64,000 nucleotides of DNA, taken from assembly GCA_024137785.1 (NCBI GenBank), contig JAHRHZ010000144.1, positions 36,482,672 to 36,546,671 of the forward strand, in the 5' to 3' direction. Origin of the DNA: Ginglymostoma cirratum (lineage: Eukaryota). Positions within the stretch are counted from its first letter, which is position 1. Each line of letters begins with the position of its first letter. A program made the position numbers and the translations under genes. The notes below the pieces were generated by a model, which ran no database searches, was not told where the DNA came from, and saw nothing but the letters and a program-made list of their open reading frames with translations. Of this stretch, positions 1 through 64,000 are shown one piece after another.

Positions 1-150
1 CAATACCACCAGAAGCTGCAATTGAAACTACAGCTATCAGTTCTGCTCTTGTGATTAAAAATTGTCAGAGAAAGCATCAAGGTGTGTACAATCTCGTTGC
101 GAAAAATGTAGGAGGTGAAAGAAGAAAGACAATTGTTGTTGAGGTTTTAG
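1..150 (+). CDS. TTN: titin exon (~human ex294), 3' part, Ig A22
   Basis: Frame 3 reads [35 protein letters not shown]...VEVL; donor G|GTAAAT at 150/151. Confidence 0.9.
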
Positions 151-3100
151 GTAAATATTCTTATTTCTTGGTTTTAATATTAGTACAATTTATTTTTCTT
201 AAGTATTTGAATAAAATGATTTTTTTTTAATATCATAGATGTTCCTGGGCCAGTTGGTGAACCTTTCCGCTGTGAAAATCTGACCAGCGATTCGTGCAAA
301 TTAACTTGGTTCCTTCCAGACGATGATGGCGGATCTGCTGTTACCAATTATATCATTGAAAAGCGCGAAGCTGAACGTCGAGGCTGGTCCCCTGTTTCGT
401 ACACAGTTACAAGGCAGAATGCTGTTGTTCAGGATCTAATTCAAGGAAATGTTTATTTCTTTAGAATTGCAGCTGAAAATATCATAGGCATGGGTCCATG
501 GGTGCAGACAACAAAAGAAATCACAGTTAAAGAACCAATCTGTAAGTGATCCTTCTGTTTACACTTTTTTCCAATCTTTAAGTATTAAATAAATCAACAG
601 TAACCACTGAATATATTTTAAAAAATGCATTTTCCTGACTTGCAGCTGTCCCTGAACGCCCTGAAGACCTTGAAGTAACAGCAGTCACAAAGCAATCAGT
701 TAGCTTGAAATGGAATCCTCCTAAGTACGATGGTGGATCAGACATTACAAAGTACATTCTTGAGGCCCGTCTTATTGGCAAAGAAAAGTTCGTCAAACTT
801 ACTAAAGAGAAATTGTTAGATCGGACTTTCAAACATAGTGGGTTAAAGGAAGGTGACACTTACGAGTACCGAGTCAGTGCGGTGAATGAAGTTGGACAAG
901 GCAAACCATCATTCTGCACAAAACCAATAACATGCAAGGATCAACTTGGTAAGCCAGCTTTCAGAATTCTTTTAAGAAAAATCCTGTTTCCTCTCCAGAA
1001 AGACAATAACAAAGTATTATTATCTTTAGAACCACCAACACTTGACCTGGATTTCCGCGACAAGTTGGTTGTGCGTGTGGGTGAATCTTTCAACCTGACT
1101 GGAAAATATAAAGGGAAACCTACTCCAAAGGTTTCTTGGCTTAAAGATGACGAGGCAGTTGAAGAAACTAATCGCCTCAAGATAAACACTACGCCATCAA
1201 AACTGAGTTTGGCAATTATGAAAGGTGTCCGTGGAGACTCAGGCAAATATTGTGTGGTGGTGGAGAACAACACAGGCGTACGTAAGGGTCTCTGTCAAGT
1301 GACTGTTGTTGGTAAGTTAGTTATTCACATCCTTTTTCAGTTTAAAGTATTGTAATATTGAAGTAGCAAACAGGATTCAGACTTTTTTTTTCTCATTCAG
1401 ATCGTCCACAGCCTCCAGTTGGCCCGGTTTTGTTCAATGAAATTCACAGAGATCACATGGTGATTTCTTGGAAACCCCCACTTGATGATGGAGGCAGTGT
1501 GATCACTAATTACATTGTTGAGAAAAGAGATGCACACCGAGAACTTTGGATGCCTGTTACTTCTTCAGTCACTAAAACAACGTGCAAGGTTCCGAAACTA
1601 ATTGAGGGCAAAGAGTATATTATCCGTATCTATGCTGAAAACATGTATGGAATCAGTGATGCCTTGCTTTCGGAAGAAATGAAAGCCAAAGATCGTTTCA
1701 GTGAGTATCGAACTTTGGATTTCTTGCATTAATATATTATGAAAAATACAAACAAAAACTGAGGAGCAAATTTAAAATTTAGCTTTTTATCCTAGTCATT
1801 TTCATCTAAAACAAGATAGATTCTTGATTACAGAAGGGTCTAGGCCCGAAACGTCAAGCTTTCCTGCTCCTATGATGCTGCTTGGCCTGCTGTGTTCATC
1901 CAGCCCCACAGCTTGTTATCTTAGAATCTTGATTACATATATTTTACAGTTTTGGGATTAAACATAATTGTACTTGGTGTACTCAACAAAGGTTAAGCTT
2001 TGTAATGAAAAGGCTTGCAATGTATTCAATAGCGAATAAATGCGAGGGAGAAATCTTCATTTTTATCCTTGCTTATTCCATTTTTAATCTTTTCTCTGAA
2101 GGCGTTCCTGAAGCCCCAGAGCAACCAATTATAAAGAATGTTACTAAGGATTCTGCAGTGGTGGTTTGGAATAGACCACGTGATGGTGGCAAACCTATCA
2201 CCAGATATATTTTGGAGAAGAAGGAAACCATGTCCAATCGCTGGACAAGAGCATCTATGGAGCCGATTTATCCAGACACTCAGTTCAAAGTAACTGACCT
2301 GCTTGAAGGCTGTGAATATGAATTCCGTGTTTCAGCAGAAAATGAAATAGGAGTTGGTGATCCCAGTCCGCCATCCAAGCCCATATTTGCAAAAGATCCA
2401 ATTGGTATATTAAACTTATGATCATTTACCTTTTCCTTCAAATAACTATTTTTGAGATGTGCTTGTCAGATTAATGATGGTCATATTTTTAACTGTTCTT
2501 ATCCAGTCAAACCAAGCCCACCGATTAATCCTGAAGCAGTGGACAAAACCAAATCTACTGTTGATTTAAAATGGCTACCTCCACGCCATGATGGAAGAGG
2601 GAAGATAATAGGTTACTTAGTGGAGTTTCAGAACGTTGGTGATGAAGAGTGGAAGAAAGCAAATCAAACACCAGATTCCTGCCCTGACACTCATTTCAAG
2701 GTGACAGGTCTTACTGAAGGTGATACATATAAATTCCGGGTAATGGCAGTCAATCAGGCTGGTGCCTCAGATCCGGCTTATGTCCACGATCCAGTGCAAG
2801 CAAAAGACAGACTGGGTGAGTGTTTTATAGGAATACAAAGCTGATCTTTCCACATTGAAGAGCTTTACGATTAATGGAGGGATTGCGGGAGGCAATAGCC
2901 TAGTGGTAATATCACTGGACTGTCAATCCAGAGACCCAGATAACATTCTGGGGATCCAGTTCAAATCCCGCCATGGCAGATGGTGGAATTTGAATTCAAT
3001 AAAATATCTAGAATTAAGAATCTAACAATGACCATGAATCCATTGTCAATTGTCAGAAAAACCCATCTGGTTCACTAATGCCCTTTAGGGAAGAAAACTG

Positions 3101-6100
3101 CCATCCTTACCTGGTCTGTCCTACATGTGACTCCAGACCCACAGCAATGTGGTTGACACAGTTAGGAATGGGCAATAAATGCTGCCTGGTCAGCGATGCC
3201 CTCATTCTGTGAATGAATGAATAAAGAAGAAAAAAAGTCTTGTTCTGTGTCATTGATTCTATTCAGTCAAAAGCTTTTACTTCCTTTTACAGAGGCGCCT
3301 GAGTTGTTTGTGGATGCCAACATGGCTCGAAGTGTAAACTTAAAAGCAGGAACCACTTTAACTCTCAGTGCAACCATAAAGGGCATGCCATATCCAAAGG
3401 TCACATGGAAAAAGAATGACATGGAAGTGCCAATGAAGGCTGATATTGAAGCTACGCCAGTAGGCAGCAAGCTTGAAATCCGCAATACCGTTAGAGGTGA
3501 TAGTGGTTGCTATTCACTCACGGCTGAAAATGAAGCTGGAAGCAAGAGTGCTTCATGTACTGTTGCAATATTAGGTAATATAGCAGGAGCGGAAAGAAAC
3601 AATCTACGCACTTAACTCAGTCTTGATCTGTCTGCCCTTTTTCCCATTACTTACAACATTTAAAAATATGCCAATTAATTTACAGATAAACCTGGTCCAC
3701 CTCGTAACTTGAACATCAGTGAGATTAGAAAAGATTCATGCTATCTGACATGGAAGGAACCAGAAGATAATGGTGGTGCTGTGATCTCAAACTATATAAT
3801 TGAGAAACGAGATGTTGCAGCTCCTCGGTGGATCCCTGTCTCATCCACAACCAAAAAGCACAGCATTATGGCTAAGTACTTAATGGAAGGCATCCAGTAC
3901 TTGTTCCGTGTGGCTGCAGAAAATCAGTATGGTAGAAGTAGCTTCGTTGAATCAACTAAACCCATAAAGGCAATTGACCCAATATGTAAGATTTTATTTG
4001 CTGAAGTTAATCATTTAAATTTTTCAAACTCAACTTCTGTACCCGTTCACAACACCTAAATTATTGTGCTGTCATCTTATTTTTATAGCTCCTCCTGGCC
4101 CACCTAAGAATTTGCACCATGTTGATGTGGATAAGACAGAAGTGTCTCTTCTTTGGAATTACCCAGATCGTGATGGAGGCTCTGAAATCACAGGATTTTT
4201 AGTTGAGTACCAGGAAGAAGGAGCAAAAGACTGGATTAAATTCAAAACTGTTAGCATACCAGAATGTGTAGTGACTGGTTTAGAACAAGGAAAGACATAC
4301 AGGTTCCGTGTCAAAGCTGAAAATGCAGCTGGGTTTGGTCGTCCAGACACAACAGTGCCTGTCCTATGCCAGGAGAAATTAGGTTAGTTGATTACATTGA
4401 CTTTGTTTCCCACTGTTTTCAATCTGAATTTCATTGACATTTTCATGATACTCATTGGTTGATGTATGCTTTTATTTTATAGTATCCCCATCTGTGGATA
4501 TAGATGTGAAGTTGATTGAAGGTCTTGTTGTGAAAGCTGGCAGCACGGTCGTACTTCCTGCTTTCATGAGGGGTATTCCTCCTCCTTCAGCGAAGTGGGT
4601 CTCTGATAACATTGAGCTTAAATCAGAAGGCAATTACAAGATCGTTACTGACAGCCATTCAACAGTCCTTACTATTAAAGATTGTACCAGAAAACATACT
4701 GGTGAATATATACTTACTGTTTCCAATCCAGCTGGTAGCAAGACGGTGGGTCTACATTTAACAGTCCTGGATGTTCCTGGTCCTCCACTTGGTCCAATCA
4801 ATATCCTTGAAGTAACACCACAGCACATGATTATTTCCTGGCGTCCACCTAAGGATGATGGTGGAAGTCCTGTCATGAATTACATTGTTGAGAAACGGGA
4901 ATCTAAGAAGGAAACCTGGGGTCTCGTCAGCACTGGAAGCACAAACACCCAAGTTAAAATTCCACGTCTTCAGAAAGGATGTGAATACATTATGCGAGTT
5001 CGAGCAGAAAACAAAATTGGCATTGGGGAACCACTAGAGTCTACGCCAACGGTTGCCAAGTACATGTTTGATGTTCCAGGTCCACCTACTAAACCAGCTG
5101 TTTCTGATGTCACAGAAAACGCAGTAACAGTTACTTGGGGTATACCGAAATACGATGGTGGTAGCCCAATTATTGGTTACCTTGTGGAACGCAGAGAAAC
5201 AACTGGTAAATGGATAAGAGTGAATAAGACACCAATACTGGATCTAAAACTGAGAACTGTCGGACTCTTTGAAGGAAATGTATACGAATTCAGAATATTT
5301 GCAGAAAATATTGCTGGTCTAAGTAAACCATCACCAATCTCTGATCCTGTCTCAGCAAAACGCCCTATAAGACCACCTGGACCACCAATCAATCCTAAAC
5401 TAAAAGATAAGACAAGAGAAACTGTTGACTTAGTCTGGACCAAGCCTACCAAGGATGGTGGCAGCCCAATTTTAGGATATATTGTGGAATGTCAGAAAGC
5501 GAATACAACCACCTGGAATCGAATTAACAAAGATAGCTTAATTGAGCAATGTGCTTTTAGAGTACCTGGTCTCATTGAGGGCAATGAATATCGATTCCGT
5601 ATAAGAGCAGCCAATATTGTTGGTGAAGGTGAGCCAAGAGAATTACCAGAATCTGTAATCTGTAAGGACATTCTTCATCCTCCAGAGCTAGACTTGGATG
5701 TTGTTTGTCGTGAGCTGGTCACAGTTCGTGTGGGACAAACTATTAACATAACTGGCCGTGTTAAAGGCAGACCAGATCCAGAAATTACATGGTCGAAGGA
5801 AGGAAAGGTACTTGTTCCTGACAAACGTGTAATCATGAATAATGATTACCCCGTTATACAACTGTTGGTTAAAGAGGCAACCAGAGCTGATCACGGAAAA
5901 TATCATATTGTCGCTAAAAATAGTAGTGGACATGCCCAAGCTGCTGTTACTGTGAATGTACTTGATAGACCCGGCCCTTGTAAGAATATCAAGGTAAGCT
6001 ATGTCACTAAAGATTCCTGTATGCTTGCCTTCGAAAATCCAGATGATAATGGAGGCTCTGAAATTACTAACTACATAGCAGAAAACCGTCAGCCCAGCCA

Positions 6101-9100
6101 AAGAGGATGGTCTGTGATTTCATCTGATTTGACTAAACGTGTGGTCAAAGTTCCACTTACAACAAATCATGAATATTTCTTCCGTGTGTGTGCAGAAAAC
6201 AAAGTAGGACTGGGTCCAACTATTGAAACCAAAACACCAATCTTAGCTATCGATCCAGTGGAAAGACCTGGACCACCTGAAAATTTTCATGTTGCTGATA
6301 TAGGAAAGACATTTGTTCTGCTTAAATGGAGGAGACCCGATTATGATGGTGGTAGCCCTAATCTGTCCTATCACGTTGAAAGAAGGTTAAAAGATTCCGA
6401 TGAATGGGAAAGAATGCACAAAGGAAGTATTAAAGATACTAGTTTCATGGCTGACCGATGTATTGAGAACCAGACCTATCAGTTTAGAGTCCAGACTAAG
6501 AATGAAGGTGGTGAAAGTGACTGGGTGAAGACAGATTATGTTATTGTTAAGCAAGAAATGCAGAAACCAGTCTTGGACCTAAAGCTGGCTGGAGTACTCA
6601 CTGTAAGAGCAGGTGAAACCATCAGAATTGAGGCAGCTCTCAGAGGTAAACCTCAACCAGAAGTTGTTTGGGTAAAGGACAAAGATGCAGTTGATCTTAG
6701 CAAATCGCCTCGAGCTAAGATTGAAACAACTGCTGATGCATCCAAACTTGCTATAACTAAAGCTAAGCGTGAAAACAGTGGCAAATATGTAATCACTGCA
6801 ACTAACCCAGCTGGTAGCTTTACGGCATATGCTACTGTGAATGTTTTGGATGTACCAAGTGAAGTCAGAAATCTGAAAGTCTCTGGCATTGCAAGTGATA
6901 GGTGTAGAGTCAGCTGGGACCCACCAGCAGATGATGGTGGCTGTGAAATTCAAAACTATGTTCTGGAGAAGTGTGAAAGTAAGAGAATGGTCTGGTCCAC
7001 ATATTCTTCTTCCATAATTACCGAATATGCAAATGTCACTCATCTTATTGAAGGAAATGAATATATCTTCAGAGTACGTGCAGAAAACAAAATAGGTACA
7101 GGTCCACCAACAGAAACAAAGCCAATTGTTGCAAAGACACAGTTTAATAGACCTGGCCCTCCAGATGCACCAGAGATCACTAAAGTTGGAAAGGAAGAGA
7201 TGACTGTCGTGTGGAATGCGCCAGAAGATGATGGTGGAAAATCGATCACAGGATATATATTAGAAAAGAAAGAGAAACGATCTTTAAGATGGGTACCAGT
7301 CACCAAGACTGCAATTCCAGAGAGGCGAATGAGGGTTACAAATCTGATTCCTGACCATGAATACCAGTTCCGTGTCAAAGCTGAAAATGAAGTTGGAGTA
7401 GGAGACCCAAGTCCACCATCAAAACCAGCAATAGCAAAGGATCCGATGGGTATTTACTTTACAACTTTTTTGTGCATTTTTTAAGCATGAATATTTTGGT
7501 TCATTGTCACTCCTTAAATTTTGCCTGATTCATGTCCTATTTTTTTGTCTGCACAGAACCTCCTGGTCCTCCAGTTGGTCTAAAGGTGATTGATAGTACC
7601 AAGACCTCCATTTCCCTTGGCTGGTCGAAGCCAGTGTATGATGGTGGTTCTCCTATCATTGGTTATGTTGTTGAAATGAGACCAAAAGGTGTCAGCAAAT
7701 TACCTGAAGAAGGTTGGAAGAGATGTAATGTTGCAGCCCAGCTTGTTCTTACACAGTTCACCATGACCAACCTCAATGAGAAAGAAGAATATGAATTTAG
7801 GGTTTCTGCACAAAACCAGGTTGGAATTGGTCGTCCTGCTGAACTGAAGGAAGCAGTATCACCAAAGGAAGTGTTGGGTAGGCTCTGCATTTTGCTATTT
7901 TTCACTTCGTGATATAAATAAAACAGTTTGTTTAAATCTAGTATTGTTTCTTTACGATGTGATTTCTTATCCACAATTGATTCTTACTTTTTAGAACCAC
8001 CAGAGATTGATTTAGATGCAAGTCTAAGAAAGACTGTAACTGTCAGAGCAGGATGTCCTATCAGGTTGTTTGCCACCATCCGAGGTCGACCTGCACCTAA
8101 AGTCACCTGGAGGAGAGTGGGAATAGACAACGTTGTCAGAAAGGGTCAAGTAGACTTACTCGACACAATGGCTTTCCTCGTCATTCCTGATAGTACTCGT
8201 GATGATTCTGGCAAATATTCACTTACGCTTGTGAATGCAGCAGGCGAAAAGGCAGTGTTTGTCAATGTTATAGTTTTAGGTGAGTAATATACATTTCGAT
8301 GTTTCCTGGTCTGAACTGCGGAGGAATTTCTAAAGTATGTTCGGGGGAAACTTCCTTAATCAGTATGTTTTCTATTCAGTGTGGATGGAGTGATTGTTGC
8401 ATCTAGCCTGGGGGAAGAAATTGGGTCAAGTGGAATACATCACAATGTGGAAACATCTCAAGAATAGCGATCATTATATGATAAGATTGAAATATTTATG
8501 GAGAAGGACAAAGAGTAATGTAAAATAAAAATACTTAAGAGAGGAAGTTTGACTTATGTGGATCGAGGAGGTATTTGGCTCGGTTAAATTGGAAACAAAA
8601 CTGGCAGGCAGAACTGCTAAATGGGGTAATGAGCTGCCTGAACAGAAAAAATGATTCATTCAATGCGTATTCCCACCAGGCATAAAGGGAGGACAGGCAA
8701 AGCCAAAGTTGTCTGGATGATAAAGGATTTCGAGAATAGAATGAATATGAAAAATGGGGGCTTTGGTAGATGTCAACTTGAAAATGAAAAGGACAATCAG
8801 TCTGATTATGAAAAGCATTGTGAAGTGCAAAGGAAAATAGGGTGGGTAAAGAAAACAGTATGAGAATTAATTGGCAACTAACATAAATGGGAATCCAAAG
8901 GTCATCAAAGGTATATTAATAATAGAGTTGTCATAGGAATGGTAGGTCCCAATTATAAAAGAAATAGTTAATGGTAAAAACAGAAGGCTTGGCTGAGGTT
9001 GAATAATTTTATAACAAGAAGAGAACTCTTTGGCAAACACATGGTAAGTGAGAAGTTTCTTGCCATACAGGAGCAATCACAATAGCTAAGGAGGAGGTAC

Positions 9101-12100
9101 AAGGAAAGCTGACAATAATAAAAGTGGATGTGTCCCCTGGTAGGGATGAGATGCATCCTAGAATGTTGACGGAAATAAGGCTAGAAGATTTGGAGGTGTT
9201 GGCCAGAAGCTTTCAATGCTTCTTATTACATGAGTGATAGCAGAGGATTTGAACCTTATTGAAAAACAGTGGGATAGATCTGTTAGGTTTAGACCAGTCA
9301 GATTAATTTCAGTGCTAAGGAATCATTTTGAAACCATAATTGGGGAGAACATTAGCAGCCACATGGATAATCGTGGACTAATAATCCAGCACAAATTTGT
9401 TAAGAACTAATTTAGCAGAGATTTTGATGACTTAACAGAATGGTAAATTTTACCAGTGCAGTCGATTTTGTTTATATAGAATTTCAAGTCATTTGATAAA
9501 GTACCACATGTTAGGCTCTTAACAAAATAAAGCACAGTTACAAAATTGTGTAAGTAACAGAAAACAGAGAGCTACCGCTAAGAGCTGTCATTTGAACTAA
9601 ACAGAAGTATACAAATTCCAGGTTCACCAGAAGGACCTGCTATTATCACGTGAGTTAGATTTTGGGGGACTGGCCACAATTTAAAATTTGTAAATGATCC
9701 AAAAGTTGGAAGTGTAGTCAACAGTGAAGAAGACATCAGTCGACTTTAGGAGGGTGTGTAGACTTTTAGAATGGCAGTATATGTGGCAGGAGTAATGAAA
9801 CACAGAATGGTGTAGGGTAATACATTTTGTTAAAAGGAATGAGGAGAAGAAATCAAACCCAAATGGTGCAATTTTAAAGATGATTCAAGAACAGAGTGAC
9901 CCAGGAGTGATGGGTACAAATCTTTGAAGGTGACAGGCGTGATTAAGAAAGCATGTGGGATCGAGGGCTTTAGAAATAGAGGTACTAAGTACAAAAACTT
10001 GGAAATTATCCAAAAGCTACATTAAACTCTAATGTGGCCCCAACATTTGTATCATGCCTGATTTTGGCACTACATTTTAGGTGTGGACATGAAGGCCTTA
10101 GTGGAGTTATGAAAGAGAGTTACTAAAACAGTCCCAGAGCTGAGGGATTACAATTGTGGTTCGTGGACTGGAAAAGCTTGAGTTACTGAAGCAGTTAGAT
10201 TAGGAGGAGCTTCAATTGAGACATTTAAAATCACGAAGGGTTTATATTGAGTAAATAAAGAGAAATAGTTCACAATGGATGAATGTTTGATAGCCAGACG
10301 GTGCAAGATTGGCAAAAAAAAGGCAAGAGAAAACTATTTGTATGTATTAAGTGTCTAGGATTTGGAATTCACTGTGTGATAGAGTAGTGGAAATCGATTC
10401 CATATTAGCTTTCAAAAGGAGTTTGGATAAATGCTTGAAGGAGAAAAAAATTGCAGTGATATGGGGAATGGGCAGAGGAATAAGACTAACTACTTCACTC
10501 TTCTACTGAACTAGCAGAGACTTGATAGTCTGAATAGCTACCTTCTTTGTATACTATTCCCTGATAAAACTTGATTTTTCTCAAAATTGTTTTTCGCTTT
10601 CAGACACACCTGGGCCTGTCTCAGACTTTAAAGCTTCCGATGTTACAAAGACTTCATGTCATTTGTCTTGGTCACCACCTGAAAATGATGGTGGCAGCCA
10701 AGTGACTCACTATATCGTGGAAAAACGAGAAGCAGACAGAAAGACCTGGGGCACAGTGACACAAGAATTGAAGAAAACGAGTTTCAAAGTGACTGGCTTA
10801 GAACCTGGAAATGAATATTATTTCAGAGTTACTGCTGTCAATCAGTACGGTCCTGGGGTTCCAAAAGACATTCCCAAACCTATTCTGGCCAGAGATCCAA
10901 TCAGTGAGTTGTTAATTTTTTGCACATTTCTTGTCAAACTAAGGTAAAAGTAATGTAACTGGGATGGCCAAATGCCTTTCATCATTACTAACTTTGTCTG
11001 GGTATTATTTTGCTATCAATTAATCTCAAAGCAACAATTTGCAATTTTCATTTTTAGGTGAACCTGATCCACCCAGGAAATTGGATGTCATTGACATAAC
11101 GAAGAATAGTGCTTCCCTCTCTTGGTTGCCACCTATTAGGGATGGAGGAGCTAAAATCGATGGTTATGTTGTTGAATATCAAGAAGAAGGTCAAACTGAG
11201 AGACAGTGGACAAAATACTCTATAATCAAGGAGCTGTCCATTCTTGTAACTGGCCTTAAGGAAGGAATTAAATATAAATTCAGAGTTTCAGCTAGAAACA
11301 TTGTAGGGACCAGCTTGCCCCGTGAAACTGAAGGACTTTTTGAAATTAAAGAACAACTGAGTAAGTGAACAATAATTTATTTTTTCTATAATAAATGGCA
11401 AAATTAAAGTAAACTTGAAAAAAAATTGTGAAAAGGATTCATAGATTAGTTATGACACACTACTCATTAAGACGGTCAGGAAGCTCAAACACCTTTCAAA
11501 TTTGTGCCTCATTGATGTGCTAGCAGGTTGCAGTTCTCTGTTTTCTTTTCATGGAGAGTCCACTGAAGCATGTGTAACCAGTTGATATAGATTGTAATCA
11601 GAGAATGTGATGCCAACTGCTGCCTAACATGTGGTTTGGTAGATTGCTTCTTTTCAGATGCAGATGCAAATTCTAGGGGAGTGTAAAAATTGGCTGGCAA
11701 CAATCCCAAAATAATTTTGTGAAATGTGAAGGAGAACTCCTGTCCTTTCCAGCCCACCTTTTTGAGGTACACTCCAAAAGTCCTTTAGAGTTCACTGTTT
11801 AGGCTTCCTAACACCTAGATCGATGGAACTGGCATATGCTGTGCGTTCTCCGTCAGTTTTTCTTTGAACATTGTAATTGAGCTCTTAGTTGAACTTCCAT
11901 TCAGTGAAAATTAATTCTGGTTGACAAATGGATAGGTGAAGTCCCAACCACACCTGCATTATTTGTCCCCTGCTTTTCAGGGGTTTAGTGGATAATGGTA
12001 GTTGAAATGCAACCCTTGCAACTTCTTCAGGATGGCTCCAAATTTTTTTTAAAGAAGACAAAGTTGCATTTATTAGATGCTTTATCATATCTCTCAACAG

Positions 12101-15100
12101 TATTTCAAAATGATTTTTGATGTTTAGCAGTCACAATTTTTCAGACAAGCATGGTAGCCATTTCTTATCTAACAAGGTCTCATAAACAACAATGAATGAA
12201 TCATACAATGATATTTTGAAGATGACCCAGCTTAACATCTTATGGTATCAAGTTGGCACATCCAACAATCCAACTTAATACACCACTGGAATGATGCCCC
12301 TAGACCTCATGTTCAGATCCTCAAGTGGAGCATTATTCCTCAATCTTCGTGTCATTTTTTTTTTGCAGTTGCACCAAAGATAATAATGCCTGAACTCATA
12401 TCTATCAAAGCTGGGAAGAAACTTAGAATTGAGGCCCACATTTCTGGCAAGCCTACACCAACTTGCACATGGATGAAAGGTGATGAGGATGTAATTCCAT
12501 CTAGTCGTCTGGTTGTGCATAATGCAAAGGATACTTCAGTACTCATCATTAAAGATGTGACCAGAAAAGATAGTGCCTACTACAAACTTACTGCAGAAAA
12601 TAGCTCTGGCATCGCCTCCCAGAAAATTCGAATTGTAGTCATGGGTATGTATATTCGTTACATTGCATAAGGGAACACATTTGAAAGAACTGGAGCTGTG
12701 TAAACAGTTTAATATTAATAGTGTTTGTGTGGGATGCTCTTTGGAGGGTCAGTGTAGACTCGAGGGGCCAAATGGCCTGCTTCCGCACTGTAGGGATTCT
12801 ATGATTCTATGAAGAACATGCAGATGCAGCAGGTGGTAAAGAAGGCAAATTGTATGTTGGCCTTTCAAGCGAGAGGACTCAAGTACAGGAGCTGAGTTTT
12901 CTTGAGACCATGCCTGAAACATAATGAGTCACTTTGGTCTCCTTCTCTGAGGAAGGATGTTCTTCTTAAAGAGGGAGTGCAGTGAAGGTTTTACCAGACT
13001 GATTCCTGGGATGGAGGAACTGACTGTGAAGATTGGTTGAATTGATTAGGATTATATTTGCTGGAGTTCAGAAGAATGAGGGAGGATTTCATAGGAACCT
13101 ATAAAATTCTAACAGGACAAGATAGGGCAGATGCAGGATGTTCCCAATGATGAGACAGACCACAATCACGGATCATAGTCTAAGGGAAAAAAAACCCCAA
13201 AGAATTGTGGATGATAAAAATCAGAACCAAAAACAGAAATTGCAGGTCTAGCAGCATCTGTGGAGATAAATTCTCTGTTTTTGCCATAGACTAAGGATAT
13301 GTTTTAAATCATTTAGGACTGAGATGAGAAATTTCTTCACCCAGAGAGTGATGAGCCTGTGGAATCCCCTACCACAGAAAGCAGTCAAGTCTAAAGCAGT
13401 GTATGACTTCAAGAAGTTGGATATAGGACTTGGGGCTAAAGGGATAAAACAGTATGAGGGAAAAGCAGGTACAGGCTGTTGAGTCAGATGATTAGCCGTG
13501 ATTATAATGAATGGCGAAGCAGGCTCGAGGGGCCAAATGCACTACTGCATCAATTTTTGTTGTTTCTATGCTAGCCAGTATTATTTAATTATTGATAATT
13601 GATATTTTTCAGATATTCCTGGACCACCACAACCACCATTTGATATCTCTGAAATTGATGCTGATTCATGCAACCTTAATTGGCACATTCCATTTGAAGA
13701 TGGTGGTAGCAGCATAACAAACTATGTCGTGGAAAAATGTGACGTAAGTCGTGGTGACTGGGTTACAGTTGTGTCATCTGTGACAAAAACAAACTGTAGA
13801 ATTGGAAAGCTGATCCCTGGACAAGAGTATATGTTCCGTGTTCGTGCAGAAAACAGATTTGGTATTTCAGAGCCCCTCACCTCTGATAAAATGATTGCGA
13901 GATATCAATTTGGTAAGCTGTTCCAAAATATTTGGGCTATACATTTTTTTTAAGATGTAACGTCTGGTTTAAGAGCTGACTATAGATTTTTTTTTTCCAT
14001 CGACAGATGTTCCCAGTGAACCAAGGAATGCACATGTCACAAAGGTGAACAAAGACTGCATATTTGTAGCGTGGGATAGACCAGAAAGTGATGGTGGTAG
14101 TCCTATCACTGGATATATCATTGAACGTAAAGAAAGAAATAGTCTTCTTTGGGTGAAGGCAAATGACACTTCTATCCGTGCCACAGAGTACCCATGTTCA
14201 GGACTAATTGAAGGGCTGGAATATACTTTCAGAGTCAGTGCACTGAACAGAGCAGGATGTAGCAAGCCTAGTAAACCAACTGAATTTGTAACAGCTAGGA
14301 CACCAGTTGGTAAGTATTCAGAAATGTTTTTTAAAATGTATAAAGTTATTTTAGAATTAAATTTAAGATATAAGAAATTTACAATAATTTAAATTGTACT
14401 TTAAATTTTGTGCATTAACTTAGAAATGTGTACCTATATTTTGTAACAGATCCACCAGGCAAACCAGAACCCATTGATATCACAAATAGTAGTGTTTCTC
14501 TCATCTGGGCAAGACCCAAACATGATGGTGGAAGCAAACTAATAGGCTATTTTGTTGAAGCCTGTAAATTACCTGGTGATAAGTGGATACGATGCAATAC
14601 TAGTTGTCAAAGTGTGCCTAGTGAAGAATTCACTGTTACCAATCTTGAAGAACATGCTCAATATCAATTCAGAGCCATTGCAAAGACGGCAATTAATATC
14701 AGCAAACCTTCTGAACCTTCAGATCCAGTGACCATCGTGGCAGAACAAGGTATGAATTAACCTCACAGCATTGTATCATTTTCTATGGAATTTCATTTTG
14801 CAGACATCAAATACTAACCTAATTCAAGAAATATCATTGATATTAAAATGCTTTGTTGAATTTACAGTTGCACCAAAAATTGATCTGGGAGTGTCCATGA
14901 AGTCATTGATCACCGTAAAGGCCGGATCTAATGTTTGTCTAGATGCCCATGTCTTTGGAAAACCCTTTCCAAAGATCACATGGAAGAAAGATGGCAACGT
15001 AGTAATGCCTGCTGAAGGCATTAAAATAGCCAGAACAAGAAACTTGTGCACGCTCGAATTGTATAGTGTACAGAGGAAAGAAACTGGAGAGTATACTATT

Positions 15101-18100
15101 GTTGCAGAGAATTCAAGTGGATCCAAATCAGCCAATATAAAACTGAAAGTATTAGGTAAAAATATTTTAAAATGTTTCATCGAATGTGTCAATCTGCTTA
15201 GTTATAAATTAGCTTAATAAAATGTATATGAATATTCATATTTCATTCATATTCAAATACACATTTAAGAACTTCATGAAATATTAATATGATTTTTGAG
15301 AATCTAAAGAAAAGGTGGAAGGCAAAATTTTAAAACAAAATATTAGTTTCATCTTTAGGTAATTAATTTTAAAATATTCATGCATGCTTATGTTCTGTTC
15401 TTTTGCCAGATAAACCTGGTCCACCAGCTTCTATCAAAGTTACCAATATTTATTCAGATCGCGTTGCTCTGAAATGGGAACCTCCGCTTGAGGATGGAGG
15501 TGCTGAGATTACAAACTATATTGTCGATAAGCGTGAGACAAGTCGACCTAATTGGGCTCAAGTTACTGCTAATTTACAGATTACACAGTGCGGAATAGAA
15601 AAACTGATAGAGGGACATGAATACCAGTTCCGTGTCAGTGCAGAAAACAAATATGGTGTTGGTGACCCAATCATTACCCATCCAGTTGTTGCTAAGAATC
15701 CTTACAGTAAGTAAAACACCTTCCTTTCCTCCCAAAGCTAATTTTTGATTTTAATTGAATGATCAAAAGATACTCAACACATACTTTGTATTATTTACAG
15801 ATGTACCTGGGCCATGTGATCCACCAATAATTAGTAACATCACTAAAGATCATATGACTGTTAGCTGGAAAGCACCAGCAGATGATGGTGGCTCTCCCAT
15901 CACTGGATACTTAGTGGAGAAGCGTGAGGCAATGGCTGTTAATTGGTCAAAGGTCAACAGGAAACCAGTTTTGGAAAGAACAATTAAAGCTGCAGGGCTT
16001 CAAGAAGGCACTGAATATGAGTATCGAGTTATTGCTTTGAATAAAGCTGGACCAGGCAAACCCAGTGAATCCTCAAAAGCAGCATTTGCTCTGGATCCTC
16101 TATGTAAGTGAACGGACTATATATATATATCAACTACACAACTGACTCACGTTTGTTAAACTTCTTTCATGCAAATTATTTTGTTTCTCCTCAGATCCTC
16201 CAGGACCTCCTGCTTTCCCAAAGGTCGTTGATACAACTCGCAATACGATCAGCTTATCTTGGAGTAAACCAGCATATGATGGTGGCAGTCCAATCTTGGG
16301 CTATCTAGTTGAAGTTAAGCGTGCAGATGGTGAAAACTGGGTAAAATGCAACATACCAAAGAACCTTCGTGATACACACTATGTTGTTACAGGACTGTCT
16401 GAAGGCACTGAATATAACTTCCGTGTGAGCGCAATGAACAAAGTAGGCTACAGTGATCCAAGTGAAGTGCCAGAGAAACATACTGCCAAGGATATTTTGA
16501 GTAGGTTTTCATTACTTGTATGAAGCAAATTAAGTCCTGTTGCGAAACATTGTAATTTTTCTCAGTAAGTCAGGCATCATCTGTGAAGAGACAAATGGCA
16601 CCTTTCAGACACATTTCGTTGGCCTGCTATGGTAACGCTATTTTTTCATCCACAAATGCTGCCGGACCTTCTGACTGTTTCCAGAATGTTTTGGTTTTAT
16701 TTCCGATTTCCAGTGCCTGTAGTATTTTAACTTCGTAGTATTTTTCTGAAGTTGTCTTTGCCATCATTTATAAAGAAGTACTATCATATTGTAAATAAAT
16801 AGTCTAACCCCTATGATAAAGTAATAGAGGGAATTTTCAGATAGATACATCAAATGTTTGTCATCCATAATTCAGAGAGACTGTGTTTCATCTGGGACTA
16901 ACACCAGATATGCCTGCCTTGGCGTGTTGCATATGTTTCTCAACTAGTCCTTAGGAAAATTCCTCAGGTTGGGGAGTGCCATGGTGCACGGTGATGTAAT
17001 TTTCCTCATAAGAAAGTGAATACAGAAATCAGATTTTTTAACGAAAGTGAGGAAATGTTGGAGCTTTTGCAAAATTAGATGAAAATTTTATGAGTAGTTT
17101 CTGATTATTTTGTGTGCAACTTGTTTTGTCTTAAGTGTGTGTAAAAATAATTTAAAGGTATGTAGTTGGGTAGATGAAGCCAAATAGCACGAGGGGTGAC
17201 CTAGAACACTATTGGTTCCTGGGGCATGGATCTGGGATCAGATTGAGCAGACTTATTGAAGTGAAGGTATTCTCTGGATAGTTGAAGAGATCTATTTGGT
17301 GGAAACAACTTTATGCCATACAATGTGATTTTGATATATTTGTATGATGTTTAATAATGAATATGTATTTCATGTATTTTTTTCATGAACAGTTGCTCCT
17401 GAAGCAGACCTTGATGCTGACTTAAGGAAGGTGCTTATTCTACGTGCTGGCGTCACAATGAGAATCTATGTGCCAGTGAGGGGTCGGCCTCCACCAAAGA
17501 TTAGCTGGTCTAAAGTGGATGCCAACATTCAGGACAGGCAAGGACTTGAAATCAGAACTTCGGATTATGACACGATGTTGTACTGTGAAAATGTGAATCG
17601 ATACGATGCTGGAAAGTACATTCTAACTCTACAAAACAGCAGTGGAACAAAAGCATATACACTTACTGTAAAAGTTCTTGGTAAGTTGTAACTAATTATT
17701 TTATTGTCAGATAAAGTTAAATTTTATTCATATAAAGCAGGTTGATTATAATTGTTTTATTCAGTGAGTTAACTTGTTTTTCACTTCTTAATTAGATACT
17801 CCTGGTCCTCCAGTCAATCTTATTGTTAAAGAAACAGCAAAGGATTTTGCTGTTATATCATGGGATCCTCCCCTTGTGGATGGCGGCAGTCCAGTTAAGA
17901 ATTACATTGTAGAGAAAAGAGATGCTGAAAGAAAGGCATGGTCAACTGTAGCGACTGAATGTGCCAAGACCAGTTTCAGAATTATTAATTTGGAAGAAAG
18001 TAAATATTACTACTTCAGAGTTTTAGCTGAAAATGAGTATGGCATTGGTGAACCTTGTGAGACAAAAGATGCTGTGAGAGCTTCAGGTAATTACTGGGTT

Positions 18101-21100
18101 TTTTTTAACACTATAAAGCAGAACAAAATTCTGCTTATCTTTATTTCTTTCCACTAAAATAATCTATTGTATAATGCAGAAGAACCTGGGCCTGTGATAG
18201 ACTTGAAGGCTGCAGCTGTATCCAAAAATTCTTGCACTTTGACATGGAAAAAACCAATCAGTGATGGAGGTAGCCGAATTACTGCTTATGTTGTTGAAAT
18301 GATGGTTCAGGAGGACAAATGGAAAGAAATGATGAGAGCTAAGAAGTTGCAGTTTCTAACAAGTGAACTGGAAGAAGGAAAGGAATACACTTTCAGAGTA
18401 GTAGCACAGAATGATGCTGGATACAGTGTACCACGTGAAATTACACTTGTAGCAAGGGATCAAGTTGGTAAGTATTTCTTCATAATAACACACCATAAAT
18501 AATAAGATCATATTGGCACTTACATATTATACAGTAACAAATAGAAGCTCAAATACAAAATTTGAATTGTTGAAAATATAATTACTAATTTTGATATTCT
18601 TAGCAAAGATAACTAGGCCGTCTGAAATACTGCCATGCCCTCAGCATCTTATGAAATGTTTTACAATTATTAGATTACTTTTAAAGTTAATGTAACTGAA
18701 TATGCCAGGCAATATAATTGAAGCAAATTACCGGGCCACTATTTTGTTTCAAAAGGAATCTTATCCAGGATTTCTTCTTCAGACATTGCTTTTGAAACCC
18801 TTAACCCATCAAAACAGATTGATGGGATCTCAAATAAACATTTCAGCTTCTTACAATACTGCAGTCAGTTGTTCGCCTGCATTAAATGTTCAAGCCCAAA
18901 TGAAGGTTGAAGCCATGAAGATCTGACAACGAGATGAATGTGCTACTAAGGCACACTAACAAAAATCCTAATTGGTAAAATAGCATTTAACGTTGTAATC
19001 CTGCACTGTCTATGCAGGTAACTGTAGAAGTAGATGAGCTTTAAACAAAATCAATTGACTTGACATTTAGTAAATTTAAACTAAATCTACACCAGTCAGG
19101 TATTTTGTATTTAAAAGGAAACCCTCACCACCAAAAAATTAACAATTAGATTATGCCTGACTACTCTACCTAAACTGTTCAGAGATAGTGAGAACTGCTG
19201 ATGCTGGAGAAAACAGAGCTGGATGAACGCAGCAGGCCAAGCAGCATCAGAGGAGCAGGAAAGCTGACATTTCGGGCCTAGACCCATCTTCAGAAGAAGG
19301 CTCTAGGCCCAAAATGTCAGCTTTCCTGCTCCTCTGATTCAGTTGGATGAACACAGCAGGTCAAGCTGAATTGCTTCTGAAGATGGGTCTAGGCCCGAAA
19401 CGTCAGCTTTCCTGCTCCTCTGATGCTGCTTGGCCTGCTGTGTTTATCCAGCTCTACACCTTGTTATCTCTACTTAAACTGTTTGTTTGTTTTGCTTCTG
19501 ATTTCCTCAGAGAAGTGTCTAGAAACACAATTTATGGATTTCCAAAAGGCATCAAAAGAAGGTTCTGTGTAAAGGTTTTTTAGCAAAATGAAACTTTGTA
19601 TTTAGCAGCTTGAAAGACAGTCAAATTGAGTGCCTAAATTTTATTAGCTCCCAGAAGGCAGGTTAGAAGCCTGCTAAAGGTGTGGAGAGCTGGATCAGAA
19701 CAGATCCACAATGCATTCCCACAGCCCCAACACTTTACCAACAATGCTGGCAGCAAAATTCAGGATGAAACATTTGAAATGACAAAAGCAAAATACTGCC
19801 GATGCTTGAGATCTGATATTACAGTAGAATGTTCTGGAGAAATTCATCAGAACTGGCAGCAGCTGTGTAGAGAGAAATAGTTAGCATTTTGTGTCCAAAA
19901 TGACTCTCCTTCACAAAGTTTCTCCAGTTTAAAATGATAAACTGATTCAGTGGATTAAGATAACTATTTTTCTGACAGAGTAATCAGAACAAGGGGTCAC
20001 ACTCTTAAAATCTTAAAATTAATGTTTAGGCCATTGCTGAGTTTTGCATAATTGGTAGAGGAAATATAGAATTGTTTCCACCCTAAAAGGCTGTAAATTC
20101 TAGGACAATTCGAATTTCCAAAACAGATCAGAGCTTGTTAATAGGTAAGAAGAGGAGGATTTTGGTCCAAAGGTGGGTTGAGAGAGCTGAGATACCAGCC
20201 AAGATCTAATTGAATGGTACAATACTATCAAGAGGCTGAATGATATGGCCCTGCTTCTCTTATGGGGTGCAGTATGACTTGTAATTCCACATTCAATTAT
20301 AGGATTCCACATCTTAATGAATTACATTTGTCTCATGTTATTAATATTTTCATAAGTCAAATACATAATTTGTGCAGGGAATTAAACCGTGATTATTATA
20401 ATAAGCGCTTTGAAATTTCTTAGTCACAATATGTCACTTAGGGTAACTTGTTTTAAGTTAAACCTTAAATTGTACTGGATAGTTTCTTAAGGCTTTACCT
20501 ATAATAGAAAACTGCATTTAAAAGCCTAAGAATAGTTTCAAAGCATTCCTACCAAAACTGAAATCTGAACTCATTAAACTAAATCACTCTCTTTGAATTA
20601 ACAGTACCGCCAAATATTGATTTACGAGACATCCCTGACCTAACATACATTGCCAAGGAGGGAAGTAATTTCCATATAAAGATCCCCATCAGTGGCAAAC
20701 CCGCACCAACCGTAACATGGAAGAAAGGTGAAGATTTACTTCAGGAAAGTGGAAGAATAAATGTAGAATCCACAGCAATTAATACAACACTCTCAGTGCG
20801 AGATTGTCAAAAGAGCGATGCTGGAAAATACACAATCAATTTGAAGAATGCTGCTGGCACTAAAGAAGCTGCAATATTCATGAAAGTAGTTGGAAAGCCT
20901 GGAATACCAACCGCACCTTTCCGTTTTGATGAAATAACGGCAGAGGCGATTACACTAATCTGGGCGCCCCCTAAGGATGATGGCGGTGCCGAAATTACAA
21001 ACTATGTTTTAGAAAAGCGCGATAATGTCACCAATAAATGGGTGACTTGTGCCTCAGCTGTACAAAAAACATCATTCAGAATTACAAGGCTTCATGAAGG

Positions 21101-24100
21101 AAATGAGTATGTGTTTAGAGTAAGTGCTGAGAATAAATATGGAGTGGGAGAAGGTCTGAAATCTGACCCTGTCATTGCCAGGCATCCATTTGGTAAGCAG
21201 CTTCACATTTTATCTCTAAACTTTAATTGCAATGCTGCACTCACTTTTAGACTAATTGATGTCTGTCTTTCTCTCTTCCAAGATGTGCCTGATGCTCCTT
21301 TGCCTCCAGAAATAGTTGCAGTCAGGCACGATTCAGTCTCCCTGATTTGGAAGGATCCAAAGAAAACTGGTGGCTCCCCAATCACAGGTACATAGTTTGA
21401 TTTCTCCCTTTCGGCCAGCAGTTACATTTATATAATTACACAATATTTATTTCAAACCACTTTTTGCACCAGGTTATCATGTTGAATATAAAGAAAGAAA
21501 CAGCCTCCTTTGGAAGAGAGCCAATAAGACTACACTAAAAATGAGGGATTTTAGCGTACCAGGTTTGACTGAAGGACTTGAATATGAGTTTAGAGTCATG
21601 GCAATTAACTTGGCTGGTGTAGGCAAACCAAGTGGACCATCGCATCCTGTTACCACGTTAGACCCAATTGGTAAGTAAAATCCTTGGTGCCATTTTTCAC
21701 TGCCTTCTTTTGCGTCTTATAAATGATGCAACCAGTGGCTGACAGTAGATTGTTCACTTTCCAGATCCTCCTGGAAAACCTGAAGTCATTAATGTTACCC
21801 GGACAAGTGTGACTCTAATCTGGACTGAACCAAAGTATGACGGTGGTCACAAACTAATTGGCTACATTGTTGAGAAACGAGACCTACCTTCCAAGACATG
21901 GATGAAAGCAAATCATATTAACGTTCAGGAGTGTGCCTTTACTGTTACTGATCTTACTGAGGGCTGTAAATATGAATTCCGTATAAGGGCAAAGAATGCA
22001 GCAGGAGCAATTAGTCCACCATCTGAAACTACTGGAACTATTATCTGTCAGGATGAGTATGGTAAGTAATTTTCTTTTTTTTTAACCACCTGATTAAAAA
22101 CAAAACTGAAAAATTAACACTCATAGTGCTAATTAACTTATCTCTTTTATATCCACAGTGGCACCAACAATTGTAATTGATCCTACAGTAAAAGAAGGCT
22201 TAACAGTTAAGGCTGGTGATACCATTGTAATTACTGCAACTAGCATTCTTGGCAAACCTCCACCAACATCTGTTTGGTCTAAGGGTGGTAAAGACTTCAA
22301 GGTGTCTGAAATAGTTCAAATCGAAAAAACTCCAACTTCCTCAACACTGCATGTTAAATATGCCACTAGAAAAGATTCTGGAGAATATACTATTACCGCC
22401 AGTAATCCATTTGGCACCAAAGAAGAACATGTACGTGTGAAAGTGCTGGATGTTCCCGGTCCCCCAGGACCTATTGAAATAAGCAACGTTTCATCTGAGA
22501 AGGCTACACTAAATTGGTTACCTCCAGCTGAAGATGGAGGTTCTCCCATCAAATCTTATACAATTGAAAAGAGAGAAACTAGTCGTCTTCTCTGGACTTT
22601 AGTTGCTGAAGATGTTCCAAGTTGCAGATATATTGCAAGCAAACTTATACAGGGAAATGAATATATCTTCCGTGTCTCTGCTGTAAATCAATATGGAATT
22701 GGTGATCCAGTACAGTCAGAACCAGTTAAAATGGTGGACAGTTTTGGTAATTACTTTCATTTCTAAAACAAAACTGGGCATTATGTGACTTCTGACCTTG
22801 TCTTATTAGAAATATAAACTTCATTTGTGATATTTCTCTCTTAGGTCCCCCTGGCCCACCTTCAAAGCCTGAGGTCACCAATGTCACCAAAAATACCGTT
22901 ACTGTTGGGTGGAAGAGACCAGTTGATGATGGCGGTAGTGAAATAACAGGATATATTGTAGAACGTAAAGAAAGGAAAGGTCTCAGGTGGATTAGAGCAA
23001 CAAAGAAACTGATTTCTGATCTCCGACACAAAGTGACAGGACTGAATGAGGAAACTGAGTATGAATTCCGTGTCAGTGCGGAAAATAAGGCAGGCATTGG
23101 ACCTCCAAGTGAGCCATCACAACCAGTATTAACAAAGGATGTAGCATGTAAGTATGAACACTTTTCTCATATTTGTTACATGTGAATTGTTCTTTGAAAA
23201 TAGAACTCCTTGACATCAAAATACTTAACACTAATGTCATTGCACTCTTTTCTTTCAATTTATACAGATGTACCTGGACCACCTTCTAACCCAAGAGTGG
23301 TTGACACAACAAAAACTACAGCCAGTTTGACTTGGGGGAAACCCCACTATGATGGTGGCCTTGACATTATTGGGTATATAGTTGAACATAAGAAAGAAGG
23401 CGATGAGAACTGGATAAAAGACACAACAGGCACTGCACTCAGAATAACTGAATTTGTTGTTGCTAACCTTCAGTCAGGAGAAAAATACAACTTCAGAATT
23501 AGTGCCGTCAATGCAGAGGGCGTTGGTGAGCCTGCACAAGTAGAAGGTCTTATTGAAATTAAGGAACGTGAAGTCGCCCCTGATTTTGAGTTGGATGCTG
23601 AACTGAGGAGAACTCTTGTTGTCAGAGCTGGAGTAACCATTCGCATCTTTGTACCAATTAAAGGCCGTCCAACTCCTGAGGTTACATGGCTAAAAGGAGA
23701 CATCCCAGTTAAAGGCCGAGCAACTGTAGAAACCACAGATTCTTACACGTTTTTGCTCATCCCAGACTGCACACGATACGATGCCGGAAAGTACACAATG
23801 TGTCTTGAAAATATTGCTGGTAAAAAGAGTGGTTTTGTAAATGTGAGGGTTTTAGATTCACCAGGACCACCCATCAATCTCAAAGCCAGAGAAGTAACAA
23901 AAGACAGTGTTACCATACAATGGGATATGCCAATGATTGATGGCGGCTCACGGATAACCAATTACATTGTAGAGAAACGAGAATCAACCCGGAAGGCATA
24001 TTCTACTGTCACAACCAATTGTCAGAAGTGTTCACTCAGAGTTGTCAATTTGTCAGAAGGAAGTGAGTATTACTTCAGAGTAATGGCCGAGAATGAATAT

Positions 24101-27100
24101 GGCATAGGTGAACCAGCTGAGACTTCAGATCCTATAAGAGCATCTGAAGCCCCATCACCTCCCGAACGCCTACACATTATGGATATCACAAAGCATACTG
24201 TTAGTCTGTCTTGGCCAAAACCAGAACATGATGGTGGTAGCAAGATTACAGGATATGTACTTGAGGCACAGAAGAAAGATTCTGAAAAATGGATGGCTTT
24301 GGCAACTGTAAAGACACTAGATTATGTTGCAAAGAATCTTAGTGAAAACGAAGAATACACATTCCGAGTGATGGCAGTCAATGCTGTTGGAAGGAGTGAT
24401 CCACGAGAAAGCAGACCAGTTCTTGTGAAAGAACAAACTATGCTTCCGGAATTTGATCTGCGTGGCATATACCAGAAGCTTGTGATTGCAAAGGCAGGTG
24501 ATAATATCAAAGTTGATATCCCTGTCCTTGGTCAACCCAAACCAACAGTCACTTGGAAGAAGGATGACCAGCCTTTGAAGCAAACACAGAGAATAAATGT
24601 GGAGAGTACAGCAAATTCAACTATACTCAACATCAATGAATGCACACGAAATGACAGTGGCAAGTTCACACTGACTGCTAAAAATATACTTGGTGAAGTA
24701 AGTGACATCATCACTGTTCAAGTTCATGACATTCCAGGGCCCCCAAAAGGACCAATTAAATTTGATGAAATTTCATCTGATTACATATTGCTGTCATGGG
24801 AGCCTCCTGAAAATGATGGTGGAGTGCCAATAACCAATTACATCGTAGAAATGCGTGAGACCGACAGCACTTCATGGGTAGAGCTAGCAGCTACTGTAAT
24901 ACGTACAACATTTAAAGCACCTCACCTTACAACTGGAACTGAATATCAGTTCCGAATTAAAGCTCAGAACAGGTATGGTGTCGGTCCTGCAATTTCTTCA
25001 GAGGCTGTTGTCGCAGCATACCCATTTAAGGTGCCAGGACCTCCCGGAACTCCTCAAGTTATTGCTGTTAGTAAGGATTCAATGACAATCACCTGGAATG
25101 ACCCTGTTACCGATGGTGGAAGTCGAATTTTTGGATACCATGTTGAAAGAAAGGAAAGAAATAGTATACTTTGGCAAACTGTAAGTAAGTCATTGGTTGT
25201 AGGCACCACATTTAAATCAACTGGACTTACTGATGGCATTGCATATGAATTCCGTGTAATAGCAGAAAACTTGGCTGGCAAAGGTAAACCAAGTAAACCC
25301 TCGGAACCAGTGTATGCATTGGACCCCATTGATCCTCCTGGTAAACCAGTTCCACTTAACATTACAAGAAATTCTGTGACACTCACCTGGACAAAACCAG
25401 AATTTGATGGAGGCTTCAAAATAACTGGTTACACAGTGGAAAAGAGAGATCTACCTAGTGGCCGCTGGCTTAAGGCAAACTTTAGTAATGTCCTGGAGAC
25501 TGTCTTTACTGTCAGTGGTCTTAATGAAGGTGACAAGTATGAGTTCCGTGTATTAGCTCGTAATGCTGCTGGTTCAATAAGCAAACCATCTGAACCTACT
25601 GATGCAATCATATGCAGAGATGACATTGAAGAACCCAGAATAATGGTTGATGCTAAATTCAAGAGTCTTATACTATTGAAAGCAGGTGAAATCTTCAAAC
25701 TCGAAGCAGATGTCAGAGGACAACCACCACCAACCATGGTCTGGACAAAAGATGGAAATGAACTTGAAGAAACCGGAAAAGTGGAAGTAAAGATGTCAGA
25801 TTTCTCTACTGTTCTTACTCACAAAGACAGCGTAAGAAGAGATGGTGGTGCTTATATGCTTACTGCAAGCAATCCTGGAGGAACAGCGAAGCATGTTTTT
25901 AATGTCAAGATTTTGGATAGACCTGGACCTCCTGAAGCACCTATCATAATTTCAGATGTCACAGCAGAAAAATGTGTGATATCATGGTTGCCGCCAGTAG
26001 ATGATGGTGGTGCAAAGATTGACCACTACGTCGTTGAAAAACGTGAAACCAGTAGACTTGCATGGACTAATGTGGCTACAGATGTTCAACTAACCAAATT
26101 AAAGATAACCAAACTTCTGCAAGGGAATGAATATATTTTCCGTGTTATGGCAGTAAATAAATATGGGGTTGGAGAACCATTAGAATCTGAACCTGTTGTC
26201 GCTGCCAATCCATTTGTCCCACCTAGCCCGCCAAAGAATCCCACGGTTACAGCTATTACGAAGGATTCAATGGTGGTTTGTTGGGAGCATCCTGATTCTG
26301 ATGGTGGAAGTGAAATAACTAACTACATTATTGAGAGGCGTGACAAGACAGGAATGCGCTGGATTAAATGCAACAAAAGAACCGTCACTGATCTACGATA
26401 CAAAATTGGAAAGCTTACAGAAGGCCATGAATATGAATACAGAATCATGGCTGAAAATGCTGCTGGTGTAAGTCAACCCAGTTCTTCCAGCCCATATTAT
26501 AAAGCAATGGATACTGTGTTCAAACCTGGACCACCAGGTAACCCTAGAGTCCTAGACACGAGCAGATCTTCAATCACTATAGCATGGAATAAACCCATTT
26601 ATGATGGCGGCTCAGAAATTACAGGTTACATGGTTGAAACAAGTCTCCCTGAAGAGGATGAATGGACAGTTGTAACACCACAGAGTGGACTCCAGGCCAC
26701 ATCTTTCACAATCACTAATCTGAAAGAAAACCAAGAGTACAAAGTTCGCATATATGCTATGAACTCTGAAGGTATTGGAGAACCTGCACAAATTCCTGGA
26801 ACAGCTAAAGCTGAAGAAAGGTTATTGCCTCCTGAAATTGAGCTTGATGCAGACTTGCGTAAAGTGGTATCTATAAGAGCTTGTTGCACTTTGAGATTAT
26901 TTGTCACAATTAGAGGAAGACCGACACCTGAAATTAAATGGGCAAGGGAAGACGGGGAACCCCTGGATCGAGCTTCAATTGAAAATACAAGCTCATACTC
27001 TCTCCTTATCATTCAAAATGTGAATAGATTTGACAGTGGCAAGTATATCTTAACAGTTGAGAACAGTGGTGGCAGCAAATCTGCTTTTGTCAATGTTAGA

Positions 27101-30100
27101 GTTCTGGATACCCCAGGAGCACCGCAGAATCTTAAAGTTAAGGAAGTTTCTAAAGAGTCAGTTACAATCACTTGGGAACCTCCACTCATTGATGGTGGCT
27201 CCAAGATTAATAATTACATTGTGGAGAAAAGAGAATCAACAAGAAAAGCATACTCTACAGTGATTGCCAACTGTCATAAAACAACCTGGAAGGTAGATCA
27301 CTTGCAAGAAGGTTGCAACTATTACTTCCGCGTCCTAGCGGAAAATGAATATGGAATAGGTCTTCCTGTTGAGACACCTGATGCAATTAAAGTATCAGAA
27401 AGGCCACTACCACCAGGCAAAGTGACTCTTGTCGATGTGACAAGAAACAGTGCAGTTTTGTCATGGGAGAAACCAGAGCATGACGGAGGCAGTAGAATTT
27501 TAGGATACATAGTAGAAATGCAAAGTAAAGGCAGTGATAAGTGGACTACATGTGCTACAGTGAAAATAACTGAAGCTACCATCACAGGATTGACACAAGG
27601 TGAAGAGTATATATTCCGAGTATCAGCACAAAATGAGAAAGGTGTCAGTGATCCCCGACAGCTAGGAGTCCCTGTCATTGCAAAGGATCTGGTGATTGCT
27701 CCTGTTCTGAAGCTTCTGTTTACCACATTCAGTGTCCTAGCAGGAGAAGATTTAAAGGTTGATGTGCCATTTATTGCACGCCCGAAACCAACTGTATCTT
27801 GGCTGAAAGATAATCAGCCATTAAAACAAACAACAAGGATAAATGCTGAGACCAAAGATAATAGAGCAGTTCTGATGATCAAGGAGGCCTGTCGTGAAGA
27901 TGTGGGTCAGTACAACGTAAAACTTACAAATACAGCCGGGGAAGCATCTGAAAATCTTAGCATTGTTGTTTTAGACAAGCCTGGGCCTCCAACTGGACCA
28001 GTTAAAATTGATGACGTTACTGCAGACAGCATTATTGTATCATGGAATCCACCAGAATATGATGGTGGTTGTCAAATCAACAATTATATCGTTGAGAAAA
28101 GAGATACTTCAACCACTGTCTGGCAGATTGTTTCTGCTACTGTTGCCCGAACAACAATTAAAGCTGCACGTTTAAAGACTGGTACTGAATATCAGTTCAG
28201 AATTGCAGCTGAGAATAGATATGGAAAGAGTAGTTACCTTACTTCTGAATCTGTTGTGGCACAATACCCTTACAAGACACCTGGCCCACCTGGTACTCCT
28301 TTCATAACAAATATTACAAAGGATAGCATGGTGGTGCAATGGAATGAACCAGTCAATGATGGTGGCAGCAGAGTTCTAGGTTACCATCTTGAACGCAAAG
28401 AAAGAAATAGCATTTTATGGATGAAATTGAACAAGACAATTATTTCCGATACAAAATTAAAGTCTACAAATCTTGAAGAAGGCATTGAATATGAATATAG
28501 AGTTTATGCTGAGAACATCGTTGGCATTGGCAAACCAAGCAAAGTGTCGGAATGCGTCGCCGCTAGAGATCCTTGTGATCCTCCAGGTCGCCCTGAAGCA
28601 ATAATTGTCACTAGAAATTCCGTGACATTACAGTGGACCAAACCTGAATATGATGGAGGCAGCAAAATCACTGGCTACATTGTTGAAAAGAAAGAACTTC
28701 CTGATGGTCGTTGGATGAAAGCCAGCTTTACAAATGTCATTGATACTCAGTTTGCTGTAACTGGCTTAGTTGAAGACCAGAGATATGAGTTCAGGGTAAT
28801 CGCTAGAAATGCAGCTGGTGTATTCAGTGAACCATCTGAATCCACTGGTCCAATTACTGTTAGAGATGAAGTAGACCCACCTCGAATTAGCATGGATCCA
28901 CAATATAAGGAGGGTATTGTAGTACATGCAGCTGAAACATTCAAAATTGAAGCTGATGTTTATGGAAAGCCAATACCTACAATCCAATGGATGAAAGGAG
29001 ACCAAGAACTTGAAAACACAGCTAGGCTTGATATTAAAAGTACAGATTTTAATACAATTTTGACAGTCAAGGAAACTATTCGTATAGATAGTGGCCACTA
29101 TACCCTGTTGGTAAAGAACGTAGCTGGTGAAAAGTCTGCTATTGTTAATGTGAAGGTACTAGATAGACCAGGACCACCTGAAGGCCCAATTGTTATAACT
29201 GGAGTAACTGCTGAGAAATGCACATTGACCTGGAAGCCACCAAAACACGATGGTGGTAGTGATGTGTCACATTACATTGTTGAAAGGAGAGAAACTAGTC
29301 GTTTAGTCTGGACATTAGTTGATGCTAATGTCCAAACTCCAAGTTGCAAAGTTACCAAGCTTCTGGAAGGAAATGAATACATCTTCCGTGTTATGGGTGT
29401 AAACAAATATGGTGTAGGTGAGCCACTTGAATCAGATCCTGTAATAGCAAAGAATCCATTTGTACGCCCTGATCCACCAAAGACACCTGAGGTTACTGCG
29501 ATCACAAAGGACTCAATGGTAGTTGTATGGGGAAGACCTGTATCTGACGGTGGTAGTGAAATTCAGGGTTACATTTTGGAAAAACGTGACAAGGAAGGCA
29601 TTAGATGGACAAGGTGTAACAAACGGCTGGTCAGTGAACTACGTTACAGGACAACTGGACTTATAGAAAACCATAATTATGAATTTAGGGTATCTGCTGA
29701 AAATGCTGCTGGTATCAGTGAACCAAGTCCATGCTCCATTTTCTATCAGGCATCTGACCCTATCTACAAACCTGGACCACCCAACAATCCCAAAATAACT
29801 GATTTTACAAGGTCTTCTGTCTTCCTTTCATGGGGTAAACCCATTTATGATGGAGGATGTGAAATTCAAGGATACCTTGTGGAGATGTGTGATGTAAGCA
29901 CCGATGAATGGATAATGTGCACAGCAGCAAGTGGCATTAAGCAGACCCACTTTGAAGTGGCTAAATTGCAGGAAAAGCATGAATACAAGTTCCGTGTCTG
30001 TGCTATCAATAAAGCTGGAGTTGGCGAACATGCTGACTTTCCTGGTACTGTCCTTTTGGAAGATAAGTTAGAAGCTCCAGACCTTGACCTTGATGCTGAT

Positions 30101-33100
30101 TTGAGGAAGGTTATTAACGTCAGAGCAAGTTGTTCTTTGAGATTATTTGTTCCTATCAGAGGGCGCCCTGCTCCAGAAGTGAAATGGACCAAGGCAGATG
30201 GTGAAATAAGAGACACTGCACATATTGAAATTTCTGAAAGTTACACATTGCTTGTAATTGACAATGTTAACAGATATGACTCTGGCAAATACATATTAAC
30301 TCTGGAAAATAGTAGCGGAACAAAATCTGCATTCGTTACTGTGAGAGTCCTTGATACACCAGGCCCACCAGTTAATCTCAAAGTAAGGGATATAACTAAA
30401 GATAGTGTCACCCTATCATGGGAGTATCCTATCTTGGATGGAGGCGCTAAAATTAAGAACTTCATTGTGGAAAAACGTGAATCTACAAGGAAAGCCTACG
30501 CAGCTGTTATCACAAACTGCCACAAGACCACTTTTAAGATAGAACAACTCCAGGAAGGTTGCAATTATTATTTTAGAGTAACTGCTGAAAACGAGCATGG
30601 AATTGGAATACCTGCAGAAACTGCTGACCCAGTTAAAGTATCTGAGGTACCACAGCCTCCAGGAAAAATAACAGTGGTTGATGTGACAAGAAAGTCTGTA
30701 TCCCTTTCCTGGGAGAAACCAGAACATGATGGTGGTAGCAGAATTATCCAGTATATTGTAGAAATGCAGAGTAAAGGTAGCGAAAAATGGTTGGCATGTG
30801 CACATGTAAAAACACTTGAGGCAACAATCCAAAACCTAACACAAGGAGAAGAGTATCTGTTCAGAGTCATAGCAGTGAATGAAAAAGGCAAGAGTGACCC
30901 AAGAACCCTTGCAGTACCTGTGGTTGCTAAAGATCTTGTGATTGAACCAGATGTCAGACCAGCATTTAGTAGTTACAGTGTACAAGTAGGACAAGACTTA
31001 AAAATTGAGATCCCAATAGCTGGATGTCCTAAACCAACTATTACTTGGACAAAGGATGGTCAACCACTCAAGCAGACAACTCGAGTTAATGTGGTTGACT
31101 CTGACAATGCTACAGTCCTAACCATCAAGGAATCAATGAGAGATGATCATGGATTGTACGGTATCAATGTGGCTAATGCTGTCGGACAAAAGACAGCAAC
31201 TATTGAAATAATAACACTTGATAAGCCAGGTCCACCAAGTGGCCCTGTAAGGTTTGATGAAGTTAGTGCTGAAAGCATTACAATTTCGTGGGATCCGCCA
31301 AGCTTTACTGGTGGCTGTCAAATAACTAATTATGTAGTTGAGAAGAGAGATACAACTACCGTAAACTGGGAGGTTGTTTCAGCTACAGTTGCAAGAACAA
31401 GTCTGAAGGTAACCAAACTTAAAACTGGAGCAGAATATCAATTTAGGATATTTGCTGAAAACAGGTATGGTAGAAGTTTTGGTTTGGATTCCCAGGCAAT
31501 TATAGCACAGTATCCATTTAAAGAGCCTGGCCCACCAGGTACACCATTTGTAGCAGCTGTTACTAAAGACAGCATGGAAGTGCAGTGGCACGAACCAATC
31601 AATGACGGAGGTAGCAAAATCTTAGGGTATCATCTTGAGCGCAAAGAAAGAAACAGCATTCTTTGGACAAAAATCAACAGAACCGTTATACCAGACACAA
31701 GGTTTAAAACATCAGGACTCGAAGAAGGCATTGAATATGAATTCAGAGTGTATGCTGAAAATATTGTTGGTATTGGAAAGCCCAGCAAGGTGTCTGAATG
31801 CTACTTTGCACGAGATCCGTGTGATCCTCCAGGGTGTCCAGAAGCCATCACTGTAACCAGGAATTCAATAACACTTCAGTGGACAAAGCCTGCATATGAT
31901 GGTGGCAGTATCATAACTGGATATATAGTGGAGAAGCGTGATTTACCTGATGGTCGCTGGATGAAAGCAAGCTTTACAAATGTCATTGAGACTCAATTTA
32001 CTGTAACAGGCCTTACTGAAGATAATAGGTATGACTTCAGGGTTATTGCTAAGAATGCCGCAGGAACAATTAGCAAACCATCTGACAGCACTGGACCAAT
32101 TGTTGCAAAAGATGAAGTTGAACCACCCAGATTAGCTATGGATCCAAAATACAGAGAAACAATAGTGGTGAACGCGGGTGATGCGTTCAAGTTGGAAGCT
32201 GATGTTCATGGCAAACCGCAACCCATTATCCAGTGGTTCAAAGGTGACAAAGAAGTTGAAGAATCAGCAAGGCTTGAGATTAAAAATACAGATTTCAAAG
32301 CTTTACTTCTTGTTAAGGATGCAATTAGAGTAGATGGTGGGCAATACATTCTTCAGGCTTCTAATGTGGCAGGTATAAAATCTGCTCCTATCAATGTAAA
32401 AGTTTTGGACAGATCAGGACCTCCTTTAGGCCCAATCCGAGTTACAGGTGTCACTGCTGAGAAGTGTTCATTATCTTGGAGCCCACCAGAACATGATGGT
32501 GGAAGTGCAATCTTACACTATATTATTGAGAAAAGAGAAACTAGTCGCCTTGCTTGGACTGTTGTGGCATCAGAAGTTCAAGCTACTATGCACAAAGTTA
32601 CCAAACTTTTAGAAGGTAATGAATATATCTTCCGTATAATGGCTGTCAATAAATTCGGTGTTGGGGAACCCTTGGAGTCTGCACCCGTGTTAATGAAGAG
32701 TCCATTTACACCTCCTGGTCCACCAAAATCTTTAGAAATAGCCAATGTTGCAAAAGACTCGATGACTGTTTGCTGGACTAGACCAGATAGTGATGGTGGT
32801 AGTGAAATTACAGGTTACATTATAGAGAAGAGGGACAGGACTGGCATCAGATGGACCAAGTGCAACAAGCATAGAATAACAGATTTGCGCTTTAGAGTCA
32901 CAGGACTCACAGAAGACCATGAATATGAATTTAGGGTATCAGCTGAAAATGTTGCTGGAATTGGTGAACCAAGTCAGCCAACAAATTTCTACAAAGCATG
33001 TGATCCTGTTTATAAACCTGGGCCACCAGCAAATCCACACATTGTAGACACTACAAAAAGTTCTGTCGTGCTAGTTTGGGGAAAACCAATTTATGATGGT

Positions 33101-36100
33101 GGCAGTGACATTCAAGGATATATAGTAGAAATACGTAAAGCAGATGAGGAAGACTGGACAATGTGCACACCACAAACTGGTATTCAGGGTACCCGCTTTG
33201 AAATTGGGAAACTTACTGAACATCAGGAATATAACACTCGTGTATGTGCCATCAACAAGGTTGGAGTTGGTGAACCAGCATCAGTAGCTGGTGCAGTTAA
33301 ACCAGAAGATAAACTTGAAACACCTGAAATTGAACTTTCAGCCGATTTAAGAAAAGGAATCACAGTTAGAGCTGGGGGTACTGCCAGAATCTTCACACCA
33401 TTTAAAGGGAGACCATCCCCCGAGATCAGTTGGTCAAAGGATGAAGGAGAACTAACTGAGAAGTGTCAAGTAGAAAAGAGTTTAAGTTTTACTCAACTAA
33501 CAATAGACAACTGTGACAGAAATGATGCTGGAAAATATATTCTGACTTTGGTGAACAGCAGTGGTACGAAGTCTGCGTTTGTTACAGTAAAAGTTCTTGA
33601 CACTCCTGGAGCTCCACAAAATTTGACTGTGAAGGATGTAAAGAAAGAATCAGTTATACTACAATGGGAGCCACCCCTTATTGATGGAGGTGCAAAAATT
33701 AAAAACTATGTTGTCGATAAGCGTGAATCAACCAGAAAAGCTTATGCCAATATAACTGCTAAATGTAACAAGTGCAGCTTCAAAGTTGAGAATCTCACTG
33801 AGGGAGCGATTTATTACTTCCGTGTGATGGCAGAGAATGAGTATGGTATTGGTATACCCGTTGAGACAACGGATGCTGTAAAGGCTTCGGAGCCACCTTT
33901 ACCACCAGGAAAAATCACCCTTGTCGATGTCACCCAAAAGAGTGTGTCTCTAACATGGGAGAAACCGGAACATGATGGAGGTAGCAGAATTATGGGATAC
34001 TTGGTAGAAATGCAGCCAAAAGGATCTGAACATTGGGGTGTTATTACCCAATCCAAAACATGTGATGCAGTAATTTCTGGTCTCAGTTCAGGACAGGAAT
34101 ATCTCTTCCGTGTGATTGCTTTCAATGAGAAAGGAAAAAGTGATCCTAGAGCCTTGGCTGTGCCAGTGATAGCTAAAGATCAAAGTATTGCACCTGCTTT
34201 CAAACTCATGTTCAATACATATAGTGTCCAAGCTGGGGAGAGCCTTAAAGTTGAAGTTCCATTTATTGGTTGTCCAAAACCTAAGATTATATGGATGAAA
34301 GATGGTCAGACACTAAAACAGACAACAAGAATTAATGTGGAGGAAGCAGCCACAGCAACAATCATTCATGTTAAAGAAAGTCATAGAGATGACCATGGGA
34401 AGTATTCTGTAAGTGCTACAAACAGTGCTGGGAAGGTAACAGAAGAGATAGGCATCATTGTGCTTGATAAGCCAGGTCCTCCAGTTGGACCAGTCCGATT
34501 TGATGAAGTTAGTGCTAATTTTGTTGTAATGTCATGGAATCCACCAGAATATACTGGAGGCTGTCAAATTAACAACTACATTGTTGAAAAACGGGACACA
34601 ACTACTACTGATTGGCAGCTGGTGTCTGCAACTGTGGCAAGGACCACTATTAAGATTACAAAACTGAACACAGGATCCGAATATCAGTTCAAAATCTTTG
34701 CCGAAAATAGATATGGGAAGAGTACATCTTTAGATTCTTCAGCAGTCATTGCACAGTACCCATATAAACACCCTGGTCCACCAGGCACTCCATTTGTGAC
34801 AGCTGCTACAAAGGATTCCATGTATGTGCAATGGAATGAGCCAGTGATTGATGGTGGAAGTAGAATTTTGGGTTACCATCTTGAACGCAAAGAAAGGAAT
34901 AGCATTTTGTGGACTAAACTGAACAAAATAATAATTCAAGATACCCACTACAAATGTAATAACCTGGAAGAAGGTATTGAGTACGAGTTCAGAGTTTATG
35001 CAGAGAATATTGTTGGCATTGGTAAGCCTAGCAAGGTTTCTGAATGTTATGTAGCCCGTGATCCTTGTGATCCTCCTGGCCGTCCTGAAGCTGTTGTCAT
35101 CACAAGAAATTATGTTACTCTACAATGGAAAAAGCCTCAGTATGACGGTGGTAGCAAAATTACGGGATACATGATAGAAAAGAAAGAACTTCCTGAAGGT
35201 CGCTGGATGAAAGCTAGTTTTACTAACATAATCGACACTGAATTTACTGCTACTGGATTAACTGAAGATGCAAGATATGAATTTAGAGTAATTGCAAGAA
35301 ATGCAGCTGGTACTTTCAGTGAACCATCTGAAAGCACTGGACCAATTACAGCAAGAGATGAAATTGAAGCTCCAACAGCTTCCATGGACCCTAAATACAA
35401 AGATGTAATTGTAGTTAATGCAGGAGACACCTTTGTACTTGAGGCTGACATCCATGGTAAACCAGTACCTGATGTAACATGGATAAAAGATGGCAAAGAT
35501 ATTGAAGCAAATGTTGCCAGAATGGAAACTAAGACTACCATTCAGACAACCTGTCTGACTGTCAAGGATTGTATAAGAACGGATGGAGGACACTATATAC
35601 TTAAGCTCAGTAATGTAGGTGGAACAAAATCTATTCCAATTACTGTCAAGGTCCTTGATAGGCCTGGCCCTCCTGATGGTGTTTTGACAGTTTCTGGTGT
35701 AACTGCAGAAAAGTGCTACTTGGCTTGGAATCCTCCTTCTCAGGATGGTGGCGCCAGTATTTCTCATTACATAATAGAAAAGAGAGAAACATCGCGACTT
35801 TCATGGACACAGGTTGCATCTGATGTGCAAGCTATTAGTCACAAAGTAACCAAACTTCTTGCAGGTAATGAGTATATATTCCGTGTAATGGCAGTAAACA
35901 AATATGGAATTGGTGAACCAGTGGAATCTGACCCAGTTGTGGCTAAAAACCCATTCCATACACCAAGTGCGCCAACAGTACCTGAGGTTACAGCTATTAC
36001 TAAAGATTCCATGGTTGTGACATGGGGACACCCTGATGATGATGGTGGAACTGAAATCGAAGGGTATATACTGGAGAAACGTGACAAAGATGGAATCAGA

Positions 36101-39100
36101 TGGACCAAATGCAATAAAAAGAGGTTGACTGATTTAAGGTTTAGAGTTACCGGTTTAACAGAAGGTCATTTCTACGAATTCCGTGTATCTGCTGAAAATG
36201 CAGCTGGCGTAGGTAATCCAAGTCAACCATCCATTTTCTATCGAGCTTGTGATGTGGTATATGTTCCTGGGCCGCCTAGCAATCCAAAGGTGGCAGACAC
36301 AACAAGATCTACCATAGCACTTACCTGGGGCAAACCCATTTATGATGGTGGAGCTGAAATTAAGGGTTATGCAATAGAAGTGAAAGAATCAAACACTGAC
36401 AACTGGATCACATGCACGCCTCCAATGGGTGTGCAGGTAACACATTTCACAGTAGAAGACTTGAAGGAGAATACTGAGTATAACATTCGCATCTGTGCCA
36501 TTAATTCAGAAGGTGTAGGAGAACCTGCCAATGTTTCTGGGACGGTAATTCCAGTTGATAAACTCGAGCCACCAGAAATTGAGCTAGATGCCAATCTCAG
36601 GAAGATTGTGTCTGTACGTGCTGGTGGTACTTTGAGGCTATTTGTCCCTATTAAAGGCAGACCAGAGCCTGAAGTAAAATGGGAAAAAGCTGAAGGAGCA
36701 TTAAGTGAGCAAGCCCAAATTGAAGTTACAAGCTCTTACACCATGCTGGTCATAGATAACGTCAACAGATTCCACAGTGGCAAGTATAATTTGACTTTGG
36801 AAAACAACAGTGGTACTAAATCTGCTTTTGTTAATGTCAGAGTACTTGATTCACCAAGTGCACCTTTGAACCTGCACATAAAAGAAGTGAAGAAAGATTC
36901 GGTGACCATATCGTGGGAGCCACCTCTTATTGATGGTGGAGCCAAGGTCACTAATTACATTGTTGAAAAACGTGAGTCAACCAGGAAGGCTTATGCTGCT
37001 GTTACCAACAATTGTACTAAAAACACCTTCAAAATTGACTCACTTCAAGAAGGTGGTATATATTTCTTCCGCGTAATGGCAGTTAATGAGTATGGAATTG
37101 GCTTGCCAGCAGAGACCACTGAGCCCATTAAAGCATCTGAGGTACCCTTACCTCCTGGCAAAGTGACATTGGTAGATATAACACGCAATAGTGCAACACT
37201 TACCTGGGAGAAACCTGAACATGATGGAGGTAGCAAAATAACTTCCTACATTGTCCAAATGCAGACAAAAGGAAGTGAAAAATGGATTTCATGTGCCCAA
37301 GTCAAAACATTAGAAGCAACAGTGAAAGGACTAACTTCAGGTGAGGAATACACCTTTGGCATAATAGCTGTGAATGAGAAAGGAAAGAGCGACCCAAGAC
37401 TGTTGGGAGTACCAGTGGTTGCAAAAGATATCGAAATTGAGCCATCTGCCGAGCTTCTTTTCAACAGCTATAGTGTAAAGGCTGGTGATGACCTTAAGAT
37501 TGACATACCATTTAGAGGAAGACCTTTACCAACTGTGACATGGAAGAAAAATGGTGAGCCTTTGAAACAGACAACACGAATAAGTGTTCAAACATCAAAA
37601 ACATCAACAATTCTTACCATCAAGGAAGCAATAAAGGAAGATGTTGGAAAATATGAAGTAATATTTTCTAATAATGCAGGATCAAAAACTTTCTTAATTA
37701 CTGTTATTGTTCTTGACAAACCTGGACCACCCAGTTCCATTCATATTGATGAAGTCAGTTCTGATTATATAACCCTATCTTGGAATGCACCAGAATACGA
37801 TGGTGGCTGCCAAATTAACAATTACATTGTTGAAAAGAGAGATACCACTACAACTGTATGGGAAACTGTTTCTGCTACTGTAGCAAGAACATCAATTAAA
37901 GTCATACACCTTACAGCAAAATGCGAATACCAGTTCCGTGTCTATGCAGAAAATCGATACGGCAAGAGCCACTATGTTGAATCCCCTGCTGTTGTTGCAG
38001 AGTATCCATTCAAGCCACCTGGTCCTCCTGCAACTCCTATTGTTGCCCATGCTACCAAAAGTTATATGATTGTAAAATGGAATGAACCAGTTGTTGATGG
38101 AGGTTCTAAGATTATTGGCTACCATCTTGAATGCAAAGAAAGAGGCAATATCTTGTGGACAAAGATGAATCGAAGTCCCATAGTTGACACAAAAATGAAA
38201 GTAACAGGCCTTGAAGAAGGTCTGATTTATGAATATCGTGTGTATGCTGAAAACATTGCTGGTATTGGTAGGCACAGTAAGGTTTCTGAGCCTGCTGCAG
38301 CAAGGGACCCATGTGATCCTCCTGGTCAACCTGAAGTAACATATATTACTAGAACCTCTGTTTCATTATCATGGACCAAGCCTGAATATGATGGTGGTGC
38401 TAAAGTAACTGGTTATATTATTGAATCTAGGGAACTACCCGATGGACGCTGGCTTAAGTGTAATTATACTAACGTCCAAGAAACGTATTTTGATGTTACT
38501 GGTCTTACTGAAGATCTGCGTTATGAGTTCCACATTATTGCAAAGAATGCTGCAGGGTTATTCAGTGAACCGTCTGAATCAACAGGACCTGTTACTGTTA
38601 AGGATGATATGGAAGCCCCAAGAATTATGATGGATGCCAAATTTAGAGAGATTGTTGTTAAGGCAGGTGAGACTGTCAAAGTCAACGTAGATATTGCGGG
38701 CCGCCCTCTTCCAGTGATATCATGGACAAAAGATGGCAAAGAGCTTGAAGGACAAGCTAGAGTTGAAATCCAATCAACTGACAGTAGCACTGCAATTGTC
38801 ATTAAAGACTGTGTTAGACGAGACTCAGGACAATATGTTATAACATTACAGAATGTTGCAGGAACAAGATCTCAAGCTATTAACTGCAAAGTACTTGACA
38901 GACCAGGCCCACCTGCTGGTCCTTTGGAAATAAGTGGCTGTACTGCAGAAAAGTGTTCATTGTCATGGGGGCTTCCTCAAGAGAATGGAGGAGCAGAAAT
39001 TGATCATTATATTGTCGAAAAGCGTGAAACAAGTCGTCTTGCTTGGACTTGTGTAGCAGAAAACATACCAACAACATCTTGTAAAGTGACTAAACTGCTT

Positions 39101-42100
39101 AAAGGCAATGAGTACGTTTTCAGAGTAATGGGAGTGAACAAGTATGGAGTTGGTGAACCTTTAGAGAGTGAACCTGTAAAAGCTATCGATCCCTTCACAA
39201 TTCCTGGTGCACCAAAATCTATAGAAATAACCAATGTCACAAAGAATACCATGACTATCTGTTGGGAAAGACCTGACAGTGATGGTGGAAATCCAATTGC
39301 TGGATATATTATCGAGAAACGAGAAAAGAATGGTTTACGTTGGGTTCGAGTTACTAAGAAACCTGTGTATGATCTAAGAGTAAAAGCAACAGGACTCCGT
39401 GAAGGTGCTGATTATGAATATCGGGTACACGCAGAAAATGCTGCTGGTGTAGGTCCTCCAAGTGAACCATCAGCCTTGGTCCGTGCAGAAGATCCAGTTT
39501 TCAAACCTTCTCCACCATCTAAACCAAAAATTATTGATTCAGCAAAGACAAGTATTACTGTTAGCTGGACAAAGCCTCTGTTTGATGGTGGAGCACCAGT
39601 CACTGGATACAATGTAGAATATAAGAAGTCTGAAGACACTGAATGGACGACAGCAGTTCAGAATTTGAGAGGCACAGAATACACGGTGCTCGGTCTTACG
39701 TCTGGAGTAGAGTATGTTTTCAGTGTACGATCAATTAACAAAGTTGGTGTTAGTGATCAAAGCGAAATATCTGACCCACAGTTTGCAAAAGAAAGAGAAG
39801 AGGAACCTGCATTTGAAATTGATAATGAAATGCGCAAAACTTTAATTGTTAAAGCTGGAAGTTCCTTTACATTACCTGTACCGTTTAGAGGAAAACCTGT
39901 GCCCAATGTTATGTGGAGCAAGCCAGATGTGGACCTCCGTGTAAGAGGATGTACTGATACTACTGATTCAAGTACCTCTCTAACAATTGAAAAAGCAACA
40001 AGGAATGATGCTGGTAAATACACTGTAACATTGCAGAATGTTTTAGCTACTGCAACGCTCACACTAGCTGTCAAGGTTCTGGATTCACCTGGACCTCCTG
40101 GCCCTATTGTTGTAAAAGAAGTTACTAAGGACTCTGTAACACTGACCTGGGATGTCCCAGAAAATGAAGGTGGTGCTCCTGTGAAGAATTATCATGTAGA
40201 GAAACGTGAAGCTAGTAAGAAGGCATGGGTCACTGTAACGAGCAATTGTCAACGTCTTACCTACAAAGTAAGCGACTTACAAGAAGGTGCCATTTACTAT
40301 TTCCGAGTCCAAGGTGAAAATGAATTTGGTGTTGGTGTACCTGTTGAGAGCAAGGATGGCATTAAAATAACAGGTAATTTATCCATTTCTTACAACTTCT
40401 TCGGCTTTTTCATGATTAGTTATTGAACTATAATACCCTGATGTTCGTCACATTGTTTCAGAATGAGCAACAAATCCTTTGCAATTTTTTTTCCAATCAA
40501 CCCATTTAGAGATGTTATTACATACCTCTGGAGCAGGTGGCACTTCAACCTGGGCCTCCCAGTCCTGGGGTAGTGACTCTACTACTGCAACACAAGAGGG
40601 GAAGCACTTATGTGGCTGACCAATTTTGATGTGCAATTTGGATTATAAGAACATCTAACACCAAAAAACAAGTATTCTGTTTTTCTGTTTGTGCTCTCAA
40701 GTTGTTTCATGGTTTGAGAAAATTGCAAAGGAAATCAAAGAAACAACATATAAAATAAAAATTAGGAGAAAACATTTTGTGTAAAGTATGATGTTAACAA
40801 AGTTGTCAATTGAGGCATTGCATGAAAACTTTGGGAAAATGCATCTGACCCTGACAGGCTAAAGAGTAACATTTTATTTTGTTTTCAGAAAAGCCAAGTA
40901 CGCCTGAACGACTTGGAGTTACAAATGTCACCAAAAATAGTGTTTCACTTGCTTGGTTGAAACCAGAACACGATGGTGGCAGTAGGATCACAAACTATAT
41001 TATAGAAGCTCTCGAAAAAGGTCAACAAAAGTGGGTTAAATGTGCCGTTGTGAAGACCACACAACATGTTATACATGGTTTGAAAGAAAACGTTGACTAC
41101 TACTTCAGAGTATCTGCTGAAAACCAAGCTGGTCTCAGTGATCCAAAGGAAATGCTTCTACCAGTAACAGTTAAAGAACAACTTGGTAATTTTTATTTAT
41201 AATACAGTCATGTCATTCTGCAGTATAAACTGTCATAATTTATGTGATTACTGGAAATTTTAAACTGTGTACCTTTCTTCATTTAATAATATTTATAATT
41301 TATTCCATCAACCAAAATTGATATTTTTACTTTCAGAATCACCTGAAATCAACATGAAGAACTTTCCACGTAATACTGTATATGTCAGAGCTGGATCCAA
41401 CCTGAAATTTGAAATCCCAATAACAGGAAAGCCACAGCCAAAAGTATCTTGGTCCAAAGATGGTGTAGCTGTGAAGTCAACCCTGAGATTCAATACTGAA
41501 ATGATTGCTGAAAGCATGATTGTGAACCTGAAAGAAAGTGTTGCAAGTGACGCAGGTCGATATGACATTACTGCCGCCAACTCCAGTGGAACAACAAAAT
41601 CCTTTGTGATTATTGTCGTGCTTGACAGACCTGGACCCCCAGTGGGCCCTGTAAATATTAGTGATGTTACTGAAAGTAGTGTAACGCTGAGATGGCAACC
41701 ACCAACTTATGATGGTGGCAGTCAGGTAACAAATTACATTGTCTTGAAAAGAGAAACAAGCACTGCTGCTTGGTCAGAAGTGTCTGCTACTGCAGCAAGA
41801 AGTATAATCAAAGTCATGAAGCTGACCACTGGAGAGGAATACCAATTCCGCATCAAAGCCGAGAACCGCTTTGGAATCAGTGACCATATTGACTCCAAAT
41901 GTGTCGTAGTCAAATTGCCATACAGTAAGTAACTTGCTATGCAATAACATGAAACTGAACAGGCCAAAAAGGATCATGATTACTGTTCATTTTATCTATT
42001 AAAACAGTTAACTGTATACTAATTGTATTTTACAGCAACACCTGGACCTCCATCAACTCCTTGGGTAACTAATGTCACCAGAGAGAATATAACAGTGTGC

Positions 42101-45100
42101 TGGAATGAGCCAGTTTCTGATGGTGGCAACCAAGTGGTTGGTTATCATGTGGAAATGAAAGACAGAAACAGCATTTTGTGGCAGAAAGTTAACAAGACCA
42201 TTGTCCGTTCAACACACTTCAAGGTCACAAATATCAGTGCTGGACTTATTTATGAATTCCGTATATATGCAGAAAATGCCGCAGGTGTTGGGAAAGTCAG
42301 TCATCCTTCTGATCAAGTTCTTGCGATTGATCCTTGTGGTATGAATTAACTTAAGTCATCATTGATTTTGATCAAATATAGAATTGCTTTATTGCTAGAC
42401 TGCTCTGATATTTGCAAATACTAAGCACACTTTTCTTTCTCAGAAATTCCAACAAATCTACACGTAACAGATATTACAAAGACTTCTGTAAGCCTCAGTT
42501 GGAAAAAACCAGCTTATGATGGTGGAAGCAAGATCACTGGCTACATTGTTGAAAGACGTGATTTGCCAAATGGGAGATGGACAAAGGCCAGCTTTACAAA
42601 TGTCATTGAGACTCAGTTTACTGTCTCAGGTTTGACCCAAGATGCCCAATATGAATTCCGCATATTTGCAAAAAATGCAATTGGTTCAATAAGTAATCCA
42701 TCAGAAATTGTTGGACCCGTAACGTGTCATGATACCTTTGGTAACTATTTCCTTCTGACAATAACACCTCTACATTTGAAGATTTTCATTTGTGGTCAGC
42801 ATGTCTAATGATATCATTGTCAATCATTTGATTTGTAGGTGCACCTCAGGTTGACTTACCAATGGAGTATACAGATGTAGTCAAAGTTAAGGCTGGTTCA
42901 GCTGTAAAGCTGAATGTTGGAATCTCTGGCAAACCTCTACCTTCCATTGACTGGTTTAAAAATAATAAAGAACTTGAGACAGGTTCTCAAGTCTTTTTGG
43001 AAAGCACAACTGACTCTACAGCAGTAATAATTAAGGATGCCACTCGGATCAACAGTGGAAGCTATGAAATCAAGCTTAAAAATGCCATGGGTGCGGCATC
43101 AGGAACAATCAGACTGCTAATACTCGGTATGTAGGTGGATTGTGGTCAGTTGAAGGCTTTTCTTTCAGCTGGATGTTTTTTGCAAATTACTTGACGTATT
43201 TCTTCTGCTTTACAGACAAACCTGGACCCCCAATTGGCCCTATCCAATTCAAAACTGTTACAGCTGAGAAAATCACAATTATGTGGACTGCTCCAACAGA
43301 TGATGGTGGTGCACCGGTCACCCACTATGTTGTTGAAAAACGTGAGACAAGTCGCGTTGTATGGTCTGTTATATCAGAAACATTGGAACACAATATTATT
43401 TCAGTACGAAACATCATTAAAGGCAATGAATATGTCTTCCGTGTTCGGGCTGTCAACAAATATGGTGTTGGTGATCCACTGGAATCTGATCCTGTCATTG
43501 CCAAGAATGCATTTGGTAAGATAACAGCAATTTTTTTTTTCCTTGGATGCTCTTAATTGCTACATGAAGCATAATGTTGAATCCTTTCTTTTCAATAGTT
43601 ACACCTGGGCAGCCATCCAGGCCAGATGCCACCATGATAACAAAAGAGACAATGACAGTCACTTGGAAGAGACCCACTATTGACGGTGGTAGTGAAATCA
43701 GTGGCTATATTCTGGAAAAACGTGAGAAAAAGAGTCTGAGATGGTTTAAAGTCATGAAGGAATCTATCCGTGACACCAGGCAAAAGGTTGCTGGCCTTAC
43801 AGAAGGAAATGATTACCAGTACCGTGTGTGTGCTCTTAATGCAGCAGGAGCAGGCCCATTTTCTGATCCTTCTGACTTCTATAAAGCTGCTGATCCAATT
43901 GGTACGTAAAAGTAATGTGAAATATATTGAAATTATGTGAGCTTTAAGTAACAGGCAACATTGTTTTATGTGCTCATATGTTCAAATATTCATTTAATTT
44001 TCAGACCAACCTGGCCAACCAACTAAACTGAAGATTGTGGACAGTACTAAATCTTCCATTACTCTGGGCTGGACTAAACCTGTCTATGATGGAGGGAGCA
44101 CAATAACAAGCTATATGGTAGAAATGAGAGAAGCTGACGAAGAACAGTGGGCAGTAATTACTTCTAAGGGTGAAGTCAGAACCACAGAATATGTTGTATC
44201 CCATTTAAAACATGGCGTAAACTACTACTTCCGTGTCAGTGCTGTAAACATTGTTGGACATGGAGAACCAATTGAAATGGTAGAACCTGCACAAGCTAAA
44301 GATATACTTGGTAAGTCTATGATATTTAAAATTCATTGAACCTGTCTTTATAGCACATATGTCATAGAAATTTCCTAATATGGGTTTATATAAACATTCG
44401 TCTTCTGCAGAAGAGCCAGAGATTGATCTTGATGTTGTACTCAGGACTTCTATAACAGCAAAATCAGGTGAAGATGTAGAAATTCTGATACCTTTCAAAG
44501 GACGTCCTACTCCAACTGTTACCTGGAGAAAGGGTGAGAAAAGTATAAATATGGATGAAAGATATGTCATCCACAATACAGAATCATCAACAGTTCTCAC
44601 TATTCCTGAGATCCACCGTGAAGATGCAGGCAAGTATGTTTTGACAATCGAAAACGGTGTTGGTGAACCCAAATCAACATTCATATCTGTGAAAGTCCTT
44701 GATTCTCCTGGACCTTGTCAAAAATTGCATATTAAGCACGTAACCAGAGGCACTGTCACATTAGTTTGGGAGGCACCTCTTGTTAATGGTGGTGCTGAAA
44801 TTACCAATTATGTTATTGAAAAGAGAGATGCCACAAAGAGAGCCTGGTCCATTGTCACTAATAAATGTTCCAGCACAACATTTAAGATTGCTGGCTTGTC
44901 GGAAAAGAATGCATTCTATTTCCGAGTATTGGCAGAGAATGAAAATGGATTGGGAGAGCCATGTGAGACTTCAGAAGCAGTGAAAGCCACTGAAGTACCA
45001 GGACCAATCAAAGATCTTGCAATGCTGGACTCAACAAAGTCTTCTGTTACATTACAATGGAACAAACCTGACTATGATGGAGGTAGTTTAATTTCAGAAT

Positions 45101-48100
45101 ATGTAATTGAAAAGAAATTAAAAGAAGCACAAGAATGGTCACCTGCTGGAATTTGCAAGGTCTGTATATTTGAAATCACCAATTTAAAGGAGTTAGCAGA
45201 AATGGAATTCCGCGTTTTTGCTAAAAATGAAAAGGGATTAAGTGATGGTGTTGTTATTGGACCTATCACTGTAAAAGATTATGTCATTACACCTGAAGTA
45301 GATTTGTCTGATATACCAGGAGGACAGATTAGTGTAAGAATTGGACACAATGTACATATTGAACTCCCATACAAGGGTAAACCACAACCAACTCTTAAGT
45401 GGCAGAAGGATAATATTCCGTTGAAAGAAAGTGAACACCTCCGGTATAAGAAAACAGAAAACAAAGCTATTTTAAGTATTAAGAACATCAAGAAAGAAAA
45501 TGGTGGGAGGTACACCTTAATTCTTGATAATGCAATTTCCAGAAAAGCATACAGCTTTACTATAATCACACTGGGTCCTCCATCAAAGCCTAAAGGACCA
45601 ATTAGATTTGATGAAATTAAATCTGAAAGTGTCGTAATATCATGGGATGCTCCTGAAGATGATGGAGGAAGTGAAATTACATCCTATAGTGTTGAAAAAC
45701 GTGAAACTACACAAACCAATTGGAAACTGGTTTGTTCTAGTGTGGCCAGAAGAACATTCAAGGTTACCAAACTGGTTAAAGATTTAGAATATCAATTTAG
45801 AATTTGTGCTGAAAACAGATATGGAATGAGTCAACCTCTTACCTCAACGGCTGTTTTGGCAAAACATCAGTTCAGGCTTCCTGGTCCACCTGGAAGACCT
45901 GTTGTATACAATGTTACTTGTGATGGTATGACAATCTCATGGGATGCACCGGTATACGATGGTGGTTCCGAGGTCACCGGCTATCATGTTGAGAAGAAAG
46001 AAAGAAACAGCATATTGTGGCAAAAAGTCAATACAATGCCAATTTCTGGTAGAGATTACAGAATTTCAGGACTTATCGAGGGCCTGGACTATCAGTTCCG
46101 AGTATATTCTGAAAATTCAGTTGGATTGAGCCCTGCGAGTGAACCAAGCAAATACACTTTGGCTGTCTCACCAGTTGGTAAGTAATATATTCCTGAAAAG
46201 TATTATACTGAAGTCATTCATATGCTTAATTCTACTTGTGTAAGAACATAAAAGCCAATATTGACTATTTGTATACTTTGTCAGATCCACCTGGTACACC
46301 GGACTATATTGATGTGACAAGGGAAACTGTAACACTTAAGTGGGATCCACCGCAACGTGATGGTGGAAGCAAGATAGTGGCCTATAGTGTTGAAAAACGA
46401 CAAGGAGGTGGACGTTGGCTGCGATGCAACTTTATTGATGTTACTGAATGCCAATACACAGTTTCGGGTCTTAGCCCTGGTGATCGTTATGAATTCCGCA
46501 TAATTGCAAGGAATGCAGTTGGAACAGTCAGCCCACCATCTCAATCATCAGGACACATCATGACTAGAGATGAAAGCAGTAAGTACTAAATAAGAAGCAC
46601 TTGTGTGATGTGTGGCATTGTAGATAATTGTTATGTCATTGAAGTATTAACTTGGTACTTACTCAAAACTTTCTTTCACAGTACCGCCATCAATTGAATT
46701 TGGTGCTGAACACTTTGAAGGCTTGACTGTAAAAGCCGGTGACAGCATTCGGCTCAAGGTGCAAATTAAAGGTCGTCCTGTACCGCAGGTGACCTGGTAC
46801 AAAGATGGAAAGGAAATTGACAAGAAATTGATGGTAGATATAACAAATGTTATTGGGTCCAGTTCACTCTTTGTTAGAGACAGCAGTCGAGATCATCGTG
46901 GTATATATACTGTGGAAGCGAAGAATGCTTCAGGCACCAAGACAGCTGATATTCATATCAGAGTTCAAGGTATTTGGAAAAACCTAACTTTTGAACTAGT
47001 TTATTTTTTTCAGTTGTTTGTACACTATTCTTAAGGATATGCATATTTTAATTCTTGTTGAATCATTTGCTTATCACTAACAATTCTGATTTTACTTAGA
47101 TACTCCTGGACCACCAATTGGACCTATTCGATTTAGCAACATTACTGGCGAGAAACTTACGTTGTGGTGGATTCCCCCAGATAATGATGGCTGTGCTGTC
47201 ATTACTCACTATGTGATTGAGAAACGAGAGACAAGTCGACTTGCTTGGGCATTGGTCAGTGATACCTGTGAAGCCTGCTCATTTACTGTCACCAAGCTGA
47301 TTAAGGGGAATGAGTACCAGTTCCGTATCTCAGCTGTCAACAAGTTTGGTACTGGCAGACCCATAGACTCAGAGCCGGTTATTGCACAGATACCGTACAG
47401 TATGTGTATTTCAATGTTTATAATCTATAGCTGATAAGACTTTTCTTTTGTGAAACATTTACTAGTTACAACTTGTCAGACCAGTCCTTATTCAGGAACT
47501 TCTTTTCTCGTTTGTTTCACAGCTGTACCTGATGAACCTGGTACTCCAGAACCAACTAATGTTACAGGAGAAACTATCACCCTTACATGGGCAAGACCAA
47601 GATCAGATGGAGGAAGTGAAATTAACCACTACATCCTTGAACGACGTGAGAAAAAGAGTATGCGATGGGTCAGAGTTACTAGCAAGAGACCCATTACTGA
47701 AACCAGATTCAAAGTACCTAACCTCCTGGAAGGGAATGAATATGAATTCCGCGTAATGGCTGAAAATAATGCTGGAGTCAGTCCCCCAAGTGCTGTGTCC
47801 AGACTTATTAAATGTAGAGACCCAGTTAATCCACCAAGCGCTCCTACAGTTGTGAGAGTCACAGATACAACAAAGACATCTGTTAGTTTGGAATGGACTC
47901 AGCCTGTGTTTGATGGTGGCATGGAAATTATTGGCTATATAATTGAAAAGTGCAAGGCTAGTCTGGAAGATTGGCGTAAGGTCAATGTAGAAGCATGTGT
48001 CAATACCAAGTACACAGTCACTGACCTGGAGCCTGGTGAAGAATATAAATTCCGTGTCTGTGCTGTTAATGGTGCAGGAAAAGGAGAAAGCTGCGAAGTT

Positions 48101-51100
48101 TCTGCTCCAGTACAAGCTATAGACAGGTTAACCGCACCTGAAATTGATATCGATGCTAGTTTCAAACAAATACATATTGTTAGAGCCGGTGAAACAATTC
48201 AGTTGCATGTCGCCTTCCAAGGTAGACCAGTTCCTGTTGCCACTTGGAAAAAGGCAGATTCTACGATTGGGATACACGTTGACATTAATACAACAGAAAC
48301 AAGCAGCGTATTAATGGTGGAGAATTGCAACAGGTACGATGCTGGAAAATATACCCTTACTCTGGAAAACAGCAATGGCAGCAAATCAATTACATTTACC
48401 GTTAAGGTACAAGACACTCCTGGTCCACCGGGACCAATTACTTTCAAAGAAGTTACGAGAGGTTCGATTACGTTAATGTGGGATGCTCCTATTCATGATG
48501 GAGGTTCACGAATTCATCATTATGTTGTGGAGAAGCGTGAAGCCAGTCGGCGTAGCTGGCAAGAAATCAGTGGAAAGTGCACTCGGCAGATCTTCAAGGC
48601 ACAAGAACTTGCAGAAGGAGTACCATATTTCTTCCGTGTGATGGCAGTAAACGAATTTGGTATTGGTGAGCCAAATGAAATGACAGAACCCATTGTCGCC
48701 ACTGAAGAGCCAGCACCACCTAAGAGACTCGACATTGTTGACACAGGTAGAACCTTCGCTGTCTTGGCTTGGTTGAAACCAGAGCATGATGGTGGCAGTC
48801 ATATTACCAGTTATCTAGTGGAGATGAAGCAGAAAGATTCAGATCATTGGGTTGAAGATGGCCATACCAAAAACCTTACTCTCACAGTTGATGGACTGGT
48901 TGAAAATACAGAGTATGAGTTCCGTGTCAGAGCAAAGAATGACGCTGGCTACAGTGAACCAAGGGAGGCATTTTCTTCTGTTATTATTAAGGAACCACAG
49001 ATAGAGCCTAAAGCAGATTTATCTGGTATCGCTAATCAACTGATTACATGCAAAACAGGAAGTACCTTTACTATCGATGTGCCTATTAGTGGACGTCCTG
49101 CTCCTAAGGTTATGTGGAAGCTTGAGGAGATGAGACTTAAGGAAACAGATAGAGTTACTATCAAAACCACAAAAGAGAGAAGTACACTGACAGTGAAGGA
49201 TGCAATGAGAGGTGACTCTGGAAGATATTATTTAACACTTGAAAACACAGCAGGAGTCAAGACCTTTACCGTAACTGTTAATGTCATTGGTCGGCCGGGC
49301 CCAGTTACTGGTCCCATAGCCATCTCATCCGTTTCTGCAGAGTCATGTGTATTGTCATGGAGAGAACCTGAAGATGATGGTGGCAGTGAAATCTCCAACT
49401 ACATTGTAGAAAAGCGTGAGTCTGGTACTACTGTATGGCAGCTCATCAATTCCAGTGTGAAACGGACTCAAATTAAAGTTACTCACTTGACAAAGTATAT
49501 GGAATACAGCTTCCGCGTCTGTTCGGAAAACAGATTTGGTGTCAGCAAGCCATTGGAATCATTGCCTGTGGTTGCTGAACATCCATTTGGTAAGTAAAAT
49601 ATATAAACTCTTAAATCGTAACGCAAACATATAAAATTACTGTAAAAGAATGAAACCTGAGAAACTCACAAATTGCTTTTGTTTTGTATATAATGTAGTT
49701 CCACCAAGTCCACCAACCAGGCCAGAAGTATATTTTGTATCTGCCAATGCAATGTCTATTCGATGGGAAGAGCCATATCATGATGGTGGCAGCAAAGTTA
49801 CAGGGTACTGGATTGAAAAGAAAGAACGTAACAGCATTCTCTGGGTGAAAGAAAACAAAATACCATGCATCGATTGCCATTACAAAATTTCTACTCTAGT
49901 GGAAGGTTTGGAGTACCAGTTCAGAACTTATGCAATGAATGCTGCTGGCTTGAGCAAAGCTAGTGAAGCTTCTAGACTAGTAATGGCTCAGAATCCTGTT
50001 GGTAAGTACATTCATAAGTGTAAGAAAAGAGATTATATGTTTTGCAATTATTGCTGTCTCTTTTGCAAATAGCTACAAATTAAAAGTTAACTTTATTTTT
50101 GTTTGAATTTATAAAGATCCTCCAGGTCAACCAGAAGTAACAGATGTTAGCAGGACTTCAGTTTCAATAAAATGGACTGCACCGGTGTATGATGGTGGAA
50201 GTAATATTGTTGGATACATCGTGGAACGCAAGCCATATAATGAAACTGGAGATGGTCGCTGGCTTAAGTGCAACTACACCTCTATCTCGGATACCTTCTA
50301 CACTATTTCAGGACTTAGTGATGCCGAAGTGTATGAATTCCGTGTTTTAGCCAAGAATGCAAGTGGAGTAATTAGTATGCCATCTGAATCCACAGGACCT
50401 GTCACTTGTAAAGATGAATATGGTATGTTAAAGTCAGAAATACATCAGAGACTTATTAATGGTTTAGATCTCTTTATGAAGCAAAGTAAGTCATTTTTTT
50501 AAACATTACTTTTTTTTGTTTGTATTTACAGTACCACCCAAGGCTGAACTAGACAGCAGGCTACTTGGTGACATGATAACTATAAGAGCTGGGTCGGACC
50601 TGGTGCTTGATGCTTTCATTGGTGGGAAACCTGACCCTAAGGTCTATTGGTCAAAGGGAGATAAAGAACTGGAGCTTTGCGAGAAGATCTCTCTTCAGTA
50701 CACTAACAAGCGTGCTGTTGCCATTATCAAGCTCTGTGACAGAAATGACACTGGAAGATATACACTAACTGTGAAAAATCCAAGTGGAACTAAGACTGTG
50801 TCTGTAAATGTCAAAGTGCTTGGTAGGTTTTCTGTTACAAAATATTGTGAATACTTTTGGAAATGCACTTTAAATTAAAAGTTGTTTGCAGGTTATCTTG
50901 TGTCATAACGTTTTGTTTCAAACTCTGTTAGATTCGCCTGGTCCATGTGATGGTCCACTTACCATTAGTAGACTAACTGAAGAGAAATGCACTTTGTCAT
51001 GGAATATGCCTTTGGAAGATGGAGGAGCAGCAGTTACACACTATATTGTTGAGAGGCGTGAGACTAGCAGACTTAACTGGGTGATCGTTGAAGCTGAGTG

Positions 51101-54100
51101 CAGTTCTCTTTCTGCTGTTGTTACAAGACTTATAAAGAATAATGAATACATTTTTAGAGTAAGGGCTGTTAACAAGTATGGACCTGGTGTACCACGGGAG
51201 TCTGAGCCTGCCATAGCCAGAAATACATTCAGTGAGTACTATTTGATACATTTCTTTTATACTTCAAAATATTATTGTTTATTAAATTAATATGGCTAAT
51301 AAGTTACTAAATAAATCTAACACACTTTAATTTGTTAATAGCGATTCCATCACCACCCGGTGAACCAGAAGTCGTTGCAGTTGGAAAAGAGCATATTATT
51401 ATCCAGTGGTTGAAACCTGAAACTGATGGTGGAGCTGAAATTAGTAACTACCTTGTGGATAAACGTGAAAAACGAAGTGTGCGTTGGACTCGAGTGAACA
51501 AAGATTTTACTGTTTATGATACAAGACTCAAAGTTACAAATCTAATGGAGACTTGTGAATACCAGTTCCGTGTTACAGCAGTAAATGCAGCTGGTAACAG
51601 TGAGCCCAGTGGATCATCAAGTTATATTCTATGCAAAGAACCAACGTGTAAGCATTAGATTTTAAATTAATATTTTAAGGTTCCTTACAATTGAGACTAT
51701 ACAAATATTTATGAGGTTTATCTTTTGAAATTCAATACAGATACACCTGCCCCGCCTTCAGCACCAAGAGTTGTTGATTCAACTAAACATAGCATTAGCC
51801 TAGCATGGACAAAACCCATGTATGATGGAGGTTCTGACATCATCGGCTATGTTCTTGAAATGAAAGAGGAAGCCGTAGAACAGTGGTACAGAGCACATAC
51901 TACAGCCAACATAAGAAACACTGAATATACCATTACAGGTCTTACAACTAACAGAAAGTACTGTTTCAGAGTTGCTTCTGTCAACATTAATGGAATGAGT
52001 GATTTCAGTGAATCATCTGCTGAAATTGAACCAGAAGAAAGATTAGGTTTGTAGCATGTATATAGGCAATTCATTTGATTTTGCAAATTTTTACATTTCT
52101 CCGAGAGGATTTCTAATGTTTGAATAAAATGTGCATGTGTGTACTGAAAACGTATCAGCATTGAATTGTAACTGAAGACCAATCTAAAACTTAAATACCT
52201 AAAATCCTAAGAAATATGGTCAGTGAGATTTTCATTGTTGTTACATTTTTGATGGTTTTATCTGTGGAAGATCTTGTTTATCATCTCTTTTCCACCCTAT
52301 GTTTAAATTTTCTAGAAATTCCAGACCTTGAGCTTGCAGACGATCTCAAAAAGACTGTTACAGTTAGAGCTGGTGGTTCTCTCCGCTTAATGGTTTCAGT
52401 CACTGGCAGACCTACTCCCGTGCTAACCTGGAGTAAACCTGGTGTTGACCTGCGCCATCGTGGTATTATTGATGTAACAGATTCTTACACACTGCTGGTA
52501 GTTGACAAGGTCAATCGCTATGATGCTGGAAAATACACCATTGAGGCTGAAAATCCCTCTGGCAAAAAGTCAGCAACCATAGTTGTCAAAGTATATGGTA
52601 TGTGGAAAAATAATGCTTTAAATCTTTTTTTCCTGTTGTCACTGTAGGCTTTTTATAGCATACAAACAAAATACTACAAAATAAAATATCTGCTCTATTC
52701 TCAGATACACCTGGCCCCCCTGCTGCTGTTAATGTGAAGGAAGTCTCAAGAGATTCTGTTATTATCACATGGGATGTTCCAACAATTGACGGTGGAGCAC
52801 CAGTAAACAATTACATAATCGAGAGACGTGAAGCTGCGATGAGAGCATTCAAGACTGTGACAGTTAAATGCAGCAAAACAATTTATAGAATAACTGGACT
52901 TACTGAGGGGACAATGTATTATTTTAGAGTTTTCCCTGAAAATATGTACGGTATCGGTGAGCCATGTGAAACTGCTGATGCGGTGCTTGTCTCGGAAGTT
53001 CCTATGGTTCCACAGAAATTGGATGTAATTGACGTCACAAAATCTACAGTCACTCTGGCCTGGGAAAAACCACTGCATGATGGAGGCAGCAGACTGACTG
53101 GTTATGTTATTGAAGCATGCAAAGCTGGCACAGAAAGGTGGATGAAAGTTGCAACTCTCAAACACACAGTTTTTGAACATACTATACTCTCTCTCAATGA
53201 GTCTGAACAGTACCTGTTCAGAGTTAGAGCCCAGAATGAAAAGGGTATCAGTGAGCCAAGAGAGATTGTAACTGCTGTCACTGTACAGGACCAGAGAGGT
53301 ATGTGTAAGTTTAAAATGATTTTTAGTGTCTATATTGTAGTTAAAAATAACAAGCATTAATATGCGATCATGTATTTTAAGTGTAAAAACAGTTTTACTA
53401 AACAGAGTTCTGATTTTTATTTTCCTTCTTACAGTGGTACCAAGCATTGATTTGGCTGGCATACCTCAAAAGACATTCATTGTAAGTGCTGGCAGGCCTA
53501 TTGAACTATCTATTCCAATTAGTGGCCGTCCACCTCCTGCTGTTTCATGGTATTTTGAGGGAACGAAACTAAAAGAAAATGACCGCACGACCATAGAAAG
53601 ACTGGCCAAAGTAGTTAATCTTTCTATACGTGAAACCACCATAGATGATACTGGAGACTACGTGCTTGAGGCAAAAAATGTTGCTGGTACAGCTACTGAA
53701 ACCATCAAAGTAATCATTCTAGGTAAGTATTTCTCACAACATCTCTTTAAAAAGAAAACAATTACGCTAGTGTCCTATTTTGACCATTTTTCATGTCGTA
53801 GATGGTTGTCATTTATACTAGTGTACTGTTTGTGGTGCTATAATCATTTTGCAAGTCTTGGGTAACTGTATTAATCTACTCTCAGATAAACCAGGACAAC
53901 CTGCAGGCTCAATCCGAATTGATGCAATCGATGCCACTACAGTCACCATCAGTTGGGATCCCCCAGAGAAAGATGGTGGTGCTGCCATTAGCGGTTATGT
54001 AGTAGAACAACGTGATGCTCATCGCCCAGGCTGGCTTCCAGTGTCCGAATCTGTTACTAGGAACACATTCAAGTTTACTCGATTAACTGAAGGCAGTGAA

Positions 54101-57100
54101 TATGTCTTCCGTGTGGCTGCCACAAACCGCTTTGGTATTGGATCATTTTTACAGTCTAGCATCGTGGAGTGCAAGAGTGCCATAAGTAAGTTAATTTATT
54201 TTACTAGCAATTAAAGATATCATGATATTAAGTTGCAGACCATTTCACCTTCAATCCCATCCTATGACATTGTAGTCTCTTGATTGTGTTAATTATAAAT
54301 GATTTCAAGAACGGAAATTGTGATAATTAAACAATGATTAGACTCAGTAATTAGACAAACGTTTAGACCTGCCAACTTTCACAAATTTATACAAGAGATA
54401 CAATTTCTATGCAAGATTAAGTCCATGTCATGATCTCACAGGAAGGCTCTGAAGTCTTCAGGTTTTAAAAGTTGTGTATATCTTGAGGTAAAATTGAGGT
54501 GAACATGATGTTTCTGTCCGCTGTTGCATGCTGATGCTCAAGCATTGCCACAATGATTTCTTCTGTATTTCAAAGTCTATTACCATAGCAACTTGAATCA
54601 CATGGACATTCTATCCCAGAGATACTGATTAGCTATTCTTGAAACTGTCTCTTACCTTGGAGATAAACAGCCAGTTTAAAGCACAACTGTTCACACACAT
54701 CGTCTTAACTTTGGAATCTTTTTCTGTCCCAGTAAATCAGTCTTGGGCTCTCTTTAATCTATCACAATCAAACTACCCAAGTATGCTGCCTAGTAGACTT
54801 CAGGACAGGTCATATGAGCCTCTTATTTTACCTGAAAGAAACTGCCAAAACTTAACAATCCTATAAACCTAATCAATGAAACAGAGTCTATTATGTAGAA
54901 ATAGGTTGTTCAGACAAACTGATCCATTTATGTTTTCATGTGAACCTCCTCCCACCTTATTACAGCTAACCCTATCAGCATATCATTCTAGTTCTTCCTG
55001 TATTATGAATTTATGATCGGGAATACCGTTTTGAAAGAATGATGGAAGCTTCTGGAATAGTAATGTATAAACGGCATTAGATAAATGTACAAGGAACAAA
55101 AAAGGGGTTAAGGGGAGAAGTAGGAGAAATGTGACTAATTGGATGACTTTATCAGCACAGCACAGTAGGCCAAATGTATCATTCTATTAATACACACAGG
55201 GATAATAGGATTTTTAAGAATTATTTTTCTATTAAGAATTCTGGATGGAGTAACACATATTTTGTGACAATCTGTTGCCCATTTTAGATCAAATATACCA
55301 CTAATGAGACTTGTAACCCAATGTCAATCCATAATGGTTTTTGTTTTAAAAAAAGGCACTCATGGTTTCTATATTGAATTTCCCACTTTTGAAGAAACTG
55401 ATCCTTGATTTATCATATGATGTGTTGGTGTAACTTAAATGTTTCTTTCGCTGTTAAGAGGACTGTTTCCTGAGCCAAAAGAACTGATAGAGTTTGCAAA
55501 AATCTGAATCATTGTACATCTAAGAAACATTTTGAGCATCATTCCCACACTGATCACTAAAATGATTTTATGTGAGATAAGGTACATTCATCCCTCTTTC
55601 CCCAATAGATATACCTGGACCTCCTGGTACTCCTCACGTGTTTGATGTCTCTCGTGATGGCATGACAATTACTTGGGAACCACCAATTGAAGATGGAGGT
55701 TCAGTGATCAACGGGTACATAATTGAACGGAAAGAACTAAAAGCTGACCGATGGGTGAGAACCAACAAAGTACTTGTGACTATGACAAGATATCGTTCCA
55801 CTGGTCTTATAGAAGGATTAGAGTATGAACATCGCGTGACAGCTGTGAATGCAAGAGGTGCAAGTAAACCCAGCAGACCCTCCAAATCTGCAGTTGCTAT
55901 GGACCCAATAGGTAATGTCATACAATGTCAAAGACTAACCAACAGATTTCCATTTTTATAAATTATTTCTACAACTAAAATTTGTTTTGTTTCTAAAATA
56001 CTTAAGGAAGATACTGATCTTTACCGTGGTACTGGGTGGCCAGACCTGAAAGTATTAACGATTAATTCTAAATAGTAGTAAAATTGTAAAGCACTCTTTA
56101 TTGAATATTCTGTATCAATCACTTTATGTAATTTTACTGTCACAGCTTTGATTTCCCTTGTTGTTAAAGTTGGAAAAGCACAGCGGCTATATGTAAACTG
56201 ACTTCATTATTCAAAGTTCTTTAAATGTTTAGAATAATTTACCAAGGGTAATGATGCTAAATGAATCACTTCACCGTAAACCTAATCATGATCGACTAAC
56301 ATATCATAAACCAAAGAACAAAGCTCAACTTTTCTACCTGCTTAATTTGCTCACAACTTTAAATTGCTCAGTACTTTGTATAAATTTACATGATTATACT
56401 ATTTACAACAAGAAATGAATCATTTGTTATGTTATATAGATCCACCTGGCAAACCACAGAATCCAAGAGTTTCAGACACAACAAGAACATCTGTATCTGT
56501 GGCTTGGAATCCACCAGAAGACGAAGGAGGTTCCAAGGTCACAGGATACCTTATTGAGATGCAGAAGGTTGATCAATATGAATGGACTAAGTGCAACACT
56601 ACTCCAACAAAGATCTGTGAATACACACTGACTCATATGCCACAGGGAGCTGAATACAGGTTCCGTGTTATGGCTGTTAATGCTGGTGGTCCTGGTGAAC
56701 CTGCTGATGTGCCAGGAACTGTTAAAGTCACTGAAATGCTAGGTGAGAAATGCTGAAATTGTTGTACTTCATGTCCTATTAGTTTTGTGTTATTTAGCTG
56801 TGCCATATTTTAGGCTCTGTTCTAACCTATAATTGATATTATTAACAGTCAAGTCTGTTGAATTATAAAGTGAACATTCAGAGTTGTCAGCAATCCAAAA
56901 ATGCCAACTAACAGTCTGAAAGGGAATGTCTATCCTCTGATTCACTTGCTGCGATATGATTTGTATTTCCTTATCAGAAAATCGGTGCATGCAATTGCTG
57001 AAGTGACTAAACGAAGACATCTTAAAGTTCAGATATCTTCAATGGTCGTTAGTTAAAAAGGCTTTTAAATGCCATTTCCCATCCATTAGTAGTTGAACCC

Positions 57101-60100
57101 ACAATGATGAAAGGAAAGGTTCGGGGTGAGGGGCTGGGGGGTGCTGTATGCTTACAGCCACGTATGCACTTTTGAAGCACTTCCCAAGTCATGTCTGAAA
57201 AGCACCTAAATTGGAAATGCCATGTTTTGAACTGACTTGATTAATGATATAGGTAAACTGAGCATAGGATGTCTCAATGTATGATTTGGATTTTTGTTTA
57301 TTAAAGTCGGATTTCTTTTCTTTTCAGAATATCCTGATTATGAACTTGACCATCAATACCTTGAGGGTCTGACTGTAAGACAAGGTGGGGTGATCAGGCT
57401 AACAGTGCCCATAAAAGGCAAACCTATTCCCATCTGCAAATGGACAAAGGAAGGCCGTGATATTAGCATGCGTGCAATGATTGCCACTTCTGAAACGCAA
57501 ACTGAACTTGTAATAAAGGAAGCAGATAGAGAGGATTCAGGCACATATGACTTGATTCTTGAAAACAAATGTGGCAAAAAGACAGCGTATATTAAGGTGA
57601 AAGTCATTGGAAATCCTGATCCTCCACAAGGACCACTCGAATTTGATGATATTCAAGCTCGTTCTGTTAGGGTCAGTTGGAGACCTCCTGCTGATGATGG
57701 TGGATCTGATATTGTTGGCTACATTGTTGAGAGACGTGAAGTACCCAAAACAGCCTGGTACACAGTTGATTCCAGAGTAAAGGAGAATTCTATATTTGTA
57801 AAAGGCCTGAAGGAAAATGTGGAATACCACTTCCGTGTCTCTGCTGAAAACCAGTTTGGTATTAGCAAAGCTCTGAAATCAGAAGAGTCGGTTATACCAA
57901 AGACACCACTAAGTAAGTAGAACAGTGTTTATTTTAGTCTTAAGGTAAATGTTATGTTATCTTACCCTTGAATTTAAATGCTTAATTTTTCACACACTAG
58001 CTAATTCATTACTGTCATTCTAGATCCTCCAGAGCCTCCAAGCAATCCACCAGAAATACTAGATGTCACCAAAACATCTGTCAGCCTGTCCTGGTCAAGG
58101 CCAAGGGATGATGGTGGATCACGTGTCACTGGCTATTTTATTGATCGCAAAGAGTCTACCACAGATAAATGGGTGCGGCAAAACAAGACCCAAGTTACCA
58201 CAACAATGTATACTGTTACTGGACTTGTCCCAGATGCTGAATATCAATTCCGTATTATGGCACAGAATGACATAGGTCTTAGTGATCCAAGCCCACCATC
58301 TGATGCTGTCCTATGCAAGGATCCATTTGGTAGGTTTAATTGCTTTTATATAAATCCATTGTATGAATATGCAGTTTATAAATTTCAACTACAGCACAAT
58401 TGCTAGATCTTAAAATCATTATATTTAAGTTAATATAATTTGAACAATTATTTTTCACAGATAAACCAAGCCAACCCGGAGAGATTGAGGTGATTTCTGT
58501 CATGAAGGATAGTATCACTATAGAGTGGGAACGTCCTGAATGTGATGGTGGCAAGGAAATTATTGGTTACTGGGTTGAATATCGCCAGTCTGGTGACAGT
58601 GCATGGAAGAAATGTAACAAGGATCGAATAAAAGACAGACAATTTACACAAGGTGGTCTTCTGGAAGCCACAGAATATGAATTCAGGGTCTTTGCAGAGA
58701 ATGAGACTGGCATTAGCAGACCTCGTAGAACCCTTATGGCTATCAAGACTAAATTGACTTGTATGTACTTTTATTCATATTTTAATATAATCTATTCTTG
58801 TCCTGTTAGAAATGACTCCTGCTCATGGCTTCTTTTATCTCACCAACAGCTGGAGAAGAACCATGTGTTAAACAAGAAATTGCTGAAGTTATTGCTAAGC
58901 TAGGTGAGCCAGCTAAACTGACCTGCCAGATCATTGGTAGACCACTTCCTGAAATTAGATGGTATCATTTTGGAAAAGAATTGCAACAAAGCCGCAAGTA
59001 CAAAATTAGTTCAGATGGACGTAATCATTCCCTTACCATTATGACGGATGATCAGGATGACGAAGGCTTATATACATGCAAGGCTACTAATGATGCTGGA
59101 GAAACTGAGGTCAGTGGTAACGTTTTGCTCGAGGCTACTCCACAATTCCATCCTGCGTTCCCATTGAAAGAGCAATATCTTGTCGGTGTTGGTACAAGTC
59201 TTCGCATTCATGTTGTATACATTGGGCGTCCTGTGCCTGCTATTCGCTGGTTCCATGGAAAGAAACCCTTGACGGATTCAGATAACATTTCAATAGAAAA
59301 TACAGAACACTATACTCATCTTGTAGTGAGAAATGTTACACGAAAGAATCATGCTGGAAAATATAAAGTGCAACTTGGCAATACATTCGGAACAATTGAT
59401 GCAACATTTAATGTTGAGATCCAAGGTAATGTATAGTAAAATTATATTGTAGATATTGTGAGATAATTTCACTCAAATAGTATATCTAATACCATCTATA
59501 TTTACTTATAGATAAACCAGATATGCCAGAAGGACCAATCGCAATTGACGCTTTGCTGAAGAATTCTGCAGTAATCAGTTGGAAACCACCACTTGATAAT
59601 GGAGGTGCTATGGTTACAAACTACATTGTGGAAAAATGTGAAGCCAAGGAAGGTGAAAAATGGCACCTAGTGTCATCCTCAATTGCTGGCACATCTTGTA
59701 GAATTGTAAATCTCATTGATGGTGCTGGTTACTACTTCCGTGTTTCTGCTCAGAATCAGTTCGGCATCAGCGAACCATTAGAGGTTTCCTCTGTTGTCAT
59801 CATCAAGAGTCCATATGGTAAATATTTACATAAACTAAGTTGTTACATGTCCATTCTCTTCCTGTGTCTTGAATTGTAATATATACACTTTATTCCTTCC
59901 TGCAGAGAAGCCTGGAATACCAGCTAAGCCTGTCGTAACTGCGGTCACAAAGAACTCTTGTGTGGTTTCATGGAAACCACCTGCCAGTGATGGTGGAGCA
60001 AAGATCAGAAATTATTACCTTGAAAAACGAGAAAAGAAACAGAATAAATGGATCGCTGTAACAACTGATGAAATACATGAAACCGTTTACTCTGTGAAAG

Positions 60101-63100
60101 GCCTTATCGAGGGCTTGGAGTATGAGTTCCGTGTCAAATGTGAAAACCTTGGTGGTGAGAGTGACTGGAGTGAAATATCCGAACCTGTTGTTCCAATGTG
60201 TGATGTACCCATCACAGCACCACAGTTCAAGGAAGAAATACGCAATTTGAGTGTGAAATATAAGAGCACTGCCACTTTTGTTTGCAAGGTTACTGGTCAT
60301 CCTAAACCTGTTGTGAAATGGTTTAAACAAGGGAAGGAAATTGAGCCTGATGGTGAAAAATTAAAGATCCAAGAATTCAAAGGAGGATACCACCAGTTGG
60401 TAATTACTAATGCCACAGGAGACGATGCCTCAGTTTATCAAGTTCGAGCAGTCAATCAAGGAGGTTCCATTTCATCAACCGTCTCTTTGGATGTTGATGG
60501 TATGTATCACATAGTAATTACTTAAGCATGCTGTATTGTGGCAAGAAGGTATATTTCTATAAACATATGGGATGCAGTCAATACTGGGTTAGTGCAAAAT
60601 GGATCAACATCTCATTTTGGCGCCAGTGATTTTCTTTTATATTGATTTACCTTTCCATTGAAATCAATGGAAACAAAAAATGTGGATGGACATAAAACTG
60701 TTGCCCATTTTGCTCCTGAGACTAGCTTCGTCCATGATAAGTTCATTGTTTTACATCGTATTACCGCCTTTCAGTATTTACATTCGTTATTAAAACTTTT
60801 CCTTCTGTTTCCAGTTCCTGCCAAGATTCATCTACCCAAGCATCTGGAAGGCATGGGTGCAGTTCATGCTCTCCGTGGTGAAATAATAAGCATCAAGATT
60901 CCTTTCAGTGGCAGACCTGATCCCGTAATCACATGGCAGAAGGGTCAAGATCTTATTGATAACGATGGTCACTACCAAGTGATAGTGACAAGATCATTTA
61001 CATCTCTTGTGTTCCCTAACGGAGTTGACAGAAAAGATGCTGGTTTCTATGTTGTATGTGCCAAGAACAGATTCGGCATTGATCAACAAACGGTTGAATT
61101 GGATGTGGCTGATGTGCCTGACCCACCAAGAGGACTTCAAGTCAGTGACATTACACGTGATTCTGTTGTTTTAACATGGAATCCCCCTGCTAATGATGGT
61201 GGAAGCAGAGTGATTAACTATGTTATTGAAAAGTGCGCAACAACAGCAGAGATGTGGATTCGTGTTGCACAGTCACGTGATACGCACTACACTGTTGTGA
61301 ATCTCTTTGGCAAGACCAGCTACCAGTTCCGTGTGATTGCTGAGAACAAGTTTGGCCAGAGTCAGCCATCAGAGCCAACTGAACCTATAATCACTAAAGA
61401 AGATAAGACGAGAGTGCTGAACTATGATGAAGAGGTTGCTGAATCACTAGAGATTACCAAATGCAAAGCTACCCATTCTACTATTAAAGAACTTCACAGT
61501 CGATTCACAATTGCTGAAGAGCTGGGGCGTGGACACTTTAGTATTGTCCATCGGTGTATTGAAAATTCTAGTAAGAAAACATACATGGCAAAGTTTGTTA
61601 AAATAAAGGGTGCTGATCAGGTGCTGGTGAAGAAAGAAATTGAAATTCTTAATATTGCCAGGCACAAGAATATTCTTTGGTTATATGAATCGTTTGAAAG
61701 CCTTGAAGAATTGGTCATGGTCTTTGAGTTCATTTCTGGTCTTGATATCTTTGAGCGTATTAATACAACCACCTTTGAACTGAATGAAAGAGAAATTATC
61801 ACTTATACCCGCCAGATCTGCGAAGCACTAGACTTCCTACATAGTGAGAATGTGGGCCATTTTGATATCCGACCAGATAATATAATCTTCACCACAAGAA
61901 AGAGCTCTTTTATTAAGATTGTTGAACTTGGACAGGCCAGACAACTCATACCTGGCGATAATATTAGACTCCAATTTACTTCTGCAGAGTATGCAGCCCC
62001 TGAACTCCATCAACATGACATGGTCAGTTCAGCTACTGACATGTGGTCAGTGGGTGTGCTTGTGTATATACTTCTTAGTGGTCTGAATCCATTTATGGCT
62101 GAAACAAACCAACAAGTTATTGACAAAATTATTCAAGCAGAATACAGCTTTGAGGATGAAGCTTTCCAAGATGTTACCACTGAAGCTCTAGATTTCATAG
62201 ATCGCCTTTTGGTCAAAGAAAGGAGGGCTCGGATGACAGCTGCTGAAGCTCTTGAACATCCATGGTTGAAACAGAAGACAGAAAAAATGAGTACCAAAGT
62301 AATTAAGACATTGAGACACAGAAGATACTATCAGACCCTAGTTAAGAAAGAATTGAACGTTGTTGTGTCTGTTGCTCGAATTTCTTCTGGCGGAGCCGTA
62401 AGAGTTCAAAGAGGAGTTACAGTTGCGAAAGTTAAGATAGCTCCAATTGACATTGGTCCAATTACTGGGCAGATAATGCATGCTTTTGCTGAAGAAGGTG
62501 GCCATGTCAGGTATACCTGCAGGATAGAAAATTATGATCAATCTACTGAAGTCACTTGGTACTTTGGTGTCAGGCAACTGGAATCCAGTGACAAATATGA
62601 AATTACATACCAAAACGGTTTGGCAACAATGTATGTTAAAGACATAAACAAGACAGATGATGGCACTTACAGATGCAAAGTCGTAAATGACTATGGTGAA
62701 GACAGCTCCTACGCAGAACTGTTTGTAAGTGGTGTCAGGGAAATGCGTAAATTCTACATGGAGCGCAGGGTGAAGAAAGTAAAACGTAAAGTTGACACTA
62801 TGAGGCTCCTGGAGAGGCCACCGGAGTTTACCCTGCCTTTGTACAAGCGCTCTGCATATATTGGAGAAGATGTCCGATTTGGTGTTACTATAACAGTTCA
62901 CCCTGAACCACGAGTAACTTGGTTGAAATCTGGACAGAAGATCAAACCCGGCGAAGATGACAGAAAATATACTTTTATATCCGACAAAGGCCTTTATCAA
63001 CTGATCATACACAACCTAACAACTGATGATGATGCTGAATACACCGTACTAGCTCGCAATAAATATGGTGAGGACAGCTGCAAAGCCAAATTAACAGTAT

Positions 63101-64000
63101 TACCTCATCCACCTGCAGCAGATACCACTTTGAGACCAATGTTTAAGCGCTTGTTGGCAAATGCAGAATGTATGGAAGGCCAAAGCATTCGTTTTGAATG
63201 CAGGGTGTCTGGCATACCACCTCCTGCTCTGAAATGGGAGAAAGATGGACAGGCTTTGGCACTAGGTCCAAATGTTGAAATTGTCCATGAAGGTTTGGAC
63301 TACTATGTTCTGCACATTAGAGATACTTTACCAGAAGACTCCGGCATTTACAGAATCACTGCGACTAACAGTGCTGGATCTGCGAGCTGCCAGGCCTATC
63401 TAAAAGTTGAACGTATGACCTATGTCAAGCGTCAGTATGAGAGTGAAGAGGAACGGCGGCAACATGCTGAGAAGCAAATGAACAAGACTATAAGAATGGC
63501 GGAAATTCTTGCAAACATTGAAGCAGTTCCGCTGACAGCAGTAGCAAAGCAAGCTCTGCGAGAAGCTGAAATAATGTACAAGCCAGCTGTCAGCACCAAG
63601 AACGTAAAAGGCGAATATGAAATTACAAAGGTAGAGAAACAGAAGGAAGAAAAACGACTTCGCATGCCTTATGAAATTCCAGAATCTCGTGTGCATGCAG
63701 CAAGTGCAATTGAAGAAGATAAAGAAATCAAATATTTTGTGCCATTGTCTGAAATGAAATGGTACAGGAAATTGAGAGACCATTATGAAATGCCAGGGCC
63801 TATAGAGAGAATTGTAACAAAACGACCAAAACGAATCCGTCTCTCAAGGTGGGAGCAGTTTTATGTCATGCCTTTGCCACGTTTTACTGATCAGTATAAA
63901 CCTAAATGGCGCATACCAAAAATATCACAAGATGATCTTGAAACAGTTAGACCAGCTCGAAGGCGCACACCATCTCCTGACTATGAAATGTACTACAGAC
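1..64000 (+). CDS. TTN: titin (connectin) gene, partial: A-band D4 through kinase to M-is2; 65 exons, open at both window edges
   Basis: Ig/FN3 domains in the titin 7- and 11-domain super-repeat order, followed by a titin kinase ([14 protein letters not shown]) and M-band Ig domains. Exons splice in frame via GT-AG phase-1 introns. Confidence 0.99.
239..541 (+). CDS. TTN: titin exon (~ex295), FN3
   Basis: catag|AT; [10 protein letters not shown]...KEPI; donor T|GTAAGT; 303 nt; absent from the ORF track. Confidence 0.93.
646..948 (+). CDS. TTN: titin exon (~ex296), FN3
   Basis: tgcag|CT; [11 protein letters not shown]...KDQL; G|GTAAGC; 303 nt. Confidence 0.93.
1030..1311 (+). CDS. TTN: titin exon (~ex297), Ig
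   Basis: tttag|AA; [12 protein letters not shown]...VTVV; G|GTAAGT; 282 nt. Confidence 0.92.
1401..1700 (+). CDS. TTN: titin exon (~ex298), FN3
   Basis: ttcag|AT; DRPQPPVGP...KDRF; A|GTGAGT; 300 nt. Confidence 0.93.
1833..1921. mobile_element. truncated copy of a Penelope-like terminal-repeat (hammerhead-motif) element with a 16-bp TSD
   Basis: GAAGGGTCTAGGCCCGAAACGTC...CTTGTTATCT closely matches 19382-19469. Flanked by TAGATTCTTGATTACA (1817-1832) and TAGAATCTTGATTACA (1922-1937). Confidence 0.8.
2102..2404 (+). CDS. TTN: titin exon (~ex299), FN3
   Basis: tgaag|GC; SVPEAPEQP...KDPI; G|GTATAT; 303 nt. Confidence 0.92.
2507..2815 (+). CDS. TTN: titin exon (~ex300), FN3
   Basis: tccag|TC; VKPSPPINP...KDRL; G|GTGAGT; 309 nt. 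Confidence 0.93.
2887..3236 (+). mobile_element. tRNA-derived SINE of elasmobranch type, near full length
   Basis: Pol III A box TAGCCTAGTGG (2896-2906), B box GTTCAAATCC (2959-2968), 3' tail ending (GAAT)n plus an A-rich run; intronic. Confidence 0.8.
3293..3574 (+). CDS. TTN: titin exon (~ex301), Ig (start of D5)
   Basis: tacag|AG; [10 protein letters not shown]...VAIL; G|GTAATA; 282 nt. Confidence 0.93.
3686..3985 (+). CDS. TTN: titin exon (~ex302), FN3
   Basis: tacag|AT; DKPGPPRNL...IDPI; T|GTAAGA; 300 nt. Confidence 0.93.
4089..4382 (+). CDS. TTN: titin exon (~ex303), FN3
   Basis: tatag|CT; [10 protein letters not shown]...QEKL; G|GTTAGT; 294 nt. Confidence 0.92.
4483..7449 (+). CDS. 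TTN: titin large exon (~ex304), 10 domains (3 Ig + 7 FN3)
   Basis: tatag|TA; VSPSVDID...KDPM; G|GTATTT; 2967 nt within ORF 4455..7484. Confidence 0.95.
7557..7877 (+). CDS. TTN: titin exon (~ex305), FN3 (end of D-zone)
   Basis: cacag|AA; EPPGPPVGL...KEVL; G|GTAGGC; 321 nt. Confidence 0.93.
7995..8279 (+). CDS. TTN: titin exon (~ex306), Ig, first domain of C-zone repeat C1
   Basis: tttag|AA; [13 protein letters not shown]...VIVL; G|GTGAGT; 285 nt. Confidence 0.93.
8650..10564 (+). mobile_element. degenerate, 5'-truncated CR1-clade LINE (ORF2 RT region + 3' UTR)
   Basis: Decayed RT motifs [16 protein letters not shown] (9121), [16 protein letters not shown] (9461) and [17 protein letters not shown] (~9684, the FADD motif); many stops and frameshifts; CR1-like 3' end. 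Start approximate. Confidence 0.82.
10604..10903 (+). CDS. TTN: titin exon (~ex307), FN3
   Basis: ttcag|AC; DTPGPVSDF...RDPI; A|GTGAGT; 300 nt. Confidence 0.93.
11058..11360 (+). CDS. TTN: titin exon (~ex308), FN3
   Basis: tttag|GT; SEPDPPRKL...KEQL; A|GTAAGT; 303 nt. Confidence 0.93.
12052..12330 (-). mobile_element. old, degenerate DeuSINE-like (SacSINE1/LmeSINE-type) SINE relic
   Basis: The + strand blocks AAGTTGCATTTATTAGATGCTTT, GGTAGCCATTT...AAGGTCTCATAAACAACAATG and GGCACATCCAACAAT resemble the reverse complement of the DeuSINE tail and body as I recall it; heavily diverged. Confidence 0.5.
12369..12644 (+). CDS. TTN: titin exon (~ex309), Ig
   Basis: tgcag|TT; IAPKIIMPE...IVVM; G|GTATGT; 276 nt. 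Confidence 0.93.
12727..12812 (+). mobile_element. 3' end of an HE1-like SINE / CR1-type tail
   Basis: GGGATGCTCTTTGGAGGGTCAGTGTAGACTCGAGGGGCCAAATGGCCTGCTTCCGCACTGTAGGG ending in the tandem tail (ATTCTATG)2. Confidence 0.65.
12817..13570 (+). mobile_element. CR1-clade LINE 3' fragment, interrupted by a nested insertion at 13186-13284
   Basis: ORF2 C-terminal remnants ([16 protein letters not shown]; TTTACCAGACTGATTCCTGGGATG; AATTTCTTCACCCAGAGAGTG...CTGTGGAAT) and a CR1-type 3' UTR ending GTTTCTATG. Confidence 0.82.
13186..13284. mobile_element. short Penelope-like terminal-repeat fragment nested in CR1, with a 12-bp TSD
   Basis: Flanked by CATAGTCTAAGG (13174-13185) and CATAGACTAAGG (13285-13296); contains GCAGGTCTAGCAGCATCTGTGGAGA and an internal inverted repeat CAAAAACAGA...TCTGTTTTTG. 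Confidence 0.7.
13613..13912 (+). CDS. TTN: titin exon (~ex310), FN3
   Basis: ttcag|AT; [10 protein letters not shown]...RYQF; G|GTAAGC; 300 nt. Confidence 0.93.
14007..14309 (+). CDS. TTN: titin exon (~ex311), FN3
   Basis: gacag|AT; [10 protein letters not shown]...RTPV; G|GTAAGT; 303 nt. Confidence 0.93.
14450..14749 (+). CDS. TTN: titin exon (~ex312), FN3
   Basis: aacag|AT; DPPGKPEPI...VAEQ; G|GTATGA; 300 nt. Confidence 0.93.
14868..15155 (+). CDS. TTN: titin exon (~ex313), Ig
   Basis: tacag|TT; VAPKIDLG...LKVL; G|GTAAAA; 288 nt. Confidence 0.93.
15410..15706 (+). CDS. TTN: titin exon (~ex314), FN3
   Basis: gccag|AT; DKPGPPASI...KNPY; A|GTAAGT; 297 nt. Confidence 0.93.
15801..16103 (+). 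CDS. TTN: titin exon (~ex315), FN3
   Basis: tacag|AT; VPGPCDPP...LDPL; T|GTAAGT; 303 nt. Confidence 0.93.
16195..16500 (+). CDS. TTN: titin exon (~ex316), FN3
   Basis: ctcag|AT; [10 protein letters not shown]...KDIL; A|GTAGGT; 306 nt. Confidence 0.93.
16561..16735. mobile_element. old inverted pair of Penelope-like terminal-repeat fragments
   Basis: CTCAGTAAGTCAGGCATCATCTGTGAAG is imperfectly inverted to TCCACAAATGCTGCCGGACCTTCTGA...GATTTCCAGTGCCTGTAGTATTTT; related to 13186 and 19783. Confidence 0.55.
17393..17680 (+). CDS. TTN: titin exon (~ex317), Ig (C2 start)
   Basis: aacag|TT; [12 protein letters not shown]...VKVL; G|GTAAGT; 288 nt. Confidence 0.93.
17796..18086 (+). CDS. TTN: titin exon (~ex318), FN3
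   Basis: attag|AT; DTPGPPVNL...VRAS; G|GTAATT; 291 nt. Confidence 0.93.
18180..18467 (+). CDS. TTN: titin exon (~ex319), FN3
   Basis: tgcag|AA (NAGNAG acceptor); EEPGPVIDL...RDQV; G|GTAAGT; 288 nt. Confidence 0.9.
19180..19467. mobile_element. palindromic non-autonomous Penelope-like element with a minimal hammerhead motif and a 16-bp TSD
   Basis: Arms 19215-19296 and 19374-19455 are reverse complements at 79/82 positions. TSD CTCTACCTAAACTGTT (19164-19179) / CTCTACTTAAACTGTT (19468-19483). Confidence 0.85.
19377..19404 (+). ncRNA. putative minimal type I hammerhead ribozyme core (Penelope-type)
   Basis: CUGAAGA-U-[GGGU CUAG GCCC stem II]-GAAAC-GUC; palindromic ACGU in place of stem III; stem I weak; activity untested. 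Confidence 0.5.
19783..19915. mobile_element. degenerate Penelope-like terminal-repeat copy
   Basis: CAAAAGCAAAATACTGCCGATGCTTGAGATCTGA...CTGGCAGCAGCTGTGTAGAGAGAAA...GTGTCCAAAATGACTCTCCTTCAC; same layout as 19181-19296 but more diverged. Confidence 0.55.
19960..20265 (+). mobile_element. CR1-like LINE 3' fragment, highly decayed
   Basis: TCAGAACAAGGGGTCACACTCTTAAAAT ... CAGCCAAGATCTAATTGAATGG...AAGAGGCTGAATG resembles the CR1 3' end at 13160-13570. Confidence 0.6.
20605..21192 (+). CDS. TTN: titin exon (~ex320), Ig + FN3
   Basis: aacag|TA; VPPNIDLRD...RHPF; G|GTAAGC; 588 nt. Confidence 0.93.
21283..21387 (+). CDS. TTN: titin exon (~ex321), N-terminal third of a split FN3
   Basis: ccaag|AT; DVPDAPLPP...GGSPIT; G|GTACAT; 105 nt. 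Confidence 0.9.
21473..21670 (+). CDS. TTN: titin exon (~ex322), C-terminal part of the split FN3
   Basis: accag|GT; [14 protein letters not shown]...LDPI; G|GTAAGT; 198 nt; absent from the ORF track. Confidence 0.92.
21765..22061 (+). CDS. TTN: titin exon (~ex323), FN3
   Basis: tccag|AT; DPPGKPEVI...QDEY; G|GTAAGT; 297 nt. Confidence 0.93.
22159..22746 (+). CDS. TTN: titin exon (~ex324), Ig + FN3
   Basis: cacag|TG; VAPTIVIDP...VDSF; G|GTAATT; 588 nt. Confidence 0.93.
22845..23147 (+). CDS. TTN: titin exon (~ex325), FN3
   Basis: cttag|GT; [11 protein letters not shown]...KDVA; T|GTAAGT; 303 nt; absent from the + strand ORF track. Confidence 0.93.
23268..40373 (+). CDS. TTN: titin giant A-band exon (~human ex326), 17,106 nt, ~58 Ig/FN3 domains
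   Basis: tacag|AT ... ACAG|GTAATT; lies inside the uninterrupted 5738-aa ORF; covers the end of C2 through the start of C8. Confidence 0.97.
40485..40600 (-). mobile_element. short tRNA-derived SINE (~115 nt)
   Basis: Minus strand reads CCCTCTTGTGTTGCAGTAGTAG (A-box-like)...CCCAGGTTGAAGTGCC (B-box-like)...GTTGATTGG followed by A8. Confidence 0.65.
40889..41185 (+). CDS. TTN: titin exon (~ex327), FN3
   Basis: ttcag|AA; EKPSTPERL...KEQL; G|GTAATT; 297 nt. Confidence 0.93.
41337..41924 (+). CDS. TTN: titin exon (~ex328), Ig + FN3
   Basis: ttcag|AA; ESPEINMKN...KLPY; A|GTAAGT; 588 nt. Confidence 0.93.
42036..42338 (+). CDS. TTN: titin exon (~ex329), FN3
   Basis: tacag|CA; [10 protein letters not shown]...IDPC; G|GTATGA; 303 nt. 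Confidence 0.93.
42444..42740 (+). CDS. TTN: titin exon (~ex330), FN3
   Basis: ctcag|AA; [10 protein letters not shown]...HDTF; G|GTAACT; 297 nt. Confidence 0.93.
42839..43126 (+). CDS. TTN: titin exon (~ex331), Ig
   Basis: tgtag|GT; GAPQVDLP...LLIL; G|GTATGT; 288 nt. Confidence 0.92.
43216..43515 (+). CDS. TTN: titin exon (~ex332), FN3
   Basis: tacag|AC; DKPGPPIGP...KNAF; G|GTAAGA; 300 nt. Confidence 0.93.
43599..43901 (+). CDS. TTN: titin exon (~ex333), FN3
   Basis: aatag|TT; VTPGQPSRP...ADPI; G|GTACGT; 303 nt. Confidence 0.93.
44005..44310 (+). CDS. TTN: titin exon (~ex334), FN3
   Basis: ttcag|AC; DQPGQPTKL...KDIL; G|GTAAGT; 306 nt. Confidence 0.93.
44411..46177 (+). CDS. TTN: titin exon (~ex335), 6 domains (C9 start)
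   Basis: tgcag|AA (NAGNAG acceptor); EEPEIDLDV...VSPV; G|GTAAGT; 1767 nt. Confidence 0.94.
46285..46578 (+). CDS. TTN: titin exon (~ex336), FN3
   Basis: gtcag|AT; DPPGTPDYI...RDES; A|GTAAGT; 294 nt. Confidence 0.93.
46682..46969 (+). CDS. TTN: titin exon (~ex337), Ig
   Basis: cacag|TA; IPPSIEFGA...IRVQ; G|GTATTT; 288 nt. Confidence 0.92.
47100..47399 (+). CDS. TTN: titin exon (~ex338), FN3
   Basis: cttag|AT; DTPGPPIGP...QIPY; A|GTATGT; 300 nt. Confidence 0.92.
47523..49589 (+). CDS. TTN: titin exon (~ex339), 7 domains
   Basis: cacag|CT; TVPDEPGTP...EHPF; G|GTAAGT; 2067 nt. Confidence 0.94.
49699..50001 (+). CDS. TTN: titin exon (~ex340), FN3
   Basis: tgtag|TT; VPPSPPTRP...QNPV; G|GTAAGT; 303 nt. 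Confidence 0.92.
50117..50422 (+). CDS. TTN: titin exon (~ex341), FN3
   Basis: taaag|AT; DPPGQPEVT...KDEY; G|GTATGT; 306 nt. Confidence 0.91.
50532..50822 (+). CDS. TTN: titin exon (~ex342), Ig
   Basis: tacag|TA; VPPKAELDS...VKVL; G|GTAGGT; 291 nt. Confidence 0.93.
50932..51231 (+). CDS. TTN: titin exon (~ex343), FN3 A150
   Basis: gttag|AT; DSPGPCDGP...RNTF; A|GTGAGT; 300 nt. Confidence 0.93.
51342..51647 (+). CDS. TTN: titin exon (~ex344), FN3
   Basis: aatag|CG; TIPSPPGEP...KEPT; T|GTAAGC; 306 nt. Confidence 0.92.
51741..52046 (+). CDS. TTN: titin exon (~ex345), FN3
   Basis: tacag|AT; TPAPPSAPR...EERL; G|GTTTGT; 306 nt. Confidence 0.92.
52316..52597 (+). CDS. TTN: titin exon (~ex346), Ig (C11 start)
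   Basis: tctag|AA; [10 protein letters not shown]...VKVY; G|GTATGT; 282 nt. Confidence 0.93.
52705..53298 (+). CDS. TTN: titin exon (~ex347), 2 FN3
   Basis: ctcag|AT; DTPGPPAAV...QDQR; G|GTATGT; 594 nt. Confidence 0.93.
53435..53722 (+). CDS. TTN: titin exon (~ex348), Ig
   Basis: tacag|TG; VVPSIDLAG...VIIL; G|GTAAGT; 288 nt. Confidence 0.93.
53886..54185 (+). CDS. TTN: titin exon (~ex349), FN3
   Basis: ctcag|AT; DKPGQPAGS...KSAI; A|GTAAGT; 300 nt. Confidence 0.93.
54935..55190. mobile_element. decayed CR1-like 3' end fragments, probably one on each strand
   Basis: CCTCCTCCCACC...AACCCTATCAGCATATC (minus-strand type) followed by GGCATTAGATAAATGTAC...GGGGAGAAGTAGGAGAAATGTGACTAATTGGAT...GGCCAAATG (plus-strand, like 10420-10560). 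Confidence 0.4.
55609..55911 (+). CDS. TTN: titin exon (~ex350), FN3
   Basis: aatag|AT; IPGPPGTPH...MDPI; G|GTAATG; 303 nt. Confidence 0.93.
56440..56742 (+). CDS. TTN: titin exon (~ex351), FN3
   Basis: tatag|AT; DPPGKPQNP...TEML; G|GTGAGA; 303 nt. Confidence 0.93.
57328..57912 (+). CDS. TTN: titin exon (~ex352), Ig + FN3
   Basis: ttcag|AA; EYPDYELDH...KTPL; A|GTAAGT; 585 nt. Confidence 0.93.
58024..58329 (+). CDS. TTN: titin exon (~ex353), FN3
   Basis: tctag|AT; PPEPPSNPP...KDPF; G|GTAGGT; 306 nt. Confidence 0.93.
58461..58760 (+). CDS. TTN: titin exon (~ex354), FN3 (end of C-zone)
   Basis: cacag|AT; DKPSQPGEI...TKLT; T|GTATGT; 300 nt. Confidence 0.92.
58850..59425 (+). CDS. TTN: titin exon (~ex355), P-zone Ig A164-A165
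   Basis: aacag|CT; SGEEPCVKQ...VEIQ; G|GTAATG; 576 nt. Confidence 0.93.
59512..59817 (+). CDS. TTN: titin exon (~ex356), FN3 A166
   Basis: tatag|AT; DKPDMPEGP...KSPY; G|GTAAAT; 306 nt. Confidence 0.93.
59906..60499 (+). CDS. TTN: titin exon (~ex357), FN3 A167 + Ig A168
   Basis: tgcag|AG; EKPGIPAKP...LDVD; G|GTATGT; 594 nt. Confidence 0.93.
60594..60713. repeat. degenerate palindromic (MITE-like) intronic element
   Basis: Perfect central hairpin TTTCCATTGA-AA-TCAATGGAAA (60652-60673) and outer inverted repeat GCAAAATGGATCAACA / TGTTGCCCATTTTGC. Confidence 0.55.
60815..64000 (+). CDS. TTN: titin exon Mex1 (~ex358), 5' part: Ig A169, FN3 A170, kinase, M1-M3, start of M-is2; runs off the window
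   Basis: tccag|TT; [23 protein letters not shown]... open in frame +1 to the window end, so missing from the ORF track. M1 ~62449-62727, M2 ~62818-63099, M3 ~63136-63408. Confidence 0.96.
61504..62268 (+). other. TTN: titin kinase (pseudokinase) domain; preceded by the NYD linker motif (61420-61428) and followed by the C-terminal regulatory tail (~62269-62448)
   Basis: [18 protein letters not shown]...YMAKFVK...HFDIRPDN...KIVELGQAR...EYAAPE...DMWSVG...[13 protein letters not shown]. Confidence 0.95.

What the first reader, a model, noticed from the sequence alone, without database searches (positions are those of the whole stretch)
19164..19483. TSD-flanked palindromic non-autonomous element carrying a minimal hammerhead ribozyme core inside a titin intron
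Seen: a ~290-nt unit made of four pieces of one terminal repeat (forward 19181-19296, reverse ~19293-19338, short forward 19341-19366, reverse 19374-19467). A 16-bp direct repeat with 1 mismatch bounds it, so it appears to have inserted as one unit. On the + (pre-mRNA) strand, 19377-19404 reads CUGAAGA-U-GGGUCUAGGCCC-GAAAC-GUC: the hammerhead core boxes, a 4-bp stem II, and a palindromic ACGU in place of stem III. Known: Penelope-like retroelements carry minimal type I hammerheads in their terminal repeats, thought to cleave as dimers, and often insert as inverted 5'-truncated repeats. Inference: this is a non-coding, Penelope-mobilised, retrozyme/MITE-like family in a chondrichthyan genome. 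It is the best candidate here for a little-described system.
Basis: partly seen in the sequence, partly recalled or inferred. Interest (0 to 1): 0.7.

Follow-up and report, generated by a model that had tools for sequence, protein, structure and literature searches.

The report
Penelope retrotransposon fragment in titin intron
This is an ordinary short, inverted insertion of the ribozyme-bearing end of a very abundant Penelope-type jumping gene inside a titin intron, where its hammerhead ribozyme motif is predicted to be folded away and inactive.

Summary
The structure is real: a 13-16 bp target-site duplication, four alternating pieces of one ~130-nt unit, and a minimal hammerhead core at 19377-19404, inside titin intron 18468-20604. 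It is not a separate non-coding retrozyme/MITE family. The unit is the pseudo-LTR of an autonomous Penelope-like retrotransposon with RT, a Neptune-type CX4CX2C linker and GIY-YIG nuclease. 20 of 20 RT-anchored loci carry it downstream on the same strand. Short and ORF-linked copies intermix in every subfamily. Roughly 0.35-0.65 million insertions are estimated genome-wide. Head-to-head arms, a tail on one arm only, TSDs and minimal hammerheads are all published Penelope features. In the titin pre-mRNA the core is predicted to be buried in an 82-bp hairpin; stem I is broken and there is no intact dimer partner, so cleavage is unlikely. One point goes beyond what I found in print. Short copies stop sharply 1-7 nt before the hammerhead core, often with extra T's, rarely at the cleavage site. 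That suggests reverse transcriptase starts inside the RNA leader and runs off its 5' end. Verdict: new member of a known kind; low interest, with one testable mechanistic lead.

The parts
19164..19179 (.). Left target-site duplication (13-16 bp)
19180..19295 (-). Arm 1: inverted copy of the pseudo-LTR unit, -2 to +128, carrying the optional ~34-nt tail, a ~15-nt internal deletion, and a hammerhead core on the minus strand (19293-19266) with a CpG change in the ACGU palindrome
19289..19338 (+). Piece 2: unit -2 to +47, overlapping arm 1 by 7 nt at the near-palindrome TTC(T/A)GAA; core broken (U4>A, G12>A)
19341..19366 (-). Piece 3: unit +51 to +76, inverted
19375..19470 (+). Arm 4: unit -2 to +93, tail-less 3' end (the upstream of the two 3' end positions)
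19377..19404 (+). Minimal type I hammerhead motif: CUGAAGA 19377-83, extra U 19384, stem II 19385-88/19393-96, GAAA 19397-400, palindromic ACGU 19400-403, C17 19404; stem I broken
19468..19483 (.). Right target-site duplication
18468..20604 (+). Host intron (GT..AG) of a titin-like gene
1832..1921 (+). Second, solo copy of the same family (another subfamily), cut inside the CUGA box, with its own 16-bp TSD
19785..19927 (-). Decayed copy of a related hammerhead-bearing repeat family in the same intron; a separate insertion

Best explanation
It is a non-coding, 5'-truncated insertion of the pseudo-LTR of an autonomous Penelope-like retrotransposon, likely of the Neptune clade, likely made by two-ended target-primed reverse transcription, and its hammerhead motif is predicted to be inactive in the titin pre-mRNA. 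SHOWN: the ~130-nt unit follows the RT-GIY-YIG ORF on the same strand and, in a full-length copy, also precedes the ORF start. Copies end at two 3' positions (~+94, ~+128). Head-to-head pairs carry one of each. TSDs are 8-17 bp. Short copies arise in every subfamily. INFERRED: the GIY-YIG nuclease nicks both strands 13-16 nt apart, and each 3'-OH primes reverse transcription inside the element RNA, one at +94 and one at +128. The cDNAs stop at or before a fixed boundary just 5' of the hammerhead, most likely the RNA's 5' end. They are then joined head to head, here with two extra template switches that left pieces 2 and 3. The ribozyme motif is a passenger of the pseudo-LTR; in the titin transcript arm 4 would pair with arm 1 and stem II would not form.
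For: 7 of the 29 other best-matching loci share >350 nt upstream, encoding RT/GIY-YIG or its C-terminal end. 20 of 20 RT-anchored loci have the unit ~1.5 kb downstream on the same strand; 7 of 20 have an inverted unit at the 5' end. L035 is a ~3.65-kb copy with direct units at both ends and an ORF starting ~167 nt after CUGA. Pfam RVT_1 (E 2.8e-5) and GIY-YIG (E 3e-4), both below the curated cut-off. Motifs YIDD, CNRRKCYTC, VVY..CxxC..YIGE, EH, NHF. 47,116 first-look candidates for the RT segment. Fixed-position sample of 400,075 non-N nt: 44 insertions, of which 32 single, 11 head-to-head and 1 same-strand pair; TSDs in 18 of 36 evaluable against 4.5% null. One tail+ and one tail- arm in 15 of 16 inverted pairs over two samples, p = 2.6e-4 against 0.5. 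Short and long copies intermixed on the tree. Stem II pair probability 0.00 in element context against 0.89-0.99 for the isolated 46-mer. Published parallels: PMC8557442, PMC3846280, PMC11167929, PMC4209133.
Against: No enzymatic or RNA data. The two middle pieces are not explained by a simple two-primer model. Arms 1 and 4 share a T at +7 found in only 2 of 46 sampled copies, while piece 2 has the common A; other pairs show no excess of shared rare variants (1 of 51, null mean 0.96), so this locus may have seen later conversion or a second template. The tree is poorly resolved (95 columns, 9 of 104 branches starred) and 24-36 of 500 shuffles were as low, so slight clustering exists. A splice-acceptor-like motif ~25 nt upstream of CUGA in 61 of 66 read-through copies suggests some transcripts start further upstream. 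The Neptune assignment rests on motifs, not on a tree with named elements. Folding is an equilibrium prediction.
Confidence: 0.82

Rival explanations
1. The short copies are a separate non-autonomous retrozyme/SINE-like family with its own master copies starting just before the hammerhead, mobilised in trans by the Penelope protein.
For: The 5' boundary is sharp: 37 of 92 sampled pieces start at -7..-1 and only 2 at -29..-8. Retrozymes derived from PLE pseudo-LTRs are reported in vertebrates, including one chondrichthyan (bioRxiv 10.64898/2026.07.22.740005). Solo copies could be re-transcribed if the promoter is internal.
Against: Short and ORF-linked copies share every major haplotype, and identical sequences occur in both classes; 0% of 200 bootstrap trees give one label change. 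No fixed palindromic architecture: junctions differ from locus to locus. No head-to-tail tandem of intact ribozymes at this locus.
Confidence: 0.08
2. The ribozyme is active or co-opted in the titin pre-mRNA and cleaves the intron co-transcriptionally.
For: The core boxes are intact on the sense strand. The insertion is also present at the matching locus in two related organisms whose flanks differ by about 3% and 6%.
Against: Stem I is broken, stem II is sequestered in the long hairpin, and the only near same-strand partner has a dead core. Minimal hammerheads do not cleave as monomers and cleave poorly as dimers (PMC4209133); the anole one needs the element's protein (PMC11167929). Presence in relatives is expected for any fixed insertion among ~0.5 million.
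Confidence: 0.04
3. The inverted structure arose by fold-back self-priming on an antisense or cDNA template, or by later recombination between neighbouring copies, rather than by priming from both target strands.
For: Junctions often fall on the near-palindrome TTC(T/A)GAA. L137 has arms that share a private base and non-element junction sequence. Self-priming on an antisense template was proposed in PMC3846280. The shared +7 T in arms 1 and 4 fits copying of one arm from the other.
Against: A fold-back copy should end at the same 3' position or at random, yet 15 of 16 pairs have one +94 and one +128 end. There is no general excess of shared rare variants. One TSD bounds the whole unit, arguing against later recombination.
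Confidence: 0.15

Closest known systems
Neptune-clade Penelope-like elements (EN+ PLEs)
   Same: Single ORF with RT, CX2-5CxxC linker and C-terminal GIY-YIG with CCHH residues; pseudo-LTRs; 5'-truncated inverted copies; 30-40 bp tail on one end; minimal hammerhead in the pseudo-LTR (PMC8557442 passages).
   Different: No (TA)n microsatellite targeting was evident in the flanks printed (not tested formally); TSDs are clear. Very high copy number. Family identity with any Repbase/Dfam entry could not be checked.
Poseidon_Ac (PAc) of Anolis carolinensis
   Same: Two RT start sites bounding the tail; both DNA strands cut and extended; hammerhead not needed for insertion in vitro (PMC11167929 parts 1-2 of 4).
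   Different: PAc lacks the Neptune linker by clade definition, and its ORF starts in stem II; here the ORF starts ~167 nt after CUGA. PAc showed no strand difference in start site in vitro, whereas here the two arms use different sites in 15 of 16 pairs.
Minimal hammerheads (min-HHR) of metazoan PLEs
   Same: CUGANGA, extra nucleotide between 9 and 10.1, G10.1-C11.1, palindromic 15.2-16.2, mostly dispersed single motifs from truncated PLEs, some close together on opposite strands (PMC4209133 parts 1-2 of 4).
   Different: Stem II is 4 bp. Stem I is degenerate in the window's subfamily (2 pairs then a mismatch in 29 of 73 read-through copies) but 4 bp in a sister subfamily (26 of 73).
Non-LTR retrozymes of animals
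   Same: Non-coding, type I hammerhead, related to PLE pseudo-LTRs.
   Different: Defined as head-to-tail tandem repeats with at least two complete ribozymes; this locus is head-to-head with one intact sense core, and is TSD-flanked.

Membership tests
EN+ Penelope-like element (parent family) | Single ORF with RT followed by C-terminal GIY-YIG | tested here: met
   (Pfam hits below curated cut-off)
EN+ Penelope-like element (parent family) | Direct or inverted pseudo-LTRs with optional 30-40 bp tail | tested here: met
   L035 direct; 7 of 20 RT loci inverted; bimodal 3' ends
EN+ Penelope-like element (parent family) | Hammerhead motif in the pseudo-LTR, sense strand | tested here: met
   20 of 20 RT-anchored loci
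EN+ Penelope-like element (parent family) | RT groups with PLE/telomerase RTs in a phylogeny | not tested
Neptune clade | CX2-5CxxC Zn-finger-like linker between RT and EN, plus CCHH in the EN | tested here: met
   CNRRKCYTC at 872; VVY 909, CTRC..YIG 915, EH 936, NHF 952 of the L037 frame; definition from PMC8557442. Nematis shares the linker and is set aside only by recall that it is a nematode clade.
Neptune clade | Placement with named Neptune RTs | not tested
   No reference set
Minimal type I hammerhead (min-HHR) | Core boxes CUGANGA / GAAA / UH, G10.1-C11.1, palindromic 15.2-16.2 | tested here: met
   14 invariant columns across 12 copies from three families with different stems; 18 hits against 0-1 in controls
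Minimal type I hammerhead (min-HHR) | Helix I of 4-5 bp | tested here: not met
   Window copy U-A, U-G, C.C, G-U, pair probability near 0; met in sister subfamilies
Minimal type I hammerhead (min-HHR) | Self-cleavage | not testable with these tools
   Needs an in vitro assay
Non-LTR retrozyme | At least two consecutive head-to-tail units with complete hammerheads | tested here: not met
   Second plus-strand piece has a broken core; 1 of 44 sampled insertions was a same-strand pair, and its second piece was ORF sequence
Non-LTR retrozyme | Circular RNA product | not testable with these tools
   No raw RNA reads were offered
MITE / separate non-autonomous family | Uniform structure and a lineage separate from coding copies | tested here: not met
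   Junctions vary; short and long copies intermixed

The most novel reading that the evidence does not exclude
The element's RNA begins about 4 nt before the hammerhead core, at an initiator-like YYANWYY (CCATTTC; TCAGTTC in a sister family), so the ribozyme is the very 5' end of the transcript. The protein primes reverse transcription inside this leader at two sites, one per target strand, and runs off the 5' end adding extra A's. This strong-stop product, not a non-autonomous master, would explain hundreds of thousands of 95- and 130-nt solo copies and the one-tailed palindromes. Uncleaved RNA would be the template, and the subfamily with a broken stem I still amplified, so the ribozyme would be dispensable for retrotransposition in vivo.
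Probability: 0.45. Interest if true: 0.5.

Novelty: new member of a known kind. Interest (0 to 1): 0.22.

Why it matters
As a locus it matters little: it is one of roughly half a million insertions of a Penelope-like element, and Penelope expansion in shark introns is already reported (10.1101/443036, passages). The family is useful as a natural experiment on an unsolved transposition cycle. Its copies record where reverse transcription starts (two sites, one per arm) and where it stops (just before the hammerhead, seldom at the cleavage site). That gives in vivo predictions for the open questions of how Penelope palindromes and tails form and whether the hammerhead is needed.

Tried and rejected
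Rfam E-value scan: no hammerhead family; 16 matches, all far below gathering score, mostly miRNA models fitting the hairpin; rejected. A loose CUGANGA..GAAA pattern is not enriched in the window (12 against 6.96 expected), so the strict descriptor was used. RNA expression: no RNA holder listed; no conclusion. Empty site: not seen. Contigs of organisms B and C run from the flanks into the element (C on both sides, B on the right), and no listed joint skips it. Mapping 5' ends from related-species contigs was inconclusive: the hot-spot position was not among the 12 loose-end rows shown of 728. Cleavage-defined 5' ends: only 6 of 92 pieces start at +25..+32; rejected as the main source. A T-variant subfamily at +7: rejected, 2 of 46 sampled copies; the ORF-like ATG it creates is incidental. 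Shared rare variants between arms: no excess. A cap-derived G before A(-4): 9 of 29 against 15 templated C; suggestive only, post hoc. The automatic pairing of RT-anchored loci (31 of 37) included spurious long-range pairs and was dropped in favour. PDB sequence search: nothing significant. The protein atlas gave no result, so no taxon list for the ORF. Earlier scan findings: none.

Full report
Observation. The described structure is present. A 16-nt direct repeat with one mismatch lies at 19164-19179 and 19468-19483, and the outer arms are 82 nt at 96% complementarity. Alignment to a genomic copy gives four pieces: minus 19180-19295 (unit positions -2 to +128, 0 being the C of CUGA, with a ~15-nt deletion), plus 19289-19338 (-2 to +47), minus 19341-19366 (+51 to +76) and plus 19375-19470 (-2 to +93). 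The TSD is therefore 13-16 bp. The locus is in an intron (GT 18468, AG 20604) between fn3 and I-set/fn3 exons of a titin-like gene on the plus strand. The taxon was not tested.

What the unit is. A search of the own genome (4.36 Gb) gave 1,104 first-look candidates, of which 40 were scored. Of the 29 other loci returned, 7 share more than 350 nt upstream of the hammerhead, and that sequence encodes RT and GIY-YIG motifs, or their C-terminal end, on the same strand. The RT segment has 47,116 first-look candidates. I fetched 20 of the 150 scored RT matches, chosen for long open frames or top score. All 20 carry the unit about 1.5 kb downstream in sense orientation, and 7 of 20 also carry an inverted unit at the 5' truncation point. 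L035 is a ~3.65-kb copy with the unit at both ends; the 5' unit runs through the tail into an ORF that starts ~167 nt after CUGA. Pfam RVT_1 and GIY-YIG match below their curated cut-offs. The motifs YIDD, CNRRKCYTC, VVY..CxxC..YIGE, EH and NHF are present. By the definitions in PMC8557442 (passages) the linker marks Neptune or Nematis, not Penelope/Poseidon.

Unbiased sample. I took 80 stretches of 10 kb at fixed round positions (400,075 non-N nt) and 40 more as a replicate (217,906 non-N nt). The first sample held 54 unit pieces in 44 insertions: 32 single, 11 head-to-head, 1 same-strand pair. This scales to about 480,000 insertions (Poisson 350,000-640,000), a rough figure because large contigs were favoured and N stretches were excluded. 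TSDs of 8-17 nt were found in 18 of 36 evaluable insertions (8 at edges or N were dropped), against 4.5% of 397 random pairs. 3' ends are bimodal: over both samples 36 pieces end at +88..100 and 50 at +120..130, of 101. In 15 of 16 inverted pairs one arm has the tail and the other does not (one borderline pair, L069, may belong to a related family). The window locus follows the same rule.

Not a separate family. On a tree of 117 units (66 reading through into the upstream element sequence, 51 not; two loci are present twice), the label needs 32 changes against 36.6 shuffled. No bootstrap tree gives one change, and identical sequences occur in both classes. The tree is poorly resolved, and 24-36 of 500 shuffles were as low, so slight clustering is not excluded. 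Junction structures differ between loci.

The 5' boundary. 37 of 92 pieces start at -7..-1, 2 at -29..-8, 20 read through beyond -30, 6 start at +25..+32 around the cleavage site, and 27 start elsewhere inside the unit. Ten of the 37 are, by inspection, copies of a related family or too diverged to place, two of them read-through copies of that family; this leaves 27 of at most 82. Read-through copies have exactly three T before CUGA in 65 of 66 cases, while 20 of 53 others have four or more (Fisher p = 8e-9). In the fixed-position samples alone it is 8 of 34 against 0 of 18. Several copies of the related family stop at the same place. I infer run-off at the RNA's 5' end with added A's; the surrounding CCATTTC fits an initiator consensus recalled from general knowledge. 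A protein- or structure-imposed stop is not excluded. An acceptor-like motif at -25 in 61 of 66 read-through copies suggests some transcripts start further upstream, as in Drosophila Penelope, which has an internal promoter and a 5' intron (PMC2377424, passages).

The ribozyme. A strict descriptor finds 18 motifs in 464,075 nt and 0-1 in controls. They fall into three families with different stems and 14 invariant columns in 12 aligned copies; the descriptor itself fixes most of those columns. The features match the minimal hammerheads of PMC4209133 (parts 1-2 of 4 read), which did not cleave as monomers. In the window's subfamily stem I has two pairs and then a mismatch; a sister subfamily has four pairs. 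In the titin transcript the element folds into a long hairpin (z = -20), stem II has probability 0.00, and piece 2 has a broken core. Cleavage here is unlikely; this is a prediction. In the anole element the ribozyme needed protein and was not required for insertion (PMC11167929, parts 1-2 of 4).

Age. Contigs from two related organisms run from the flanks into the element (organism C on both sides, B on the right), with about 3% and 6% flank differences. The insertion predates those splits; no empty site was seen.

Known and new. Inverted 5'-truncated copies, a tail on one end and TSDs are described in PMC8557442 and PMC3846280 (passages). Hammerheads in PLEs are reviewed in PMC6155905 (passages). 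Retrozymes as tandem PLE derivatives are in bioRxiv 10.64898/2026.07.22.740005 (parts 1 and 3 of 5 and passages; supplements not seen). Penelope expansion in whale shark introns is in 10.1101/443036 (passages). Seven searches returned no paper, by listing, on this family or on a fixed stop just before the hammerhead. The library lacks most subscription journals, and Repbase/Dfam were not available.

Verdict. An ordinary insertion of a Penelope-like element, new member of a known kind, interest 0.22. The run-off and asymmetric-priming reading has probability about 0.45 and would merit about 0.5.

Noticed in passing
window 1832-1921: Solo copy of the same family in another titin intron, cut inside the CUGA box, with a 16-bp TSD.
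   Followed up: yes
window 19785-19927 (-): Decayed copy of a related hammerhead-bearing repeat family in the same intron, 74-77% like three sampled loci.
   Followed up: partly
L081 (two or three copies), L061:5779-5820, L063:7494-7535: Second family with a 5-bp stem II and a CAGUU/AACUG stem I; solo copies also start 2-4 nt before CUGA. A link to an ORF was not shown.
   Followed up: partly
L058:596-641 (-), L077:8909-8954: Third family with a 6-7 bp stem II and an AC-rich 3' region, reminiscent of the anole Poseidon start region; ORF link not tested.
   Followed up: partly
L137:3682-3957: Another complex inverted insertion whose arms share a private base and 14 nt of non-element junction sequence, suggesting one arm was copied from the other.
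   Followed up: partly
L035 oriented 2650-2960: The ORF N-terminal half has a low-complexity A/T/D/P-rich stretch with short repeats before the RT, recalling the low-complexity inserts of rotifer Penelopes.
   Followed up: no
L047 oriented 5747-6226: Partial tandem: a second 5'-truncated copy follows the 3' unit directly, the classic pseudo-LTR-forming arrangement.
   Followed up: no
window 2884-3274, 12717-13572, 16649-16708, 40489-40598: Other interspersed repeats in titin introns; 13270-13479 translates like a LINE ORF2 end (label recalled).
   Followed up: no
window 23204-40423: A 5,740-codon open frame, the very large titin A-band exon.
   Followed up: no
window 19384 and 19286: Arms 1 and 4 share a T found in 2 of 46 sampled copies while piece 2 has A; unexplained (conversion or two templates).
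   Followed up: partly
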